Shown here piece after piece: positions 1 to 64,000 of a stretch of 64,000 bases of DNA; positions within the stretch are counted from its first letter, which is position 1; each line of letters opens with the position of its first letter. This DNA is from Eubacteriales bacterium (GTDB taxonomy: Bacteria > Bacillota > Clostridia > Oscillospirales > CAG-272): NCBI GenBank assembly GCA_045660185.1, contig JAZRDI010000101.1:17723-81722 (forward strand), read 5' to 3'. A model generated the notes under the pieces. It did no database searches, was not told where the DNA came from, and was given only the letters and a program-made list of their open reading frames with translations. The translations under genes were made by a program, and so were the position numbers.

Positions 1-108
1 AACAAGTCATTGCGTTAAAAAGAGAGGCTCTGTTTTTAACTTGTGTGGATTGAAAAAAGTTGCTTTAAAAAAATATTGCAAAAAAACAAAAATATTTTCA
101 AAATCCTA

Positions 109-137
109 TTGACATTTCTACTTTAGTGTGCTAAAAT
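109..137 (+). promoter_or_regulatory. sigma-A-type promoter upstream of hisZ
   Basis: TTGACA (109-114), 17-nt spacer, TGcTAAAAT extended -10 (129-137). A ~190-nt leader follows before the hisZ ATG. Confidence 0.6.
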
Positions 138-330
138 GTATAACGCATGATATAAAACACCGGAATTCTAAATAATATAAATCTTTGATCAGACGTGTAA
201 TGTTCGAATGAATAAAGCAATAGTTTAACATATCGTACATTCATCTTCATTGAAGTAAAGCGAAAAAATCTCAAACTATAGTCTATAGAGCTTGATGAAT
301 TTTAACTCTTTGGGCTAATGAAAGGATAAA

Positions 331-1242
331 ATGGAAAACTTAACTGAATTGCTCACGCGCGACGAGCAAGCGATTTTCACTCTTCGCGCACTTTATAATA
401 AATACGGATACTCAAAATACAAAATGAGTAAGTTTGAGGAATATGATCTGTATAGTAAAAACAAGGATTTCTTACCCTCGGAAAATATCATTACGTTCAC
501 TGATACAGATGGAAGACTTCTTGCATTGAAACCCGACGTTACGCTTTCTATCATAAAGAACAGTCGCGTAAGCGATGGACTTATTAAGGCGCAGTATAAC
601 GAAAACGTATATAGAATATGCAAGGGAACGAATAGCTTCAAGGAAATTATGCAGGTTGGTCTTGAATGCCTCGGCGACGTAGGTAATAATGAGCTTACAG
701 AAGTTATCTTCCTTGCAGCGAAAAGCCTTGATTTAATATCTGAAGCAAACGTGCTTGAAATATCTCATCTTGATATTACCTACGGAGTTTTGGATTTTGC
801 AGGCGTGAGTGAGGATGGAAAGAGTAATATTCTTGACTGCCTTAGTAAGAAGAACGTTTCGGGGATAGAAGCCATTTGTAACCTTGAATTCATTGGAAAA
901 GAAAAGACCGAAATCGTTAAAAAGCTTTCCACTGTTTACGGTGCGCCGAGCGTTGTTCGCAGTAAGCTCGATGATTTCAAGGTTAACGAAGCAACCGAAG
1001 CGGCTGTAAATCAACTTGAGTATATATTTGACGTTTTAAATGAAAAAGGTATATCTGAAAAGCTTTGTCTTGATTTTTCGCTTGTAGGCGATATGAAGTA
1101 CTACAACGGCATAGCGATGAAGGGATTTGTAGACGGCATACCTTCTGGTATATTATCGGGCGGTCAATATGATAATATGATGGTAAAAATGCATAAGAAG
1201 GCGAAGGGGGTTGGCTTCGCTGTCTACCTCGATGAGCTTTAA
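331..1242 (+). CDS. hisZ: ATP phosphoribosyltransferase regulatory subunit (HisRS paralog)
   Basis: 303-aa ORF with HisRS-like class II core motifs and no anticodon-binding domain. It sits upstream of a short-form (212 aa) hisG, the arrangement expected for a HisZ-dependent enzyme. Confidence 0.8.
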   Translation: MENLTELLTRDEQAIFTLRALYNKYGYSKYKMSKFEEYDLYSKNKDFLPSENIITFTDTDGRLLALKPDVTLSIIKNSRVSDGLIKAQYNENVYRICKGTNSFKEIMQVGLECLGDVGNNELTEVIFLAAKSLDLISEANVLEISHLDITYGVLDFAGVSEDGKSNILDCLSKKNVSGIEAICNLEFIGKEKTEIVKKLSTVYGAPSVVRSKLDDFKVNEATEAAVNQLEYIFDVLNEKGISEKLCLDFSLVGDMKYYNGIAMKGFVDGIPSGILSGGQYDNMMVKMHKKAKGVGFAVYLDEL

Positions 1243-1449
1243 ACGGCAATTTTAGGCTAAAACTTCCGTTTTCCGCCGAGCTCGCAATAGGTAACTATTG
1301 CATCGGGACGGAAGAACGAAACTTTTACCACAAAAATTCCACGTTTAAAGTAATACTAAACGGCAACGGCGGCAAAAAACTTCCGTTTCTTGTCAGGCTC
1401 GTCGGGCTCGCAATAGATAACAAAAGTTTCGACAAGGAAAACAAACTTT
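1241..1449. repeat. Two direct copies of a palindromic intergenic repeat, same family as 18968-19272
   Basis: Both copies start AAACGGCAA...AAAACTTCCGTT (1241 and 1358). Copy 1 has a perfect 7-bp hairpin GCAATAG-GTAA-CTATTGC (1284-1301) flanked by CTCG...CATCGGG, nested in an outer CTTCCGT/ACGGAAG stem. Copy 2 is degenerate. Confidence 0.7.
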
Positions 1450-1500
1450 GAATTAGAAGCTTTAACTTAAAAGATAGAAACCAAGAAAGGCGCTAAAACT

Positions 1501-2139
1501 ATGAACAAGATGCTAAACGTTGCGCTTCCTAAAGGAAGACTCGGAGAAAAGGTGTACGCAATGTTTGAAGCGGCGGGATTTGAATGTCCCTCGATAAAAG
1601 AAAATTCAAGAAAGCTTATATTTGAAAATGAAGAAGTAGGCATAAGATTCTTCTGGGTGAAACCCTCTGACGTAGCAATTTACGTTGAGCGAGGCGCCGC
1701 CGATATAGGCGTTGCGGGAAAGGATATTTTGCTTGAGTATGCTCCGGACGTGTATGAGCTTTTGAATTTAAATATGGGTAAGTGCCACATGGCAGTGGCG
1801 GCAAAGGCGGACTTTGTAGAAAACAAGAGCCGCACGTTGCGAGTTGCAACTAAGTTTGCGAATATAGCAAAACGTTATTATTCCGCTCTCGGCAGAGATA
1901 TTGATATAATTCATTTGAACGGATCAATAGAGCTTGCTCCGATACTCGGACTCTCCGATGTTATTGTCGATATAGTGGAAACGGGAGCAACGCTTCGTGA
2001 AAACAACCTCGTTGTTGTTGAAAAGTTCGAAGAGATAAGCGCAAGACTTATTGCAAATAAATCAAGCTTCAAATTCTCCGCAAGCACGATTGAAAAAATA
2101 GCGTCATCGCTTGCAAAAATCGTAGAAAATAACAAATAA
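1501..2139 (+). CDS. hisG: ATP phosphoribosyltransferase, short form
   Basis: 212 aa. N-terminus LNVALPKGRL and overall HisG(S) length; first enzymatic gene of the his operon. Confidence 0.9.
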   Translation: MNKMLNVALPKGRLGEKVYAMFEAAGFECPSIKENSRKLIFENEEVGIRFFWVKPSDVAIYVERGAADIGVAGKDILLEYAPDVYELLNLNMGKCHMAVAAKADFVENKSRTLRVATKFANIAKRYYSALGRDIDIIHLNGSIELAPILGLSDVIVDIVETGATLRENNLVVVEKFEEISARLIANKSSFKFSASTIEKIASSLAKIVENNK

Positions 2140-2196
2140 GTAAATAATAGTTGTCAAAAGTCATAGCAAGATGCGTTTTGCATTCAAGGAGATAAA

Positions 2197-3480
2197 ATGA
2201 TTAAGATTATTAAAGATGCCATAAGCGATAGAAACGAAATCTTTTCTGCCGTTGCGGAAAAGGTTGACGTGAGCGCAGTCGTAAAGGAAATTATAGAAAA
2301 GGTAAAGAACGAAGGAGATAGCGCGCTCTATTATTACGCAGAGAAGTTTGACCGCGCAAAGCTTAATTCTCTTCGCGTTAGCGAAAACGAGATAGGCGAA
2401 GCCGTTGCTTCTGTAGAGCCGAGATTTATTGACGTTTTGACGAAGGCTGCGGCAAACATAAGAGAGTTTCATGAAAAGCAAAAAACGAGTGGCTTTGAAA
2501 TAAAAAAAGACAACGGTGTAATAGTAGGTCAAAAGGTTATCCCCGTGGATAGAGCGGGGCTATATGTTCCCGGAGGAACTGCGGCTTACCCATCGACCGT
2601 TCTTATGGATGCTATTCCCGCAAAGATTGCAGGTTGCGAGCGCGTTGTTATGGTAACGCCTCCGGATTCGGAAGGAAAGGTAAATCCCGTAATTCTTGCC
2701 GCTGCATACGTTGCAGGCGTTGACGAAATATATAAAGTAGGCGGAGCGCAAGCGGTAGCGGCTTTGGCGTACGGAACGGAAACTATTCCAAAGACGGATA
2801 AAATCGTCGGCCCGGGTAACGCTTATGTTGCCGAAGCAAAGCGCCAGGTTTACGGCGCAGTTTCAATCGATATGATTGCAGGCCCCAGTGAAATAATGAT
2901 AGTAGCCGATGCGGATAATCGCCCGATGAATATTGCGGCAGACCTTCTTTCGCAAGCGGAGCACGATAGAATGGCAAGCGCAGTTCTCGTTACGGATTCG
3001 GAAGAGTTTGCACAGAAGGTAAGCGCGGAGCTTGAAAGACAGATACCCCTTCTTGAAAGAAGCGAAATCGCAAGAGCTTCTATTGATAATTACGGTAAAA
3101 TCATCGTCACATCTTCTATTGACGATGCTATTGATATCGCCAACGGCATAGCGCCCGAGCACCTTGAAATTTGCGTAGCCGAGCCGTTCGAATATCTCAA
3201 AAAGGTGAAGCACGCAGGTTCTGTCTTTCTCGGAAGATATTGCCCCGAGGCAATAGGCGATTATTTTGCGGGAACGAACCACACACTTCCCACAAGCGGA
3301 ACGGCTAAATTCTCAAGCCCCCTTTCCGTTGATGATTTTGTGAAAAAGACACAGTACATATATTACGATAAATCCTCTCTGGAAGAGGTTTGCCGTGACG
3401 TTGAGTACTTTGCTAAAAAAGAAGGACTTACCGCTCACGCAAAGAGCGCAGTTATTAGATTTGAGGAAGAACAAAAATGA
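2197..3480 (+). CDS. hisD: histidinol dehydrogenase
   Basis: 427 aa with HisD-typical segments (GGAQAVAALAYGT, QAEHD, APEHLE). The stop overlaps the hisC start (ATGA). Confidence 0.95.
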   Translation: MIKIIKDAISDRNEIFSAVAEKVDVSAVVKEIIEKVKNEGDSALYYYAEKFDRAKLNSLRVSENEIGEAVASVEPRFIDVLTKAAANIREFHEKQKTSGFEIKKDNGVIVGQKVIPVDRAGLYVPGGTAAYPSTVLMDAIPAKIAGCERVVMVTPPDSEGKVNPVILAAAYVAGVDEIYKVGGAQAVAALAYGTETIPKTDKIVGPGNAYVAEAKRQVYGAVSIDMIAGPSEIMIVADADNRPMNIAADLLSQAEHDRMASAVLVTDSEEFAQKVSAELERQIPLLERSEIARASIDNYGKIIVTSSIDDAIDIANGIAPEHLEICVAEPFEYLKKVKHAGSVFLGRYCPEAIGDYFAGTNHTLPTSGTAKFSSPLSVDDFVKKTQYIYYDKSSLEEVCRDVEYFAKKEGLTAHAKSAVIRFEEEQK

Positions 3481-4541
3481 GTAAATTCCTAACGGAAAAA
3501 TATAAAAAACTTAAACCCTATACACCGGGTGAGCAGCCAAAAGAAAGAAAATACGTAAAGCTTAACACGAACGAATCGCCCTTTCCTCCTTCGGAGAATG
3601 CAATAAAGCTTGCTCGTAAAGAAGCAGAAAAATTAATGCTGTATTCCGACCCTGAATGCCGCGCAGTAGGCGAACTTTTAGCGAAAACGTACGGCGTTGA
3701 CTACTCTAACGTAATTTTAACAAACGGCTCTGACGAAGTATTGAATTTCGCATTTATGGCTTATTGCGATGAAAATACTCCCGCAATTTTTCCCGATATA
3801 ACGTATGGATTTTATAAGGTTTTTGCGGACGTAAATAATCTTCCATACCGTGAAATTCCGCTTGATAATGAATTTAAAATTAACACGGATGATTACATAA
3901 ATGCTCGCGGTACGATTTTTATCGCTAACCCCAACGCTCCCACGGGAATTGCGCTTTCGGTTTCGGAAATAGAAGAAATTATTAAAGCGGATACCAATAG
4001 AATAGTTGTTATAGATGAGGCTTACGTTGATTTTGGAGCAGAGAGCTGTATTCCTCTTACGAAAAAATATGATAACCTCATAGTTACAGGAACGTTTTCA
4101 AAGTCTCGCTCGATGGCAGGTGCAAGACTCGGCTTTGGGATTGCATCAGCGGCGCTTATAGACGATTTAACGCGTATAAGATACTCGACTAACCCTTATA
4201 ACGTAAACAGAATGAGTGCAGCCGCAGGCGTTGGCGCGCTCCTCGATAAAGAGTATTTCGAGGACAATTGCAAAAAGATAATTGAAAACAGAGCCTTTAC
4301 GGAAAAAGAGCTTGCATCACTCGGGTTCGAATTTACAGAGTCGAGCGCAAACTTCGTATTTGCAAAGCATAATAGATTGAGTGGCGAAAAGCTTTATCTT
4401 GCTCTTAAAGAAAAAGGTGTTCTTGTTCGTCATTTTACCGCTCCGAGAATATCCGAATACAATCGCATAACCATCGGCAGCAAAGAAGAAATGCAAATAT
4501 TAGTTGACAAAATCAAGGAAATTTTGGAGGAAAACTTATGA
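3477..4541 (+). CDS. hisC: histidinol-phosphate aminotransferase
   Basis: 354-aa class II aminotransferase. It has the KLNTNESP N-terminal motif and an SKS-type PLP lysine region (TFSKSRSMAG). 4-nt overlaps on both sides. Confidence 0.9.
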   Translation: MSKFLTEKYKKLKPYTPGEQPKERKYVKLNTNESPFPPSENAIKLARKEAEKLMLYSDPECRAVGELLAKTYGVDYSNVILTNGSDEVLNFAFMAYCDENTPAIFPDITYGFYKVFADVNNLPYREIPLDNEFKINTDDYINARGTIFIANPNAPTGIALSVSEIEEIIKADTNRIVVIDEAYVDFGAESCIPLTKKYDNLIVTGTFSKSRSMAGARLGFGIASAALIDDLTRIRYSTNPYNVNRMSAAAGVGALLDKEYFEDNCKKIIENRAFTEKELASLGFEFTESSANFVFAKHNRLSGEKLYLALKEKGVLVRHFTAPRISEYNRITIGSKEEMQILVDKIKEILEENL

Positions 4542-5125
4542 GAAGTTCCGAAATTGTAAGAAAAACAAAAGAAACAGATATATACTTGAAGCTTGAAATA
4601 GACGGTAGAGGAGAGTCTGAAATCGAAAGCGGAAGCGCTTTTTTAGACCATATGCTCACTCTCTTTGCAAAGCACGGTAAATTCAATCTTACCGTAAAGT
4701 GTAAGGGTGACACAGAGGTTGATTTCCACCATACCGCCGAGGATATTGGTATTTGCCTTGGCGAAGCCTTCAAAGAAGCTCTTGGAGATAAGGCAGGTAT
4801 AGTTCGCTATGCCGATACCATACTCCCCATGGATGAAACTCTTATACTCTCCGCACTTGATTTTTCGGGCAGAGCATACTTTGCTTGCGACCTTGATATA
4901 AAGGCAAGCAAGGTCGGTGATTTCGATACCGAGCTTGTAAGCGAATTTTGGCAGGCATTTGCGTATAACGCAGGATGTACGCTTCATATAAAGCAGCTCG
5001 CGGGAGCAAATTCTCACCACATTATCGAGGGCGTGTATAAGTCTTGCGCAAGAAGTGTTAGATGCGCAGTTAAGATAGACCCCGATTTTGCGGATGATAT
5101 TCCTTCTACAAAAGGAGTACTTTAA
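4538..5125 (+). CDS. hisB: imidazoleglycerol-phosphate dehydratase
   Basis: 195 aa. RKTKETDI start and the histidine-rich IGPD motifs (FLDHML, HHTAED, HHIIEG). Confidence 0.95.
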   Translation: MRSSEIVRKTKETDIYLKLEIDGRGESEIESGSAFLDHMLTLFAKHGKFNLTVKCKGDTEVDFHHTAEDIGICLGEAFKEALGDKAGIVRYADTILPMDETLILSALDFSGRAYFACDLDIKASKVGDFDTELVSEFWQAFAYNAGCTLHIKQLAGANSHHIIEGVYKSCARSVRCAVKIDPDFADDIPSTKGVL

Positions 5126-5748
5126 TGGTAGCGATAGTCGACTACGGCGTTGGAAATCTTTTTTCCCTCGCAAGCTCATTTTCTGCGATAGGTGCAGAAG
5201 TTGTTGTTACGTCTGATGCGAATGTTATACGCAGCGCAGAAAAAATAATTCTTCCCGGAGTTGGCGCGTTTGCCGATGCTGCGGATAAGCTTTTTACGTC
5301 GGGGCTCGGTGATTTACTCGTTGAAGAAGCAAAGAAGGGGAAGCATATACTCGGAATTTGTCTTGGTATGCAGCTTCTTTTTGATAAGAGCTACGAATAC
5401 GGTGAGCATAAAGGCCTTGGTCTTATAAGCGGCGAGGTGAGAGCTATATCCGAGGTTATACCGAGTGATTATAAAATCCCCCACATAGGCTGGAATGCAC
5501 TCTCCTTTGGCGAGAATAAACACGAGCTTTTCAAATATCTTGAGGAAGGCGATTTCGTATATTTCGTTCATTCGTTCTACGGAGCAAATTGCCAAGATAG
5601 CGTCATAGCTACCGCAGAATACGGAGCTTCACTTACCGCGGCGGTTGCATCGGGAAACGTTATGGGTTGCCAGTTCCACCCCGAAAAAAGCGGTAGCGTA
5701 GGGCTTAACATACTTCGCGCTTTTTTTGAAATAGGAGAAACCTTATGA
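5125..5748 (+). CDS. hisH: imidazole glycerol phosphate synthase, glutamine amidotransferase subunit
   Basis: 207-aa class I GATase with GICLGMQ (catalytic Cys) and FHPEKS. Overlaps hisB by 1 nt and hisA by 4 nt. Confidence 0.95.
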   Translation: MVAIVDYGVGNLFSLASSFSAIGAEVVVTSDANVIRSAEKIILPGVGAFADAADKLFTSGLGDLLVEEAKKGKHILGICLGMQLLFDKSYEYGEHKGLGLISGEVRAISEVIPSDYKIPHIGWNALSFGENKHELFKYLEEGDFVYFVHSFYGANCQDSVIATAEYGASLTAAVASGNVMGCQFHPEKSGSVGLNILRAFFEIGETL

Positions 5749-6458
5749 TAATATATCCCGCAATAGATTTGTATGATAAAAAAGCTGTTCGTCTTTACAA
5801 GGGCGATTACAATAATATGACAGTGTATAGTGACAACCCGTGTGAGATTGCTGCTGATTTTTACGCATCGGGAGCAAGATATATGCACGTAGTGGACCTC
5901 GAGGGCGCGAAGACGGGCGAAACACCCAATATTGATGTAATTCAAAAGCTTGCCGCAATTCCGGATATGTTTATTGAAGTTGGAGGCGGAATACGCAATA
6001 TAGAGGTCGCAAGAAAGTACATTGAAGCCGGTGTTGACAGAGTAATTCTAGGAACGGCAGCGCTTCGTGACAGAGAATTTTTAAAAGAGGCTGTGAGCCT
6101 TTTCGGTGAAAAAGTCGCAGTTGGCGTTGACATCAAGGATTCTTATGTCGCAGTGAAGGGTTGGATAGAAAAATCCGAGGTCTTGGCTTTCGATTTTCTT
6201 GCAGAACTTGACACGCTTGGCGTCAAAACCGTAATTTGTACCGATATTTCCAAAGACGGAGCAATGATGGGAACGAATCTTTCACTCTACCGCGAAATTT
6301 CTGAGAAATTTGGAATGCAGATAATTGCCTCCGGTGGCGTGTCGAGTCTTGACGATGTTAAGAAGCTTCGAGAGATGAATATTTACGGCGCGATAGTGGG
6401 CAAAGCTTACTATACCGGTGCTATCATACTCAAAGAAGCAATTGAGGTGGCAAAATGA
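5745..6458 (+). CDS. hisA: ProFAR isomerase
   Basis: 237 aa. IIYPAIDL start and (beta/alpha)8 HisA/HisF-type glycine-rich phosphate sites (GGGIR, ASGGVSS). Confidence 0.95.
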   Translation: MIIYPAIDLYDKKAVRLYKGDYNNMTVYSDNPCEIAADFYASGARYMHVVDLEGAKTGETPNIDVIQKLAAIPDMFIEVGGGIRNIEVARKYIEAGVDRVILGTAALRDREFLKEAVSLFGEKVAVGVDIKDSYVAVKGWIEKSEVLAFDFLAELDTLGVKTVICTDISKDGAMMGTNLSLYREISEKFGMQIIASGGVSSLDDVKKLREMNIYGAIVGKAYYTGAIILKEAIEVAK

Positions 6459-7213
6459 TAACCAAAAGAATTATTCCTTGCCTTGACGTTAAGGATGGCA
6501 GAGTTGTAAAAGGAGTTAATTTTTCCGGACTCTCCGATGTTTCCTCTCCAATAGAGCTTGGAAAATATTATAGTGACAACGGCGCAGATGAGCTTGTGTT
6601 TTATGATATTACAGCATCTGCGGAAGGTCGCGCCTTATTCACCGATATACTCAAAGAGGTAGCAAGTACGATTTTTATCCCATTGACAGTCGGCGGTGGC
6701 ATAAATACAGTTGCAGACTTTGACCGCGTGTTAAAATGCGGAGCAGATAAGGTAAGCGTAAATTCGGGCGCCATACGTAATCCGTCGCTTATATACGAGG
6801 CTGCAAAGCTATACGGCGACCAGTGCGTAGTTTTATCCGTTGACGTGAAGCGCGTTGATGGAGTGTTTCGCGTTTTTGCCAAGGGCGGCAGAGAAAATAC
6901 TGGACTTGACGCGCTTGAATGGATAAAGCGCGGCGTAGATAACGGAGCAGGTGAAATCGTCTTGAATTCTATTGATACCGACGGAGTGAAGCGCGGATTT
7001 GACATTGAGATGCTTAAAGCCGTCAGTGATATAGTTTCCGTTCCGGTTATCGCATCGGGCGGAGCAGGATGTATAGAAGATTTTATAACGCTTTTCAAAA
7101 CTCTTCCAAAGGTTGATGCAGGACTTGCGGCATCTATATTCCATTTTGGAGAAGTTAAAATTTCCGACCTTAAGAAAAAACTGAAAGAAAACGGCATTCC
7201 CACGAGAATATAA
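6455..7213 (+). CDS. hisF: imidazole glycerol phosphate synthase, cyclase subunit
   Basis: 252 aa with KRIIPCLDV, TVGGGI and ASGGAG motifs. Confidence 0.95.
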   Translation: MITKRIIPCLDVKDGRVVKGVNFSGLSDVSSPIELGKYYSDNGADELVFYDITASAEGRALFTDILKEVASTIFIPLTVGGGINTVADFDRVLKCGADKVSVNSGAIRNPSLIYEAAKLYGDQCVVLSVDVKRVDGVFRVFAKGGRENTGLDALEWIKRGVDNGAGEIVLNSIDTDGVKRGFDIEMLKAVSDIVSVPVIASGGAGCIEDFITLFKTLPKVDAGLAASIFHFGEVKISDLKKKLKENGIPTRI

Positions 7214-7236
7214 GCCGTAAATAAAAGAGGTGCGCT

Positions 7237-7887
7237 ATGATTAATATAGATGAACTTAAATTTGACGAAAAAGGACTTATTCCCGCGATTGTCGTTGATT
7301 CTATAACGAAAAAGGTTTTGACGCTTGCGTATATGAATAAGGAAAGCCTTAAGATAACTATGGAAAAGAAACTTACTTGCTTCTTCTCACGTTCAAGAAA
7401 CGAGCTTTGGCTCAAGGGGGAAACGAGCGGTAATTATCAGCACGTCGTTTCAATAACCGCAGATTGCGATAACGACGCGCTTGTAGTAAGCGTAGAGCCC
7501 GACGGCCCAGCGTGTCATACAGGAACAGAATCTTGCTTCACAAAGCCGGTATTCGAGAATCCCGAGCTTAAGGATTTCTCTCTCGAAAGCCTCGTTAAGC
7601 TTATTGAAGGAAGAAAAATCGAGAAAACCGAAGGCTCTTACACCACCTATCTTTTCGAAAAGGGACTCGATAAAATACTTAAGAAGGTAGGAGAAGAGAA
7701 CACAGAGGTTATTATAGCTGCGAAGGCTGACGATAAAAAGGAAACGATTTACGAGATAGCTGACCTTACCTATCACCTCCTCGTTCTTATGATACAGATG
7801 GGCATATCACTTGAGGATATACACCGCGAGCTTGCATCGCGCCACGTTATCGATAAGAAGGTCAAGCAGGAAAAAATGACAAAATAA
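7237..7887 (+). CDS. hisI: bifunctional phosphoribosyl-AMP cyclohydrolase / phosphoribosyl-ATP pyrophosphatase
   Basis: 216 aa. The N-terminal half is HisI ([19 protein letters not shown]). The C-terminal half is HisE/MazG-like (SYTTYLF...[13 protein letters not shown]). Confidence 0.9.
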
Positions 7888-7900
7888 ACGGAAGCTATAT

Positions 7901-8476
7901 ATGAAGAGTAAAGAGTATATTGAAGACCTCAAAAACTTCGAAGAGCTTAATTTTTCTCAAAAATCTTCGGTTCAAGATGAAAATGAAAACGTTGAATGCA
8001 GAGAATACGATAAGGATAGAGAACGTCGAAACTTAACGTATAAAATCGAAGACAACGTTGCCGAATTGATGAATTATACCTCTATAATTTCAAAAAGTAA
8101 AAAGAGCTTGAAGTGGGCAAAAAAAGACTACGTAAAAGCAAAAAAAGAATATGACGGAAAAAGCTTCGGAGCGCTTCTTTTTGATATACTCACCTTTCTC
8201 GGAGCGTTCTTTTCAGTGTATTTTCTTATCAAGTTTTTGGAAGATCGCAACTCTTTGATTTTTGAATATTCGCTGTACGCTTCACTGATTTTTACAGCAT
8301 TTGCATTTCTTGTGGCGGTTTATAAAAACTTCAAAATCAGACCGTACAAGAAAAAGATGAGGCGCGCAAGAGAGCTTATGCGAAACTCTAAAATATGGAT
8401 AGACGAAAGCTCGCGCGGTATCAAAGACGTAGAGGATGAAAATCGCTCGCTAAAAAGGCAGCGAAAGCGTATGTAG
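7901..8476 (+). CDS. hypothetical membrane protein (two predicted TM helices, basic C-terminus)
   Basis: 191-aa ORF 14 nt after hisIE. It has two hydrophobic stretches (LLFDILTFLGAFFSVYFLI; YASLIFTAFAFLVAVY). No family recognised. Confidence 0.45.
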   Translation: MKSKEYIEDLKNFEELNFSQKSSVQDENENVECREYDKDRERRNLTYKIEDNVAELMNYTSIISKSKKSLKWAKKDYVKAKKEYDGKSFGALLFDILTFLGAFFSVYFLIKFLEDRNSLIFEYSLYASLIFTAFAFLVAVYKNFKIRPYKKKMRRARELMRNSKIWIDESSRGIKDVEDENRSLKRQRKRM

Positions 8477-8585
8477 CTGAACCTAAAGTAATACATTTAT
8501 CTTAAATGAAAGTGAGATGTATTTATTTTAAGTTAAGTAAAAAACACTAACTTGCATAACACGAAAAACACATTTAATTAATACA

Positions 8586-8646
8586 AAAAAACGCATACCT
8601 ACTCGGGATTGTATCCGAAGCTTGATATGCGTTTTTGTATTTTTTG
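8586..8646. terminator. bidirectional rho-independent terminator between convergent genes
   Basis: AAAAACGCATA (8587-8597) pairs with TATGCGTTTTT (8626-8636), with A-run and T-run flanks. Confidence 0.6.
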
Positions 8647-8671
8647 TAAACTTAAGTTTTAAAAATAAAGC

Positions 8672-9991
8672 TTATTTCATCTTTTTAGCGTATTCATCTA
8701 AAATTCCAAGGTCCCAAAGAAGACGCGGGAGAACGTACTTATCGCGTATGTCCTTCGATGCTGAAAGCACGTCGGGAAGAAGCTCCTTAGGAGTGCCTAT
8801 TTGCACGAGAGATTTTGGAATTCCGACTCTCGCATAAAGCTCGTCAAGTTCCTTTAATGAAGGAAGCTCCTCGTTGACTATAGTCATTATTTTATCAAAA
8901 TTATCTACAATGAAGCGCAGACGTGAAGCGTGTGAGACCTTGTCGTATTTTCCTTCTTTTTCTTCGAGGTCTATCATGCTTTCAGCGCCCTTGCCGAGAA
9001 GCGTACGGAGCTTTTTGTTCCACGCGTTCGTATCAAATCCTTCGGCGTAAGCGATACCCTTGTCATAACTGATTTTTTCGCTCTTCAAGTCCTCGTAGAG
9101 AGCAACCGCATTATAAGTACCTATAGCGCATTGAATTCCGTGGAAGTCTGCGGGCGTGCCGAATTCTTCGCTTCTCATATCTACGATATGCGAAATGTAA
9201 TGCTCCGCGCCCGAAGCGGGTCTTGAAATTCCGGCGTAGTTCATAGCTACGCTTCCTATTATAAGTCCGTCAAAGAGAGCCGTGACCGAATCTTCATCAA
9301 TATTGTCAATTTTTTCAGAGGCTTCGATGCAACGCTTAAGTGCAAGTCGTATAAGCTCTGCGATATTTTCGCAGTAGTACTCACCCGTGATAAGATTGCT
9401 TATTCTCCATTCGCAAATACTTACGTATTTTGCAAGCATATCGCCGAGTCCCGAAACCATCATTTTTGTAGGCGCGGTTTTGAGAATATCAGTATCACCG
9501 ATGATAACGTCAGCGCTCTTTGAGTTTATAGTGACCTTGAGTCCGGCGCGGCACATAGAGGATGAGGTCGAAGCATACCCATCCATAGACGGAGCAGTTC
9601 CAACGATTATGTATTTTTTGTTTCCGATTGCCGTTAGCATTTTTCCGATGTCGTTGATAACTCCCGATCCGATTGCAATAACGGTATCAGCATCTGCAGG
9701 GCAGTGAATTACTGCATCTCCAAGCCCCTTTTCATCAGGCTTCGGGCTTTCGGGATATACGAAGAGTGAGAAGTTGATTTTTGCATCGTTAAGTATTTTT
9801 TCTACCTTTTCTCCTCCTACCGCATAAGTGTTTTTATCCGCGAAAACGAAAACCTTCTTTGATTTGAAATTTTCAAGAACATCTTTGAGCTTTAAAATAG
9901 CCCCGCATCCGGAATAAATTTCCGAGTCAAAGCGATGAGTTTTACCGCAAGAGCATTCCGCTCCGTTCATTTTTTTCATAAGGTTGAGCAT
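8672..9991 (-). CDS. iron-containing alcohol dehydrogenase family protein, sn-glycerol-1-phosphate dehydrogenase (AraM/EgsA)-like
   Basis: 439 aa. Dehydroquinate-synthase-like fold signature GSGVINDIGK and metal-binding His region (AEHYISH). The exact start is ambiguous (several Met near the N-terminus). Confidence 0.55.
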   Translation of the reverse strand: MLNLMKKMNGAECSCGKTHRFDSEIYSGCGAILKLKDVLENFKSKKVFVFADKNTYAVGGEKVEKILNDAKINFSLFVYPESPKPDEKGLGDAVIHCPADADTVIAIGSGVINDIGKMLTAIGNKKYIIVGTAPSMDGYASTSSSMCRAGLKVTINSKSADVIIGDTDILKTAPTKMMVSGLGDMLAKYVSICEWRISNLITGEYYCENIAELIRLALKRCIEASEKIDNIDEDSVTALFDGLIIGSVAMNYAGISRPASGAEHYISHIVDMRSEEFGTPADFHGIQCAIGTYNAVALYEDLKSEKISYDKGIAYAEGFDTNAWNKKLRTLLGKGAESMIDLEEKEGKYDKVSHASRLRFIVDNFDKIMTIVNEELPSLKELDELYARVGIPKSLVQIGTPKELLPDVLSASKDIRDKYVLPRLLWDLGILDEYAKKMK

Positions 9992-10122
9992 AAAGTACCT
10001 CGATGTTTGTTATACGCAATAATTATACTATTTTGCTACATGTATGTCAATAGAAAATTCGATATATTTATACGGATTTTAGATATTCTTCATATTGTAT
10101 TAAATTTGCAAAAAAAGAAAAG

Positions 10123-10151
10123 TTGACTTTTTTGCCCGAAAGTTGTAAAAT
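10123..10151 (+). promoter_or_regulatory. sigma-A-type promoter for the MATE gene
   Basis: TTGACT (10123-10128), 17-nt spacer, TAAAAT (10146-10151). Confidence 0.5.
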
Positions 10152-10180
10152 ATAAATACAAAACAAAAAAGGAAAATAAA

Positions 10181-11539
10181 ATGAACAAAAAATCAGATGA
10201 ACTTTTAGGCGCAGCGCCGATATTACCGCTGATACTTAAAATGTCGCTCCCCACGATATTCGCGCAGCTCGTTAACCTTCTTTACAGTATTATAGACAGA
10301 ATCTATATAGGCCATATTCCCGAAATAGGAAAGGATGCGCTTGCGGGAGTAGGAGTAGCAAGCACTATAGTGATACTTGTCGCAGCGTTCGCAAATATAA
10401 TAGCAGGCGGAGCAGGACCGCTTGCCGCCATTGCGCTCGGTAAAGGAGAGCGCGAGTATTCCGAGCGCATTATAGGAAATTCGATGACTCTTATTTTTGT
10501 GTTTACCGTAGCGTGTATGACACTTTCCTACGCATTAATGACGCCTCTTTTGAGTCTCGCAGGCGCGTCTGAGGTCACTATGGTATATGCAAAGGACTAT
10601 CTTAACGTATATCTTATAGGAACTCTTTTCGTCATGGTATCAACAGGGCTTAACGTCTTTATAAGCGTGCAAGGCCGTCCCGTTGTTGCAATGGTATCCG
10701 TCTTGATAGGAGCGTTGTTGAATACAGCGCTCGACCCGTTGTTCATATATGCTTTCGATATGGAAGTTAAGGGAGCTGCCGTAGCAACGGTTATATCTCA
10801 ATTTGCATCCGCAACCTTTGTACTTCTGTTTTTAACAAGGAAAAATACGTCTTTGCGATTGAAGCTTTTTAACATGAAGCCTAATGGAAAGATAATAGCT
10901 TCTACGTTAGCACTCGGTGTATCGCCGTTTGTGATGGCAAGCACGGAGAGCCTCGTAGGATTCGCGCTCAACGGAATGCTCGCGAGTTTCAACGATATAT
11001 ACGTCAGCGCTCTTACCGTAATGCAAAGCGCTATGCAAATAGTCAGTATCCCCCTCGCAGGATTTACGATGGGTGTTTCGCCTATCATCAGTTACAACTA
11101 CGGTCACAAAAATCATCAAAGAGTCAAAGAAACATTGAAATATACTTTTTTGATAGGAGTAAGCTTCAACCTTATAGGTATGCTTTCAATGATGATTTTT
11201 CCACGCTCGGTGGCATCCGTGTTTACTTCTGACGCGGATTTAATAGCTATAGTTGGTAAATTTCTGCCTCTGTTTCTTGCAGGCATGACGATATTTGGAC
11301 TTCAGCGGGTTTGCCAAAACACCTTTATCGCGCTTGGCGATGCTAAAATCTCGCTTTGCATTGCTCTTTTGAGAAAGGTTGTGCTTTTAGTTCCGTTAGC
11401 TCTTCTTTTACCGCGCTTTATGGGAGTTAGCGGAGTGTATGCTGCAGAAGCGATAGCCGATGCAACTGCCGCTATTATTTGTACGTTGATATTCGCTTTC
11501 AGATTCCCATATCTTTTGAGAAAAAACTCTAAAATGTAA
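10181..11539 (+). CDS. MATE family efflux transporter
   Basis: 452 aa, about 12 hydrophobic segments, and the typical MATE N-terminus (LPLILKMSLPTIFAQLVNLLYSIIDRIYIGH). Confidence 0.85.
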   Translation: MNKKSDELLGAAPILPLILKMSLPTIFAQLVNLLYSIIDRIYIGHIPEIGKDALAGVGVASTIVILVAAFANIIAGGAGPLAAIALGKGEREYSERIIGNSMTLIFVFTVACMTLSYALMTPLLSLAGASEVTMVYAKDYLNVYLIGTLFVMVSTGLNVFISVQGRPVVAMVSVLIGALLNTALDPLFIYAFDMEVKGAAVATVISQFASATFVLLFLTRKNTSLRLKLFNMKPNGKIIASTLALGVSPFVMASTESLVGFALNGMLASFNDIYVSALTVMQSAMQIVSIPLAGFTMGVSPIISYNYGHKNHQRVKETLKYTFLIGVSFNLIGMLSMMIFPRSVASVFTSDADLIAIVGKFLPLFLAGMTIFGLQRVCQNTFIALGDAKISLCIALLRKVVLLVPLALLLPRFMGVSGVYAAEAIADATAAIICTLIFAFRFPYLLRKNSKM

Positions 11540-11551
11540 ACTGAAAATAGC

Positions 11552-11600
11552 AAAACCGCAGGTTTTACGTTTCGAATGAGCGTATTTCCTGCGGTTTTTT
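11552..11600. terminator. bidirectional rho-independent terminator
   Basis: AAAACCGCAGG (11552-11562) pairs with CCTGCGGTTTT (11588-11598), followed by a T-run. Confidence 0.7.
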
Positions 11601-11623
11601 ATGAGAATTGTAATTAATAGAGT

Positions 11624-13807
11624 TTACTTTTCTTCAAAATGATACGTCTTGGTTGCAAAATCGTTTTTAGGGAAGTTTACGGGAATTCCGACGCTCATAA
11701 GAGTCGAACCGTGAACGATTATTTTTAACTCGGGAATATAGTATTCCTTGTTGTTGTCAAGCCCTTGCATAATCACTCTGTGGACATGAGGAGAGCAGTG
11801 ATAAAGTGAGCGGTAACAAGTGAGATGCGCGGATGACTTATCCTTGGAAACTATAGCGAATGCGAAATAATTGGAGGTGTAGGGATCATCAAGTCGGTAC
11901 AAATCACCCTCGAGCACCAAAGATTCCATTTTCTTATAGTTTTCTATTTGACTCTTAATTTCTTTTTTATCATTGTCGTTAAAAACGGTGGTGTCAAGCT
12001 CGTATCCCGTTGCGCCGAGATGCGCAATATCACCGCGTGTAGCGAGAGACGTTGTTCTGTTCACTTGATGGTTTGGAACTGCAGAAACGTGGCAGCTCAT
12101 AGCAGAGAGGGGATAAACGAGTGAAGTACCGTACTGAATTAGAGCTCTGTCCTCGGCATCTGAATTATCCGAAGTCCAAATTTGAGGGAAGTAAGCAAGA
12201 ACTGCGGGATCAAATCTTCCGCCGCCGCCCGAGCATCCCTCGAAGAATATGTCGGGATTTGCGGCCACTATTCTTTCAAACAAATCGTAAACTCCGAGTG
12301 CGTATCTGTGTGCAAACTCCGATTGGTGTTTGCTATCCAGCGTTCCGGAGAAGAATTCGGTAACGTTTCTGTTATAGTCCCACTTAACGTAGTCTATCTT
12401 GTGTTTTTTGAGTATTGCGTTAACCGAATTTACGATATAGTCACGCACTTCGGGGTTCGTGAGATCCATCATAAACTGGTGGCGTGAATAACATCTTTGT
12501 CTATCCGGAGCGCCGATAGCGTATTCGGGATGCGCGCGGAATATATCCGAATCTTCGCTTATCATTTCCGGTTCAAACCAAAGACCGAATTTCATTCCCT
12601 TGCTATGAACGTGATTTATAACAGCATCAAGTCCGCCGACAAGCTTTTTTTCATTAACGAACCAATCTCCAAGATCGGTGGTCTCTTGGTCTCTTTTATT
12701 TCCAAACCATCCGTCATCAAGAACAAGCGTATCAATACCCGTTCCTTCAACCGAGTCGGCAATTGCGCAAAGCTTTTCTGTCGTGAAGTTGAAATACGTT
12801 GCTTCCCAGTTGTTTATGAGTAAAGGACGAGGAGTTTTAACGTATCTTTTTGGAATAAGATGTTCTCTGTAGGCATCGTGAAATTCACGGCTCATACCGC
12901 CGATTCCGTTAGCGGAATACGCAACAACTATTTCCGGAGTTTCGAAACTTTCGCCCGCGCCGAGCTTCCATTCAAAATCAAAGTCGTTGATACCGCCGCT
13001 GACAATAACCTCGCCACCCAATGCGCGCTCCGCTTTGAGAACGTAAGAGGAAGAGTAAACGAGATTGAAGCCGTATGCATTTCCGCTTGTTTCGGTAGCA
13101 TTTTTATCAACTATTGCTACGAAAGGATTTAATGATGCAGACGAGGTGGCTCTTTTGGAATCTATGGACGTTACACCGTGGTGAATAGACTTTCTCTCAA
13201 CCTGTCTTTCCGATGCCCATCCGCCAAAGAGAGAAATCATATCGTAATCCGAAGAGGGAAGACACATAGCGAATGAGTATGCGCGCAAAAGCGAAATTTC
13301 TTTCTCCGAATTGTTTATATAAACTATTCTTCTTGCGATAACGTCGCAGTCATCGTAAACCGTGTAATAAAGGTCGGCACCAAAATCCTTGATTTCATCG
13401 TAAAGATGAAGCACGAGAGTTTTTCCGCCGTCAAGCGAAGGCATACCGGAAATTCGAGGCTTTTCATCAAGAATTTCATGGCTGCAATAATGAAGTTGAG
13501 TGAGTCTGTCACCGGTCTCAAATCTCGGATGAACCGTAGCCTCTCTGTAATCGCCGGTACCGAAAAACGTGATTTCGGGGCTCATATGTTGATAGGTATT
13601 GATTCCCCTAAAATTGTCAAGTCCGGGAAGAGAAGCCGAAAACGTATGGGTACTGCCGGACCTTGTGTAAAGTATGTAATCTCGGTGTATCTTTTTTCCG
13701 TAATAAAGATGCTCGGCATAACCGAAATTGTTTATAAAGAAAGCGTAAGTGGTAGACTTACCCTCAAGGTAAAACGTTTTAGTTTCCTTGTCAAAATAGA
13801 TAGACAT
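11624..13807 (-). CDS. alpha-galactosidase, glycoside hydrolase family 36
   Basis: 727 aa. GH36 motifs DDGWF, KWDYNRN (nucleophile Asp region) and CSGGGGRFD (acid/base Asp region). Confidence 0.9.
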   Translation of the reverse strand: MSIYFDKETKTFYLEGKSTTYAFFINNFGYAEHLYYGKKIHRDYILYTRSGSTHTFSASLPGLDNFRGINTYQHMSPEITFFGTGDYREATVHPRFETGDRLTQLHYCSHEILDEKPRISGMPSLDGGKTLVLHLYDEIKDFGADLYYTVYDDCDVIARRIVYINNSEKEISLLRAYSFAMCLPSSDYDMISLFGGWASERQVERKSIHHGVTSIDSKRATSSASLNPFVAIVDKNATETSGNAYGFNLVYSSSYVLKAERALGGEVIVSGGINDFDFEWKLGAGESFETPEIVVAYSANGIGGMSREFHDAYREHLIPKRYVKTPRPLLINNWEATYFNFTTEKLCAIADSVEGTGIDTLVLDDGWFGNKRDQETTDLGDWFVNEKKLVGGLDAVINHVHSKGMKFGLWFEPEMISEDSDIFRAHPEYAIGAPDRQRCYSRHQFMMDLTNPEVRDYIVNSVNAILKKHKIDYVKWDYNRNVTEFFSGTLDSKHQSEFAHRYALGVYDLFERIVAANPDIFFEGCSGGGGRFDPAVLAYFPQIWTSDNSDAEDRALIQYGTSLVYPLSAMSCHVSAVPNHQVNRTTSLATRGDIAHLGATGYELDTTVFNDNDKKEIKSQIENYKKMESLVLEGDLYRLDDPYTSNYFAFAIVSKDKSSAHLTCYRSLYHCSPHVHRVIMQGLDNNKEYYIPELKIIVHGSTLMSVGIPVNFPKNDFATKTYHFEEK

Positions 13808-13851
13808 AAAATTCTCCTTTTAAAATTGTGGGCATGAACAATATTAAAATA

Positions 13852-13880
13852 ATTATACACTATATTCGTTTTCATGTCAA
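13852..13880 (-). promoter_or_regulatory. sigma-A-type promoter for the alpha-galactosidase gene
   Basis: On the minus strand: TTGACA (13880-13875), 17-nt spacer, TATAAT (13857-13852). Confidence 0.55.
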
Positions 13881-14191
13881 GTTTGATACGTGAATATCAC
13901 AATAAAAAATTCTTATATACACTTCTATACATTTTAAAGAGTGTTTACATCGGTGGTTTTGCGTATTTGATAAATGTATTTTCGATAGTTCTTATTAAAA
14001 CAATCTAATAATTTTCTAATAAATTAGAGAAACTTGAAATTGTTTGTTATTAGCAACAAAAAAATATGTGCGGTTTTGTTAAAAACTAACAAGCCCTGCT
14101 TTTGAAAAACGTTTAAGATGCCAATTGGAAAAAGACTTGAAATGTAGTACAATATATTCGTTAAAAATTATTTTAAAGGAGAACTACTGTT

Positions 14192-15325
14192 ATGGCAGGT
14201 CTTTCACTTAGACACATTTACAAAAAGTATCCCGGCGGAGTTACCGCCGTATCCGATTTCAACCTTGAGATCAAGGATAAGGAGTTCCTTATCTTCGTTG
14301 GTCCTTCGGGTTGCGGAAAATCCACCACTCTTCGTATGATCGCAGGTCTTGAGGAGATTTCCGAGGGTGAGCTTTACATAGGCGATAGATACGTTAACGA
14401 CGTAGCGCCTAAGGACAGAGATATCGCGATGGTGTTCCAGAACTACGCTCTTTATCCTCACATGACCGTTTTCGATAATATGGCATTCGGACTTAAGCTT
14501 CGTAAGGTTCCCAAGGAGCAGATCAAGCGCCGCGTTGAAGAGGCTGCAAGAATTCTTGACATCAGCCACCTTCTCGACCGTCGTCCCAAGGCTCTTTCGG
14601 GTGGTCAGAAGCAGAGAGTTGCGCTTGGACGTGCTATCGTTCGTAATCCCAAGGTATTCCTTCTCGACGAGCCGCTTTCCAACCTTGATGCAAAGCTTCG
14701 TGCGAGCATGAGAACCGAGCTTACCAAGCTTCATAAGAAGGTAGAAACCACCTTCATCTACGTAACACACGACCAGGTAGAGGCTATGACAATGGCGTCC
14801 CGTATCGTTGTTATGAGAGACGGTCTTATTCAGCAGGTTGATACTCCTCAAAATCTTTACGATTCTCCCTGTAACCTCTTCGTTGCAGGCTTCATCGGTA
14901 CACCTCAGATGAACTTCATCAACGGTAAGCTTGAGAAGAAGGGTCAGAACCTCTATGCAACCTTCGGCAACACCGAGCTTAAGCTTCCCAGCGAGAAGGC
15001 AAACAATCCCGCTCTTAAGGAGTACATCGGTCAGGAAGTTATCTTCGGTATTCGTCCCGAGGCTATTCACGACGAGCCCATGTACCTTCAGACTCTCTCC
15101 GATTCTCTTATGAAGGTTAACGTTGACGTAACCGAGCTTATGGGTGCTGAGATTTATCTCTACCTTGGATTCGAGGGTATGGAAGATGCTACCAACGGTA
15201 AGAACATTATCGCAAGAGTATCCTCTCGTTCTCAGGCAAGAAGCGGTGACGATATTACCGTTGCTGTTGATGCTTCTCGTATCCACATCTTCGATAGAGA
15301 TACCGAAAAGTGCATTTGCCACTAA
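14192..15325 (+). CDS. sugar ABC transporter ATP-binding protein (MsmX/MsmK/MalK/UgpC type), orphan
   Basis: 377 aa. Walker A GPSGCGKST, signature LSGGQKQR, Walker B FLLDEPLS, and a MalK-like C-terminal regulatory domain. No permease or binding-protein gene is adjacent. Confidence 0.9.
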   Translation: MAGLSLRHIYKKYPGGVTAVSDFNLEIKDKEFLIFVGPSGCGKSTTLRMIAGLEEISEGELYIGDRYVNDVAPKDRDIAMVFQNYALYPHMTVFDNMAFGLKLRKVPKEQIKRRVEEAARILDISHLLDRRPKALSGGQKQRVALGRAIVRNPKVFLLDEPLSNLDAKLRASMRTELTKLHKKVETTFIYVTHDQVEAMTMASRIVVMRDGLIQQVDTPQNLYDSPCNLFVAGFIGTPQMNFINGKLEKKGQNLYATFGNTELKLPSEKANNPALKEYIGQEVIFGIRPEAIHDEPMYLQTLSDSLMKVNVDVTELMGAEIYLYLGFEGMEDATNGKNIIARVSSRSQARSGDDITVAVDASRIHIFDRDTEKCICH

Positions 15326-15357
15326 TTTGCAAATAAAAGTTTTCAAAAAATAATATC

Positions 15358-15389
15358 AACGGGTCGAATTCTTAGATTTTCGACCCGTT
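15358..15389 (+). terminator. stem-loop after the ABC ATPase gene
   Basis: AACGGGTCGAA (15358-15368) pairs with TTCGACCCGTT (15379-15389). The T-tract is weak. Confidence 0.5.
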
Positions 15390-15411
15390 ATTACTTGAAT
15401 AAGGAAAACGA

Positions 15412-16431
15412 ATGAAAAAGGAAATTATCAAAAAAAGCGTAGCCTACTTTTGTCTTTTGCTTCTCGTTTTTTATACGGTAATAGCGTTAATTCCGAGAAG
15501 GGATAACGTTAGCGGTGAAAACATTCTATTGCGCGGCGAAGGCGAGGCTCCGCTTTTGATAGCCCATAGAGGTGGTAGTGCGGAATTTCCGGAAAATACG
15601 CTTGAAGCGTTTTATAATGCGTATAGCGTTGACAAAAACGTTATAATGGAAACCGACGTTAATATCACAAAAGACGGCGTGCTTATTCTTTGTCACAACA
15701 CGCGCCTTGATGCCACGACCAACGTAACGGGACTTGTAGAAGATTGGAATTATAGCGATTTAATAGCGCAGCGTGTTAACTTTGGATACGATAATGATAC
15801 CGAAAATACGGTTTTGGTAGGTGAGCGCGCAATTTACACAAATCATAACGGTATAGAGGTTACCCCCCTTGACGTGTCATATCCCGAAGGTATTGTGCCG
15901 CGTGATTCCAAGATTTATTATGCAACAACATTTGAAGAGCTTTTATCCGCCTTTCCGAACAATATAATCAGCGTTGAAATCAAGCAAGGCGGAAAGACCG
16001 GAATTTGTGCTCTTGAAGAGTTGATGTCTATAATTGAAAAGCATGAGGCTTATGACCGTGTCATAATTACAACATTTAAAGGTAATGTTTATCGAGCGTT
16101 AAAACGCAATCAAAAAAACAGCCTTGTTCCTTCGAACACAATGTATTCTCCATCACTTTTTGCATCGGTACGTTACACGCTCCAGTACTATTTCGGTATG
16201 GATTATTTTTTTAATGATAAGGTCAGCGTGTTCCAACTTCCAATAGAAGAACTTGGTGTAGTTTACGCAAAACCCGAGTTGATAAAAAATATGCACGATA
16301 GAAATATAGCCGTCCACTTTTGGACAATTAACGACGAAGATGAAATGCGCGCCCTAATAAACCTCGGCGCAGATGGCATTATGACTAATTACCCAACGAA
16401 ACTAAAAGCCGTTCTTGACGAGTATAAATAG
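15412..16431 (+). CDS. glycerophosphodiester phosphodiesterase family protein, membrane-anchored
   Basis: 339 aa. N-terminal TM helix, then the GDPD motif LIAHRGGSAEFPENTLEAF and a C-terminal GADGIMTNYP. Confidence 0.8.
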   Translation: MKKEIIKKSVAYFCLLLLVFYTVIALIPRRDNVSGENILLRGEGEAPLLIAHRGGSAEFPENTLEAFYNAYSVDKNVIMETDVNITKDGVLILCHNTRLDATTNVTGLVEDWNYSDLIAQRVNFGYDNDTENTVLVGERAIYTNHNGIEVTPLDVSYPEGIVPRDSKIYYATTFEELLSAFPNNIISVEIKQGGKTGICALEELMSIIEKHEAYDRVIITTFKGNVYRALKRNQKNSLVPSNTMYSPSLFASVRYTLQYYFGMDYFFNDKVSVFQLPIEELGVVYAKPELIKNMHDRNIAVHFWTINDEDEMRALINLGADGIMTNYPTKLKAVLDEYK

Positions 16432-16495
16432 AAAGATAAAAGACCCAATTGTTATAAGTCATAAACGTTAAAAAGCAAACTAATATTTACAAAAA

Positions 16496-16540
16496 ACGAA
16501 CGAGAAAGGGATTTTTGCTCCGTTTTCTCGTTCGTTTTGT
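16496..16540. terminator. bidirectional terminator shared by the GDPD gene and rnpB
   Basis: ACGAACGAGAAA (16496-16507) pairs with TTTCTCGTTCGT (16524-16535), with an A-run upstream and a T-run downstream. Confidence 0.7.
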
Positions 16541-16577
16541 TATTGAATTTTTGTTGTTAGTTTTATTAAAAATATTT

Positions 16578-16955
16578 GTGACTGGGCTTGTAAGCCGGGT
16601 TCTGTACGCCTTGCGGCGCAGCAATCATCTATCTTCACTTGACGTCACCGTCAAGTTCAAGCCTTTCGGCTCTGCCACCATAATTACTTCCGCGAGCAGC
16701 AGATCGAATTACTCCGAGAATTAAGGTGTTGCATCGAATAGGGTTTACAGCGGATCTATGTTACCATAGAAACGGGTGAGCTCTTACCTCGCCTTTCCAT
16801 CCTTACCGTACAAGTACGGCGGTTTATTTCTGGTGCACTATCCCGTAGGTCGCCCCAGACTGACGTTATCAGTTATCCTGCTCTATGATGCCCGGACTTT
16901 CCTCACGATAAGACCTTTCGGCATGTTATCGCGCGATTGCCCCGCCCAGTCCCAA
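16578..16955 (-). ncRNA. rnpB: RNase P RNA
   Basis: Universally conserved RNase P blocks are present on the minus strand: GAGGAAAGTCCGGGC (rc of 16890-16904), GTAAGAGCTCACC (rc near 16774-16793) and ACAGAACCCGGCTTA (rc of 16591-16605). P1 pairing joins 5' GACTGGGC to 3' GCCCAGTC. Ends are approximate, within about 10 nt. Confidence 0.9.
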
Positions 16956-17064
16956 ATAGTATACTACGGATTTTGCAATTTGTCAAGCGTAGACTTGTTA
17001 TACGAATGAACCTTTTTTGTTTTGGTTAAAATAAGTTCCAAAAAGCAGATTGTGGAAGTAAATT

Positions 17065-17772
17065 ATGAAAAAGGTAAAAATCTTCGGAATTGATGTTTTA
17101 GCAGGAAGCAAGGAAGAGCTTTTTATGGCTGTGGCAAACATGATTGGAGAAGGCGGTGTGGTTTCTACGGTTAATCCTGAAATACTGTATGACTCGCTAA
17201 ATAACGAAGCGCTTCGCTTTGCTCTTCAGTCATCCATTTGTATTCCCGACGGATACGGGGTAGAAAAAACAATAAACTCAAGCGGTGTTTTCACGGAGCG
17301 TTTTCCGGGGGTTGAGCTTGGTGAAGCGCTTCTTTCGGTGTTTTCGGTAAGACTTGGAATAATAGGCGGAAAAGATGGCGTTGCTGAACGAGCGATGAAA
17401 AATCTTTCATCAAAGTATTCTTCGCTCGTGCCTCTTTTCGCAATATCCGGATATAATATAAACAATGAAGAATTGAGCAAAAAACTTGCGTGTGAAGCTC
17501 CGGATATCGTTTTTGTATGTCTTGGTTCGCCTAAGCAAGAACTTTTAATTAATGAGATGGCGAATTTTTCGCCCAAAACATTATTTATTGCTCTCGGTGG
17601 CTCGGTTGACATTTATGCGGGTGATAAACGCCGCGCGCCACGGATTATTCGCCGTTTGCACGGAGAGTGGCTGTATAGAATTATAACAGAGCCGAAGCGA
17701 ATAAAAAGATTGCCAAAACTCCTTTTTTATGTAAAAGAGAGTAGAAAAAATGCTATTTTGCCGTCAAAATAG
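17065..17772 (+). CDS. WecB/TagA/CpsF family glycosyltransferase
   Basis: 235 aa with family-typical motifs (VNPEIL, VCLGSPKQE, RAPRIIRRLHGEWLYR). Confidence 0.85.
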   Translation: MKKVKIFGIDVLAGSKEELFMAVANMIGEGGVVSTVNPEILYDSLNNEALRFALQSSICIPDGYGVEKTINSSGVFTERFPGVELGEALLSVFSVRLGIIGGKDGVAERAMKNLSSKYSSLVPLFAISGYNINNEELSKKLACEAPDIVFVCLGSPKQELLINEMANFSPKTLFIALGGSVDIYAGDKRRAPRIIRRLHGEWLYRIITEPKRIKRLPKLLFYVKESRKNAILPSK

Positions 17773-17844
17773 GCAAAAAAGAGAAAAAAAGCGCAAGTTT
17801 TTTAAATAAGTTAGAGAAAATTTGATAAAAATTAGTCAAAGCTA

Positions 17845-17873
17845 TTGTATATTGAAAAAAACTATGATATAAT
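17845..17873 (+). promoter_or_regulatory. candidate promoter for gap
   Basis: TTGTAT (17845-17850), 17-nt spacer, TGaTATAAT extended -10 (17865-17873). Confidence 0.45.
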
Positions 17874-17917
17874 GATAGTCGCGAAATAAAATATTATTTT
17901 TTGGAGGATTTTCAAAA

Positions 17918-18967
17918 ATGGCAAATGTAAAAGTTGCAATTAACGGCTTTGGCCGTATCGGACGTCTTGCTTTCAGACAGATGTTCGGAGCAAAAGGTTA
18001 TCAGATCGTAGCTATCAACGACCTCACCAGCCCCAAGATGCTCGCTCACCTTCTTAAGTATGACACCGCTCAGGGTCCTTACGGTCACAATGTTGATTAC
18101 AAGGATGCAGAGGTTAACGAGAACGGTAAGGTAGTAGCTCCCGGCGCTATCATCGTTGACGGTAAGGAAATCAAGATCTATTCCGAGAAGGATGCTGTAA
18201 AGTGCCCTTGGAAGAAGCTCAAGGTTGACGTTGTTCTTGAGTGCACAGGCTTCTACTGCTCTAAGGATAAGTCTATGGCTCACATCACTGCAGGCGCAAA
18301 GAAGGTTGTTATCTCCGCTCCCGCAGGCAACGATCTCAAGACTATCGTTTACGGCGTAAACAATGCAAACCTCACTGCTGATGATCAGATCATCTCCGCA
18401 GCTTCTTGCACCACTAACTGCCTTGCTCCCATGGCTAAGGCTCTTAACGATTTCGCTCCTATCCAGTCCGGTATCATGACCACTGTTCACGCATACACAG
18501 GTGACCAGATGATCCTCGATGGTCCTCACAGAAAGGGTGACCTTCGCCGTGCTCGTGCAGGCGCACAGAACATCGTTCCCAACTCTACCGGTGCTGCAAA
18601 GGCAATCGGTCTTGTTATTCCCGAGCTCAACGGCAAGCTTATCGGCTCTGCTCAGAGAGTTCCCACCTGCACTGGTTCTACTACTATCCTTGTTGCAGTT
18701 GTTAAGGGTAAGGATATCACCAAGGATGCTATCAACGCAGCTATGAAGGCTCAGGCTTCCGATTCCTTCGGTTACAACACTGATGAGATCGTTTCTTCCG
18801 ACGTTATCGGTATGACTTACGGTTCTCTCTTCGATGCAACTCAGACCATGGTAGCTAAGATCGACGATGATACTTATCAGGTTCAGGTAGTTTCTTGGTA
18901 CGATAACGAGAACTCCTACACCAGCCAGATGGTTAGAACTATTAAGTACTTCGCAGAACTTGCATAA
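17918..18967 (+). CDS. gap: type I glyceraldehyde-3-phosphate dehydrogenase
   Basis: 349 aa with NGFGRIGR and the active site SCTTNCLAP. Strong codon bias leaves a long stop-free antisense frame. Confidence 0.95.
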
Positions 18968-19272
18968 CTTATAGCTTAGATATTTTAGCGAAAATCCCCC
19001 TTTGCTCCCACTCGACGTAGGTAACTACGCCATCGGGTCGCGAAGGGGGATTTTCATCTAAAATCTCGTCGCTATAAGCCGTTCGGTTGTACTATGTCGT
19101 TTTTGCCATTCCACTCGACGTAGGTAACTACGCCATCGGGTCGTGCCGGAGGATTTTCATCTAAAATCTCGTCGCTATAAGCTATCCGCTTGTACTTTGT
19201 TGGTTTGCGCTCACTCGACGTAGCTTTACTACGTCGTCGTATAGTAAAGGGGATTTTTATCTAAAATTTAAG
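18968..19272. repeat. Three tandem copies of a ~95-110-nt palindromic intergenic repeat
   Basis: The core CCACTCGACGTAGGTAACTACGCCATCGGGTCG...GGATTTTCATCTAAAATCTCGTCGCTATAAGC occurs twice (19007-19079 and 19111-19172), with a diverged third copy (19210-19270). Copy 1 has a perfect 13-bp outer stem GAAAATCCCCCTT/AAGGGGGATTTTC. Confidence 0.8.
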
Positions 19273-19413
19273 TTATTTTAAACTGCATAATTCCATAATT
19301 AAGCCTTAAAAGCGACAGTATTGTTTGTTTTGTACCATAACGGTACATTTTTCTTTATAGCTTTTTTAGCCGAGGGGTTGCTTTTAACTATTTTTAAAAC
19401 TTTGAAAATATCA

Positions 19414-19442
19414 TTGACTTTCTCACTCTAAAAAGGTATAAT
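19414..19442 (+). promoter_or_regulatory. sigma-A-type promoter
   Basis: TTGACT (19414-19419), 17-nt spacer, TATAAT (19437-19442). Confidence 0.6.
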
Positions 19443-19490
19443 ATTGATGATATATTTGAAATATTTAAGAAACTTTGAAAGGTGGAAAAA

Positions 19491-20234
19491 ATGTCCGATT
19501 ACGAGAGATACGGTGATTATGACGATATAGAAGAAGATTTACCGAAATCTAAAAATCCCGTTATTATAACGCTTAAGATAATGATATTCGCTGTGTGCAT
19601 TGGCGTTATAGGAATAATTGCATTCAGAATGATAGCTTTTAATTCATATCCCAAAACGGTCAGTAACGTATTCTTTAACGATGCGTTGACGAGCTATTAC
19701 AATGAGAAAAATGGGGAAGTGGAAATTAAGACGCAAAATCTTCGCGCTCCTTACGACGATGAAGATGAAGGCAACTTTTTCTGTGATTATCTTTACGTTA
19801 TAGAAGATATAAATCAACTTCAAATAACGGTTAGATATAATACTTCAACTGTAGAAAATATCGCTGCCAAGCTTGGAATTGAGCTTGACGAAGACTCGCA
19901 TGATCTTTTCTCTTATCGCTTGTGCGCGAGCTACGGCGATGAGTGGAAGGTGGTAGGCGAGTTAACCGTAGAAAACTACGATTCAAAACTTATGTACCGT
20001 TATGAAAAGCTTGTTTTTGATAATGTTGACATATCTCTTGACAGTATAGGTTCGCCGTACTGGATAAGACTTGAGGTTTTGGTTAACGGTTGTGGTAAAG
20101 ATTGGCCCGCAGTTGAAGAAAAGGTCAACGATGCATCTCAAATGTCACATTTCTTTATGATTCCAATATGTGAGAATAACGATAAGTATTCGAGCTTTAA
20201 GGACTATAAGCTTTCAGGGAAGGAGAAGCCGTAA
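19491..20234 (+). CDS. hypothetical single-pass membrane protein
   Basis: The ORF-track start is a GTG at 19482. The ATG at 19491 is better placed after the AAAGGTGG RBS. Acidic N-terminus, one TM helix (IMIFAVCIGVIGIIAF), then a ~190-aa extracytoplasmic domain. Confidence 0.5.
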   Translation: MSDYERYGDYDDIEEDLPKSKNPVIITLKIMIFAVCIGVIGIIAFRMIAFNSYPKTVSNVFFNDALTSYYNEKNGEVEIKTQNLRAPYDDEDEGNFFCDYLYVIEDINQLQITVRYNTSTVENIAAKLGIELDEDSHDLFSYRLCASYGDEWKVVGELTVENYDSKLMYRYEKLVFDNVDISLDSIGSPYWIRLEVLVNGCGKDWPAVEEKVNDASQMSHFFMIPICENNDKYSSFKDYKLSGKEKP

Positions 20235-20788
20235 TGAATGAGAATATAATACCGTTCAGCTACCGCAGACTTGCTGATAAGCGTAGAGCATTTCCGATAT
20301 TCTTTCTGCTGATCGGAATAAGCGTTATACTTGTATTTGCATCAATGATAACGCCTAAATATTCCGGATTGATAAGCCTTGCGGCAATAGGTACGTTAAC
20401 TGCATCTGTTATGATATACGTTCGTTATATAGTTTCCGATTATACCTATTCGGTGCGCGAGGGCGGTGACAATCAGGCGTATTTGATATTCACTAAAATA
20501 GTAGGCAAGCGTCAAAGTATGATGGGATGCGTACCTCTTTATGCAATAAAAAGCATAGAGAAATATAATAAGGAAGAGTATAGAAAACAAAAAGCTGAAG
20601 TAGGAGAGCAGAATTATAACTTCGTTCCCACAATCTTCCCTGACGTTGTTTACATCATTAAGGCGCAAACGCGAACCGTAAAATATCACGTTGTGATAGA
20701 TGGAACCGATGAGATTCGCGATAGACTTCTTGAATATTCAAGATACGCTCTTTTGGACGAAGCCAAGTCGGACTCTGAAGAGGATTGA
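20234..20788 (+). CDS. hypothetical membrane protein (two TM helices)
   Basis: 184 aa. The start overlaps the upstream stop by 1 nt (TAATG), indicating coupling. No family recognised. Confidence 0.5.
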   Translation: MNENIIPFSYRRLADKRRAFPIFFLLIGISVILVFASMITPKYSGLISLAAIGTLTASVMIYVRYIVSDYTYSVREGGDNQAYLIFTKIVGKRQSMMGCVPLYAIKSIEKYNKEEYRKQKAEVGEQNYNFVPTIFPDVVYIIKAQTRTVKYHVVIDGTDEIRDRLLEYSRYALLDEAKSDSEED

Positions 20789-20878
20789 AAGCGAATATAA
20801 CAAAAATACAAAGAGCAAGAGTAAAAGGAAACACCTTCTATTCTTGCTCTCATTATTTTTAGAGGAGTATTACTGCTT

Positions 20879-21874
20879 TTAAGGAATAGAGTTTAAAATT
20901 TTCGTAATCTGCTCGTAACTGCTATTGAGACTTCCGTCACTGTAGTCGTTGCGCAATTCAACAAGCTTACGCGCGCGTATATTTGAAATGAGAAAATTTT
21001 CTATCCAATATGAAAATTCCGTGTCCGGTGAGAGATGCTCCAAAGCCTTCATTTTTTCGTACATAGGGGCTCCGTCAGACGCATCGCGCCAGGTATCAAC
21101 AAAGGCAAAGTCGAAATGTTCGTCTGGCATGATATGCTCGGCATATTCAAAAGCGTCATAATTTACGATACGTATCTTTTCGGGATGATTGAAGCTTGGA
21201 AGGACGTAGGTGTTAAATAGCTCAATAACCTTTTCGCTCTTTTCAACTACCGTAACCGATTCAACGTTATCTTTTTCACTTGCCATATAAGCAAAATATC
21301 CAAGTCCAAGCCCAAAGGTAACAACTTTTCCTCGCGAGCGCATAATGGCATCCTCCGAGGTGTCTAGGTCGACAGGGGTAAGCGTCATCCATTCGTTTCC
21401 GTTTTCAAGTACTGCGGGAAATTCAAAACGCTCCGTAAAAAATCCAAGCGGCGGAATTTCCGAGAAATCCTTGTTTATAATCATATCATTGCAAATTACC
21501 GCGCGGTAAGGCTCGTACGCTTCGTTTCTAAATTCCCAATTTTCAAGAGAAACGTCGGGGAGCTTAACGTTTTTATAATACGGATTTTCCGTGTATTTTT
21601 TCGCATCAAGAATCTGTACTGAAGGTATTATGTAATCTCTAAATATGCGCTTGTCATCCGGATTTGTGTCTATATCGAGAGCAAATATTTCAGCGAGCAA
21701 CGCAGAAATTGCAAATTTCTTTTCAACGCCGTTCTCGCAAATCGAGTCCACCATATCTTTTGTGATGATTTCGGGAAAAATGTTTAGATAATCGGCATAA
21801 AGCGCGGTTACTCTAAAGTTATCATCAAATACCGAAAGAAGTCTTTCAAATTTTGCTTTGTCAGTGTAATTCAT
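20879..21874 (-). CDS. putative SAM-dependent methyltransferase / spermidine-synthase-fold protein
   Basis: 331 aa. Glycine-rich Rossmann motif VVTFGLGLGYFA followed by an acidic strand end (VVEKS) and FAFVDTW. Confidence 0.4.
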   Translation of the reverse strand: MNYTDKAKFERLLSVFDDNFRVTALYADYLNIFPEIITKDMVDSICENGVEKKFAISALLAEIFALDIDTNPDDKRIFRDYIIPSVQILDAKKYTENPYYKNVKLPDVSLENWEFRNEAYEPYRAVICNDMIINKDFSEIPPLGFFTERFEFPAVLENGNEWMTLTPVDLDTSEDAIMRSRGKVVTFGLGLGYFAYMASEKDNVESVTVVEKSEKVIELFNTYVLPSFNHPEKIRIVNYDAFEYAEHIMPDEHFDFAFVDTWRDASDGAPMYEKMKALEHLSPDTEFSYWIENFLISNIRARKLVELRNDYSDGSLNSSYEQITKILNSIP

Positions 21875-21957
21875 ACATGTGTCCTTATAAACGGTAAACG
21901 GACGTCCGCATACTCCGCGTTAGCGGCTGGTCTGCCTTGGACGTCCGTTTAAATTTT

Positions 21958-22584
21958 TTAGTTGAAGTCGTGATCGGGCAATTCGGTTGCGTCAGATTTA
22001 ACGTCACCGCATTCGGTACACTTGTTGTTTTCATCGAAGTTGTGCTCAACCTTAGGTGTTGTCTGAGTTGCTACGTAGTTGCAATCAAGACACTTGTGAG
22101 CCTGTATACCGGTAACAGTACAATCAGCCTCAGTCTCGGTGTACCAATCTCCGTAAGTTACGTGAACGTGAACCTGCTTACAAGCAATGCAAGTATCACC
22201 GTCGGGATTCAATTCTGCATCAATTTTGTAGTTGTGGCCAAGAGCGGGGATTTCCTCGTATGTGTTATAAACACATCTGGTACACTTCTGATAAGCCTTG
22301 TATCCGGGCTCAACGCAGTTGGGGTCAAGTCCCTCAACGTTCTTGAGCTCATGGCCGAGAGCGGGAATCGTCTTGGTTTCTGTGTGATTGCATCCGTCAG
22401 CGGTACAAGTTCTAACCTCTTTACCATCGTTGATACAGTCAACGGTAACGATAACCTTCCACTCACCCATAGTATGAGTATGTACGGCATCATCGCCACC
22501 CTGACCGTTACCGCACGAGGAAAGTGCGAACACAGACGCGCAAATAAAAACGGTTGCCATTAATAAAACTAAAATCTTTTTCAA
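21958..22584 (-). CDS. Cys-rich lipoprotein with repeated C...C-x2-C...PALGH modules
   Basis: TTG start 9 nt after a GGAGG. Lipobox LSSC. Thirteen further Cys in the mature part and two IPALGH repeats. Confidence 0.7.
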   Translation of the reverse strand: MKKILVLLMATVFICASVFALSSCGNGQGGDDAVHTHTMGEWKVIVTVDCINDGKEVRTCTADGCNHTETKTIPALGHELKNVEGLDPNCVEPGYKAYQKCTRCVYNTYEEIPALGHNYKIDAELNPDGDTCIACKQVHVHVTYGDWYTETEADCTVTGIQAHKCLDCNYVATQTTPKVEHNFDENNKCTECGDVKSDATELPDHDFN

Positions 22585-22791
22585 GGTACAAACCTCCCTG
22601 ATAATATTATTCTAAACTATTTTAACATAAATATTTTAGAGAGGCAATAGGGTTTTGCGATTTTTTTCGATTTGTTCAAAATTATTTGAAACATTAAACA
22701 AAAAAAATCAATTACTTTGTGCAATTTTAACCATTTATTTTGCTTGACATATATGTTATAATAAATTAAGACAACCTTTTGGAGAAAAAAC

Positions 22792-25065
22792 ATGATTAAA
22801 AGAGATATTAAAAAGATGTCCGTCACTCTTCAAGACGGTGAAGTTTATGAATCTGTCGCGCCTATAAGCTTGTTGCAGGCAATGGTTCAAACGCAAAAAA
22901 TAAGTGCTGTCGATGCAGAGGACGGAGCCTTTTCGTTGCCTAAAAGCTGCGTCTTTACGTCTGAAATAGAATTTTCCGAAACAGACGCAAGTAAAAGATA
23001 CATATATATTGAGGTAAGCGGTGTTCTCGGGCTTGGAGAATTTTTCTTCAACGGAAAAAGTTGCGGTGTTATCAGCAACGCTCATCGAGTTTATCTTTTT
23101 GACGTTGCTGATAAGGTTATCTGCGGTAAAAATATTGCCGAGATAAAATGCAGCGCTCCGTTTATTCCAAAACAGCACCTTACGCGTTACGGAGAGAGAT
23201 CGTACGAATATGACAATGCGATTGCAGTATCCGATTACGCGGTTTTGAAACCGATCTCGCTCTACGTATCCGATTGTGCGTTCATCAATGACGTTCAGGT
23301 ATATCAAGAACATGAGGACGGAAAGGTCAGCGTATTTGTCAGTGCTGATGCTATCGGCGAGCGCGATGACGTGCGTATAGTTGCAAGTCTTTCAGCGCCG
23401 AGCGGTAAGATATATTTTGGCGGAGTGTATGACGATGAGATAAAAATCAGCGTTCCCGACCCGGAGCTTTGGTGGCCGAGAGGATATGGTGCTCAACCCA
23501 TGTATAAGCTTACCGTTACGCTATATCACGCAGCCGAAATAGCTGATGTGTATGAGAAGCGTATAGGACTCAAAAACGTAGAGATATTGAGCGGTGAGAA
23601 TTCAGTTCCTTCGTTCTTTGTAAACGGGGTTAAGATATTCTCAAGAGGCGCATCGTACGTTGAGCAAAATGCGGTGAGCGCTCTCGTATCCAACGAAGCT
23701 GTTGAGTCTGTTATCAAGAGCGCTGTAAAGGCTAATATGAATACGCTGACGGTGTTTGATAGAACCGTTCCTCTTTCCGAGCATTTTTATGATTTGTGCG
23801 ACAGTTTTGGAATACTTGTTTGGCAGTCTTTATCGTTGCCCTATATCGCTCCGCCTGCGGCAAGTGTATTTGCAGCGGGAGTAACGTCGTCGGTAGAGAA
23901 TTTTGTCAAGCGTCTTTCATCGCATCCATCTTTGGCAATGTTCTTTTTATCCTTTACAGAAACTGATTATCAAATGATGCGTTTGTTTAAGGATTCAATA
24001 GAAGAATTCCGTTCGGTATCCGTTAAAATACTCGGCCCCGTGTTAAAAAAATACGCGCGTAACATTCCTTTCGTGGCCGACCCTTACGATGTGTTCAAAT
24101 ATGACGAAAGGTATCTTTTTGAGAAGGACGCTACTTATGCATACGGAACATTGTATGCGTTGCCTACCGAATATACTCTTAAAAGCTACCTCGGTGAAGA
24201 AAGCTACAATCTCTTCTCTCGCGAATCGGAAAAGAGAACTAATCTTCCCGAGTGTCTCGTAATGCTCGAAAATACTGTTAAGAATATGAAACTTCCAAGC
24301 GGCATGTCGGAGCTTGTTTACGCGAGTGAGGTATCAGCGGGATATGAAATTGCAAAATCCGTAAGACGCGCTCGAAGATTGGGGACTTGCGGCAGTTCCG
24401 CGTTGCGTCAGCTTAACGATGGAAAAAGAACCGTTTCCGCATCTCTCGTTGACTATTTTGGCAAGAGCAAAGCTACGATGAAATTCTTATCCGAAGCATA
24501 CGCTTCCGTTTGTTTAGATATAGTACCGTGTGTAAATGAAACAGAATTTTGGTTGATAAATTCCGCAAAAAGAGATTTTTTGGGAAAACTGATTTTTGCT
24601 CTTTACAGTGCGGAAGGTAAATGCTTTGAGGAAAAACAAATAGACGTCTTTGCGGTAGCGAGTACTGCTTGTATGGTAGAAAAAATAGATTTTTCTCGCC
24701 GTGTAAAAGAAAATCCGGAGCGCTTCTACGTAACGTACGAATTATATGATGAGAAGGGAATTATTGCCTCGGGAAGCGAGCATTTTGTACCCATAAAGCA
24801 CTTCGAATTTTCCAATCCGGAAATTACTGCAGAAATCAGCGGTATGGGAAAAAGATTTTCAGTAAAGCTTAATTCTTCATGCTATGCATATGCGGTAAAA
24901 GTGGACTTCGAAGATGAAAATGTAAACTTTAGTAGTAATTTTATCAATCTTTACGGTAGAACACCTGTTGTTGTTAGCTTTGAAACTGCTGACGTTACAA
25001 CTATTGAGGAGCTTAAAAATAAACTCAAAATTTTCTCACCCTACAGTATCGGCAAACGAATTTAA
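22792..25065 (+). CDS. glycoside hydrolase family 2 (beta-mannosidase-like) protein, possibly non-catalytic
   Basis: 757 aa with PELWWPRGYGAQPMYKL (compare beta-mannosidase LWWPNGYGEQ), GILVWQ and HPS blocks. No signal peptide. Confidence 0.6.
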   Translation: MIKRDIKKMSVTLQDGEVYESVAPISLLQAMVQTQKISAVDAEDGAFSLPKSCVFTSEIEFSETDASKRYIYIEVSGVLGLGEFFFNGKSCGVISNAHRVYLFDVADKVICGKNIAEIKCSAPFIPKQHLTRYGERSYEYDNAIAVSDYAVLKPISLYVSDCAFINDVQVYQEHEDGKVSVFVSADAIGERDDVRIVASLSAPSGKIYFGGVYDDEIKISVPDPELWWPRGYGAQPMYKLTVTLYHAAEIADVYEKRIGLKNVEILSGENSVPSFFVNGVKIFSRGASYVEQNAVSALVSNEAVESVIKSAVKANMNTLTVFDRTVPLSEHFYDLCDSFGILVWQSLSLPYIAPPAASVFAAGVTSSVENFVKRLSSHPSLAMFFLSFTETDYQMMRLFKDSIEEFRSVSVKILGPVLKKYARNIPFVADPYDVFKYDERYLFEKDATYAYGTLYALPTEYTLKSYLGEESYNLFSRESEKRTNLPECLVMLENTVKNMKLPSGMSELVYASEVSAGYEIAKSVRRARRLGTCGSSALRQLNDGKRTVSASLVDYFGKSKATMKFLSEAYASVCLDIVPCVNETEFWLINSAKRDFLGKLIFALYSAEGKCFEEKQIDVFAVASTACMVEKIDFSRRVKENPERFYVTYELYDEKGIIASGSEHFVPIKHFEFSNPEITAEISGMGKRFSVKLNSSCYAYAVKVDFEDENVNFSSNFINLYGRTPVVVSFETADVTTIEELKNKLKIFSPYSIGKRI

Positions 25066-25086
25066 CTGCATTTTTATATGAAATAC

Positions 25087-25124
25087 AAGAGCTCCACGCT
25101 GTAAAAAGCGCGAGAGCTCTTTTG
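25087..25124 (+). terminator. rho-independent terminator
   Basis: AAGAGCTC...GAGCTCTT inverted repeat with an inner CGC/GCG pair, followed by TTTTG. Confidence 0.65.
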
Positions 25125-25162
25125 CAAATATTTAAAGAATTTTAAAATAAGCATTTTATTTC

Positions 25163-25191
25163 TTGACATATTACAAAAAGTGTTTTATAAT
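25163..25191 (+). promoter_or_regulatory. sigma-A-type promoter for uxuA
   Basis: TTGACA (25163-25168), 17-nt spacer, TATAAT (25186-25191). Confidence 0.65.
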
Positions 25192-25230
25192 ATAAACGTT
25201 AAAAAAATATTTTGTAAGGAGAAAAAACAA

Positions 25231-26286
25231 ATGAACATGAAAATGTCTTTCCGTTGGTACGGAGAAAGCGATCCTATTTCGCTTGAGTATATTTCTCAAA
25301 TTCCCGGTATGCGTTCCATCGTATCTGCGGTATACGATGTAAAGCCCGGTGAGGTATGGGGCGAGGATAGCCTTAAGAAAATGAAGGAACAGTGCGAAGC
25401 TCACGGTCTTGTTTTTGACGTTGTTGAGTCCATTCCCGTTCACGAAGATATAAAGCTTGGTCGAGGAAAGGTTGACGAGCTTCTTGAGGTTTATTGCGAG
25501 AATATCAGAAGATGCGCAAAGTATGGCGTTAAGTGCGTTACCTATAACTTCATGCCTGTATTTGACTGGACACGTACCCAACTCGATAAGAAGCATCCCG
25601 ATGGCTCAACAAGCCTTGTTATGTACTGGGACCAGATGAGAGGTCTTGATCCCCTTAAGGACGATATTCATCTTCCCGGTTGGGATTCAAGCTATACGCA
25701 AAGCGAAGTTCGCGAGCTTATCACCGCTTACGGTGAAATTGGCGAAGAGGGACTTTGGAAGAACCTTGAGAAATTCTTGAAGAAGGTTATTCCCGTAGCA
25801 GAGGAGTGCGGCGTAAGAATGGCAATTCATCCCGATGATCCGCCATACCCCATCTTCGGACTTCCCAGAATCATCACCTGCGAAGCTAATCTTGATAGAT
25901 TCCTTAAAATTGTTGACAGCCCCGCTAATAGCCTTTGCCTTTGCACCGGCTCACTCGGTTGCGCCGCTACCAACGATATAGTTAAGATGGTTCGTAAATA
26001 CGCAGAAATGGATAGAATCGCATTTATGCACATTCGTAACGTTAAGCTTATGGATGACGGATCGTTCGAGGAAAGAGCGCATCTCTCTTCCTGTGGCTCT
26101 CTTGATATGTACGAGATAGTAAAAGCTCTCGTAGATAACGGCTTCGACGGATATGTTCGTCCCGACCACGGAAGAATGGTTTGGGGTGAAACCGGTAAGC
26201 CGGGATATGGACTCTTTGACAGAGCTCTCGGCGCTACCTATATCAACGGTCTTTTCGAGGCTCTTGAGAAGAACGCTAAAAAGTAA
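25231..26286 (+). CDS. uxuA: mannonate dehydratase
   Basis: [12 protein letters not shown] matches the UxuA N-terminus (M..FRWYG). The ATG at 25231 lies 8 nt after AAGGAG. The ORF-track start at 25180 lies inside the promoter. Confidence 0.9.
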
Positions 26287-26295
26287 GGAACAAAA

Positions 26296-26829
26296 ATGAG
26301 AGTTTTAAAGAAAATAGCCCTCTTTATCCTATTGGCATCAACGTGCCTCTCAACTCTCGCCGCTTGTGGCGGAGAGAAGAGCATTTACGGCGGTGACGAA
26401 GATGCCGCGGTGTACGATCCGTACGATAATATTTTAAAGGATCCGGTTGATACGGGAGCTTTAATATCGGTTGCGGGAAAAACGTTTGTTTTCGACAGTA
26501 TAGATATAAGGACTGCAAACGCGGAAAAAGAGGTTACTGCGGGCAATTCCTTAAAGAAGCTATATCGCAATTCTTGCTTTAGATTTACCGCCGAGAATAA
26601 GGTTTTATTCGAGGAAGGAGCTGCCGATGACGAATACTTCTTCGTTATGAACGAAAGCGAAGGCGTAAGAGCGGGAAACGTTCTTACCGTGAAGCACACG
26701 AATAGCGCGGGCGTAGAGTATGACGTAAGATTTGAGATTCACGAGGACAAGATCTACGTTATCCACAATGGACATACTTATGACCAAGAAGGCGTTTTTT
26801 CGACTTTAACGTTTGTATTGAAAAAATAA
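26296..26829 (+). CDS. hypothetical lipoprotein
   Basis: 177 aa with lipobox LAAC. Starts 9 nt after the uxuA stop. Confidence 0.6.
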   Translation: MRVLKKIALFILLASTCLSTLAACGGEKSIYGGDEDAAVYDPYDNILKDPVDTGALISVAGKTFVFDSIDIRTANAEKEVTAGNSLKKLYRNSCFRFTAENKVLFEEGAADDEYFFVMNESEGVRAGNVLTVKHTNSAGVEYDVRFEIHEDKIYVIHNGHTYDQEGVFSTLTFVLKK

Positions 26830-26873
26830 TTACAAAAGGATAATTCGAATTTTTGATCTCGAGGTGAAGCTAT

Positions 26874-29633
26874 ATGAAAAGAATAGTTTACATTTTGATG
26901 GTTTTATCACTTGTATTCGCTATGGCGTTATCCTTGTTCTCTTGCGATAACCTTCCAATTACCGGTGGGGAAAGCGATGAAGTCTCAAACACAGACGGTG
27001 AAAATAAAGAGAATTTAAATAGCGAAAATAAGGACGACGGAAAAACTGATAACGATAGCGAGGGCGATGAAAAAAACGAAACGGTTTGCCCTGCTTGCAA
27101 GCGGCCTGCCGAAAAACCTCACGATGTGTGTGTGAAGTGCAGTGAATATATATGCATAGGCGACCACAGTAAATGTTACGGTTACGATTTGTGCTATTGC
27201 GGCGGTGGATATGATCAAGGTAAGCATTATGTTCACGGAAAATGCTCCGAATGTGAAAAATGGACTTGTGAGCACCCTGTTTGCGAGTATTGCGAGCAAT
27301 ATATTCATTGTGACACATTTTGCGATCTAAAGCTTTGTAAAGGCGGACCGGATTGCACCGAAGACTGCAATATTTACAGCGGTGAAAAATGCACAAATTA
27401 CGTAACTTGCGAGCGCCATTCGTGCGAGGAATCGCATATGCATAACAGTTGTGACCGTTGCGGTAAAGTAGGAATAATTTGCGACTTCCATAAAAACGTT
27501 CATAACCGCATATGTCCCGTATGCAACCTTGCGGATTGTCAGGTGGACCCATATGAGCCTCACAAGGAGTGCGAGATTCTTATGAAAGCTTGTCCTTCTT
27601 GCGGTGCCGATTATATGCGCGATGAGCATCGATGTGGCATTTGTCAAGATGGGTATATCTGTGACAAAGACGGCGGTCACGGTGAGTGTTGTAAGATTTG
27701 CGGAGGCCCGCTATGCATGAAGGATGCGCATGTTAGCTGCGTACAGGTTTGTCCCGGATGCTCAATGCCGAATGAAAATCACGGTCAGTGCGGCTTGTGC
27801 AACGGTTATCTCTGCGTTGAAAATCACAGTATCTGCGGTTTTTGCGGTGATTATCTTTGCGTAGGTAATCACGGTATTTGTGAGGTATGTCAGAATAATC
27901 TCTGTGCCGGAGATCACGAGTTCTGTAAATCGGGGGATGATTATAGACATTGTGCGCAGTGCGGTGAAACTGTAAACAAGGCAATGTATTGTTACGATTG
28001 CAACGTGTGTGATAATTGTTGTAAGTGTTCTATGGTATGCCCCGGATGCTACGTTAAGTATAAATACGAGGATTGCTGTCCCGATTGTATGAGATGCGAG
28101 TCCTGTTGTTATTGTTTGTTCTTCTGCGAAAAATGTGAAATTCATCAGAATATTCATGTGAAATGTAACGTTTGCGGTTATTGCCTCTCTTGTTGTTCAG
28201 GACACAGTGGCGTAGGCGGAGGCAATAGTTCGAATCTTCATCCGCATGCTATGACAGATTTTAATCCAAACTGTGAGACATACGCTGCGAACAGTCATTA
28301 CTATTGCTTCGAATGTGATGCGATAATCGTCAGAATATTCGATGCTGCAGGTGTCTTCTTTGAGGATATTACTTGTCCGTATTGTGTAAAGGGCGATGGC
28401 TATGGCGGCTGCAATCATACGAGTGAAGGACTTCGTATGATTGATTCCGATCCTTGCGGTACGGGTGCTCATTACGTATGCGATTACTGCTCAAAGCTTT
28501 TTAAGTATGATGAAACCTCTATAACGTTGTTTGTGGAGTGTCAGAAATGCATTTATGGTGAAAATTATTGCGAATCTTGCAATTCTTACGCAGAAAACCG
28601 TTGTTACGATTGTTATATGTGCTTTAACTGCTGTTCTTGCATTGATGCAAGCGATTTAACAATTTACTGTCCAAAGTGCAGAAGCAGCGTATCTTACAAT
28701 GTAGGAATGGCGGCGGACTGCATAAACGGTGGCTTTGAAAGCACTTACACGTGTTATGGCTGCGATTATACTTATATAATTGTCGATGGCACTCACGTTG
28801 AATGTAGAGATCCTATGATAAATCCGTTGGGACATAATGATTCTAATGGCGACTATGTCTGCGATAATTGTCAGAAGCTTTATAGTAATGAGTTTTGTGT
28901 AGCATGCGGAGATGCAGACAACGGTTTGTATCACGGCTGTGAGCATTATTACTTTGAAGCTGTTAAAGCATTTACGTGGTATGGTGTCAGCGTCAAGCAT
29001 ACGAATGACGGTTATTCTATAAAAATATCGGTATCTTTGAATTCGAAGACAAGTGGAACGATTTACTATTATCTTAAGAATAATGACTTGCCCGATTACG
29101 TTGAAATTGCTCGCATTACTTGTGACGTAACCTCTGTTTCAGGCAGTCCTTACGTCTTTAAATATACTCCTACTAATGTGTGCGTATTGCAGAGAAATGT
29201 CCTCGATTATGTAAATTACGGATACGTAAGCAGCCTTGAATTTGACGCTAATACTGTGTCATATATTATGTTCACGAACGTAAGCGGATATGACGGAGTT
29301 GATCAGACAACGTATAACGATCAATTGATTGCATCTGTTTTGAACCTTCCTTTTGAAACGTGTGACGATTGTTATGGCGTTAAGGCCGTTGGTAATCACG
29401 GTGTTTGTAAAGCAGAGGAATGCGGAAAGAATACGTGCGCAGGACATATTCACGGTGTTTGCGACCATGAAAACGCTTATCAAACGGATGTCACCGTGTG
29501 TGGCGGTGCCGGAAATCATTACTATTGCCCGAGCTGCAATAAATTCTTGATGGCAATGCCGTTAGCTTGCGATAAGCTTATATTTGAGGTTTGTCAAATA
29601 TGTAGTGATAACATCCCTTTTAAGCAGGAATGA
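26874..29633 (+). CDS. giant cysteine-rich lipoprotein (about 119 Cys in 919 aa), unknown family
   Basis: RBS GAGGTG. Lipobox LFSC at residues 21-24. Acidic linker at residues 25-70, then dense CxxC arrays with conserved His. Confidence 0.75.
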   Translation: MKRIVYILMVLSLVFAMALSLFSCDNLPITGGESDEVSNTDGENKENLNSENKDDGKTDNDSEGDEKNETVCPACKRPAEKPHDVCVKCSEYICIGDHSKCYGYDLCYCGGGYDQGKHYVHGKCSECEKWTCEHPVCEYCEQYIHCDTFCDLKLCKGGPDCTEDCNIYSGEKCTNYVTCERHSCEESHMHNSCDRCGKVGIICDFHKNVHNRICPVCNLADCQVDPYEPHKECEILMKACPSCGADYMRDEHRCGICQDGYICDKDGGHGECCKICGGPLCMKDAHVSCVQVCPGCSMPNENHGQCGLCNGYLCVENHSICGFCGDYLCVGNHGICEVCQNNLCAGDHEFCKSGDDYRHCAQCGETVNKAMYCYDCNVCDNCCKCSMVCPGCYVKYKYEDCCPDCMRCESCCYCLFFCEKCEIHQNIHVKCNVCGYCLSCCSGHSGVGGGNSSNLHPHAMTDFNPNCETYAANSHYYCFECDAIIVRIFDAAGVFFEDITCPYCVKGDGYGGCNHTSEGLRMIDSDPCGTGAHYVCDYCSKLFKYDETSITLFVECQKCIYGENYCESCNSYAENRCYDCYMCFNCCSCIDASDLTIYCPKCRSSVSYNVGMAADCINGGFESTYTCYGCDYTYIIVDGTHVECRDPMINPLGHNDSNGDYVCDNCQKLYSNEFCVACGDADNGLYHGCEHYYFEAVKAFTWYGVSVKHTNDGYSIKISVSLNSKTSGTIYYYLKNNDLPDYVEIARITCDVTSVSGSPYVFKYTPTNVCVLQRNVLDYVNYGYVSSLEFDANTVSYIMFTNVSGYDGVDQTTYNDQLIASVLNLPFETCDDCYGVKAVGNHGVCKAEECGKNTCAGHIHGVCDHENAYQTDVTVCGGAGNHYYCPSCNKFLMAMPLACDKLIFEVCQICSDNIPFKQE

Positions 29634-29663
29634 TGATTACTGATATTAAAAAATAATAATTTA

Positions 29664-29710
29664 ATACCCCTAAAATGCAAACTATTAGTAGCATTTTAGG
29701 GGGTATTTGC
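29664..29710. terminator. bidirectional terminator between convergent genes
   Basis: ATACCCCTAAAATGC (29664-29678) pairs with GCATTTTAGGGGGTAT (29691-29706). Confidence 0.7.
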
Positions 29711-29789
29711 GTTAAAAACAAAAAGTTGTTTTCAAAAACTTGATTATAATTGTTTTTAATTTTCAAAAAAGACTAACTGAGTCGAAAAA

Positions 29790-30836
29790 TCAAAAAACTT
29801 CTTTTATCCATTTGACAGTTTCAAAAAGACCTTTATCGAATTCTATTTCGGGCATCCAAGAAAGCTCGTTTTTGATTTTCGAAGAGTCGATAGAATATTT
29901 TCTATCGTGCCCCTTTCTGTCTTCAACGAATTCGACGTTGTCGGTAATTTCGTTCGCAAAGCTTTCGGTTATATCGCTTCGTATGTTTGATTCATTTGAC
30001 TGATATTCATCGTCTTCGGATTCGATTTCATCAATAAGCGCCTTGCGTATCGCGGTGGAAATCTTTAAAACGAGTTCAAGATTTGAGATTTCCGTATCCG
30101 AGCCGACGTTGTATATGTTTCCGCATTTTCCGCCAAAAATGATTTTCTCGATAGCTCTGCAATGATCCAAAACGTGTATCCAATTGCGAACGTTCATTCC
30201 ATCTCCATACACTTTAGCGCGCGCTCCAAAGATTAGAAGCTCTGCTGTGTGAGGAATCATCTTTTCGCTATTCTGGTACCTTCCGTAATTGTTTGAGCAT
30301 CTTGATATAGTAACGTCAAGACCATGCGTTCTGTGATATGCGAGAACGAGCATATCTGCCGCCGCCTTGCTTGCGCTATAAGGAGAACTTGGAGCGAGCG
30401 GCGAGCGCTCATCAAAACGCTCGTTACTGTCTAGCGAAACGTCACCGTACACCTCGTCGGTAGAAATTTGATGGAATCGCTTGACACCGTATTTTAGCGA
30501 AGCGTCGAGCAAAACCTGCGTTCCGAGAACGTTCGTCTTAACGAAAATCTCCGCGCTCTCAATCGAGCGGTCAACGTGCGTTTCGGCAGCGAAATTCACC
30601 ACAACGTCAGCTTTCTCGCGTTCGAATATCTTAAAAACAGCCTCTCTGTCCGCAATATCTGCGCGATAGAACGTAAATTTCTCGTTCACCGCCATACGTC
30701 GCGATAATTCTTCTGTATTCGCAGCGTAAGTCAGCGCATCGATACCAACAACTAAATCCTCGGGATGCTTTTCAACCCAGTAATCCAAAAAATTAATACC
30801 AATAAACCCGGCACATCCGGTAATAACAATTTTCAT
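29790..30836 (-). CDS. rfbB: dTDP-glucose 4,6-dehydratase
   Basis: 348 aa. TGCAGFIG Rossmann motif, YSASKAA catalytic motif and a DRKGHDRKYSID C-terminal block. Confidence 0.85.
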   Translation of the reverse strand: MKIVITGCAGFIGINFLDYWVEKHPEDLVVGIDALTYAANTEELSRRMAVNEKFTFYRADIADREAVFKIFEREKADVVVNFAAETHVDRSIESAEIFVKTNVLGTQVLLDASLKYGVKRFHQISTDEVYGDVSLDSNERFDERSPLAPSSPYSASKAAADMLVLAYHRTHGLDVTISRCSNNYGRYQNSEKMIPHTAELLIFGARAKVYGDGMNVRNWIHVLDHCRAIEKIIFGGKCGNIYNVGSDTEISNLELVLKISTAIRKALIDEIESEDDEYQSNESNIRSDITESFANEITDNVEFVEDRKGHDRKYSIDSSKIKNELSWMPEIEFDKGLFETVKWIKEVF

Positions 30837-31978
30837 TTAATTCCCAACGCCCTCAATAGTTCTGTTGTTTGGTTGCTTTTTTCACTTGTTAGTGTTGGTG
30901 TGGACTTAGCTTCTTGAATAGATTTTTTTATTTTATCTTTTTTAAAAAGTCTAAACCAGCGCTTAATTTGATAAAAAGGAAATAGCCATTTTCTTTTTTC
31001 CAATTTTGGATATGTCAATTTTAATTGATCGTAAGATAAAAAAATTCTTGACATAATATACGAGAACTTACCACCGATGATAGCTTGTTGTACTGCTACT
31101 CGGTTTTCCACAGTTCCGTATGTACCGCCACTTAAAATAAACTGCTCTATTTGTTTTGAAATCGGTGTATGAGGTTCATTACCTATCCATACCCTCGATA
31201 GTTGTTCAGCGGACTTTTCAAATTGCAACAAACCGGCCTCTTCGAGCAGATTATCTCTTTTTTGCTTATCAAAGTCGCATTTGTTATTTAACACCCATAA
31301 ATCGATAAAGGGTCTAATGCCACATCCACCATTTATAAAATGTTTCGCCATATGTGCGATGTGATAAAAGTAATACATTTCGTCTGTCATCTCGTGATGG
31401 AACGAGTGATTTGCAACTGGCGAGGAGCGTTCCCATACGGTAGATAATACTTTATCTGCAGATTCATTTGCATCGTTTAAAGTACGATGAAGTTCGATGT
31501 GGGTTTTAGATGGCGTATAAAAAGATATTTCGTAATTCCAATCGGAAGCGTACGTGTATCCCAACTCATCCGTAAAAACTTTTTTTACCTTTTCAACATC
31601 GGAATTTTCAATTAGAATATCAATATCACAACTTGTTCTTAACCATGGTTCTTTATAATATTTTCTTATGACGGAGCCTTTTAGTGGGATGAATTTTATC
31701 TGTGCGTTTTCTAATGTATTTGATATTGTCTCGAGATCATAGTTAATGTTGACATAGCGGAACGCCGCTATATTCATTGTTTGCTCAAATGCTCGTTGAA
31801 TATCTTCGTCTATCTTATTTTCAGAAGCTTTTAGACCGTATCCAATCAGATGTGCCAAGTCGTGTTTTTTTGACAATTTGAACAGCTTTTCCCATGAATC
31901 TCTATCAAGGTTAAGTACCGCCTTTTCGGTATTTTCTTTTAGGGAATATTCGAAAAGGTGAAACATTGTATTTATCAT
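30833..31978 (-). CDS. hypothetical protein, possibly of the uncharacterised nucleotidyltransferase family
   Basis: 381 aa. 4-nt overlap with rfbB and 1-nt overlap with wzx. The TSCDIDILI segment resembles a nucleotidyltransferase DxD strand. The call is tentative. Confidence 0.35.
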   Translation of the reverse strand: MINTMFHLFEYSLKENTEKAVLNLDRDSWEKLFKLSKKHDLAHLIGYGLKASENKIDEDIQRAFEQTMNIAAFRYVNINYDLETISNTLENAQIKFIPLKGSVIRKYYKEPWLRTSCDIDILIENSDVEKVKKVFTDELGYTYASDWNYEISFYTPSKTHIELHRTLNDANESADKVLSTVWERSSPVANHSFHHEMTDEMYYFYHIAHMAKHFINGGCGIRPFIDLWVLNNKCDFDKQKRDNLLEEAGLLQFEKSAEQLSRVWIGNEPHTPISKQIEQFILSGGTYGTVENRVAVQQAIIGGKFSYIMSRIFLSYDQLKLTYPKLEKRKWLFPFYQIKRWFRLFKKDKIKKSIQEAKSTPTLTSEKSNQTTELLRALGIK

Positions 31979-33387
31979 TACGATTTACTTCCTTTTAATT
32001 CGCTGAACAAATTTTTTAAGAATTTTATATTCACAACGGCAAATAGTAAAATAGCAATAGTGGACACAAGATAAATTTTTATTTCCAATGAAACAAGAAC
32101 AGCTTGTGTGATGAGAATGATTGAATTAATTACAAAACGCCCCAATTCAATTTTCATTTTTATAAATCGTGTAGCATCAATCATACGGATGGTACCTAAA
32201 AGAAAATACGCTACAAATGTGCCAAGAATAGCACCCCATAGTCCGATGTAATTAACAAATATTATGCTCACAACAACATTCGCAGTTGCACCGATTAATG
32301 TAGTTATCATATTATTGACTGATTTTTTTAATGCGCTATATAGTGAAACAAAGTATGATGAGATTGCTGAAAATGTAGCACTCGCCAATAATATAGGAAT
32401 GTATTTCCATGCTTCAACAAATGACTCTCCCACATAAACGGTCATTAACGGCTTTATGATAAGAATCAAGCCAATACTCATAGAAAATGCTACGAAAGAG
32501 AATGTGTTAAATATATTAGAATAAAATTTTGAATCGTTTGATGATTCAATTTCTTTGACAGAAGAAATTCCCCAAGATTGCTGGAAAATGGATATTAGAA
32601 CGTTTATCAAAGATGGAATTTTTGTGGCAACTGTGTATATTCCCAATACAGATGCACCAAGCACTAATTCAACTATTATTTTGTTTGCAGAATGTATAGC
32701 CCACCAAGAAACGTTGTTGAGAACAAGTGGTGCGGAAAATATCAACATTCGTTTCAACAACGGACGTGAAAATTTTGCCTTACGAATATCTTTAAATATT
32801 TTCCCAAAAACAAATATTCCTAATGCAGACACGAGATTTCCGATAATATTGGCAAAGACATATCCATCAATACCAAGAGGAATAATTACGATGAATAAAA
32901 CATTAGATAATGCCATTGCCAGTGTTTGAACAATGGATATTGTCGCATAGAGTTTATTTTGTTCTTTAGCTTTTATGTAATTTAATTCGATAATCATAAA
33001 GATATCTATGATTACATAAATACACAAATGCCACTTCCATTTTGCGATAGGCGCATATAATCCAATAAGAGGTGTTGCTAAAATAGTAACAATAGATCCA
33101 ACACCCCAAACAACTAGACTGCACAGTAAAACGTTTTCTTGCTTCTCATCCTTTGATAGACCAAATCTTATAACGGCATCGTGAATAACCAGACCTACAA
33201 ACGGAATTATAAATTGCGAAATGGTAAAAATTAAATCAGATATACCATATTCTTCTGTCGATAAGTAATTGGTGTATAACGGCACGAGTAAGAAAAGAAT
33301 CAATTTTGATCCGATTCCTCCAATTGCGAATATTAGCGTGTCGTTTAAAAGTTTTTTGTACTTATTCATAGTATATCCTACTACCAA
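31978..33387 (-). CDS. wzx: oligosaccharide flippase (Wzx, MOP superfamily)
   Basis: 469 aa, about 12-14 TM segments, N-terminus typical of polysaccharide flippases (LLNDTLIFAIGGIGSKLILFLLVPLYT). Confidence 0.75.
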   Translation of the reverse strand: MVVGYTMNKYKKLLNDTLIFAIGGIGSKLILFLLVPLYTNYLSTEEYGISDLIFTISQFIIPFVGLVIHDAVIRFGLSKDEKQENVLLCSLVVWGVGSIVTILATPLIGLYAPIAKWKWHLCIYVIIDIFMIIELNYIKAKEQNKLYATISIVQTLAMALSNVLFIVIIPLGIDGYVFANIIGNLVSALGIFVFGKIFKDIRKAKFSRPLLKRMLIFSAPLVLNNVSWWAIHSANKIIVELVLGASVLGIYTVATKIPSLINVLISIFQQSWGISSVKEIESSNDSKFYSNIFNTFSFVAFSMSIGLILIIKPLMTVYVGESFVEAWKYIPILLASATFSAISSYFVSLYSALKKSVNNMITTLIGATANVVVSIIFVNYIGLWGAILGTFVAYFLLGTIRMIDATRFIKMKIELGRFVINSIILITQAVLVSLEIKIYLVSTIAILLFAVVNIKFLKNLFSELKGSKS

Positions 33388-34541
33388 ACAAAGAATTTAA
33401 GAGAACTCAAAGATCCACGAGAACATGCTAATAATAACATTAAAACAGAGATGAAAGTAACGCATGAATTGAGATTCAAGGTTATTCCTTTTACAGTTTT
33501 AACTCGCGTATAAGCATTTTTGTATCTATTATCGTGACTTTGCAATGAGGTCATCAGTAATGGAATTGCGATAATCGGCAATGTGTAAGTTGTTATTCTG
33601 TGGAAAATAGTAAATTCATAGCAGAAGCACAAAGATATTACGAACAATGCAATTCCGTATAACATCCAAACGTTTAGCTTTATATTACTTTCTTTTATTA
33701 TGCTTGTTTTTCTAAAGAACAAACAAATAACTACTATTGAAGCTAAGATGGAAATAACGTATTCCCAAATATAAGAATATATATTTCCACTTAAATACGA
33801 GTCTACTTTGCCAAGTATTTCGTCTATAAATCCGCTAAAATAGCTAAATACAATTATAATACCGCCACTGAGTAAAACAGAATAAATGGTTTTCTTAAGA
33901 GCGGTCGTATTTTTATCAAATATTGAGATGAAGAAACGCGCTGCTATTAAAACTGCAGAGAATGAATGTATCAATGTTGCTATTAAGTATAGTGGGATAT
34001 GGAAAAATCGAAATTTTTTTTCGACATTTTCGCGGAAAAAGCAAAACGTCAAAAGCGAAACTCCCAACATACAACGTATGCCGGTAATAACAAACATATA
34101 ATTACCGGTTGACATGTAGAAGAGCAAGGTGATTGCTACATTTTTTCCGGATATTTGATTTTTTTGTGCAGTTTTTACGATGATATAAAATATACAATTG
34201 TAGCAAACAAAACTTATTAATGCGGGGAGTAATTGAGGTATTCCGGTTTTTCCTATAGCCCAATATAATATATTCGCTAATCCGATTTCGGAATTTAATA
34301 CTTGTTTTTTCCAAAGCTTCGAAAACGAATATTTACGGAAAGCTTCTACATATTCATTAATTCTGTACAGATCTGCGGTTTCGTATGGAATGTAGAAAAA
34401 AGCAAGCACAGAAAGGAGGATAGAATAAATAAACAAAGTTCTTTTTACGTTATTACAATTCTTGGTTACCAAAGAAAAGTAAACCATAATAAGTACTAAT
34501 GAGTATATACCGACACCTACGAGGCGCTCAAATAAAAACAT
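33381..34541 (-). CDS. wzy: putative polysaccharide polymerase (Wzy/EpsG-like)
   Basis: 386-aa polytopic membrane protein, very AT-rich, located between the flippase and a glycosyltransferase. Confidence 0.5.
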   Translation of the reverse strand: MFLFERLVGVGIYSLVLIMVYFSLVTKNCNNVKRTLFIYSILLSVLAFFYIPYETADLYRINEYVEAFRKYSFSKLWKKQVLNSEIGLANILYWAIGKTGIPQLLPALISFVCYNCIFYIIVKTAQKNQISGKNVAITLLFYMSTGNYMFVITGIRCMLGVSLLTFCFFRENVEKKFRFFHIPLYLIATLIHSFSAVLIAARFFISIFDKNTTALKKTIYSVLLSGGIIIVFSYFSGFIDEILGKVDSYLSGNIYSYIWEYVISILASIVVICLFFRKTSIIKESNIKLNVWMLYGIALFVISLCFCYEFTIFHRITTYTLPIIAIPLLMTSLQSHDNRYKNAYTRVKTVKGITLNLNSCVTFISVLMLLLACSRGSLSSLKFFVW

Positions 34542-35617
34542 TATAATTCTCCTAGATTTGCATATTTTCTATATGCTTTGATATTATCATTCGTAACTTT
34601 ATCCCATGTAAAGTTTTCGGATATTAATTTTTGGGTGTTTTTAGATTTTTCGGCAAAAAGTAAAGCTTGATCTGTGGCTTGCTTAATGCAATCGACTACG
34701 CTTTGAACATCTGTAGATGCAACCCATCCTGCATTATAGTTCTTTACGTAATTACCTAAAGTTGTTCCTTCGGTTATTAAACAAGGAATGCCGTAACCTA
34801 AAGCTTCCAAAATTCCCATAGGCATTCCCTCAAAGCGAGATGTTTGAATAAACACATCCGATTCAAACAACACCCTTTTTTTATCAGAACCGAACACACC
34901 GGGACTTAGTGTTACAATTTCGTTCAAAGCACGTTCAGCTATCATTCGTTCAACGTTAGCGTAACGGCCGTGATAATCGGGGCCGTAAATTCGGAGCTCG
35001 CATTTTCCTCTATAGGAAGAATCGAGTATTAGTTTAAATGCATCAAGCATTATATCGAGCCCTTTGTGAAAAGAATCCAATCGACCAACGTAAGTAAAGA
35101 TAATCTTTTCCGTGTTGAATGATTGTTTCTTTTCTACAGGAATTTCGCAGCCATTTGTTCCTACAAAATTTGTAACGCTCCAATTTGTTGATTCAAATTC
35201 GGTCTTTGATAAGCATTGGATAGCTTTTGCATTTTTGATGAATGGTTTGAAAAATAAATTTCCCACAATTTTTTTAATACGTTTTTTCTTTTGCGCTTCT
35301 TTCATCAAAGAACCATGGGGAACGATGATATATGGAACATTCTCTTTGCGTAACAATTTGGAAATTTTAATGTATTCCGGAGCGTAGACTTGGTGGAATA
35401 TAACAATATCTGGTTTACAAAACGGTTCACCAAGTGATTTTAACGTGAAAGAAGATGTATATGAAAAGTAGTTGGTGATTTCGTCGGGGTGATAATCACC
35501 CAAATTGAGAAGCCCAACGGTTTCATATTTGCTTTGTGTTTTTATATGCTCAGGAACAACCACACAAACTCCATTTGCCGGATTGTTACGTATTGTAGCT
35601 ATGTGTAAAATTACCAT
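34541..35617 (-). CDS. glycosyltransferase family 4 (GT-B)
   Basis: 358 aa. C-terminal E-x7-E region [21 protein letters not shown]. Confidence 0.85.
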
Positions 35618-35644
35618 ACATCCTCCGTGTGCTAATGCATAGAT

Positions 35645-36829
35645 CTATTTTTTGTAACGAATTTTTAACAATAGTTTTTTGATTTTTTTTGGAACGCTGT
35701 ATTTTAATTTTCCGATAAGAATTTGCTTTCTGTTACTCTTTTTAAAATTGCGCTGTATAGTTTCTGCCGGAAGCTTGTGATGCTCTTCTAACATATTGTT
35801 TCTATTGTAACGCGAGCGAGTTGGTGAAGTAAGTTGCTTGTTATATTTCGTTGCAATTTCCAATGAAACCTGATGTTTATGCAAGTTTAAATTTTTGAAT
35901 ATCTCTGTTGCCGCATTACTATTTAAAAGTACAAGCGAACATCCTTTTTCGGTGTTAAACGGAATATCAACGCCTTCCGCTCCCCAAAAATCTCCCAAGG
36001 TGAAATCTCCCGGTCTGTCTAAATTAGCATATTGACATGAATAGCAGCTATCTCTGTAAATTGAAGCGCCATGATAATAGTAGAAGTAGTAATAATTTGA
36101 GAAGTAATACTGCTTTTTCTCGTAGAGCTTGCTGTTTGACTTCTTAAAACTTGCAATTCCGGCAGCGCTCCAACCCGAGTTCTTTTTAGACCGGAAATTG
36201 TAATCGGTACATACTGCGCTTTCTTCTTTTTCCAAAAACTCTATAAATTTATCAAAATAAGCTTGTGAGGCTACACCATGACACACCAAGTCAACGGTAA
36301 GTAAATTCGTATAATCTTTTTGCAGATAATTTTTTAAGCCAGCAATTTGACAAGGCGTTCCGGAATACAAAACCTGTTTTCCCGCTTTGAGATCTGTTTC
36401 ACATTTTTTATATGTATCGCACGTATTGCTTTGCACATATTTTGAACCAAACAAAGCGGAAAGGGATGTTTTATTATCAATTCTGATGTGCGTAGCTTGC
36501 AGATGGTTGGTATATGCACAGCCGTATACGATACCGCCGTTGTTCAAAACATAAAGTGCTATTGCACCGAAGACACCACCACTGGTTGCTTGCATCAACA
36601 TATTATCCTCTGTGTTTGCACAAGCATACGCTGTGGGTGTATTAACTTTATTTACATGCTTTTCGATAGGGCAAACCTTGTCACACAAACCGCAATCTAT
36701 ACACTTTGTTGTATTTACGCTTGGATATAAAAATCCATTATCGTTATTTTTTAGTTCAATGCAATTTTCGGGACACTTTTGAATGCAAGCGCCACAAGCT
36801 GTACATTTCTCGTAGTTAACTTTAATCAT
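35645..36829 (-). CDS. coenzyme F420 hydrogenase/dehydrogenase beta-subunit-like 4Fe-4S protein
   Basis: 394 aa. Two ferredoxin motifs (CTACGACIQKCP, CIDCGLCDKVCP) followed by a FrhB/FdhB-like domain. Confidence 0.75.
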   Translation of the reverse strand: MIKVNYEKCTACGACIQKCPENCIELKNNDNGFLYPSVNTTKCIDCGLCDKVCPIEKHVNKVNTPTAYACANTEDNMLMQATSGGVFGAIALYVLNNGGIVYGCAYTNHLQATHIRIDNKTSLSALFGSKYVQSNTCDTYKKCETDLKAGKQVLYSGTPCQIAGLKNYLQKDYTNLLTVDLVCHGVASQAYFDKFIEFLEKEESAVCTDYNFRSKKNSGWSAAGIASFKKSNSKLYEKKQYYFSNYYYFYYYHGASIYRDSCYSCQYANLDRPGDFTLGDFWGAEGVDIPFNTEKGCSLVLLNSNAATEIFKNLNLHKHQVSLEIATKYNKQLTSPTRSRYNRNNMLEEHHKLPAETIQRNFKKSNRKQILIGKLKYSVPKKIKKLLLKIRYKK

Positions 36830-37928
36830 CGGATAACGCTCCTTTGAGATAATTTAGAGAATTATTACGCTTTTCACCGACTATTACATTAACTTTATTG
36901 AAGTCGATATGTTTGTTTGAAATCGTATTCAATTCAGAAAAATCATCGAGCACACGATCTTCTAAACCGTATTCCTTCATTAGCCATAAGAGTTTGTTTC
37001 TATTTGTGGCTTTTAGTTTTACAAACATCGCGGAATTGGTTACTATAGAAAGCACCGCACCATGGAATGTGTCTGTTATCACTTCTTCGGCGCCCACGAA
37101 CCAATCAAATATATCGAGAGGGTCAACGTTGATATTTTTGTCGCACCATTTATGATAGAAACCAACGCTATATAATTTCAATCCTTTTGCTTTGGCGTAA
37201 GCTCTAATCTTTTCCACATTCTCGCTTTCGTTCATTGTGTTGTCATAGGAATAAACAAGAATATATTTTTCTTTAGTTTCTTTTTTGCTTTCTCTCGCGA
37301 AATTTATTTGATCGACATAGCCATACAGAAGAACAGGGTCGCAAACAATAGGAACATCTCTATCGGTGAAGTGTTTTACGATAGACTGTGAGTTTTTGTC
37401 TCTAACAGAACAATTTGAAATGTGAGTTAAGCCAGCTTCAACGAATTCTTCTGCATACATATCACTGATAAACTCTTTCGTTGTTGAACCAAAACTCGCT
37501 GCGTATGATATAACTTTTTTGCAGGGAATACCCATTCCATAAAACCACGGATTAAGCCCTGGCTCTATACTGAATATCTCGTCACTTCCAATTACCACAA
37601 GCTCTAAGTCTTTAGCGTGTGAATAATATTCTCCAATCAAATTTTGATTGGAACGGAAGTTTTTTAAGATGGAACGCTTTTTCATGTTGTATATTGTTCT
37701 GCCGATACCTTTTTGAATAAGATACTTAAAATAAGTTGGAATTGAAGCTAACGTGATGTTGTATTTTTTTGAGGCGTTTTCTGCCATAAAGTCATAATTT
37801 TTTCGGTATCTTAAAGCTTTAGCTTCGTATCCGAGTTCGCCGAGTACTTTTGAAAGAGCATACATTTGTAGTTGAGCTCCGTGATTGTGTACATCATAAT
37901 GAGTTATGATACCGGTCTTCTTTTGCAT
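36822..37928 (-). CDS. polysaccharide pyruvyl transferase family protein
   Basis: 368 aa. N-terminus GIITHYDVHNHGAQLQ and the C-terminal TDTFHG motif of the pyruvyl transferase family. 8-nt overlap with the downstream Fe-S gene. Confidence 0.7.
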   Translation of the reverse strand: MQKKTGIITHYDVHNHGAQLQMYALSKVLGELGYEAKALRYRKNYDFMAENASKKYNITLASIPTYFKYLIQKGIGRTIYNMKKRSILKNFRSNQNLIGEYYSHAKDLELVVIGSDEIFSIEPGLNPWFYGMGIPCKKVISYAASFGSTTKEFISDMYAEEFVEAGLTHISNCSVRDKNSQSIVKHFTDRDVPIVCDPVLLYGYVDQINFARESKKETKEKYILVYSYDNTMNESENVEKIRAYAKAKGLKLYSVGFYHKWCDKNINVDPLDIFDWFVGAEEVITDTFHGAVLSIVTNSAMFVKLKATNRNKLLWLMKEYGLEDRVLDDFSELNTISNKHIDFNKVNVIVGEKRNNSLNYLKGALSDD

Positions 37929-37929
37929 T

Positions 37930-38796
37930 TTACACCTCTTGCGCGATCTTTTTTGTAGTTTTGTTTTCTTCAGAATGATGATTTTTTCTTAGAAATTTTT
38001 TGTATGCCCATTCACGCATTTTGCTTGGCATCAAAACGTATCCGCAAAATCTTACAATACACGTCTTTGCGTACTGTCCTATGCCGATAACACGATTTTT
38101 CTTCATATACTTGAGAAGCTTCGCGCAGCTGCGATAGTATTTCATACCGCCTCGTCTGTTTGCCATATTGGAGATTCTAACGTTTACTAAAACTGAGTTT
38201 ATGTTTGCAAACACGGCATTGCTAAGATACATTTTTACCCACAAGTACCAGTCTTCAAATAAGTAAAAGCTTTCGTACGAATTAACCTTTTCCAAAGCAC
38301 TTTTTTTGAACATAACGGTGACGTGATTAAAGGGCGATCTGTTTTTAAGATACCTTGCTATGTCCTCGTGCTTTTGCGGAACTATTCTGTAATCCACGAT
38401 TTCCTCGGGAGCGTTAACGAACTCCGATATATTACCGCCTACGATATCGACCTCGGGATTGTTTGCCATAAATTCAAGCTGCTGCTCAAATCTATTTGGA
38501 ACGGATATATCATCGGTATCCATTCTTCCAACCAATTCGTTTCTGCAATACGTGAGTCCGTAACGCAAAGCATTTCCGAGACCGCCGTTTTGTTCAAGTG
38601 GCAAATATGTAAACAAGCTTGGGTAATCATCAACGTACTTGTCGATTGCGTTTTGCAATTCTTCGTAAACGAGTCCGTCGCGCACTAACACTATTTGCTC
38701 CGGCATAACGGTTTGATTAAGCAAGCTGTCAATAGCTTGAATGAAAAAGTCAACTTTTTCGTTTTTATAAACGCTCAATAAAACAGAATAGTTCAT
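37930..38796 (-). CDS. glycosyltransferase family 2
   Basis: 288 aa. YSVLLSVYKNE start and the DTDD (DxD) motif. Confidence 0.85.
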   Translation of the reverse strand: MNYSVLLSVYKNEKVDFFIQAIDSLLNQTVMPEQIVLVRDGLVYEELQNAIDKYVDDYPSLFTYLPLEQNGGLGNALRYGLTYCRNELVGRMDTDDISVPNRFEQQLEFMANNPEVDIVGGNISEFVNAPEEIVDYRIVPQKHEDIARYLKNRSPFNHVTVMFKKSALEKVNSYESFYLFEDWYLWVKMYLSNAVFANINSVLVNVRISNMANRRGGMKYYRSCAKLLKYMKKNRVIGIGQYAKTCIVRFCGYVLMPSKMREWAYKKFLRKNHHSEENKTTKKIAQEV

Positions 38797-38806
38797 TTTT
38801 TACCTC

Positions 38807-39634
38807 TTACTTCTTGATGTTATCGCGATTTCCGTCGCGCTTTAAAACAACGGAAACGGTCTTGAATATCAACTTTATGTCAAATAATAACGACGCCTTT
38901 TTTACGTAGATAGCGTCAAGTATCGCTTTGTTTTTATAGTATACGTCATCTCTGCCGACAACCTGAGCGTAACCCGAGATGCCGGGGCGAAGTTCAAATA
39001 CTCCTAGCTTGTCCCTCATAGCATTGCATTTTTCTTCGGTAAGAACGAGCGGTCTGTATCCGATGAAGCTCATTTTTCCGGTGAAAACGCACCAGAGCTG
39101 AGGGAGCTCGTCAAGCGAAAGCTTGCGTATGAATTTTCCGATTTTTGTATAGTATTGCTCGGGATTTTCAAGCAGAGAAGTCGCGCAGTCGCGAGGCGTA
39201 TCGATCTTCATCGAACGGAACTTAAGGCAATTGAACGGCTTGTATCCCTTACCCATACGTTTTTGCTTGAAGATAATCGGTCCCTTCGATTCGCATTTGA
39301 TTGCAATCGCGAGAACGAGAAAAACAGGTGAGAGAAGAAGAAGCATGATTCCTGATGCAAAAATATCGAACGCGCGCTTAACAAATCGATAAAAATAGCG
39401 CTTCTTTGTATTTTGCTCGAAGCTTTCGATATAGTCCGCGTAGCATTCGTTGGGGAACTCCTTAATGTAATCAAAGTTACCTTCAAAGACCTTTCTTGTC
39501 AAATCTTCTCTGTCAGATTCGTCTGTGACGAATGATATTTCTGTTTTTTCCGTATCAGCCGTTTGATTTTCGGTTGCTTTTTCCTCTGTGTCTGTGTTAA
39601 GCTCCGTAACCTGTTCTTTAATCAAAGTATCCAT
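38807..39634 (-). CDS. undecaprenyl-phosphate sugar phosphotransferase (priming 'bacterial sugar transferase')
   Basis: 275 aa. Acidic N-terminal extension, one re-entrant/TM helix, and the motif DELPQLWCVFTGKMSFIGYRP. Confidence 0.85.
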   Translation of the reverse strand: MDTLIKEQVTELNTDTEEKATENQTADTEKTEISFVTDESDREDLTRKVFEGNFDYIKEFPNECYADYIESFEQNTKKRYFYRFVKRAFDIFASGIMLLLLSPVFLVLAIAIKCESKGPIIFKQKRMGKGYKPFNCLKFRSMKIDTPRDCATSLLENPEQYYTKIGKFIRKLSLDELPQLWCVFTGKMSFIGYRPLVLTEEKCNAMRDKLGVFELRPGISGYAQVVGRDDVYYKNKAILDAIYVKKASLLFDIKLIFKTVSVVLKRDGNRDNIKK

Positions 39635-39685
39635 ATATGTACTGTCCTCTTATAAATTTTGTCGAAAAATTGCAATTCTCTAACT

Positions 39686-39714
39686 ATTATATCACACGCG
39701 CAAAGGAAATGCAA
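39686..39714 (-). promoter_or_regulatory. sigma-A-type promoter for the polysaccharide operon
   Basis: On the minus strand: TTGCAT (39714-39709), 17-nt spacer, TGtGaTATAAT (-10 hexamer at 39691-39686). Confidence 0.6.
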
Positions 39715-39830
39715 GTAAAATAATAAATAATTATATATTTGTATATTGCAACCAAAAGAAATTGTACAAATTGACAACTTAAACACGAAAAAAGAGGTGA
39801 AAACGAGGAAAAAATATTTTTTCGTCTGCA

Positions 39831-39859
39831 TTGACATTTCTCTAAATATAGGATACAAT
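39831..39859 (+). promoter_or_regulatory. sigma-A-type promoter for the mazG-like gene
   Basis: TTGACA (39831-39836), 17-nt spacer, TACAAT (39854-39859). Confidence 0.55.
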
Positions 39860-39963
39860 ATATGAGTGCCTATTTTGAAAAGCAGAGATTTATCGGCGCG
39901 ATAAAACGTTTTTACCTATGAAATGGCGGAGACGGTTTGGAGTTTGCCGAGAGGGAGGATATT

Positions 39964-40299
39964 ATGACTATAAACGAATACCAAAAGCTTGCTATGGCAA
40001 CGCTCAACCCCGCGCTTTCCGAGAAAGACGTTCTCATCAACGGAGTTATGGGGCTTTGCGGAGAAAGTGGCGAAGCGATAGATATAGTAAAAAAATGGCT
40101 TGCCCAAGGTCACGAGCTTGATCGCGAGCATCTTGTGAAAGAACTCGGAGATATAGCTTGGTATATCGCTGAAATTGCACACGTGCTTGGGGTAACGCTC
40201 GAAGAAGTGCTTGCGAAAAACATCGAAAAGCTTAAAGCAAGATACCCCGACGGCTTCAAAACGGAGTCTTCTCTCAAAAGAAGCGAAAACGACGTTTAG
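39964..40299 (+). CDS. MazG-like nucleotide pyrophosphohydrolase
   Basis: The ATG at 39964 follows a GGGAGG RBS (the ORF track starts earlier, at 39937). EYQ...GLCGESGE...ELGDIAWY is the MazG/all-alpha NTP-PPase signature. Confidence 0.8.
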   Translation: MTINEYQKLAMATLNPALSEKDVLINGVMGLCGESGEAIDIVKKWLAQGHELDREHLVKELGDIAWYIAEIAHVLGVTLEEVLAKNIEKLKARYPDGFKTESSLKRSENDV

Positions 40300-40348
40300 T
40301 TGACACGTACCCACACTAAAAGCACAAAAGAAAGGAAAAACACCACCA

Positions 40349-41215
40349 ATGCCTGCATTAGAGCAAAAGCAATCGGGACTCTTTTCGGGATCTACTCTAA
40401 AGCTCATAGCGTGTATAGCTATGTTCGTTGATCATTTCGGACTCGTTGTGTTCCCGCAAAAGATGATATTCCGCATGATAGGCAGACTTGCATTTCCGCT
40501 TTTTGCCTACTTTATAGCCGAAGGCTGCAAATATACGAGAAATAAGCTGAAGCATTTTCTCCTTATATTTTCCGTAGGTATAATATATTTTTTCTTTTAC
40601 CTCGTAGCCTACGATCAGGTTTACCCGAGTATATTCTTGACGTTCTCGTTTTCGATTCTTAACGTTTATCTAATTGATGCACTTAAGCAGTATGCATTTT
40701 TGAAAAATGCGAATGTCGAGAATAAGAACGTAAACAAAACCGTTTTTCAAAAAGAAAATAGCAGAGAAGGCCTGCCCCGTGTCAACAAAACGCGTGTTTT
40801 GGTCTCTGTAATAATAGCGCTTGCGGCATTAGCTGTGAGCTATATCCCGTTCGCTTTTGTAACCTTCGATTACGGATACATAGGAATGCTTGCACCTGTT
40901 TTGATGAGCCTCTTTGATTTTAGTAAAATAAGCGTATCGGATAAAATCAAAAAGCTTGATTGCAAAGCCTCTCGCCTTGCCGTTTTAGCCGTAATATGCG
41001 TAGCTCTTGCTATTAGAAATCCCGCTTTAAAAACCGAGTTTTTCGGCTATAGGTTTACTATCCAAGTTTGTAACCTCTTCTCCTTGCCGCTTCTCGCTCT
41101 TTATAACGGCAAGGTAGGAACTAAAAAGCTTAAGTACTTCTTCTACGCGTTTTATCCTCTGCACCTTGGAGTTATTATGGCGATTAAAACGATTATAGAT
41201 GTACTTTCGGCGTAA
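40349..41215 (+). CDS. traX: TraX family membrane protein
   Basis: 288-aa polytopic protein with the TraX-type N-terminus (TLKLIACIAMFVDHFG). Confidence 0.6.
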   Translation: MPALEQKQSGLFSGSTLKLIACIAMFVDHFGLVVFPQKMIFRMIGRLAFPLFAYFIAEGCKYTRNKLKHFLLIFSVGIIYFFFYLVAYDQVYPSIFLTFSFSILNVYLIDALKQYAFLKNANVENKNVNKTVFQKENSREGLPRVNKTRVLVSVIIALAALAVSYIPFAFVTFDYGYIGMLAPVLMSLFDFSKISVSDKIKKLDCKASRLAVLAVICVALAIRNPALKTEFFGYRFTIQVCNLFSLPLLALYNGKVGTKKLKYFFYAFYPLHLGVIMAIKTIIDVLSA

Positions 41216-41300
41216 CTGATCCAACATAAATGACAATAAATGCAAACTGTTATTTGCATTTTGGGACAAAATTTGTATTTGTAAAGATAATGAGGTTTAT

Positions 41301-42050
41301 ATGATACACTCTATTCTTATAATCGGACAATCGAATATGGCAGGCAGAGGGAGGCTTTCGGACACAACGCCAATCTCCGATTCTCGCATCAAGGTATTGC
41401 GAAACGGAAGATGGCAGAAGATGTATCATCCTGTGAATCCCGATAGACCGTTTTCCGGCGTTTGCCTTGCAGAGAGCTTTGCGAAACGCTATATTGACGA
41501 TCACGATGCCGATCTTGGCATCATACCGTGCGCCGATGGTGGTACAAGCCTTTTGCAATGGCGCGAGGGCGGACTGCTTTACGATCACGCGGTAATGCAG
41601 GCAAAGCTTGCCGAAAGAACTTCAACGATAGTCGCGGTGCTTTGGCATCAAGGCGAGGCGGATTGCGCCCCCCATCTTGCAGAGCAATATTACGAAAAAG
41701 CAACCGCGATATTTACAGCCTTGCGCCGAGATCTCGACCTCGGTGACGTTCCATTCATAATAGGCGGTCTTGGAGATTTTCTCGCGAAGAACGAGTCGGT
41801 CAATCTCCAAAATTACCGCGCGGTCAACGAAAAGCTTATGAAGATTGCTTGCGATAACGAGCTTATTGGCTACGCTTCGGCAGAAGGGCTTTCCGATAAC
41901 GGCGATCTTCTGCATTTCAGCGCGCCGTCTCTGCGTGAGCTCGGCGAAAGATACTACGAGGAATTTTTGAAGCTTGAAAAACGCGATAGAGTCTTCGCAG
42001 AAAAGGTATCGCCCGATGATGCCGTAAGAACCGCGATGGAAGATCTTTGA
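41301..42050 (+). CDS. sialate O-acetylesterase-like SGNH carbohydrate esterase
   Basis: 249 aa with GQSNMAGRG, WHQGEAD and LHFS motifs. Confidence 0.75.
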   Translation: MIHSILIIGQSNMAGRGRLSDTTPISDSRIKVLRNGRWQKMYHPVNPDRPFSGVCLAESFAKRYIDDHDADLGIIPCADGGTSLLQWREGGLLYDHAVMQAKLAERTSTIVAVLWHQGEADCAPHLAEQYYEKATAIFTALRRDLDLGDVPFIIGGLGDFLAKNESVNLQNYRAVNEKLMKIACDNELIGYASAEGLSDNGDLLHFSAPSLRELGERYYEEFLKLEKRDRVFAEKVSPDDAVRTAMEDL

Positions 42051-42108
42051 TTTTTCCGTCACATCGGTTAAGTACGTTTAATATCTTTAGTAGAATTAAG
42101 GAAGAAAT

Positions 42109-42819
42109 ATGAGAATTGATAAATTTATTTCCGAGCTTGGCATAGCTTCACGAAAGGAAGCCTCAAAAATAGCGAGAGCGGGCGGTGTTGCGGTAAACGG
42201 CATTGCCGTCAAGGATCTCTCGGCGCACATTGACCCGGAGCGCGATAGCGTTATCTTCCAGGGCAGAGAGCTTTCGTACAAAAAATACGTTTACGTTATG
42301 CTTAACAAGCCTGAGGGCTACGTAAGCGCAACCGAGGATTCAAAGCTTCCGGTAGTCACCGAGCTTCTCCCCGAAGAGCTTCAAGCGCGTGGACTTTTCC
42401 CGGTTGGCAGACTTGATAAGGACACTCTGGGGCTTATGATACTTACAAACAACGGCTCGCTTGCGCACACTGTGCTTTCGCCGAAGCGTCACGTCGAGAA
42501 GAAGTACTACTTCGAATCTGCGGAGGCACTTCCGGAAGGCGCAGAAGAAAAGTTTAGAAGCGGTATTACGCTAAAAGACGGCTACGAGTGCAAGAGTGCC
42601 GAAATTGAGCTTGAAGACGGCAGGAAAAGCGGAATAATAACTCTCACAGAGGGAAAATACCACCAAATCAAGCGTATGATTGCTTCGTTTGGGAACGCGG
42701 TGACCTACCTTGAAAGAATCAGCTTTGCCACCATTCCTCTTGACAAAGCGCTTGAAAGAGGAGAATGGCGTTATCTTAATACCGAAGAGGAAGCGCTGTT
42801 ATTATCCTTTGCAAAATAA
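42109..42819 (+). CDS. rsuA: RsuA/RluB-family pseudouridine synthase
   Basis: 236 aa. N-terminal S4 domain (MRIDKFISELGIASRKEA) and catalytic GRLDKDTLGL. Confidence 0.9.
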   Translation: MRIDKFISELGIASRKEASKIARAGGVAVNGIAVKDLSAHIDPERDSVIFQGRELSYKKYVYVMLNKPEGYVSATEDSKLPVVTELLPEELQARGLFPVGRLDKDTLGLMILTNNGSLAHTVLSPKRHVEKKYYFESAEALPEGAEEKFRSGITLKDGYECKSAEIELEDGRKSGIITLTEGKYHQIKRMIASFGNAVTYLERISFATIPLDKALERGEWRYLNTEEEALLLSFAK

Positions 42820-42958
42820 CTCAAATGTAAAAAATCGTCGAAAACTACTTTACAAACGCGCAATAATGTGATAGAATATTCGTCGGTGAAAAAAACGGAA
42901 ACGTTTTAAATTCACCTGTATCGTAAAATTTGTACCCACTCGGAAAGGAATACCAAAA

Positions 42959-45139
42959 ATGGAAATTAACAAAATACTGGCGCAGGAATTTGGAATAACA
43001 GAGGAGCAGGTAGCTAATACCGTCGCGCTCATTGACGAGGGAAATACGATCCCCTTCATTTCTCGTTACCGTAAGGAAGTAACGGGCAGTCTTGACGATA
43101 GCGTGCTTCGTGATCTCTTTGATCGTTTGACGTATCTTCGTAAGCTTGACGAGCGTCGTGAAGAGGTTAGAGGACTTATCGCAGCACAGGAAAAGCTCAC
43201 TCCCGAAATTGAATTTGCGCTTAACAATGCAAAAACTCTCGTAGAAATCGAGGATATCTATCGTCCCTTCAAGCCGAAGCGTACGACAAGAGCATCTATT
43301 GCAAGAGCAAAAGGACTCGAGCCTCTTGCGAATTACATTATGGAGCAGAAGGATGCTTACGATCCCGAGATCGCAGTTTATGCAGAAGAGTTCATCTCCG
43401 AGGAAGAGGGCAAGGAAGTTCCCGACGTTGCTGCAGCGCTTCAGGGCGCGTCCGATATTATTGCAGAGGACGTTTCCAACAATGCAGAAATAAGAAAGCT
43501 TCTTCGTGAATTCACTATGGGCTACGGCTCTATTACCACGAAGGCAGCAAAGGAAGAGCCTTCCGTTTACGAAAATTATTATGATTTCTCCGAGCCTATC
43601 AAAAAGCTCAAAGGACATAGAGTACTTGCAATCAACCGCGGCGAGAAGGAAGAATTTCTTAAGGTTGCGGTAACGCTCCCCGAGGAAGACGGAATCGCGC
43701 AGCTTGTATCAAAGGTTGTTACAAATATGCAGTCTCCCGCGCTTCCTTACATTATGGCAACTCTTAAAGATGCGTATGACCGTCTTTTGTTCCCCGCTAT
43801 TGAAAGAGAAGTAAGAACTTCGCTCTTCGATGATGCATCAGAGGGCGCTATTAAGGTCTTCTCCGAAAATCTTCGTAATCTTCTTTTGGTATCTCCCATC
43901 AAGGGCAAAATCGTTCTTGGTTACGACCCCGGTTATGCTCACGGCTGTAAGCTTGCAGTAGTAGACGCTACCGGTAAGGTTCTTGATACCGCAGTTATAT
44001 ATCCCGTTAAACCCAGAGAGGACGTTGAGCGTTCAAAGGCGACCGTTCTCCGTCTTATTACAAGACACAACGTAGATGTTGTAGCAATTGGTAACGGAAC
44101 TGCTTCCCGCGAATCCGAGAAGTTTATCGCGGATACTATCCGTGATCCCCAGTGTCCCAAGGGCGTTAAGTACACCATTGTTTCCGAGGCAGGAGCTTCG
44201 GTTTATTCCGCATCAAAGGTAGCAACCGAGGAGTTCCCGGACTTCGACGTTATGCAGAGAAGTGCAATTTCCATTGCAAGACGTCTTCAGGATCCTCTTG
44301 CAGAGCTTGTTAAGATTGAGCCCAAGGCAATCGGTGTTGGTCAGTATCAGCACGATATGAAGCAGGCAAGACTTACCGAGGCACTCGGCGGCGTAGTAGA
44401 GGATTGCGTTAACGCGGTAGGAGTTGACATCAACACTGCTTCCTATTCGCTTCTTTCCTACGTTTCCGGTATCAATACCACAGCTGCTAAAAATATAGTT
44501 GCATATAGAGAAGCAAACGGTGAATTTAAGAACCGTAAGCAGATTCTTAAAGTTCCGAAGATTGGCGATAAGGCATTCACCCAGTGCGCAGGTTTCCTTC
44601 GTATTCCCGGCGCGCAGGACGTGTTTGACTCTACCGGAGTTCACCCCGAGTCATACGCTATCGCAGAAGAACTTCTTCACAGATTCGGTTTCACCCCCGA
44701 GGACGTGCGTAATAATAACCTTCAGCTTCTTAAGTTTAAGACCACAGAGTACGGTATCGCAAAGCTTGCTAAAGAGCTTGGATGCGGCGAGCCTACCCTT
44801 GAGGATATAATCAACGAGCTTGAAAAGCCCGGCAGAGATATTCGTGACGACGCTCCCGCGCCCGTTCTTTCAACAGATGTTCTCGATATTACCGACCTTA
44901 AGCCCGAAATGCAGCTTAAGGGAACAGTTCGTAACGTTGTTGACTTTGGATGCTTCGTAGATATCGGAGTTCATCACGATGGACTTCTTCACATTTCCGA
45001 AATGTCCGATAAGTTCATCAAGCACCCCTCCGAGCTCTTCAAAACCGGTGACGTAATTGAAGTAAGAATCAAGGACGTTAACGTTGAAAAGCACAGAATT
45101 TCTCTTACTCGCAAAGGAATGAATACAAGTAATTCGTAA
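42959..45139 (+). CDS. tex: Tex-like transcription accessory protein with a C-terminal S1 domain
   Basis: 726 aa. N-terminal IPFISRYRKE motif, a YqgF/RuvX-like centre, HhH repeats, and a C-terminal S1 domain (GTVRNVVDFGCFVDIG). Confidence 0.9.
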   Translation: MEINKILAQEFGITEEQVANTVALIDEGNTIPFISRYRKEVTGSLDDSVLRDLFDRLTYLRKLDERREEVRGLIAAQEKLTPEIEFALNNAKTLVEIEDIYRPFKPKRTTRASIARAKGLEPLANYIMEQKDAYDPEIAVYAEEFISEEEGKEVPDVAAALQGASDIIAEDVSNNAEIRKLLREFTMGYGSITTKAAKEEPSVYENYYDFSEPIKKLKGHRVLAINRGEKEEFLKVAVTLPEEDGIAQLVSKVVTNMQSPALPYIMATLKDAYDRLLFPAIEREVRTSLFDDASEGAIKVFSENLRNLLLVSPIKGKIVLGYDPGYAHGCKLAVVDATGKVLDTAVIYPVKPREDVERSKATVLRLITRHNVDVVAIGNGTASRESEKFIADTIRDPQCPKGVKYTIVSEAGASVYSASKVATEEFPDFDVMQRSAISIARRLQDPLAELVKIEPKAIGVGQYQHDMKQARLTEALGGVVEDCVNAVGVDINTASYSLLSYVSGINTTAAKNIVAYREANGEFKNRKQILKVPKIGDKAFTQCAGFLRIPGAQDVFDSTGVHPESYAIAEELLHRFGFTPEDVRNNNLQLLKFKTTEYGIAKLAKELGCGEPTLEDIINELEKPGRDIRDDAPAPVLSTDVLDITDLKPEMQLKGTVRNVVDFGCFVDIGVHHDGLLHISEMSDKFIKHPSELFKTGDVIEVRIKDVNVEKHRISLTRKGMNTSNS

Positions 45140-45235
45140 TTTGTTGTTTCTTTTTTCGGCATACGTTGTCGTGTTTTGGAAACAAAAAAACGATCAACAG
45201 AATAAAAAAGACAACTTAAGTTTACAAATAAGACA

Positions 45236-45294
45236 AAAATCACAATCCAAAGCTTTGAATTGCGTAGCTACGGATTGTGATTTTTTTGTTTTTT
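45236..45294 (+). terminator. rho-independent terminator of tex
   Basis: AAAAATCACAATCC (45236-45249) pairs with GGATTGTGATTTTT (45272-45285), followed by a long T-run. Confidence 0.8.
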
Positions 45295-45394
45295 CGGACG
45301 AATGAAGAGAAAAAAACGGGCAGACTTGAGAAAAAATGTTAAGTACGTATGAAAAATAAATGAAAAAATAATAAAGAAATCTTTAAAAAAATTA

Positions 45395-45423
45395 TTGACA
45401 AACGGATTTTGTGGTGCTATAAT
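45395..45423 (+). promoter_or_regulatory. consensus sigma-A promoter of the SipW/TasA-like locus
   Basis: TTGACA (45395-45400), 17-nt spacer, TGcTATAAT extended -10 (45415-45423). Confidence 0.7.
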
Positions 45424-45516
45424 CATTTTTATAATCAGCGCGCATAATTATAACGTGCGTGCGGATTAGGCGCAGTACTTATTTATTTAAATCAAAAAAC
45501 ACAAAGGAGAAATGCT

Positions 45517-46332
45517 ATGGAAATTATGCTTCAAACGGTAATTATCGTCTTTATGTTGTTTCTTTGCTCGCTTTGTCTCTTTGCGGTATTGGTTATTGCA
45601 AGAGATATGATTGCAGAGAGTATGGCAAAGCGCAAAAATGATTTTGCACCGGAAGCACCCACTCCCGCTAAGGAGCAAATCATAAAGGAGGTAACCGTAA
45701 TCAAAGAGGTTCCCGTAAAGAGCGAAACCGTTGTTATAGAGCCGTCTGCACCTGAGGCTGCACCGGTGATTGAGGAGGAAAAGCCCGAGCCAATGCCCGA
45801 GCCCGAACCCGAGGTTGTTGCGGAATTTGTTGTTGAAGAAGAACCCGTTCTTTCACCGGACGATCCCAACGCGGTAAAATTCTCAACGAATCAGCTTACA
45901 ATGGAAGAGAAATATTCTATGCTCTCTACTGAACACAAAGGATATTTTGATGCAATTGCAAAGCACGCTATGAGCAAAGAAGGAACTAAAGTTAATATGT
46001 CAAAGAACTACTACGATTATAAGGTAGGTTTGACAAGACTTGTCCGAATGAGTATCAAGCGCGGAGAAATCATTTGCGAGTTTATATTCATTGATAGAGA
46101 TTTCAAAAATTACGCAAGCCAAGCAGATCTTAAGATAAAATCTACAGGTTCAACGATAAAGATTACTGAGCCCGCAGCGGTCGGCGTGGCAAAGGATGGT
46201 ATTGACTTAGTATTTACGCAGATGGAAGAGGAAAGAGAATATAAGAAGCAGCAGGCTCGTGAAAAGCGCCGTGCCAAGAGATTGGCAGAAAACGCTGAAA
46301 CTATTGAAAAGAAAGAGACTGTGAATGTCTGA
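45517..46332 (+). CDS. membrane-anchored accessory protein in the TapA position, unknown family
   Basis: 271 aa. N-terminal TM helix, a Pro/Glu/Val-rich linker (PEPMPEPEPEVV), a globular domain and a basic coiled tail. The stop overlaps the sipW-like start by 8 nt. Confidence 0.6.
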   Translation: MEIMLQTVIIVFMLFLCSLCLFAVLVIARDMIAESMAKRKNDFAPEAPTPAKEQIIKEVTVIKEVPVKSETVVIEPSAPEAAPVIEEEKPEPMPEPEPEVVAEFVVEEEPVLSPDDPNAVKFSTNQLTMEEKYSMLSTEHKGYFDAIAKHAMSKEGTKVNMSKNYYDYKVGLTRLVRMSIKRGEIICEFIFIDRDFKNYASQADLKIKSTGSTIKITEPAAVGVAKDGIDLVFTQMEEEREYKKQQAREKRRAKRLAENAETIEKKETVNV

Positions 46333-47038
46333 TAAAAGCATTCTTGGTTCAACAAAGGGAGAGAAAGCCGTCAGCATTGTAGCCATCGTGGTGTCAGTGC
46401 TCGTTATTCCGATGCTTCTTATAAACTGCATCTTAATAATTGCAAGTGCTTTTAATCCCGAGAAAATACCATCTATTGGCAAAAATATTCCCTTAATAGT
46501 TTTGACCGAATCTATGGAACCCGAAATTCATGACGGTGACCTTATAGTTTGCAAAATGGCAGACGTTAAGAGCATAACCGAGGGCGATGTTATCTCGTAT
46601 TATGACCCCGACGGTAATGGCAAAAGCATAGTAACGCATAGAGTTATAGGGGTAACCGAGAACAATGGAAGCCTCTTGTTTGAAACACAGGGTGACAACA
46701 ATAATATAAAGGACAGATATCCCGTTCCCGAAGAAAACGTTATCGGAGTATGGACAGGCTTAAACATCAGATTTCTTGGTAGCATCATTATGTTTATGCA
46801 GTCAACTCTTGGGCTCATACTATGCATAGCAGTGCCCATTTTGGTTGTGGTTGTAGTATATATGGTAAACAAGAAACGTAGTGATAACGTCAATAAACGT
46901 GATATTGAAGCGCTAAAAGCAGAGCTTGAAGCTTTGAAGAGCGCAAAGGAGAGTGAAGTTTCAGCATTAGCAGAGAATACCTCTTCTGAAAAAGAAAGCG
47001 GCGAGGGCGAGCAGCCTTCGCAAAACGGTACTGTTTAA
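46325..47038 (+). CDS. sipW: signal peptidase I, SipW (ER/archaeal) type, copy 1
   Basis: 237 aa. N-terminal TM, catalytic Ser box LTESMEPEIHDGDLIV, His box THRVIG, a C-terminal TM and an acidic tail. Confidence 0.85.
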   Translation: MSDKSILGSTKGEKAVSIVAIVVSVLVIPMLLINCILIIASAFNPEKIPSIGKNIPLIVLTESMEPEIHDGDLIVCKMADVKSITEGDVISYYDPDGNGKSIVTHRVIGVTENNGSLLFETQGDNNNIKDRYPVPEENVIGVWTGLNIRFLGSIIMFMQSTLGLILCIAVPILVVVVVYMVNKKRSDNVNKRDIEALKAELEALKSAKESEVSALAENTSSEKESGEGEQPSQNGTV

Positions 47039-47137
47039 GGTTATATTTTATAAATACTTTATACATATCATTATTTAGTTATAATAAGTCCCAAGGCTTA
47101 CTATATAAAACCAAAATATAACGAAAAGGAGAAAAGA

Positions 47138-48040
47138 ATGAAAAAAATCTTAGCAAAAAACAAGTTCCTAAAGATCGCATCGCTTTTAGTGGTAGTTTTT
47201 CTCATTACAACGTGCGTAATAGGAACGACCTTCGCGAAGTACACGACCAGTTCATCCGGAAATGACAGCGCAAAGATTGCAAAGTGGGGCATCGAGGTAT
47301 CTGCAAGTGGTTCTCTCTTCGGTAAGAACTACGGTAATACGATAGTTGCTTCCAATGCTTCTGATATTACCGTAAAAGCAGAAACTAATGCTGACTACAA
47401 CGTAGTTGCTCCCGGCACTAAGAATGACACCGGATTCCAGGTAAAAATATCCGGTACTCCTGAGGTTAATTATGAGATGACCTCTAAGGCAGAAGAGGTT
47501 AAGGATATTTTCCTTAGCGCAGGTACATACGGTATGATGGTTGAGAAGTATGGTCTCAATGCAGCTTCTGATGTTAAAGGACTTTACACCTATAATACTA
47601 CAAGCAAAGTCTACACCAAATGCACAACTTCCACCTGGACTGAAGGTACTACTTACTACACTCTTCAAGATTCGGTTGAGATTGATGGCACGTACTATCC
47701 TATCCAGTGGAAACTTAATGGTACTGACTACGACACTCTCGAAGAGGCATTGGCTGTAATTACAACAGCAACCAACGGCACGAAGGTTGCCGTCGTAGAT
47801 TCTGCTGATGCAGAGTATACGCTTACTTGGTCTTGGGCGTATGAGCAGACCGATAAAGAAAATAAGCTGGATACTGTTCTCGGAAATCTCGCTGCCGGAA
47901 AAACAAATGTTGTTAAAAGAGATACAAAAACATCTGCGCTTGACGAAGAGAAATACAAATCTGTCATTGATTTTAATTCTGATGACTACAGCCTTGAAGT
48001 TGGATTCAAGTACAATATTACAATCAATCAGGTTGACTAA
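47138..48040 (+). CDS. secreted TasA/camelysin-like fibre subunit candidate 1
   Basis: 300 aa. SipW-type signal (KKILAKNK...GTTFAKYTTSS). Motifs VVAPGT..F.V.ISG and Y.L.W.WAY, and a terminal ITINQVD strand. Paralog of the 49014-49748 product. Confidence 0.65.
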   Translation: MKKILAKNKFLKIASLLVVVFLITTCVIGTTFAKYTTSSSGNDSAKIAKWGIEVSASGSLFGKNYGNTIVASNASDITVKAETNADYNVVAPGTKNDTGFQVKISGTPEVNYEMTSKAEEVKDIFLSAGTYGMMVEKYGLNAASDVKGLYTYNTTSKVYTKCTTSTWTEGTTYYTLQDSVEIDGTYYPIQWKLNGTDYDTLEEALAVITTATNGTKVAVVDSADAEYTLTWSWAYEQTDKENKLDTVLGNLAAGKTNVVKRDTKTSALDEEKYKSVIDFNSDDYSLEVGFKYNITINQVD

Positions 48041-48089
48041 TTTAAAAAACGCCAAAAAAACCTATTAAAAAGAAGGGAAGGAGGAGCGT

Positions 48090-48953
48090 ATGTCATTTAA
48101 ATCATCCGGTGGCGCGGTAAAAGAAACCGCGAGACAGCAGAGAAAAGCGTGGGTATGGATAATGCTCATGGTAAATATAGTTTTTCTGCTTATGTTGATG
48201 ACCTTGGGAATCATAGCTCTTCGCGTAGGAAACTACCTTCCCGAAACTGACATAGTGTTTGTTGTAGGTAAGGATACGTCGGTAACCGTCGGTTCCGAAG
48301 ACAAAGCCGCGTGGGAAGGCAAAGAAAAGCTCAAGATCTTTTCAACCTCTCACAAAAACGATAAAGGTGAGGTAACCGTAGAATCTTCCGATTCCTCGAA
48401 CGTTATCGCGCCGGGAACCGAATCGGTCTATGAATTTACAATGTATAACAACAGCAATATCGCAGTCTTCTATGAGGTTGATTTTGATTTCCTTGTAGAA
48501 GTAGGCGGTATAAAGCAGAGCGATGAAGAGGAAGAAAGATTTCCTCTCGAGCTTCGCATGCGTACCAAAACCGATGACTTCGTTATAGGATCGGAAAATG
48601 AATACGTTCCTATTTACGATGCTTGTCTTTTGGGGCATAGAAGAGTGCTTGGTGCCGAGAGCTACGAAACGTTTGTTGTTGATTTACGCTGGAAGTTTGA
48701 CGGTGACGATATTACAGATACAGAGCTTGGTGATCTATCGGCTGAAAAAGGCGTTATGGCGTTTTTATCAATTGATACGTACGCCGAGGAGCATATTGAT
48801 CCTGCCGTAGTCGGTGGAACGAGAATCCACGATGAAAAAACCGAAATTGGCGGAAGTATTCGTTGGATGTGGCTTCTTCTTTTGATGATCAACACTGCGG
48901 TTATCATATTCTACGTTTCCTGGCTTATGAACAAACGCTTGCAAAAGTGGTAA
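48090..48953 (+). CDS. bitopic membrane protein with a TasA-like ectodomain
   Basis: 287 aa with N-terminal TM (WVWIMLMVNIVFLLMLMTLGIIAL) and C-terminal TM (WMWLLLLMINTAVIIFYVSWL). The core shares VIAPGT..Y.F.M.N, L.W.F and DTELG with its neighbours. Confidence 0.6.
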   Translation: MSFKSSGGAVKETARQQRKAWVWIMLMVNIVFLLMLMTLGIIALRVGNYLPETDIVFVVGKDTSVTVGSEDKAAWEGKEKLKIFSTSHKNDKGEVTVESSDSSNVIAPGTESVYEFTMYNNSNIAVFYEVDFDFLVEVGGIKQSDEEEERFPLELRMRTKTDDFVIGSENEYVPIYDACLLGHRRVLGAESYETFVVDLRWKFDGDDITDTELGDLSAEKGVMAFLSIDTYAEEHIDPAVVGGTRIHDEKTEIGGSIRWMWLLLLMINTAVIIFYVSWLMNKRLQKW

Positions 48954-49013
48954 AGAATTAAATTCTTTATATAAAAAACAAAACAAAAATTTTTACTTAT
49001 GAGGTGAAAACAA

Positions 49014-49748
49014 ATGAAAAAGATTATGAAAAACAAAAAGTTAGTTATGATTTTAGCTATGGTACTTATGGTATCTCTTGTTGTTGGAATGGGCGCTATG
49101 ACCTATGCAAAGTATGTAAGCAGCTATGAAGTTGAAACGTATACAGCTACAGCTGCTAAGTGGGGCTTTGTTGTTACTACTAATACAAGAGAAATGTTTG
49201 CAACTGCATACGGTGAAGATGATGCCAATGAAAATGCAACTATCGATGAAAATGGTAATATTGTTATAAGAGTAGATTCTTCGGCGGGTGACATTGTTGC
49301 TCCCGGAAGCACAGGTTATCTCTTGATCGAGACGTCCGGCGTTGCAGAAGTTAAAGCAAAGATGACCTTCAACTTCACTGTTGCACAGACTATCAGCGAT
49401 GGCGCTGGTTACAATCCTATTCAGTGGGCTATTGTAGAATCCGGTAATGCTCCTGCTGACGGTGACTGGAAAACCGTTGTTGCTGGTGGAACAATTACCC
49501 AAGAGTTTGATCTCGCACCTGGTGCTACCGCTCCCGGTAACTACGAGCTTCACTGGCGTTGGGCATTCAGCACAAGCCCCGAAAATGACCAGAAGGATAC
49601 CGTTATCGGTATGAAGGCCGAGAATGCTACCGTGACTCCTGCAGCTGTAAAGGCAGCTACCGGTATGACCATTGACGATGAAGCGTTGGCTAAATATACT
49701 ACCGCTATTGAGTTCACCGGAACCGTTAAGGTAGAGCAGGTTCAGTAA
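49014..49748 (+). CDS. secreted TasA/camelysin-like fibre subunit candidate 2
   Basis: 244 aa. Signal ...GAMTYAKYVSS, then AKWG, IVAPGS, YNPIQW, YELHWRWAF, DTVIG and a terminal VKVEQVQ. Strong codon bias leaves a stop-free antisense frame. Confidence 0.65.
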   Translation: MKKIMKNKKLVMILAMVLMVSLVVGMGAMTYAKYVSSYEVETYTATAAKWGFVVTTNTREMFATAYGEDDANENATIDENGNIVIRVDSSAGDIVAPGSTGYLLIETSGVAEVKAKMTFNFTVAQTISDGAGYNPIQWAIVESGNAPADGDWKTVVAGGTITQEFDLAPGATAPGNYELHWRWAFSTSPENDQKDTVIGMKAENATVTPAAVKAATGMTIDDEALAKYTTAIEFTGTVKVEQVQ

Positions 49749-49778
49749 TTTTAGATACTGATTCAATCTGAAAACAAA

Positions 49779-49812
49779 TATCTCCCTTCTCCCGAGAGGG
49801 GGAGGGGAGATA
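49779..49812 (+). terminator. GC-rich intra-locus hairpin (possible partial terminator or attenuator)
   Basis: TATCTCCCTTCTCCC-GAGA-GGGGGAGGGGAGATA, a 15-bp stem including G-U pairs, 31 nt after the subunit-2 stop. The T-tract is weak. Confidence 0.5.
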
Positions 49813-49916
49813 AAATTTTAATAAAGCTTTAGTATTTTTGAGTTTTATCTCAACTATTAATTACCGCATTTTTAAAAGGAAATCTTTATTTGTAATTTAA
49901 ACAACAGGAGGACTTT

Positions 49917-50579
49917 ATGTCTAACAATCAAACTATTGATAAAACCAACAGCACTCAAACCAAGAATGCCCTGGCTATTACCAAGAAAGTCCTCGGTATT
50001 ATAGGATATGTCATTCTTGGCTTGATTTTAACCGTAGTTTTATGGCTCGGCTTTGACAAATTCATTTTAAAATCACCCGTTCCGTCAATGTTCGGGTATG
50101 CAACTCTTACCGTTGAAACGGGAAGCATGGAAAGTACGCTTCAAATAGGAGACCTTATCGTAATCAAAAAGACTGATGATTACAAAATAGGCGATATAGT
50201 TACCTATATTAGAGAGGGAGATAAAATTCCCACAACTCACCGTATCGTCAACTACGCAGGTGAAGATGCCTTTGTATTGAAGGGCGATGCCAACAATTCA
50301 AAGGATTTTGATGACGTGACCAAAGATATGATTATCGGTGAGGTCGTTAAGGTATATCCTAAAGCAGGCCTCTTCTCAAAATGGATTAAGGCTGAAGGCT
50401 GGATATACATAGTAGCTATTTTGGTTCTTCTCGCTATCGGAATGCTCGTTATGAACGTAGAAGACAATAACGAAACAAAAGAAGAAAACAAAGAAAACGC
50501 TGATGAAAACGCCGGCGAAATAAATACAAACGAAGAGTCTGAAACGAGTAATGATTCTTCTCAAAATGCAACTGAATAA
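49917..50579 (+). CDS. sipW: signal peptidase I, SipW (ER/archaeal) type, copy 2
   Basis: 220 aa with VETGSMESTLQIGDLIVIKK, THRIVN, a C-terminal TM and an acidic Asn/Glu-rich tail. Confidence 0.85.
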   Translation: MSNNQTIDKTNSTQTKNALAITKKVLGIIGYVILGLILTVVLWLGFDKFILKSPVPSMFGYATLTVETGSMESTLQIGDLIVIKKTDDYKIGDIVTYIREGDKIPTTHRIVNYAGEDAFVLKGDANNSKDFDDVTKDMIIGEVVKVYPKAGLFSKWIKAEGWIYIVAILVLLAIGMLVMNVEDNNETKEENKENADENAGEINTNEESETSNDSSQNATE

Positions 50580-50668
50580 GAAAAAAATTATTCCCGTCTA
50601 AAAAACGACGGGAATGTTAAAATTATAAAAATAATGTAAGAAAAAACAATCTTGAAAGGAGGAAGTAT

Positions 50669-52561
50669 ATGAAAGAAAAAATAAAAAACTACGCAAAAAA
50701 GCTACTAAAGTTTACAAAAAGCCATAAATATTCATGCACTTGCTTCCTTCTTGTAATTGCTATGATGCTTTCCGGAAGCTTGTCGCTCGCTAAATACGTT
50801 ACGGCTAATCCGCTTAACGAAAATCCGAGCGCAGCAGCTTTGCACAACAATGCAAAGATAGATAACGTATCTGCGCTTTCATTTACAAACATGGCGTTCT
50901 GGGGCGGACTTGAGGACATCGGAGTATCGATGAACTCTCTTCGTAACGTTACCATGAGTGTAAATAATTTTGAAATGGTTGATGGAAAGCAGCTTGTTAC
51001 AGAAGTAACAACCGAGTACTCTTTAATTTTTGAGCTTCCGCAGAACTTTGCAGACAAGCTGGCTCTTCAGCTTATCGACGAAGCTGATAAAGCAATGACC
51101 TCGCAGTTTGTTCTTTCGGAATTTTTAAGCAGTGTAAGTCCATCAAAGCCGAGTGCTATTGTAAAAACGCAAGATCCAAAGTATAACGGTAAAAAATATT
51201 CGGGTATAAATCAAAACGGTGACATTGTCTCCTATATGACAGTAAAAGTAGATTATGACGTTTCAGACGGAAGCTATACTCTAACCTCTCAGGATAGAGA
51301 CGGCACCGTTATAACTATAGAGCCTTTTATAAAAGAGGATATGGAGCAAACTCTTTATTTCCGTCTTTGGGACGTAGAAGACAAGGGACTTGAAAACGTG
51401 GAGCTTGAAAGCGGAACTCTTTTGCCGCCGCTTATTCTTACCTTTAACGAAGATGTTCCTTGCTATAGAATCACTGTTAGACGCCCCGATTTCCGACTTG
51501 GACCTGGAGATCCCGAGACTGATACTTATAAGCTCAGTCTTGCACCGGTAGATGCGCTTCGCGATACGCACCTTGGCGGTTATCTTATGAGTATGGGTTC
51601 AAATGGCGAATTGGCTTATGCAAGAAGCATCCGCGAGGGTGAAAAAATATATCTCTCAACCGTAACGGAGACAGTAAGCACAAATGACGGTTCTGACGAT
51701 CGTGTAACTCTTATGGGTAGCATCCCCGTTCATATTGTTGGACGTGAAGAGACAAATGATCTCGGTGAAAGCTATCGAGAAACTTCGTACCGCGAAGCCT
51801 TGGTATTAACTAAAACGGACGTTACCGAAACGACCGGTGAAGCTTACACAAAGTATTATACCTACCGAACTTCTTCAAGACGTTGGAGTAATTCCGACAA
51901 AAACAAAGGTCTTTACAAAATTGAGAATTATCTCAAAACTACTACCTCAACGATAACAACGTACGAAATAAGAGTTAGAGAAGTAATGACATCCTCCGAA
52001 ACTGTAAGAACCGATTCTGTTTCCGTTGATAAAACCCACGTAGAGCAGACGGTTACAAAAACGGTAAATACCGAGAGATTCCTGATCGATGCTCTTGTAA
52101 AAGAAGACGTGACGGTTACCTACACAGAATATTATAAGTATTATGAGAGAAGAGCGACGGGCGAAGATTGGGGCGATCCCAAGGATAAATTCTCTTATAA
52201 TTTCACAGGTTCATATCCAAAGTCTTATGAAATGGAAAACCCACCTAAAGTCGAGGGCACCTATATTCCTCTTTCCACAGATGAAATTGCGAAGCTTTCC
52301 AACATGAAAGAGATAAAGGACAAATATCTCGTTTCCCAATCAACAACTAATAGCTTCAAGAGAGAAAAAAATTATACTCCGTCAATGCAGTCCATAATTC
52401 CTACGTCTCTTTATACGGCAGACCCCTCAATCTCGCTTGATCCATTGACTACGCATATTACAACTCAATCCGGAGTTATTCAAAAATATTACATATCCAC
52501 CTCTTACTCAAAAAACTATCCCTTCTTCGTGAAGGTACATTTTGAGCAGGTTGCTCACTAA
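50669..52561 (+). CDS. large secreted protein with a SipW-type signal (minor subunit or adaptor candidate)
   Basis: 630 aa. Signal ...GSLSLAKYVTAN, a Thr/Tyr/Val/Glu-rich beta-type central region, and a C-terminus FFVKVHFEQVAH like the small subunits. Confidence 0.55.
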   Translation: MKEKIKNYAKKLLKFTKSHKYSCTCFLLVIAMMLSGSLSLAKYVTANPLNENPSAAALHNNAKIDNVSALSFTNMAFWGGLEDIGVSMNSLRNVTMSVNNFEMVDGKQLVTEVTTEYSLIFELPQNFADKLALQLIDEADKAMTSQFVLSEFLSSVSPSKPSAIVKTQDPKYNGKKYSGINQNGDIVSYMTVKVDYDVSDGSYTLTSQDRDGTVITIEPFIKEDMEQTLYFRLWDVEDKGLENVELESGTLLPPLILTFNEDVPCYRITVRRPDFRLGPGDPETDTYKLSLAPVDALRDTHLGGYLMSMGSNGELAYARSIREGEKIYLSTVTETVSTNDGSDDRVTLMGSIPVHIVGREETNDLGESYRETSYREALVLTKTDVTETTGEAYTKYYTYRTSSRRWSNSDKNKGLYKIENYLKTTTSTITTYEIRVREVMTSSETVRTDSVSVDKTHVEQTVTKTVNTERFLIDALVKEDVTVTYTEYYKYYERRATGEDWGDPKDKFSYNFTGSYPKSYEMENPPKVEGTYIPLSTDEIAKLSNMKEIKDKYLVSQSTTNSFKREKNYTPSMQSIIPTSLYTADPSISLDPLTTHITTQSGVIQKYYISTSYSKNYPFFVKVHFEQVAH

Positions 52562-52652
52562 TTAATAGAATCTTAAATCGGAATTGGAATGTTTGAATTT
52601 TAGATGAGATTAAAAATTAACGATAATGCAAAAAAATCAAAGGAGGCAGTAA

Positions 52653-55600
52653 ATGAAAACGCTCAAAGAAAAGATATTATCCTTATGGCGTAAATTAGTG
52701 AATGCTATGAAAAAACCGCGTGTAGCAATAGCAACACTTTCATCTGCCTTTGTTCTTATAGCGGCAGTAGCTATAGCGCCGTCAGTTGCGCGATATGTGT
52801 CAACGGTTATAGCATACTTTAACGATAACGGTGAGGAAAAGGAGTATATGGACTTTACCGTCAACACGGTGTTCGTCGTTGACGACCAGAACGACCTTTT
52901 TGCTGCAATCAACCAAGGATATTCATACATACAGATTTCCGGAGATTTGCATAATCCGTTGGTTATCACTCAGTCCCCAAAAAACCTTACTACAGACCTT
53001 ATCATTGACCTAAACGGTGAAGAACTTTACCGCCACGGAACCGAGCCTATCTTTGAAATAGACGAAGGTGTTCGTCTTACTATTACGGACACTTCGGAAG
53101 ATCAGACAGGAACCCTTTATAATCCCACGGGGTCGGTGCTTAAGATTGACGGCGGAAACTTGACGGTCGTTTCGGGAAAATTCGAGTGCGGCCCCAGATA
53201 CTCGGAATACTACACCTATAACAATAACATCCTTTCCGAACGTTCTCATAAGCGTACCATAGTGGCTGATGAGCCCGAAAAGGTTGATCTTTATATTAGA
53301 CAAGGAAGCGGAGAAAGTGCTACCTTCACGCATTATACCGAAGTCACTGTGCCGATTATAACGGCGTACAACGATTTGTCTTTAGGTTTAGACCATCCTC
53401 ACGGAAACGTATATTTTGATTGGACCGTACAAGTCGGCTCCGAAAAAGATGAGTCTAAAAACTTTAAAATCCCGGCTGACACCTATTGCTTTTACACAAC
53501 CGACCAGGATGATTCTTATGAAGTTATGAAAATGACGGCTTATAAAGCCGATTGGTACTATACTTATCACGTAAAGCATGATACCTTCGAATATGTTGCA
53601 ACGCCTGACGAGAATTCGATAGAAGTAACCGTTTACGGCTATGAAAACACTATTGAAAACGCCGAGACCCGAGCCGACCCTGACGATATAGATGCGCCGT
53701 CTAACAATTTCTTTGCCGCAATAAAAATGTACGGCGGAGTATTTGATATACTTTACGGTGACTTCTACAACTACTTCGGTGTAAACACTACCGCCTGTGT
53801 TGATATGATGGGCGGAGAGCTTATCATAAAAGAAGGAAACTTCTCGACCCGTGTTCCAAACGCTTCTTCACATACTCACCATGCTGTTGACGCAAAGGAG
53901 AGTGACGCTGAAGCATTTGACCCATTTGACTATTTCAATGATTTCTTTTGGGGGAAAACAAACTTTGGAACAAGCGACCCCGATTATGAATTTTATGAAG
54001 ACGGTATTCGCGCTCAAAAGGGCGAAGGATACGGAATTCTTACAAGTGGCGATGCCAAGATAACAATAGGTAACGGAAACTTCTATTCATCGAATAACAA
54101 CCTCATTCACATGCAGGACGGAACCCTCGATATCGGCGGCGGTGAATTCTATAAGACGATTACGAAGCACTTGGGTGAATATGCGCATAACGATACCGCT
54201 ATATTTATGCACGATGGCGACTTGAATATAGGAAATGCAAATTATACGATTTACGGTGACTATGCAAGAGCTATTCGAATGATTGACGGAAAGCTCAACA
54301 TAAACGGCGCGTCTTGTATTATTCAAGGCGACTATGCATACGCTGTATATTCAACTATCCCCGGTGATAATCTTACACTTACCGATATTAAGTTTGATAT
54401 GTACGCAAGAACCTCTGTCGGTAGACTGACAGGTATATATTCCACTGCAAACGAGAACGGTGAAAGCGGTACCGTTGCGGTAAGAACCTCGGAGGGCGGT
54501 GAGTCGTACATCAATATTCAAGGTCACGGCTCTGTCGGAGTGTACGTAGATGGCGGTGACGTTTACAGCCAGGGCTGCGAATATACGATAGAAGGTAACG
54601 AATCCGCGGGAATATATGCAAATGAAGGAAAGGTTAAAATTGACGGCGGACACATTGACCTTGTCAGCAACATTAACTGCTACGGAATCTACGCTATAAC
54701 CAGAAATGAAGACGTAGAGGTGCAGATTGACGTTACTAATGCTCATATTGACGTTGGATACGTCGATAGCTCAACTCCGCCCACAACGGTTCATACGGAC
54801 TGCAAAGCGTGTATCGGAGTTTTCCTCGGATCTGCTAACCCAAACAGTCACGTAACGTTAAACAACTCAAACGTTCATTCCTACGAGATAGGCCTTGCGC
54901 TTTCAGGCGGTAACCTTCTCGTTCGTGACTCGGACTCAACTCCGAATAATATTAAAACAAACCGCGGCTCTGCGGTTGCCGTATCAAACGGAGACCTCGT
55001 ATTCGCAGAGGGCGGAACGTACGAGCTTACCTCGTTTAATACTACTCAGGGAAATTATCAGAACTCGTATGAAATGACCGTTCCGTATCTTAAAGAAACT
55101 AACGGCCAATACGAGATCGTAGCGGTAACCTACGATAATACTGACGGAATTTACGTCAATGGTGGCTCATTCACCTCTCACGGTAATTTGAAAATGGTCC
55201 ATACCGGACTTCAGAATCAGCTTCACTATTACGACGAAAGAGGAAATGAGCTGACCTATGTTTATAATTCTCTTGTTGTAACAAGCTATGCCGTTCGAGT
55301 CGTTGGTGGTAACGTAAATATAACAAAAGCTAACATCACGAACCATTCGGGAGGCGGAATATGCTGCTCCGGTGACGGAACGATAACTCTCGGTAACGAA
55401 AACACGGTTCAAAATGACATAATAGTTCTTGCTGCAGGCGAGGATTACGTTGAATATGAAAACGGAGAACATAACGGTACGTATAATTCCGTTGGAACGT
55501 ATGTTTCAGACGGATGGCAGAGCCAAAAGAGTATTACAGGCGGTCATGCAATAGAGCTCAACGGCGGAGATATTATAGTTTACGGTGGAAGCTATACCGC

Positions 55601-63169: not shown

Positions 63170-63236
63170 TTTTATCACCTCCATACAATAAACGAAAATA
63201 CGAAACTTTAAACTACGTTTAAAATACCTCATAATC

Positions 63237-63265
63237 ATTATAACACAAACGTAAATTTGAGTCAA
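63237..63265 (-). promoter_or_regulatory. sigma-A-type promoter upstream of the paralog array
   Basis: On the minus strand: TTGACT (63265-63260), 17-nt spacer, TATAAT (63242-63237). No comparable promoter or terminator is visible in the inter-copy spacers. Confidence 0.55.
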
Positions 63266-63410
63266 TCGAAAAGCTGGTAACTCATTAAAAAACAGCAAAA
63301 CAAACAAAAAACAATAGAGTAATTTGTGTATAAACGAGATGATAACTGTAGTTTTTGTTTCTGTGATTATTAACAAATTGTAAATTTTATCAAAAACTTA
63401 AAAGTTTCTA

Positions 63411-63439
63411 TTGACCTTGCGCGTGTAATATGATAATAT
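63411..63439 (+). promoter_or_regulatory. candidate promoter for rpsB
   Basis: TTGACC (63411-63416), 17-nt spacer, TGaTAATAT (63431-63439). A ~130-nt leader follows. Confidence 0.45.
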
Positions 63440-63576
63440 AATAGGGCTGTTTTGGGAATGGGTATCCGAAAACGGCGAAAAACACACACAGCGGGGCGAA
63501 ATATTGCCGGTGCTTGGGTTGTCCCGAGTCGCAGTATTGACCGACTGTGGAGGAAAAAACCAAGGAGGAACATAAA

Positions 63577-64000
63577 ATGTTCGAAATTTCAATCAAGCAG
63601 TTGCTTGAAGCAGGCGTTCACTTCGGCCACCCTACAAAGAAGTGGAATCCCAAGATGGCAGAGTACATCTTCACTCAGAGAAACGGTATTCACATCGTTG
63701 ATCTCCAGAAGTCCCTCAAGAAGTTCGAGGAGGCTTACAACTACGTTTCCGAGCTCGCTCAGGAAGGCGGCACAATTCTCTTCGTTGGTACCAAGAAGCA
63801 GGCTGCTGACACCATGAAGGAAGAAGCACAGAGATGTGGTCTTTACTATGTAAACGCTCGTTGGCCCGGCGGTATGCTTACCAACTTCAACACTATCCGT
63901 AAGTCCATCAAGCGTCTTAAGGACCTTGAGAAGATGCAGGCAGACGGAACCTTCGATCTTCTTCCCAAGAAGGAAGTTGCTAAGAAGGTAAAGGAAATGG
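63577..64000 (+). CDS. rpsB: 30S ribosomal protein S2 (5' partial, runs off the window)
   Basis: The ATG at 63577 follows [34 protein letters not shown] is the S2 N-terminus. It is absent from the ORF track because there is no stop within the window. Confidence 0.95.

What the first reader, a model, noticed from the sequence alone, without database searches (positions are those of the whole stretch)
26874..29633. 919-aa lipoprotein with about 119 cysteines arranged in repeated CxxC/His modules, unknown family
Seen in the sequence:
- A lipobox (LSLFSC) and an acidic linker (residues 25-70).
- Two Cys-dense regions (residues 72-443 and 467-689).
- A Cys-poor ~140-residue domain with only two Cys (residues 690-828, nt 28941-29357).
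- A final Cys-rich tail.
- My hand count is about 119 Cys (~13%).

The motif C-x2-C-x4-C-x-[GE]-[DN]-H-x2-C occurs at residues 86-101. It then occurs three times head-to-tail with shared cysteines (CGLCNGYLCVENHSICGFCGDYLCVGNHGICEVCQNNLCAGDHEFC, nt 27789-27926). A 13-residue knot C-Y-D-C-x2-C-x-N-C-C-x-C occurs twice (residues 373-385 and 577-589).

Inference: these are arrays of zinc-ribbon or treble-clef-like metal sites, or disulfide knots, on the cell surface of an anaerobe. I cannot assign any known family.
Basis: partly seen in the sequence, partly recalled or inferred. Interest (0 to 1): 0.7.

Follow-up and report, generated by a model that had tools for sequence, protein, structure and literature searches.

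The report
Cysteine-packed, probably zinc-studded surface lipoprotein
A gut Clostridia bacterium encodes a membrane-anchored surface protein in which every eighth residue is cysteine, arranged in about thirty small modules that probably each hold zinc and together form a stiff stalk with a small head; the family is tiny and undescribed, and what it binds is unknown.

Summary
ORF 26874-29633 (+) encodes 919 aa with 119 Cys and 38 His, a lipobox and an acidic linker, and all the motifs sit where stated. They exceed composition-matched chance.

The gene is real. It has a Shine-Dalgarno site and a terminator. dN/dS is 0.25 against a 95% relative. A 51% orthologue keeps every Cys and the same gene order.

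No Pfam, NCBIfam, PADLOC, PHROG or PDB family matches. An exhaustive search of 1.84 billion proteins found about seven relatives, all in gut Oscillospirales metagenomes. One is a complete copy of the ectodomain fused to a 4479-aa dockerin/LRR surface protein.

The protein is built from three mini-modules:
- A: C-x2-C-x7-H-x2-C-x2-C-x4-C-x3-H-x2-C
- B: C-x2-C-x9-C-x2-C-x2-C-x2-CC-x-C
- C: ribbon-like

Cys and His are the two most conserved residue types. Every weak external match is a zinc ribbon. Module C resembles the predicted Zn-bridged "periscope" domains of the Thomasclavelia ramosa IgA protease, published in 2025.

Best reading: a Zn-stabilised, variable-length stalk displaying a constant C-terminal head. 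Metal binding and the ligand are inferred, not shown.

The parts
25163..25191 (+). Consensus sigma-70-type promoter (TTGACA-17-TATAAT, 12/12). It probably drives uxuA, lip177 and the Cys-rich gene together.
   Evidence: A hairpin ending in TTTT lies just upstream, after the GH2 gene. No terminator-like hairpin or good promoter is seen in the 9-nt and 44-nt gaps downstream.
25231..26286 (+). uxuA (mannonate dehydratase), first gene of the putative operon. No functional link to the finding is shown.
   Evidence: Pfam UxuA, E=4.6e-136. True start is the ATG at 25231, after an AAGGAGA Shine-Dalgarno site.
26296..26829 (+). 177-aa lipoprotein of unknown family, immediately upstream. Wherever I found the Cys-rich gene at this locus (four loci), and next to a different module-A lipoprotein in L085, a homologue of this gene sits directly upstream.
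   Evidence: Lipobox LAAC. Homologues lie upstream of the Cys-rich gene in L084, L001 and L002, and upstream of a different module-A lipoprotein in L085. In L004 it is present without the Cys-rich gene. No Pfam or PDB match.
26861..26866 (+). Shine-Dalgarno sequence GAGGTG, 7 nt before the ATG.
   Evidence: Read directly from the sequence.
26874..29633 (+). The gene: a 919-aa Cys/His-rich lipoprotein.
   Evidence: dN/dS is 0.25 against the 95% relative. All Cys are kept in the 51% orthologue.
26874..26945 (+). Sec-type signal peptide with lipobox L-F-S-C24. The n-region has K-R, not a twin arginine.
   Evidence: The lipobox is conserved in P0001, P0002, P0005, P0006 and P0007.
26946..27083 (+). 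Acidic, low-complexity linker (residues 25-70, pI 4.05). Presumed spacer through the cell wall.
   Evidence: Its length and sequence vary among homologues.
27087..27926 (+). Stalk part 1 (residues 72-351): module A and its 15-residue units. Canonical copies are at 72-101 and 293-351 (one head plus three units, 12 Cys + 4 His). A two-unit array lies at 240-289. More degenerate Cys/His units fill 107-233.
   Evidence: A 45-nt tandem repeat at 27773-27877 has 75% matches. The module A profile's best PDB match is the zinc ribbon of ribosomal protein bL32, E=0.011.
27951..28196 (+). Stalk part 2 (residues 360-441): three tandem copies of the 29-residue module B, C-x2-C-x(8-9)-C-x2-C-x2-C-x2-CC-x-C.
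   Evidence: In 21 copies, seven Cys are invariant and an eighth nearly so. P0003 has 10 copies.
28197..28271 (+). Gly/Ser/His-rich hinge (residues 442-466).
28272..28940 (+). Ribbon-like modules (type C) at 467-504, 513-559 and 599-689, with a fourth module B at 566-589. From about residue 505-513 onward this is the constant core shared by all family members.
   Evidence: AF2 places short beta hairpins here at low confidence. Weak matches to TFIIS/RPA12, Spt4 and RPB9 zinc ribbons, E=0.03-0.07. Residues 612-634 align to the IgA-protease ZBD-type repeat, hhalign E=1e-4 and probability 58%.
28941..29357 (+). Cys-poor beta-rich domain (residues 690-828) ending in the conserved N-L-P-F motif. Presumed functional head.
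   Evidence: AF2 gives up-and-down strands with pLDDT 60-80 for 702-824. No significant fold or sequence match; the weak top fold hits are small beta barrels.
29361..29471 (+). C-terminal Cys/His cluster (residues 830-866), a module-A derivative with an almost invariant G-H-x-H-G-x-C-[DE]-H-[ED]-[NY] signature.
   Evidence: Invariant columns in A3. P0012 and P0013 share NLPF-x2-C-x2-C-x-G....
29499..29603 (+). Terminal ribbon-like module (residues 876-910), C-x8-C-x2-C-x(18)-C-x2-C.
   Evidence: Resembles the N-terminal zinc ribbon of RPB9, whole-sequence E=0.034.
29667..29702 (+). Hairpin terminator between the convergent genes. A 12-bp stem, then UAUUUG.
   Evidence: -20 kcal/mol, z=-3.4.

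Best explanation
**What it is.** The gene encodes a Sec-exported, lipid-anchored surface protein of a Gram-positive gut anaerobe (Oscillospirales). After an acidic linker, nearly the whole ectodomain is a chain of very small modules of three types: A, B and ribbon-like C. Their only strongly conserved residues are Cys and His.

**How it most likely works.** After export, each group of four ligands captures one metal ion, most probably Zn(II). About 113 conserved Cys plus about 24 conserved His would give roughly 30-35 sites. The metal replaces a hydrophobic core and locks the modules into a stiff, extended, protease-resistant rod.
- The membrane-proximal part (about residues 72-505) is a stalk of variable length.
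- The C-terminal ~400 residues are a constant head: ribbon modules, a Cys-poor beta domain and a His-rich Cys cluster. The stalk holds this head away from the cell to bind an unknown partner.

**Status of each step.**
- Shown: the anatomy, the conservation pattern, the export signals, purifying selection and the family distribution.
- Inferred: metal binding, the identity of the metal, the rod shape and the binding role of the head.
For: **Real, selected gene.**
- It has a Shine-Dalgarno site, a lipobox and a terminator.
- dN/dS is 0.25.
- Gene order is conserved in L084, L001 and L002.

**Extracellular.**
- The lipobox is conserved in the homologues.
- Residues 69-911 recur at 40% identity as the C-terminal cassette of a 4479-aa protein with a signal peptide, dockerin, Flg_new and BspA-LRR domains.
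- Proteins that share module A or C carry Flg_new, LRR_5, choline-binding or Big_2 domains.

**Metal rather than disulfide.**
- In alignment A2, mean identity across homologues is 0.91 for Cys and 0.69 for His. The next type, Gly, is 0.52, and most others are 0.2-0.35.
- Module A has exactly 6 Cys + 2 His invariant in 20 copies from eight proteins.
- Each complete array holds 4(n+1) ligands, where n is its number of 15-residue units.
- P0005 has one extra unit of 3 Cys + 1 His at the 240-289 array.
- Pro follows the first Cys in 9 of 43 CxxC motifs, against a 3.2% background. This is the classic metal-knuckle signature.
- Every sub-threshold external match is a zinc-binding fold: bL32 ribbon E=0.011; Spt4, RPA12 and RPB9 ribbons E=0.03-0.07; Trim66 B-box E=0.003; DZR.
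- The signal peptide is Sec-type, so pre-assembled cofactors are not expected.

**Published precedent.**
- The related repeat hits the T. ramosa IgA protease at E=7e-10, in and just before its ZBD1 and within ZBD2.
- Those domains are predicted to be small beta sheets bridged by Cys/His zinc sites. That protein has 24 Cys, and no disulfides were observed in its experimental structures or predicted models.
- CTD2 behaves in SAXS as a fully extended rod and was interpreted as a 'periscope' domain (PMC12237041, PMC12415215).

**Variable stalk, constant head.**
- The distance from anchor to core is 105 aa in P0006 and about 488 aa in the window protein, P0002 and P0005. The core is 407-511 aa as counted to the C-terminus, about 410-460 aligned.

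**Fast-evolving surface protein on a fixed scaffold.**
- Against L001 it is 51% identical, while the other genes I compared around it (GH2, lip177, the 208-aa lipoprotein, orf331, the epimerase, UxuA) are 69-99% identical. All Cys are kept.
Against: - No metal or thiol measurement exists for this protein or any relative.
- Even the IgA-protease zinc sites are predicted and 'pending experimental validation'.
- AF2 failed on the full protein (pLDDT 31) and was weak on the core (pLDDT 54), so no site geometry could be inspected.
- The matches to zinc ribbons are individually not significant. Short Cys-rich profiles tend to find Cys-rich targets.
- The link between module C and the IgA-protease repeat is modest. 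hhalign gives 58% probability over 22 columns, and the window's own profile does not hit 9qa6.
- All complete arrays found have an even Cys count, so parity does not exclude disulfides.
- No ligand, partner or regulatory clue was found for the head. Co-transcription with uxuA is unexplained.
Confidence: 0.5

Rival explanations
1. **Disulfide-knotted ectodomain.** After export the cysteines pair into many short-range disulfides, as in EGF-like or furin-like repeats, and these stabilise the rod. His is conserved for other reasons.
For: - High Cys with many CxxC motifs is also typical of disulfide-rich extracellular proteins.
- All complete module-A arrays have even Cys counts of 6, 12, 18 or 30.
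- A Kazal-type disulfide domain appeared among the weak hits, E=0.13.
- Some Clostridia are reported to have putative disulfide-forming enzymes (abstract of PMC12453122).
Against: - His is co-conserved at fixed spacing in every module A.
- One orthologue has gained a unit of 3 Cys + 1 His.
- Mature P0002 has an odd number of Cys, 117.
- The host is a strict-anaerobe lineage living in a reducing gut.
- In the only related protein with experimental structures, 24 Cys are present and no disulfides were observed (PMC12237041).
Confidence: 0.12
2. **Metal buffer or scavenger.** The roughly 30 sites are the function rather than the scaffold. The protein would be a surface reservoir or sink for Zn, or for toxic soft metals such as Cd, Cu or Hg. 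It would resemble a giant extracellular metallothionein, or the Zn-handling histidine-triad lipoproteins of streptococci.
For: - The ligand density is very high: about 137 conserved Cys/His.
- Module B contains the CC, CxC and CxxC patterns typical of metal-thiolate clusters.
- The lipoprotein location matches that of known metal-handling lipoproteins (my own knowledge of Pht and AdcA proteins).
Against: - Module order and spacing are strictly conserved over 30-50% identity, and the modules have ribbon-like beta hairpins. This is what structural sites look like, not a flexible chelator.
- No metal transporter or metal regulator is recognisable among the neighbouring genes I scanned (about 19.5-34.5 kb) or in the related loci.
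- A constant Cys-poor head domain would be unnecessary.
- The gene is absent from the closest GTDB species.
Confidence: 0.12
3. **Redox-active metal chain.** The Cys4 and Cys3His sites bind iron (rubredoxin-like) or assemble Fe-S clusters outside the cell. They would form an electron conduit or a thiol/sulfide redox buffer on the surface.
For: - CPxC knuckles and Cys4 sites are shared by rubredoxins.
- CxxCxxCxxCC loosely resembles ferredoxin motifs.
- Fe(II) is available in anoxic gut contents (my own knowledge).
Against: - There is no twin-arginine signal.
- There is no CxxCH haem motif and no CxxCxxCxxxCP motif.
- There is no Fer4 or rubredoxin Pfam hit even at E<=10.
- His-containing CCHC-type sets are typical of Zn, not of rubredoxin.
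- No redox partner gene was found nearby.
Confidence: 0.04
4. **Not a functional gene.** The ORF would be a degenerating or chance reading frame in repeat-rich DNA.
For: - The exact sequence is not in the public gene index.
- Several long antisense ORFs overlap it.
Against: - dN/dS is 0.25.
- The frame is intact in four independent assemblies at 95%, 51% and 30% identity, and in a fused copy at 40%.
- It has a Shine-Dalgarno site, a lipobox and a terminator.
Confidence: 0.02

Closest known systems
ZBD1/ZBD2 (also called CTD2/CTD4, 'metal-associated periscope domains') of the Thomasclavelia ramosa IgA protease (PDB 9QA6; PMC12237041, PMC12415215)
   Same: - Both are extracellular parts of a gut Firmicute surface protein.
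- Both are chains of very small beta-sheet units whose conserved residues are Cys and His in sets of four.
- In the protease, the sites are predicted to be structural Zn, no disulfides were observed, and SAXS of CTD2 shows a rod.
- Both show the order 'zinc modules, beta domain, zinc modules'.
- A profile of the related repeat hits the protease at E=7e-10. That profile was built from the neighbouring 208-aa lipoprotein, P0003 and P0014. Window residues 612-634 align to it.
   Different: - The protease has 8 observed or predicted sites in a 1234-aa enzyme. Here there are about 30 or more sites, and they make up almost the whole protein.
- Modules A and B are absent from the protease.
- The anchor is an N-terminal lipid, not a C-terminal sortase motif.
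- There is no catalytic domain.
- The window's own profile does not reach 9qa6.
Classical C4 zinc ribbons (ribosomal protein bL32; TFIIS/RPA12/RPB9; Spt4/RpoE'')
   Same: - Two CxxC knuckles, often CPxC, separated by a beta hairpin of 9-25 residues.
- The first 20 positions of module A read CPxCG-x5-H-x2-C-x2-C-x2-Y, almost as in Bacillus bL32.
- Residues 599-634, 663-678 and 876-910 resemble TFIIS-type, Spt4 and RPB9 ribbons.
   Different: - The matches are below significance (E=0.01-0.07).
- The known ribbons are single intracellular domains that bind nucleic acids or proteins. Here they are fused head to tail, carry extra ligands (H, C, H, C in module A; four more Cys in module B), and are extracellular.
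Giardia variant-specific surface proteins (VSPs) and other high-cysteine membrane proteins
   Same: - A surface protein of an anaerobic gut organism with many CXXC motifs.
- VSPs are reported to resist proteases, pH and temperature (abstracts: PMC6341118, PMC3656445).
- The ~12% Cys figure for VSPs is from my own memory.
- This protein evolves faster than its neighbours on a fixed Cys scaffold.
   Different: - VSPs are eukaryotic, and no sequence relation was detected.
- VSPs have a C-terminal transmembrane anchor and belong to a large, switchable gene family. I saw a single gene per locus here and no switching machinery.
Periscope proteins (SasG/Aap G5-E repeats) of staphylococci
   Same: The concept is shared: rod-like stalks of variable length, lacking a normal hydrophobic core, that project a functional region from a Gram-positive surface (discussed in PMC12415215). 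Stalk length varies from 105 to about 488 aa in this family.
   Different: - G5-E repeats have no Cys. Their Zn sites use His and acidic residues and mediate dimerisation.
- They are sortase-anchored.
- They have no sequence similarity to this protein.

Membership tests
Bacterial lipoprotein (Lgt/Lsp substrate) | N-terminal signal peptide with a positive n-region, a hydrophobic h-region and a lipobox [LVI][ASTVIF][GAS]C. | tested here: met
   The sequence reads M-K-R..., then a hydrophobic core, then L-F-S-C24. A lipobox is kept in P0001, P0002, P0005, P0006 and P0007.
Bacterial lipoprotein (Lgt/Lsp substrate) | Diacylglyceryl modification of the Cys, and cleavage by signal peptidase II. | not testable with these tools
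   This needs globomycin sensitivity, palmitate labelling or mass spectrometry.
Zinc ribbon (C4 or C3H, two-knuckle fold) | Two CxxC-type knuckles separated by a beta hairpin. | tested here: met
   The spacings C-x2-C-x(9-25)-C-x2-C open every module A, B and C. CPxC is enriched about 6.5-fold.
Zinc ribbon (C4 or C3H, two-knuckle fold) | Significant sequence or fold similarity to known ribbons. | tested here: inconclusive
   The best E-values are 0.011 (bL32), 0.034 (RPB9) and 0.059 (RpoE''/Spt4). No Pfam ribbon family passes its cut-off. The AF2 models are too poor to compare.
Zinc ribbon (C4 or C3H, two-knuckle fold) | Stoichiometric tetrahedral Zn binding. | not testable with these tools
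   This needs ICP-MS, EXAFS or a structure.
IgA-protease-type zinc-binding / 'metal-associated periscope' domain (T. ramosa ZBD1/ZBD2) | Sequence relationship to the ZBD repeat. | tested here: inconclusive
   - The repeat profile A9 hits 9qa6_A at E=7e-10.
- Window residues 612-634 align to A9 with hhalign E=1e-4 but only 58% probability.
- The window's own profiles do not hit 9qa6.
- P0014 and P0015, which carry canonical repeats, matched the family profile at E=6e-6 and 4e-4.
IgA-protease-type zinc-binding / 'metal-associated periscope' domain (T. ramosa ZBD1/ZBD2) | Extracellular location on a Firmicute. | tested here: met
   It has a lipobox. A fused copy sits in a dockerin/LRR protein. 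The lineage is Oscillospirales.
IgA-protease-type zinc-binding / 'metal-associated periscope' domain (T. ramosa ZBD1/ZBD2) | Small beta sheets bridged by 2Cys+2His or 3Cys+1His sites, with an extended rod shape. | not testable with these tools
   AF2 confidence was too low and model coordinates could not be inspected. SAXS or a structure is needed.
Giardia VSP / high-cysteine membrane protein | About 11-13% Cys, mostly in CXXC motifs. | tested here: met
   12.9% Cys and 43 overlapping CxxC in the mature protein.
Giardia VSP / high-cysteine membrane protein | C-terminal transmembrane helix with a conserved cytoplasmic tail (CRGKA). This feature is from my own knowledge. | tested here: not met
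   The protein ends ...CSDNIPFKQE with no hydrophobic segment. The anchor is N-terminal.
Multihaem c-type cytochrome | CxxCH haem-attachment motifs. | tested here: not met
   There are no CxxCH motifs.
Exported Fe-S protein (ferredoxin-type, Tat-dependent) | A twin-arginine signal and CxxCxxCxxxCP motifs. | tested here: not met
   The n-region is K-R and the motif is CxxCxxCxxCC. No Fer4 hit for this protein at E<=10.
Metallothionein | A small protein, roughly 30% Cys, with almost no aromatic residues or His and no regular secondary structure. This feature is from my own knowledge. | tested here: not met
   919 aa, 66 Tyr, 27 Phe and 38 His, with predicted beta hairpins.
Any curated Pfam, NCBIfam, PADLOC or PHROG family | A score above the family threshold. 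| tested here: not met
   The whole protein has no hit at E<=1 in Pfam and NCBIfam, or at E<=0.1 in PADLOC and PHROGs. Pfam hits to its segments at E<=10 are all below cut-off.

The most novel reading that the evidence does not exclude
The roughly 30 closely spaced Cys4/Cys3His sites are not inert zinc rivets. They would be a working metal-thiolate array on the outside of a strict anaerobe. It could be iron-loaded (rubredoxin-like) and carry electrons along the stalk, or it could act as a reversible sink for metals, sulfide or oxidants at the cell surface. Either would be an extracellular redox or metal-handling device built without haem and without the Tat pathway.
Probability: 0.05. Interest if true: 0.9.

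Novelty: new variant of a known kind. Interest (0 to 1): 0.55.

Why it matters
**A different building principle.** Secreted proteins of Gram-positive bacteria are usually built from Ig-like, LRR or other core-packed repeats. Aerobic Firmicutes even avoid cysteine in exported proteins (PMC2823432). If the reading is right, this protein shows the opposite strategy in a strict gut anaerobe: a ~100-kDa ectodomain held together almost entirely by metal-thiolate sites.

**It extends a very recent idea.** In 2025, two small predicted 'zinc-binding periscope' domains were proposed in one IgA protease. This protein would extend that idea to an entire protein and add two new mini-module types, A and B.

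**Testable consequences.**
- The surface architecture of some gut commensals would depend on Zn supply. That is relevant to host nutritional immunity.
- The 15-30-residue modules could serve as compact, protease-resistant building blocks for protein engineering.

**Limits.** The family is very rare, with about seven clusters among 1.84 billion representatives. Its ligand is unknown. The immediate biological reach is therefore narrow.

Tried and rejected
**Family and structure searches on the whole protein**
- Pfam, NCBIfam, PADLOC, PHROGs and PDB sequence searches found nothing.
- AF2 on the full protein with 3 sequences gave pLDDT 31, which is unusable.
- AF2 on residues 505-919 with 7 sequences gave pLDDT 54. 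Only the beta domain was marginal.
- Foldseek against PDB found nothing at E<0.1. The weak top hits are small beta barrels (ToxS, VtrC, lipocalins) and are a hint only.

**Searches for more relatives**
- The first word-index protein search found only the two close orthologues, P0001 and P0002. Two more added nothing new: profile A3 returned only P0004 and P0008, and a two-module profile A6 returned nothing.
- The GTDB genome scan with A1 and the JGI metagenome scan with A3 found no relatives.
- A degenerate DNA pattern for module A found one JGI contig, L085.

**Hypotheses tested and dropped**
- The Cys-poor domain is not related to the upstream 177-aa lipoprotein (hhalign probability 0.2%). 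Neither has a PDB relative.
- Multihaem cytochrome, ferredoxin/Tat, metallothionein and VSP membership were each tested and failed on a defining feature.
- Functional coupling to uxuA or GH2 is not supported. GH2 ends in its own terminator. The closest GTDB species keeps uxuA-lip170 but lacks the Cys gene.
- A Cys-parity argument against disulfides is weak, because all complete arrays have even Cys counts.

**Literature**
- Searches for bacterial Cys-rich CXXC surface proteins returned only Giardia VSPs and C. difficile exosporium proteins.

Full report
**1.

The ORF at 26874-29633 (+) translates without stops to 919 residues. It has 119 Cys (12.9%) and 38 His. The other 53 ORFs I translated from the window average 1.46% Cys.

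C-x2-C-x4-C-x-[GE]-[DN]-H-x2-C occurs at residues 86, 306, 321 and 336. CYDC..C.NCC.C occurs at 373 and 577.

I shuffled the mature sequence 2000 times, keeping its extreme composition.
- CxxC: 43 observed against 15.3 expected.
- The 16-residue unit: 5 against 0.06.
- Module B: 4 against 0.0015.
- No shuffle reached any of these three observed values.

So the order is non-random even given the composition.

**2. It is a real, expressed-looking gene**

- A GAGGTG Shine-Dalgarno site sits 7 nt before the ATG.
- A 12-bp hairpin (-20 kcal/mol, z=-3.4) followed by U-rich sequence lies between it and the convergent downstream gene.
- Upstream there is a perfect TTGACA-17-TATAAT promoter at 25163-25191. 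It precedes uxuA (true start 25231), a 177-aa lipoprotein gene and then this gene, with gaps of 9 and 44 nt. The three are probably co-transcribed. The GH2 gene before them ends in its own hairpin.
- Against the 95%-identical relative P0001 (locus L084), dN/dS is 0.25. There are 118 Cys-Cys columns, 5 of them with synonymous TGT/TGC changes.

**3. Relatives**

A word-index search of 5.8 billion proteins found only P0001 (95%) and P0002 (51%). An exhaustive HMMER search of 1.84 billion cluster representatives found 14 proteins.

Those that share the family architecture:
- P0005 (969 aa, 30% identity, full length).
- P0006 (639 aa, short form).
- Fragments P0004, P0007 and P0008.
- P0003, a 4479-aa protein. 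Its residues 3468-4329 align to window residues 69-911 at 40% identity.

P0003 also carries a signal peptide, a dockerin, a Flg_new domain and BspA-type LRRs. The whole ectodomain is therefore a transferable extracellular cassette.

The other hits share only one module type each.
- P0009 to P0013 are lipoproteins or surface proteins that share module A arrays. They carry Flg_new or LRR_5 domains.
- P0014 and P0015 share module C. They carry DUF285, LRR, choline-binding or Big_2 domains.

Gene order GH2 / uxuA / small lipoprotein / Cys-rich gene is kept in L084, L001 and L002.

UxuA-based loci place the lineage among uncultured gut Oscillospirales. The best match is 94% to a MAG labelled 'uncultured Ruminococcus sp.' In that genome uxuA and the small lipoprotein are present but the Cys-rich gene is not.

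A 1.4-kb JGI contig (L085) has the same uxuA-lipoprotein pair followed by a different lipoprotein. That protein has at least seven tandem module-A-type copies directly after its lipobox.

Against L001 the gene is the fastest-evolving of those I compared around it.

| Gene | Identity to L001 |
|---|---|
| Cys-rich gene | 51% |
| lip177 | 69% |
| GH2 | 72% |
| 208-aa lipoprotein | 76% |
| Epimerase | 77% |
| orf331 | 82% |
| UxuA | 98.6% |

Every Cys is nevertheless kept.

**4. Anatomy**

| Residues | Feature |
|---|---|
| 1-24 | Sec-type signal peptide with lipobox L-F-S-C |
| 25-70 | Acidic linker, pI 4.05 |
| 72-351 | Module A and its units |
| 360-441 | Three copies of module B |
| 442-466 | Gly/Ser/His hinge |
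| 467-689 | Ribbon-like modules (type C), plus a fourth module B at 566-589 |
| 690-828 | Cys-poor beta domain ending in N-L-P-F |
| 830-866 | Module-A derivative with an almost invariant G-H-x-H-G-x-C-[DE]-H-[ED]-[NY] |
| 876-910 | Terminal ribbon |

*Module A.* The canonical form is C-P-x-C-G-x5-H-x2-C-x2-C-x2-Y-x-C-x-G-D-H-x2-C. It has 6 Cys and 2 His invariant in 20 copies from eight proteins. Its second half, C-x2-C-x4-C-x(3-5)-H-x2, can repeat. Each complete array contains 4(n+1) ligands.

*Module B.* In 21 aligned copies, seven Cys are invariant and an eighth is nearly so.

*Variable and constant parts.* Across the family, the part from about residue 505 to 910 is constant. The membrane-proximal part varies from 105 aa (P0006) to about 488 aa.

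**5. Metal sites or disulfides?**

In the nine-sequence alignment, Cys is the most conserved residue type (mean identity 0.91) and His the second (0.69). Gly is next at 0.52, and most others are 0.2-0.35. Only five Cys are lineage-specific: 272, 401, 750, 770 and 899.

Further points that favour metal sites:
- P0005 has one extra unit of exactly 3 Cys + 1 His in the 240-289 array.
- Pro follows the first Cys in 9 of 43 CxxC motifs, against a 3.2% background. This is the classic metal-knuckle signature.
- Every weak external match is a zinc-binding fold. Module A matches the bL32 ribbon ([20 protein letters not shown], E=0.011). The type C modules match Spt4/RpoE'', RPA12/TFIIS-type and RPB9 ribbons (E=0.03-0.07). 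Sub-threshold Pfam hits are a B-box and double zinc ribbons.
- The signal peptide is not Tat-type. There are no CxxCH or ferredoxin motifs.

None of this is a measurement. The matches are individually insignificant, and Cys parity does not discriminate. I therefore hold 'metal, probably Zn' at roughly two in three.

Which four ligands form each site is unresolved. A sequential CCHC scheme uses every ligand of every array. The bL32 resemblance instead suggests a C4 ribbon plus an H-C-H-C site in the single module.

**6. A published relative**

The neighbouring 208-aa lipoprotein (21958-22584, minus strand) and P0003, P0014 and P0015 carry a ~40-residue repeat: GH...C-T-E-x-G-x5-C-x2-C...IPALGH.

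A profile of that repeat hits PDB 9QA6, the Thomasclavelia ramosa IgA protease, at E=7e-10. The matches are at residues 861-882, 939-978 and 1105-1131. The last two lie in the published ZBD1 (879-1008) and ZBD2 (1101-1171); the first straddles the start of ZBD1.

What the papers report (for PMC12237041; for PMC12415215):
- ZBD1 and ZBD2 are predicted to be small beta sheets joined by tetrahedral 2Cys+2His or 3Cys+1His zinc sites.
- The protein has 24 Cys, and no disulfides were observed in the experimental structures or predicted models.
- The same domains, under the names CTD2 and CTD4, are called 'metal-associated periscope domains'. SAXS shows isolated CTD2 is a fully extended rod.

Window residues 612-634 align to the repeat profile with hhalign E=1e-4 but only 58% probability. 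The window's own profiles do not reach 9qa6. I call module C 'probably related'. Modules A and B have no counterpart there.

**7. Structure prediction**

AF2 gave pLDDT 31 for the whole protein and 54 for residues 505-919. Only the beta domain (702-824) reached pLDDT 60-80, as up-and-down strands. Foldseek against PDB found nothing below E=0.1. The weak leading hits are small beta barrels. The fold of the head is therefore unknown.

**8. Mechanism proposed**

The protein is exported unfolded through Sec and lipid-anchored at C24. The acidic linker crosses the wall. Modules fold around metal ions captured outside the cell, giving a stiff, core-less, protease-resistant rod. The variable-length stalk presents the constant C-terminal head to an unknown partner.

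- Shown: signals, modules, the conservation pattern, extracellular associations, and the split into variable and constant parts.
- Inferred: metal binding, rod shape and a binding function.

Rivals, with my confidence:
- A disulfide-knotted ectodomain (0.12).
- A metal reservoir or sink (0.12).
- A redox-active iron array (0.04).
- A non-functional ORF (0.02).

**9. Novelty and score**

No curated family covers the protein. The family is extremely rare, and modules A and B appear undescribed. The principle of Cys/His zinc-bridged mini-domains forming a stalk on a gut Firmicute was proposed in 2025 for one IgA protease. I therefore rate this a new variant of a known kind, not a new category.

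Interest is 0.55. The protein is striking in degree, with about 30 predicted sites and 13% Cys in an exported Firmicute protein. This contrasts with the cysteine exclusion described for aerobic Firmicutes; the same paper notes anaerobes are more tolerant (PMC2823432). Against that, the family has a narrow distribution, no known ligand and no experimental support yet.

Noticed in passing
window 21958-22584 (-): A second Cys-rich lipoprotein (208 aa, 15 Cys) is made of ~40-residue 'GH...C-T-E-x-G-x5-C-x2-C...IPALGH' repeats. A profile that includes these repeats hits the predicted zinc-binding domains of the T. ramosa IgA protease (PDB 9QA6) at E=7e-10. No Pfam family covers the repeat, although P0003 contains many copies.
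   Followed up: partly
window 25231-26286; L001 8365-9417; L002 2305-3357: UxuA is 98.6% identical between the window and two loci whose flanking genes are only 30-82% identical. This is either unusually strong constraint or recent exchange of this one gene.
   Followed up: no
L085 1-1405 (JGI contig JAEIGA010891691.1): The locus has the same layout: the end of uxuA, then a 175-aa homologue of the small lipoprotein. It is followed by a different lipoprotein with at least seven tandem module-A-type copies directly after the lipobox. This slot seems to host varied Cys-rich lipoproteins.
   Followed up: partly
L004 11059-14125: The closest GTDB species by UxuA (94%) keeps uxuA and the small lipoprotein. 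It has a 219-aa membrane protein where the Cys-rich gene would be. Next comes a convergent 602-aa BspA-LRR lipoprotein with a short Cys/His-rich N-terminus.
   Followed up: partly
window 26296-26829 (+): A 177-aa lipoprotein of unknown family sits immediately upstream of a Cys-rich lipoprotein in five loci. It is unrelated to the Cys-poor domain of the target (hhalign probability 0.2%) and has no PDB or Pfam match.
   Followed up: partly
window 60138-63376 (-): Four tandem paralogous lipoprotein genes of about 236 aa share the leader 'ILALSLSIG.LT.C' and are 57-84% identical in a mosaic pattern. This suggests a locally expanding surface-protein family.
   Followed up: partly
window 45517-56291 (+): A run of same-strand genes for secreted or membrane proteins includes proteins of 630 and 1212 aa with no Pfam match and almost no Cys. 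Several smaller ones have similar N-terminal 'K-Y-x-x-S' leader sequences.
   Followed up: no
L086 3-13932: The gene upstream of the 4479-aa P0003 ends in a sequence that looks cohesin-like to my eye. P0003 itself starts with a dockerin. This would place the fused copy of the ectodomain in a cellulosome-like assembly.
   Followed up: no
window 29790-39634 (-): A convergent polysaccharide-biosynthesis cluster (epimerase, NTP_transf_5, flippase, EpsG-like polymerase) abuts the gene. Its content differs between the window, L001, L084 and L002.
   Followed up: no

What the first reader, a model, noticed from the sequence alone, without database searches (positions are those of the whole stretch)
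47138..49748. Two paralogous small subunits share a motif skeleton consistent with TasA-like strand-exchange subunits
The 300-aa and 244-aa proteins align by eye through these blocks:
- MKKI...AKY signal junction
- AKWG[IF]
- [IV]VAPG[TS]
- SG..EV...MT
- Y.PIQW
- Y.L.W.WA[YF]
- DTV[LI]G
- a terminal hydrophobic strand ending [NE]QV[DQ]

The PG...F.[VI]...G block and the final alternating strand resemble TasA (LKPGDKLTKDFQFENNGSL...KLQFSFEATQ, recalled from memory). Both genes show the stop-free antisense frame that goes with strong codon bias, as gap and the ABC ATPase do. This suggests high expression, as expected for major structural subunits. The 300-aa form carries a ~60-residue insertion (GMMVEKYGLNAASDVKGLYTYNTTSKVYTKCTTSTWTEGTTYYTLQDSVEIDGT) absent from the 244-aa form.
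Basis: partly seen in the sequence, partly recalled or inferred. Interest (0 to 1): 0.6.

Follow-up and report, generated by a model that had tools for sequence, protein, structure and literature searches.

The report
SipW-dependent TasA-like surface fibre cassette
The two small proteins are true paralogues and the likely building blocks of a cell-surface fibre, part of a conserved, unannotated eight-gene cluster with two dedicated signal peptidases in uncultured gut Clostridia; the cluster is a distant relative of the Bacillus TasA biofilm fibre system, but strand-exchange assembly is inferred, not shown.

Summary
They are paralogues: mature-region Smith-Waterman z = 9.4, and profile-profile probability 99.9%, E 8.6e-37.

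Neither protein matches Pfam, NCBIfam or PDB sequences. Neither AlphaFold model finds TasA by Foldseek. Direct profile comparison with a TasA/CalY alignment gives nothing once signal peptides are removed.

Context and intermediate sequences still point to the TasA/BsaA superfamily:
- Both genes sit in a cassette conserved in essentially every related locus long enough to show it: membrane protein, SipW-1, 300-type, a two-TM paralogue (48090-48953), 244-type, SipW-2, a ~630-aa protein and a ~1200-aa protein.
- All four secreted proteins share a T-[FY]-[AS]|[KR]-Y junction that mirrors TasA's T-[FW]-A|x-F.
- Small paralogues in sister loci link the family to TasA (hhalign 78%, E 1.8e-5) and give a sub-threshold hit to the BsaA model TIGR04090 (E 7.7e-5).

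Most likely mechanism (inferred): SipW cleavage exposes a conserved N-terminal donor strand, the subunits polymerise, and the two-TM paralogue anchors the fibre.

Codon bias is moderate, not strong.

Verdict: a new variant of a known kind, of moderate interest.

The parts
45395..45423 (+). Candidate operon promoter: TTGACA, 17-nt spacer, TATAAT, with an extended -10 TG
   Evidence: 12 of 12 consensus match in the pattern scan. Sequence read. This is a consensus match only, not proof of function.
45517..46332 (+). 271-aa protein with an N-terminal TM segment. It is the first conserved gene of the cassette and its function is unknown.
   Evidence: Homologues lie immediately upstream of sipW-1 in 24 related loci, with jackhmmer E from 1e-90 to 1e-121. 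No Pfam or NCBIfam match. Its end overlaps the sipW-1 start.
46325..47038 (+). SipW-type (ER/archaeal-type) signal peptidase I, paralogue 1
   Evidence: TIGR02228 E 1.7e-30 and NF046067 SipW E 4.6e-32. The SMEP, THR and GDNN motifs are visible in the translation. This type sits upstream of the 300-type gene in all complete related loci.
47058..47085 (+). Promoter-like site in front of the 300-aa gene
   Evidence: 10 of 12 match in the scan. A GGAG ribosome-binding site follows. Weak evidence.
47138..47236 (+). Signal peptide of the 300-aa protein (residues 1-33). Predicted SipW cleavage is between A33 and K34.
   Evidence: Junction logo over 46 family members: P-3 T 97%, P-2 F/L, P-1 A 100%, P+1 K/R, P+2 Y 100%, P+4 T 100%. 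The cleavage position is inferred by analogy with TasA A27|A28.
47138..48040 (+). 300-aa subunit (A2 family), the universal and probably major fibre subunit
   Evidence: 1907 homologues, none with a Pfam domain. Present in every complete related locus. The AF2 core is a beta-sandwich with pLDDT above 90. CAI rank 5 of 49.
47237..47332 (+). Conserved mature N-terminus KY..(D)SA+IAKWG...LFG..Y (residues 34-65), the candidate donor strand and linker
   Evidence: Invariant residues Y35, T37, D43, A45, A48, W50, G51, G58, F61, G62 and Y65. Block-mean pLDDT is about 31-81 across residues 31-70 in the monomer model, against more than 90 for the core. In the small paralogues (S) of sister loci, which carry the same conserved N-terminal A+VAK[FY] motif, this segment aligns with TasA 28-47. 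The donor-strand role is inferred.
47522..47671 (+). Lineage-variable insertion (about residues 129-178) that forms an extra four-stranded beta subdomain
   Evidence: It is a gap against the 244-aa protein. AF2 places strands at 129-137, 150-153, 158-161 and 173-182, with block-mean pLDDT about 95-97. It is absent from many A2 orthologues.
48090..48953 (+). 287-aa third paralogue (A3) with N- and C-terminal TM segments, the probable membrane anchor or base of the fibre
   Evidence: hhalign against the 244 family gives 94.5%, E 8e-8. A broader A3-like ectodomain profile scores 98.5% and 98.3% against A1 and A2. It is the most conserved gene of the cassette, at 50-63% identity. The family has 1010 clusters at 50% identity. 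Relatives carry GG[IL]PxTGD sortase signals at the same C-terminal position.
49014..49748 (+). 244-aa subunit (A1 family), a second, accessory fibre subunit. Its signal peptide is residues 1-32, with predicted cleavage between A32 and K33.
   Evidence: 126 homologues with no Pfam domain. Present in about two thirds of related loci, always between A3 and sipW-2. Junction P-3 T 100%, P-2 Y, P-1 S/A, P+1 R/K, P+2 Y 100%. AF2 core pLDDT above 90. CAI rank 4 of 49.
49779..49812 (+). Strong stem-loop (15 pairs, 8 GC) after the 244-aa gene, a candidate attenuating terminator
   Evidence: Top terminator-like hit in the scan. Sequence read. The T-tract is imperfect.
49917..50579 (+). SipW-type signal peptidase I, paralogue 2
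   Evidence: TIGR02228 E 3.6e-22. The SME, THR and GDAN motifs are present. This type co-occurs with the A1, 630-aa and 1212-aa genes. Loci that lack them carry a divergent second SipW instead.
50669..52561 (+). 630-aa secreted protein with the same junction (SLA|KYVT), possibly a fourth, greatly expanded paralogue
   Evidence: Conserved downstream of sipW-2 in 16 loci. It ends ...FVKVHFEQVAH, like the A1/A2 terminal strand. The small-paralogue profile scores 25%, E 7.8e-4 against its N-terminal region. No Pfam or NCBIfam match.
52653..56291 (+). 1212-aa secreted protein with the same junction (SVA|RYVS), a candidate adhesin or accessory component
   Evidence: Conserved as the last cassette gene in 13 loci. 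It shares the junction motif. No family match and no detectable similarity to the subunits.

Best explanation
The 300-aa and 244-aa proteins are paralogous, secreted beta-sandwich subunits of a surface fibre. The fibre is encoded by a conserved eight-gene cassette: TM protein, sipW-1, 300-type, two-TM paralogue, 244-type, sipW-2, a ~630-aa protein and a ~1200-aa protein. The cassette occurs in uncultured gut Christensenellales-like Clostridia and is a very divergent, unannotated branch of the TasA/BsaA (SipW-dependent) superfamily.

Proposed mechanism:
1. The precursors are exported by Sec.
2. A dedicated SipW-type peptidase cuts at T-[FY]-[AS]|[KR]-Y.
3. Cleavage frees a conserved N-terminal segment (KY...A+[VI]AKWG...).
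4. As in TasA residues 28-38, this segment inserts as a donor strand into the beta-sandwich of a neighbouring subunit, giving a non-covalent homo- or heteropolymer.
5. The 287-aa paralogue, held in the membrane by its terminal TM helices, serves as the anchor or nucleation point.
6. The two large proteins that share the junction are accessory or adhesive components.
7. The two peptidases probably serve two substrate classes: P-1 Ala with KYTT for the 300-type, and P-1 Ser/Ala with [KR]Y[IV]S for the others.

Shown: paralogy, cassette conservation, the SipW identity of the peptidases, the shared junction, and the beta-sandwich core. Inferred: the exact cleavage site, homology to TasA (probable), strand exchange, fibre formation, and the roles of the individual proteins.
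For: **Paralogy.** Shown.

**Two SipW-type peptidases flank the genes.** TIGR02228 E 1.7e-30 and 3.6e-22.

**Synteny.** The order sipW1, A2, A3, [A1], sipW2 is conserved in essentially all of the related loci long enough to show it, among 33 loci, nearly all labelled Clostridia, Eubacteriales or Christensenellaceae MAGs. The upstream 271-aa gene is conserved in 24 loci, and the two large downstream genes in 16 and 13 loci.

**Shared junction.** Four secreted proteins in the window share the junction. Its logo mirrors TasA/CalY at P-3 T, P-2 aromatic, P-1 A/S and P+2 aromatic.

**Superfamily coherence.**
- A3 against A1: 94.5%.
- Broad A3-like ectodomain profile against A1 and A2: 98.5% and 98.3%.
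- Small paralogues (S) against A2 and A3: 93.6% and 92.4%.

**Link to TasA, signal peptides removed.**
- S against a 47-sequence TasA/CalY alignment: 78%, E 1.8e-5, end to end. The score is 37.7 against 10.6 +/- 2.1 for column shuffles, 10.1 for the reversed alignment, and 19.0 +/- 4.0 for block shuffles.
- A3 against TasA: 27%, E 6.5e-4, with the motifs aligned in the same order.
- A TasA-family HMM run against all 1227 locus ORFs ranks only cassette proteins in its top 26: A3 proteins, small paralogues and one A2.
- One S protein hits TIGR04090 (BsaA family) at E 7.7e-5 and TIGR04087 (TapA) at 0.012.
- TasA is one of only five PDB sequences reached by the S profile.

**Structure models.** AF2 gives a confident beta-sandwich core and a low-confidence, highly conserved N-terminal segment.

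**Anchor role of A3.** Relatives carry sortase sorting signals at the same C-terminal position, and a natural A3-SipW fusion exists.

**Literature.** TasA polymerises through its mature N-terminal strand (PMC9674648). Operons with SipW and several TasA/BsaA paralogues are described in bioRxiv 10.1101/2024.11.04.621531 and PMC12518558.
Against: - Neither protein, nor 95 family members, reaches Peptidase_M73, TIGR04088 or TIGR04090.
- Direct A1 or A2 against TasA/CalY profile comparison is at noise level without the signal peptide: P 0.29 and 0.7.
- Foldseek against the PDB gives no hit with E below 1e-3 for either model. TasA is absent from the top 50, and the archaeal TasA-like pilin 7ueg_A appears only at rank 48 (E 0.033, TM 0.29/0.36).
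- The link to TasA rests on seven small paralogues from other loci and on probabilities of 27-78%. The reversed-profile control for A3 scored 23.3 against 31.9 observed. One of 80 block shuffles reached the S score.
- The PG..N.G motif also occurs in unrelated PapD/ASH-type Ig domains.
- No multimer model, no expression data and no experimental work exist for any member. BsaB shows that a TasA-like paralogue need not polymerise.
Confidence: 0.6

Rival explanations
1. The proteins are SipW-exported cell-surface or matrix proteins with an Ig-like beta-sandwich fold, for example adhesins, glycan binders or envelope proteins. They share the export route but do not polymerise. The cassette would then be a secretion and display module, not a fibre.
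For: - The Foldseek top hits are generic carbohydrate-binding modules, adhesin domains and Ig-like sandwiches.
- Pfam sub-threshold hits of the relatives are generic Ig domains.
- The PG..N.G motif is shared with HYDIN ASH domains.
- BsaB, a TasA-like paralogue, forms only dimers (bioRxiv 10.1101/2024.11.04.621531).
Against: - The mature N-terminus is the most strongly conserved segment of both families, yet it is poorly ordered in the monomer models. That pattern is expected for an intermolecular strand.
- Several paralogues, a membrane-anchored paralogue and dedicated peptidases in fixed order match known fibre operons.
- The end-to-end alignment of the S paralogues with TasA includes the donor-strand region.
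Confidence: 0.25
2. The subunits polymerise by strand insertion and are then locked covalently by an intermolecular isopeptide bond, as proposed for BsaA. The candidate residues are conserved in both families: K49, E109/E112, and D245/D195 or N96.
For: - K49 is nearly invariant in both families, E109 is invariant in the 300 family with E112 nearly invariant in the 244 family, and D245/D195 in DT..G is invariant or nearly invariant.
- BsaA uses an N-E-K triad across the donor-strand interface (bioRxiv 10.1101/2024.11.04.621531).
Against: - The spatial proximity of these residues could not be examined, because no coordinates or multimer model were available.
- N96 is not conserved in the 244 family.
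- Most members of the TasA/BsaA family lack such bonds, according to the same preprint.
Confidence: 0.1
3. The proteins are spore-associated (coat or appendage) proteins. TasA itself was first described as the spore-coat-associated protein CotN.
For: - The PDB name of TasA entry 5OF1 is 'Spore coat-associated protein N'.
- One related locus lies near spoVG.
Against: - No sporulation genes lie in or next to the cassette in the window.
- The candidate promoter matches the sigma-70 housekeeping consensus.
- Neighbouring genes differ between loci, while the cassette itself is constant.
Confidence: 0.04

Closest known systems
TasA / CalY (Bacillus biofilm fibre subunits; Pfam PF12389 'Peptidase_M73, camelysin'; PDB 5OF1, 8AUR)
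   Same: - Small secreted beta-sandwich proteins encoded next to SipW.
- The junction has Thr at P-3, an aromatic residue at P-2, Ala at P-1 and an aromatic residue at P+2.
- A conserved mature N-terminus, a PG...N.G strand pair and a final x-phi-x-phi-x-[EN]-Q strand occur in the same order.
   Different: - No match to PF12389 and no Foldseek match.
- P+1 is K/R and P+2 is Y rather than F, and there is no F-[NS]-D.
- The N-terminal segment is longer and carries an AKWG motif.
- A helical insertion precedes the last strand.
- The cassette has two SipW genes and a TM-anchored paralogue instead of TapA.
BsaA / BsaB of Clostridium perfringens (NCBIfam TIGR04090; sipW-bsaA-bsaB-bsaC operon)
   Same: - Clostridial, with an operon headed by sipW.
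- Several TasA-like paralogues per operon, and a large accessory secreted protein.
- An anchored paralogue: an LPXTG-bearing BsaB-like gene in some strains.
- One sister-locus small paralogue gives its best NCBIfam hit to TIGR04090 (E 7.7e-5).
   Different: - The hit is below the family cut-off (22.5 against 60 bits), and there is none for the window's own proteins.
- No VWA protein, no sortase, and no recognised N-E-K triad.
- Eight-gene architecture with a second SipW.
TapA (TasA anchoring and nucleating protein, TIGR04087)
   Same: The 287-aa paralogue is the obvious counterpart of a cell-associated anchor or nucleator. TapA is thought to provide the first donor strand (PMC9674648). One S paralogue hits TIGR04087 weakly (E 0.012).
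   Different: The 287-aa protein has the full subunit fold plus TM helices at both ends, and it lacks the [KR]Y junction. Whether it donates or accepts a strand is unknown.
Archaeal TasA-like bundling pili (AbpA 7UEG, AbpX) and cannulae
   Same: They are chaperone-free donor-strand filaments, often encoded next to a dedicated signal peptidase I and further paralogues (PMC9245690, PMC12518558). AbpA (7ueg_A) is the only member of this superfamily in the Foldseek list.
   Different: The structural match is not significant (E 0.033, TM about 0.3). These systems are archaeal, and no sequence link was found here.
Sortase-assembled Gram-positive pili
   Same: Both have surface-fibre logic with an anchor, a major subunit and large accessory proteins. 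Distant relatives of the 287-aa paralogue carry LPXTG or SrtB sorting signals.
   Different: The window's cassette has no sortase and no LPXTG. The subunits lack pilin or E-box motifs, and signal peptidases take the place of sortases.

Membership tests
TasA/BsaA superfamily (SipW-dependent fibre subunits) | A dedicated ER/archaeal-type signal peptidase I (SipW) encoded next to the subunit gene | tested here: met
   Two such genes flank the subunits: TIGR02228 E 1.7e-30 and 3.6e-22, and NF046067 SipW E 4.6e-32. The arrangement is conserved across the related loci.
TasA/BsaA superfamily (SipW-dependent fibre subunits) | Class-specific signal-peptide junction (T-[FWY]-A | x-[FY]) read as a residue pattern | tested here: met
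   Logos from 121 cassette proteins and 44 TasA/CalY proteins agree at P-3 T, P-2 aromatic (or Leu), P-1 A/S and P+2 aromatic. They differ at P+1 (K/R) and P+4 (S/T against D).
TasA/BsaA superfamily (SipW-dependent fibre subunits) | Match to the curated family models (Pfam PF12389; NCBIfam TIGR04088, TIGR04090) | tested here: not met
   No hit for either protein or for 48 and 47 family members scanned at E up to 10. The only hit is one small paralogue from locus L025, sub-threshold against TIGR04090 (E 7.7e-5, 22.5 bits against a 60-bit cut-off).
TasA/BsaA superfamily (SipW-dependent fibre subunits) | Profile-profile homology to TasA/CalY outside the signal peptide | tested here: inconclusive
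   Direct comparison gives P 0.29 (244 family) and 0.7 (300 family). Through intermediates: S paralogues 78%, E 1.8e-5; A3 27%, E about 7e-4. The TasA alignment used was drawn from TasA/CalY-type relatives only.
TasA/BsaA superfamily (SipW-dependent fibre subunits) | Beta-sandwich fold superposable on TasA (5OF1, 8AUR) or on AbpA/AbpX | tested here: inconclusive
TasA/BsaA superfamily (SipW-dependent fibre subunits) | Polymerisation by N-terminal donor-strand complementation into fibres | not testable with these tools
   This needs multimer structure prediction or experiment. The only indirect support is a highly conserved mature N-terminus that has low confidence in the monomer models.
BsaA subfamily (isopeptide-locked) | N-E-K triad across the donor-strand interface | not tested
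   Conserved K49, E109/E112 and D245/D195 exist. Their geometry could not be examined, and no BsaA sequence was available for alignment.
Sortase-assembled Gram-positive pilins | LPXTG sorting signal on the subunits and a sortase gene in the cluster | tested here: not met
   None of the eight cassette proteins gives a sortase or Gram_pos_anchor hit. The subunits end in ...NQVD and ...EQVQ. Only distant relatives of the 287-aa paralogue carry LPXTG.

The most novel reading that the evidence does not exclude
The cassette encodes a previously unrecognised type of Gram-positive surface appendage. It would be a sortase-independent, chaperone-free heteropolymeric fibre. Two dedicated SipW peptidases would each license their own class of subunits. 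A subunit paralogue anchored in the membrane by two TM helices would form the base, and giant proteins carrying the same processing tag would decorate the fibre. The cassette is widespread in Christensenellales-like gut bacteria. It could therefore underlie their aggregation, or their physical association with partners such as methanogens; floc formation by Christensenella is reported in PMC7002349.
Probability: 0.3. Interest if true: 0.7.

Novelty: new variant of a known kind. Interest (0 to 1): 0.5.

Why it matters
- **An uncharted family.** The 300-type family has about 1900 clusters at 90% identity. The anchor family has about 1000 clusters at 50% identity. No Pfam domain is on record for any listed homologue, the family members scanned match no relevant Pfam or NCBIfam model, and the few homologues that carry a source name are called 'hypothetical protein'.
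- **A wider TasA/BsaA superfamily.** If these are fibre subunits, the donor-strand fibre superfamily extends well beyond what current family models capture.
- **A testable candidate in an uncultured gut group.** The cassette is found here in MAGs labelled Christensenellaceae or Christensenella and in unclassified Clostridia, a group known almost only from metagenomes. It gives a concrete candidate for adhesion or biofilm structures there.
- **A natural experiment in peptidase specificity.** Two SipW paralogues sit beside two classes of junction.
- **An annotation fix.** The [ST]-[FYL]-[AS]|[KR]-Y junction can be used to find further substrates.

Tried and rejected
1. Single-sequence and profile searches of PDB sequences with both proteins and their families found nothing relevant.
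2. Pfam and NCBIfam scans of all cassette proteins and of 95 family members found only the SipW models.
3. Foldseek of both AF2 models against the PDB gave only generic sandwiches with E at or above 1e-3.
5. hhalign of the family profiles against the single TasA sequence matched only the signal peptide, or scored about 2%. This was rejected as uninformative. I then built a real TasA/CalY alignment from metagenome loci.
6. The first comparison that included signal peptides gave 59% for the 300 family. I rejected this as inflated by the signal peptide, because it vanished after trimming.
7. I looked for this family in the BsaA paper's supplementary family table. No Christensenell entry appears in the stored part.
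8. A literature search for Christensenellaceae plus SipW returned nothing.
9. I checked for a riboswitch or other RNA element in front of the cassette. Rfam finds only RNase P elsewhere in the window.
10. The exact-sequence look-up of the 300-aa protein on assembled contigs failed, and its cluster carries no name.
11. The idea that the 1212-aa protein contains a subunit-like domain found no support.

Full report
**What is in the sequence**

The interval 47138-49748 holds three plus-strand genes, not two: a 300-aa ORF (47138-48040), a 287-aa ORF (48090-48953) and a 244-aa ORF (49014-49748).

The similarity is well above chance:
- BLASTP gives E 4e-11.
- After removing the signal peptides, the Smith-Waterman score is 110 against 42.7 +/- 7.1 for 500 shuffles. 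It stays at z 8.3 when the conserved AKWG region is also removed.
- Alignments of 48 and 47 homologues match each other with hhalign probability 99.9%, E 8.6e-37.

AlphaFold2 models built from these alignments both reach mean pLDDT of about 80. They have a beta-sandwich core above 90 and the same order of core elements. The extra segment of the 300-aa protein (about residues 129-178) forms four confident extra strands. It is present in only some orthologues.

**Codon bias and expression**

The long antisense open frames exist and cover 88% and 95% of the two genes. The gap gene shows the same feature at 100%. Codon adaptation measured against gap is 0.42 and 0.49, fifth and fourth of 49 genes, with Nc 47.6 and 44.8. 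This is a moderate bias, not a strong one. The window has no ribosomal protein genes, so gap was the only reference.

A promoter-like site and good ribosome-binding sites precede the genes, and a 15-bp stem-loop follows the 244-aa gene. This fits elevated subunit expression but does not prove it.

**Surroundings**

The genes are flanked by two SipW-type (ER/archaeal-type) signal peptidases at 46325-47038 and 49917-50579 (TIGR02228 E 1.7e-30 and 3.6e-22). Both carry the Ser, His and Asp motifs. That these are the catalytic residues rests on my knowledge of B. subtilis SipW.

The intervening 287-aa protein has TM segments at both ends. It is a distant paralogue of the two subunits: hhalign 94.5%, E 8e-8. 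A broader profile of its ectodomain scores 98.5% and 98.3% against the two families.

Downstream lie a 630-aa and a 1212-aa protein. Their signal peptides end in the same unusual junction as the subunits.

A pattern scan of one genome per GTDB species with the 287-aa family returned 32 loci. Nearly all are labelled Clostridia, Eubacteriales or Christensenellaceae MAGs, and those that name a host come from animal guts. One further locus came from a contig look-up. My HMM searches on their ORFs gave three results:
- The order sipW-1, 300-type, 287-type, [244-type], sipW-2 holds in essentially every locus long enough to show it.
- A 271-aa TM protein lies immediately upstream in 24 loci.
- The two large proteins lie downstream in 16 and 13 loci.

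Loci that lack the 244-type gene have a divergent second SipW, followed by small (153-194 aa) paralogues, here called S.

**The junction**

Across 121 cassette proteins the signal peptide ends in T/S, then F/Y/L, then A/S | K/R, then Y, then I/V/T, then S/T. TasA/CalY proteins recovered from metagenomes end in T, then F/W/Y, then A | x, then F, then S/N, then D. The shape at P-3, P-2, P-1 and P+2 is shared. The residues at P+1 and P+4 differ.

The 300-type always has Ala at P-1 followed by KYTT. The other three classes mostly have Ser at P-1 followed by [KR]Y[IV]S. Because the second peptidase co-varies with the second set of substrates, I infer one peptidase per substrate class.

**Is it TasA-like? 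The negative results**

- Neither protein, nor any of 95 relatives, matches Peptidase_M73, TIGR04088 or TIGR04090.
- The PDB holds no sequence relative.
- Foldseek against the PDB gives no match with E below 1e-3. TasA is not in the top 50, and the archaeal TasA-like pilin 7ueg_A appears only at rank 48.
- More sensitive fold libraries were unavailable.
- I confirmed my recalled TasA sequence against 8AUR and built a 47-sequence TasA/CalY alignment from real metagenome ORFs. An apparent 59% match of the 300 family disappeared once the signal peptides were trimmed: P 0.29 and 0.7.

**Is it TasA-like? The positive results**

All comparisons below were made with signal peptides removed.
- The 287-aa family aligns with TasA across the whole domain in the correct motif order: APG with KPGD, NN.N.A with N.GSL, W.F with the QMEIQF strand, and SIDTYAEE with QFSFEATQ. 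The probability is 27%, E 6.5e-4. The score is 31.9 against 12.7 +/- 2.3 for column shuffles, but 23.3 for the reversed profile. A more diverse profile gives the same level.
- The S paralogues are closer. They score 78%, E 1.8e-5 against TasA/CalY, end to end from the first mature residue to the terminal Q. The score is 37.7 against 10.6 +/- 2.1 for shuffled columns, 10.1 for the reversed profile and 19.0 +/- 4.0 for 8-column block shuffles, of which one in 80 reached the observed score.
- S is itself linked to the 300-type (93.6%) and the 287-type (92.4%).
- A TasA-family HMM run against all 1227 locus ORFs ranks only cassette proteins in its top 26: A3 proteins, small paralogues and one A2.
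- One S protein gives its best NCBIfam hits to the BsaA family (E 7.7e-5, below the cut-off) and to TapA (0.012).
- TasA is one of only five PDB sequences reached by the S profile. The stronger hits there are HYDIN ASH domains, which shows that the PG..N.G motif is generic to PapD-like Ig folds.

I conclude that membership of the wider TasA superfamily is probable, about 0.7. It is not demonstrated, and these proteins are not members of the curated TasA/camelysin or BsaA families.

**Mechanism**

In TasA, the donor strand is the mature N-terminus (residues 28-38) released by SipW. It completes the sandwich of the neighbouring subunit, and deleting it abolishes fibres (PMC9674648).

In the present families the segment right after the junction is the most conserved part of the protein: Y35, D43, A45, A48, K49, W50 and G51. 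In the S paralogues, which carry the same conserved N-terminal A+VAK[FY] motif, this segment aligns with TasA 28-47. It has low confidence in the monomer models, while the core is above 90.

From this I infer cleavage at A33|K34 in the 300-aa protein and A32|K33 in the 244-aa protein, followed by donor-strand complementation.

The 287-aa paralogue lacks this N-terminal motif and keeps a TM helix plus a basic tail at its C-terminus. In many of its roughly 1000 relatives at 50% clustering, the same position carries a GG[IL]PxTGD sortase signal. One relative is a natural fusion with SipW. It is therefore the likely cell-anchored end of the fibre, the functional counterpart of TapA or of an LPXTG-bearing BsaB-like protein (bioRxiv 10.1101/2024.11.04.621531).

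The 630-aa protein ends in the same terminal-strand motif and matches the S profile weakly. It may be an expanded subunit. The 1212-aa protein shows no similarity beyond the junction.

None of these roles has been tested. A non-polymerising display system remains a serious rival. An isopeptide lock like that of BsaA is possible but could not be examined.

**Novelty**

SipW-linked operons with several TasA-like paralogues are already described in bacteria and archaea (bioRxiv 10.1101/2024.11.04.621531; PMC12518558; PMC9245690), so the kind is known.

What appears new:
- The branch itself, which none of the Pfam, NCBIfam or PDB-sequence searches run here recognises. The few homologues that carry a source name are called 'hypothetical protein'.
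- Its fixed eight-gene architecture with two peptidases.
- The two-TM anchored paralogue.
- The variant [KR]-Y junction, which is shared with two giant proteins.

I found no paper on it. I rate it a new variant of a known kind, with interest about 0.5.

Noticed in passing
It is 287 aa long, has TM helices at both ends, and is more conserved (50-63% identity) than the two subunits. Its wider family is very large: 1010 clusters at 50% identity. In many relatives it ends in a GG[IL]PxTGD sortase signal, where this clade has GG[ST]IRW plus a TM segment and a basic tail.
   Followed up: yes
window 45517-46332, with a promoter-like site at 45395-45423: A 271-aa protein with an N-terminal TM segment, an acidic Pro/Glu-rich linker and a conserved C-terminal domain. 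It is conserved directly upstream of sipW-1 in 24 loci and matches no family. A perfect TTGACA, 17-nt spacer, TATAAT promoter consensus with an extended TG lies upstream.
   Followed up: partly
window 50669-52561 and 52653-56291: Two large secreted proteins share the subunits' [AS]|[KR]Y junction and are conserved as the last genes of the cassette. The 630-aa protein ends ...FVKVHFEQVAH, the same terminal-strand motif as the subunits. The 1212-aa protein has no recognisable domain.
   Followed up: partly
loci L001 3369-3917, L006 11458-11931, L008 1733-2206, L010 11102-11686, L011 7986-8474, L025 11531-11992, L027 11456-12001: Variant cassettes lack the 244-type gene. They carry a divergent second SipW followed by minimal paralogues (153-194 aa as the ORFs were called), and in most of these loci by a further ~250-300-aa protein with the junction and an FYFESD motif. 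The minimal paralogues are the best sequence bridge to TasA/BsaA.
   Followed up: partly
protein P0428 (474 aa, representative library): A natural fusion, or a read-through, of a 287-type ectodomain (residues 83-284) with a SipW-type peptidase (residues 304-471). In the variant loci the two genes overlap by a few bases.
   Followed up: partly
window 16575-16952 (-): Bacterial RNase P RNA class A, 238.9 bits. It is the only Rfam match in the window at gathering threshold.
   Followed up: no
window 60138-63376 (-): Four tandem paralogous genes (236-295 aa) with nearly identical lipoprotein-like N-termini (...LALSLSIG[MI]LT[GS]C) and diverging C-terminal parts. The fourth ORF (62489-63376), as called, starts further upstream, and its lipoprotein-like motif is internal.
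   Followed up: no
window ~30000-39000 (-): A low-GC stretch (0.31-0.36 against about 0.42 elsewhere) that carries a run of minus-strand genes rich in TTA, CTA and TCA codons. It looks like a surface-polysaccharide gene island.
   Followed up: no
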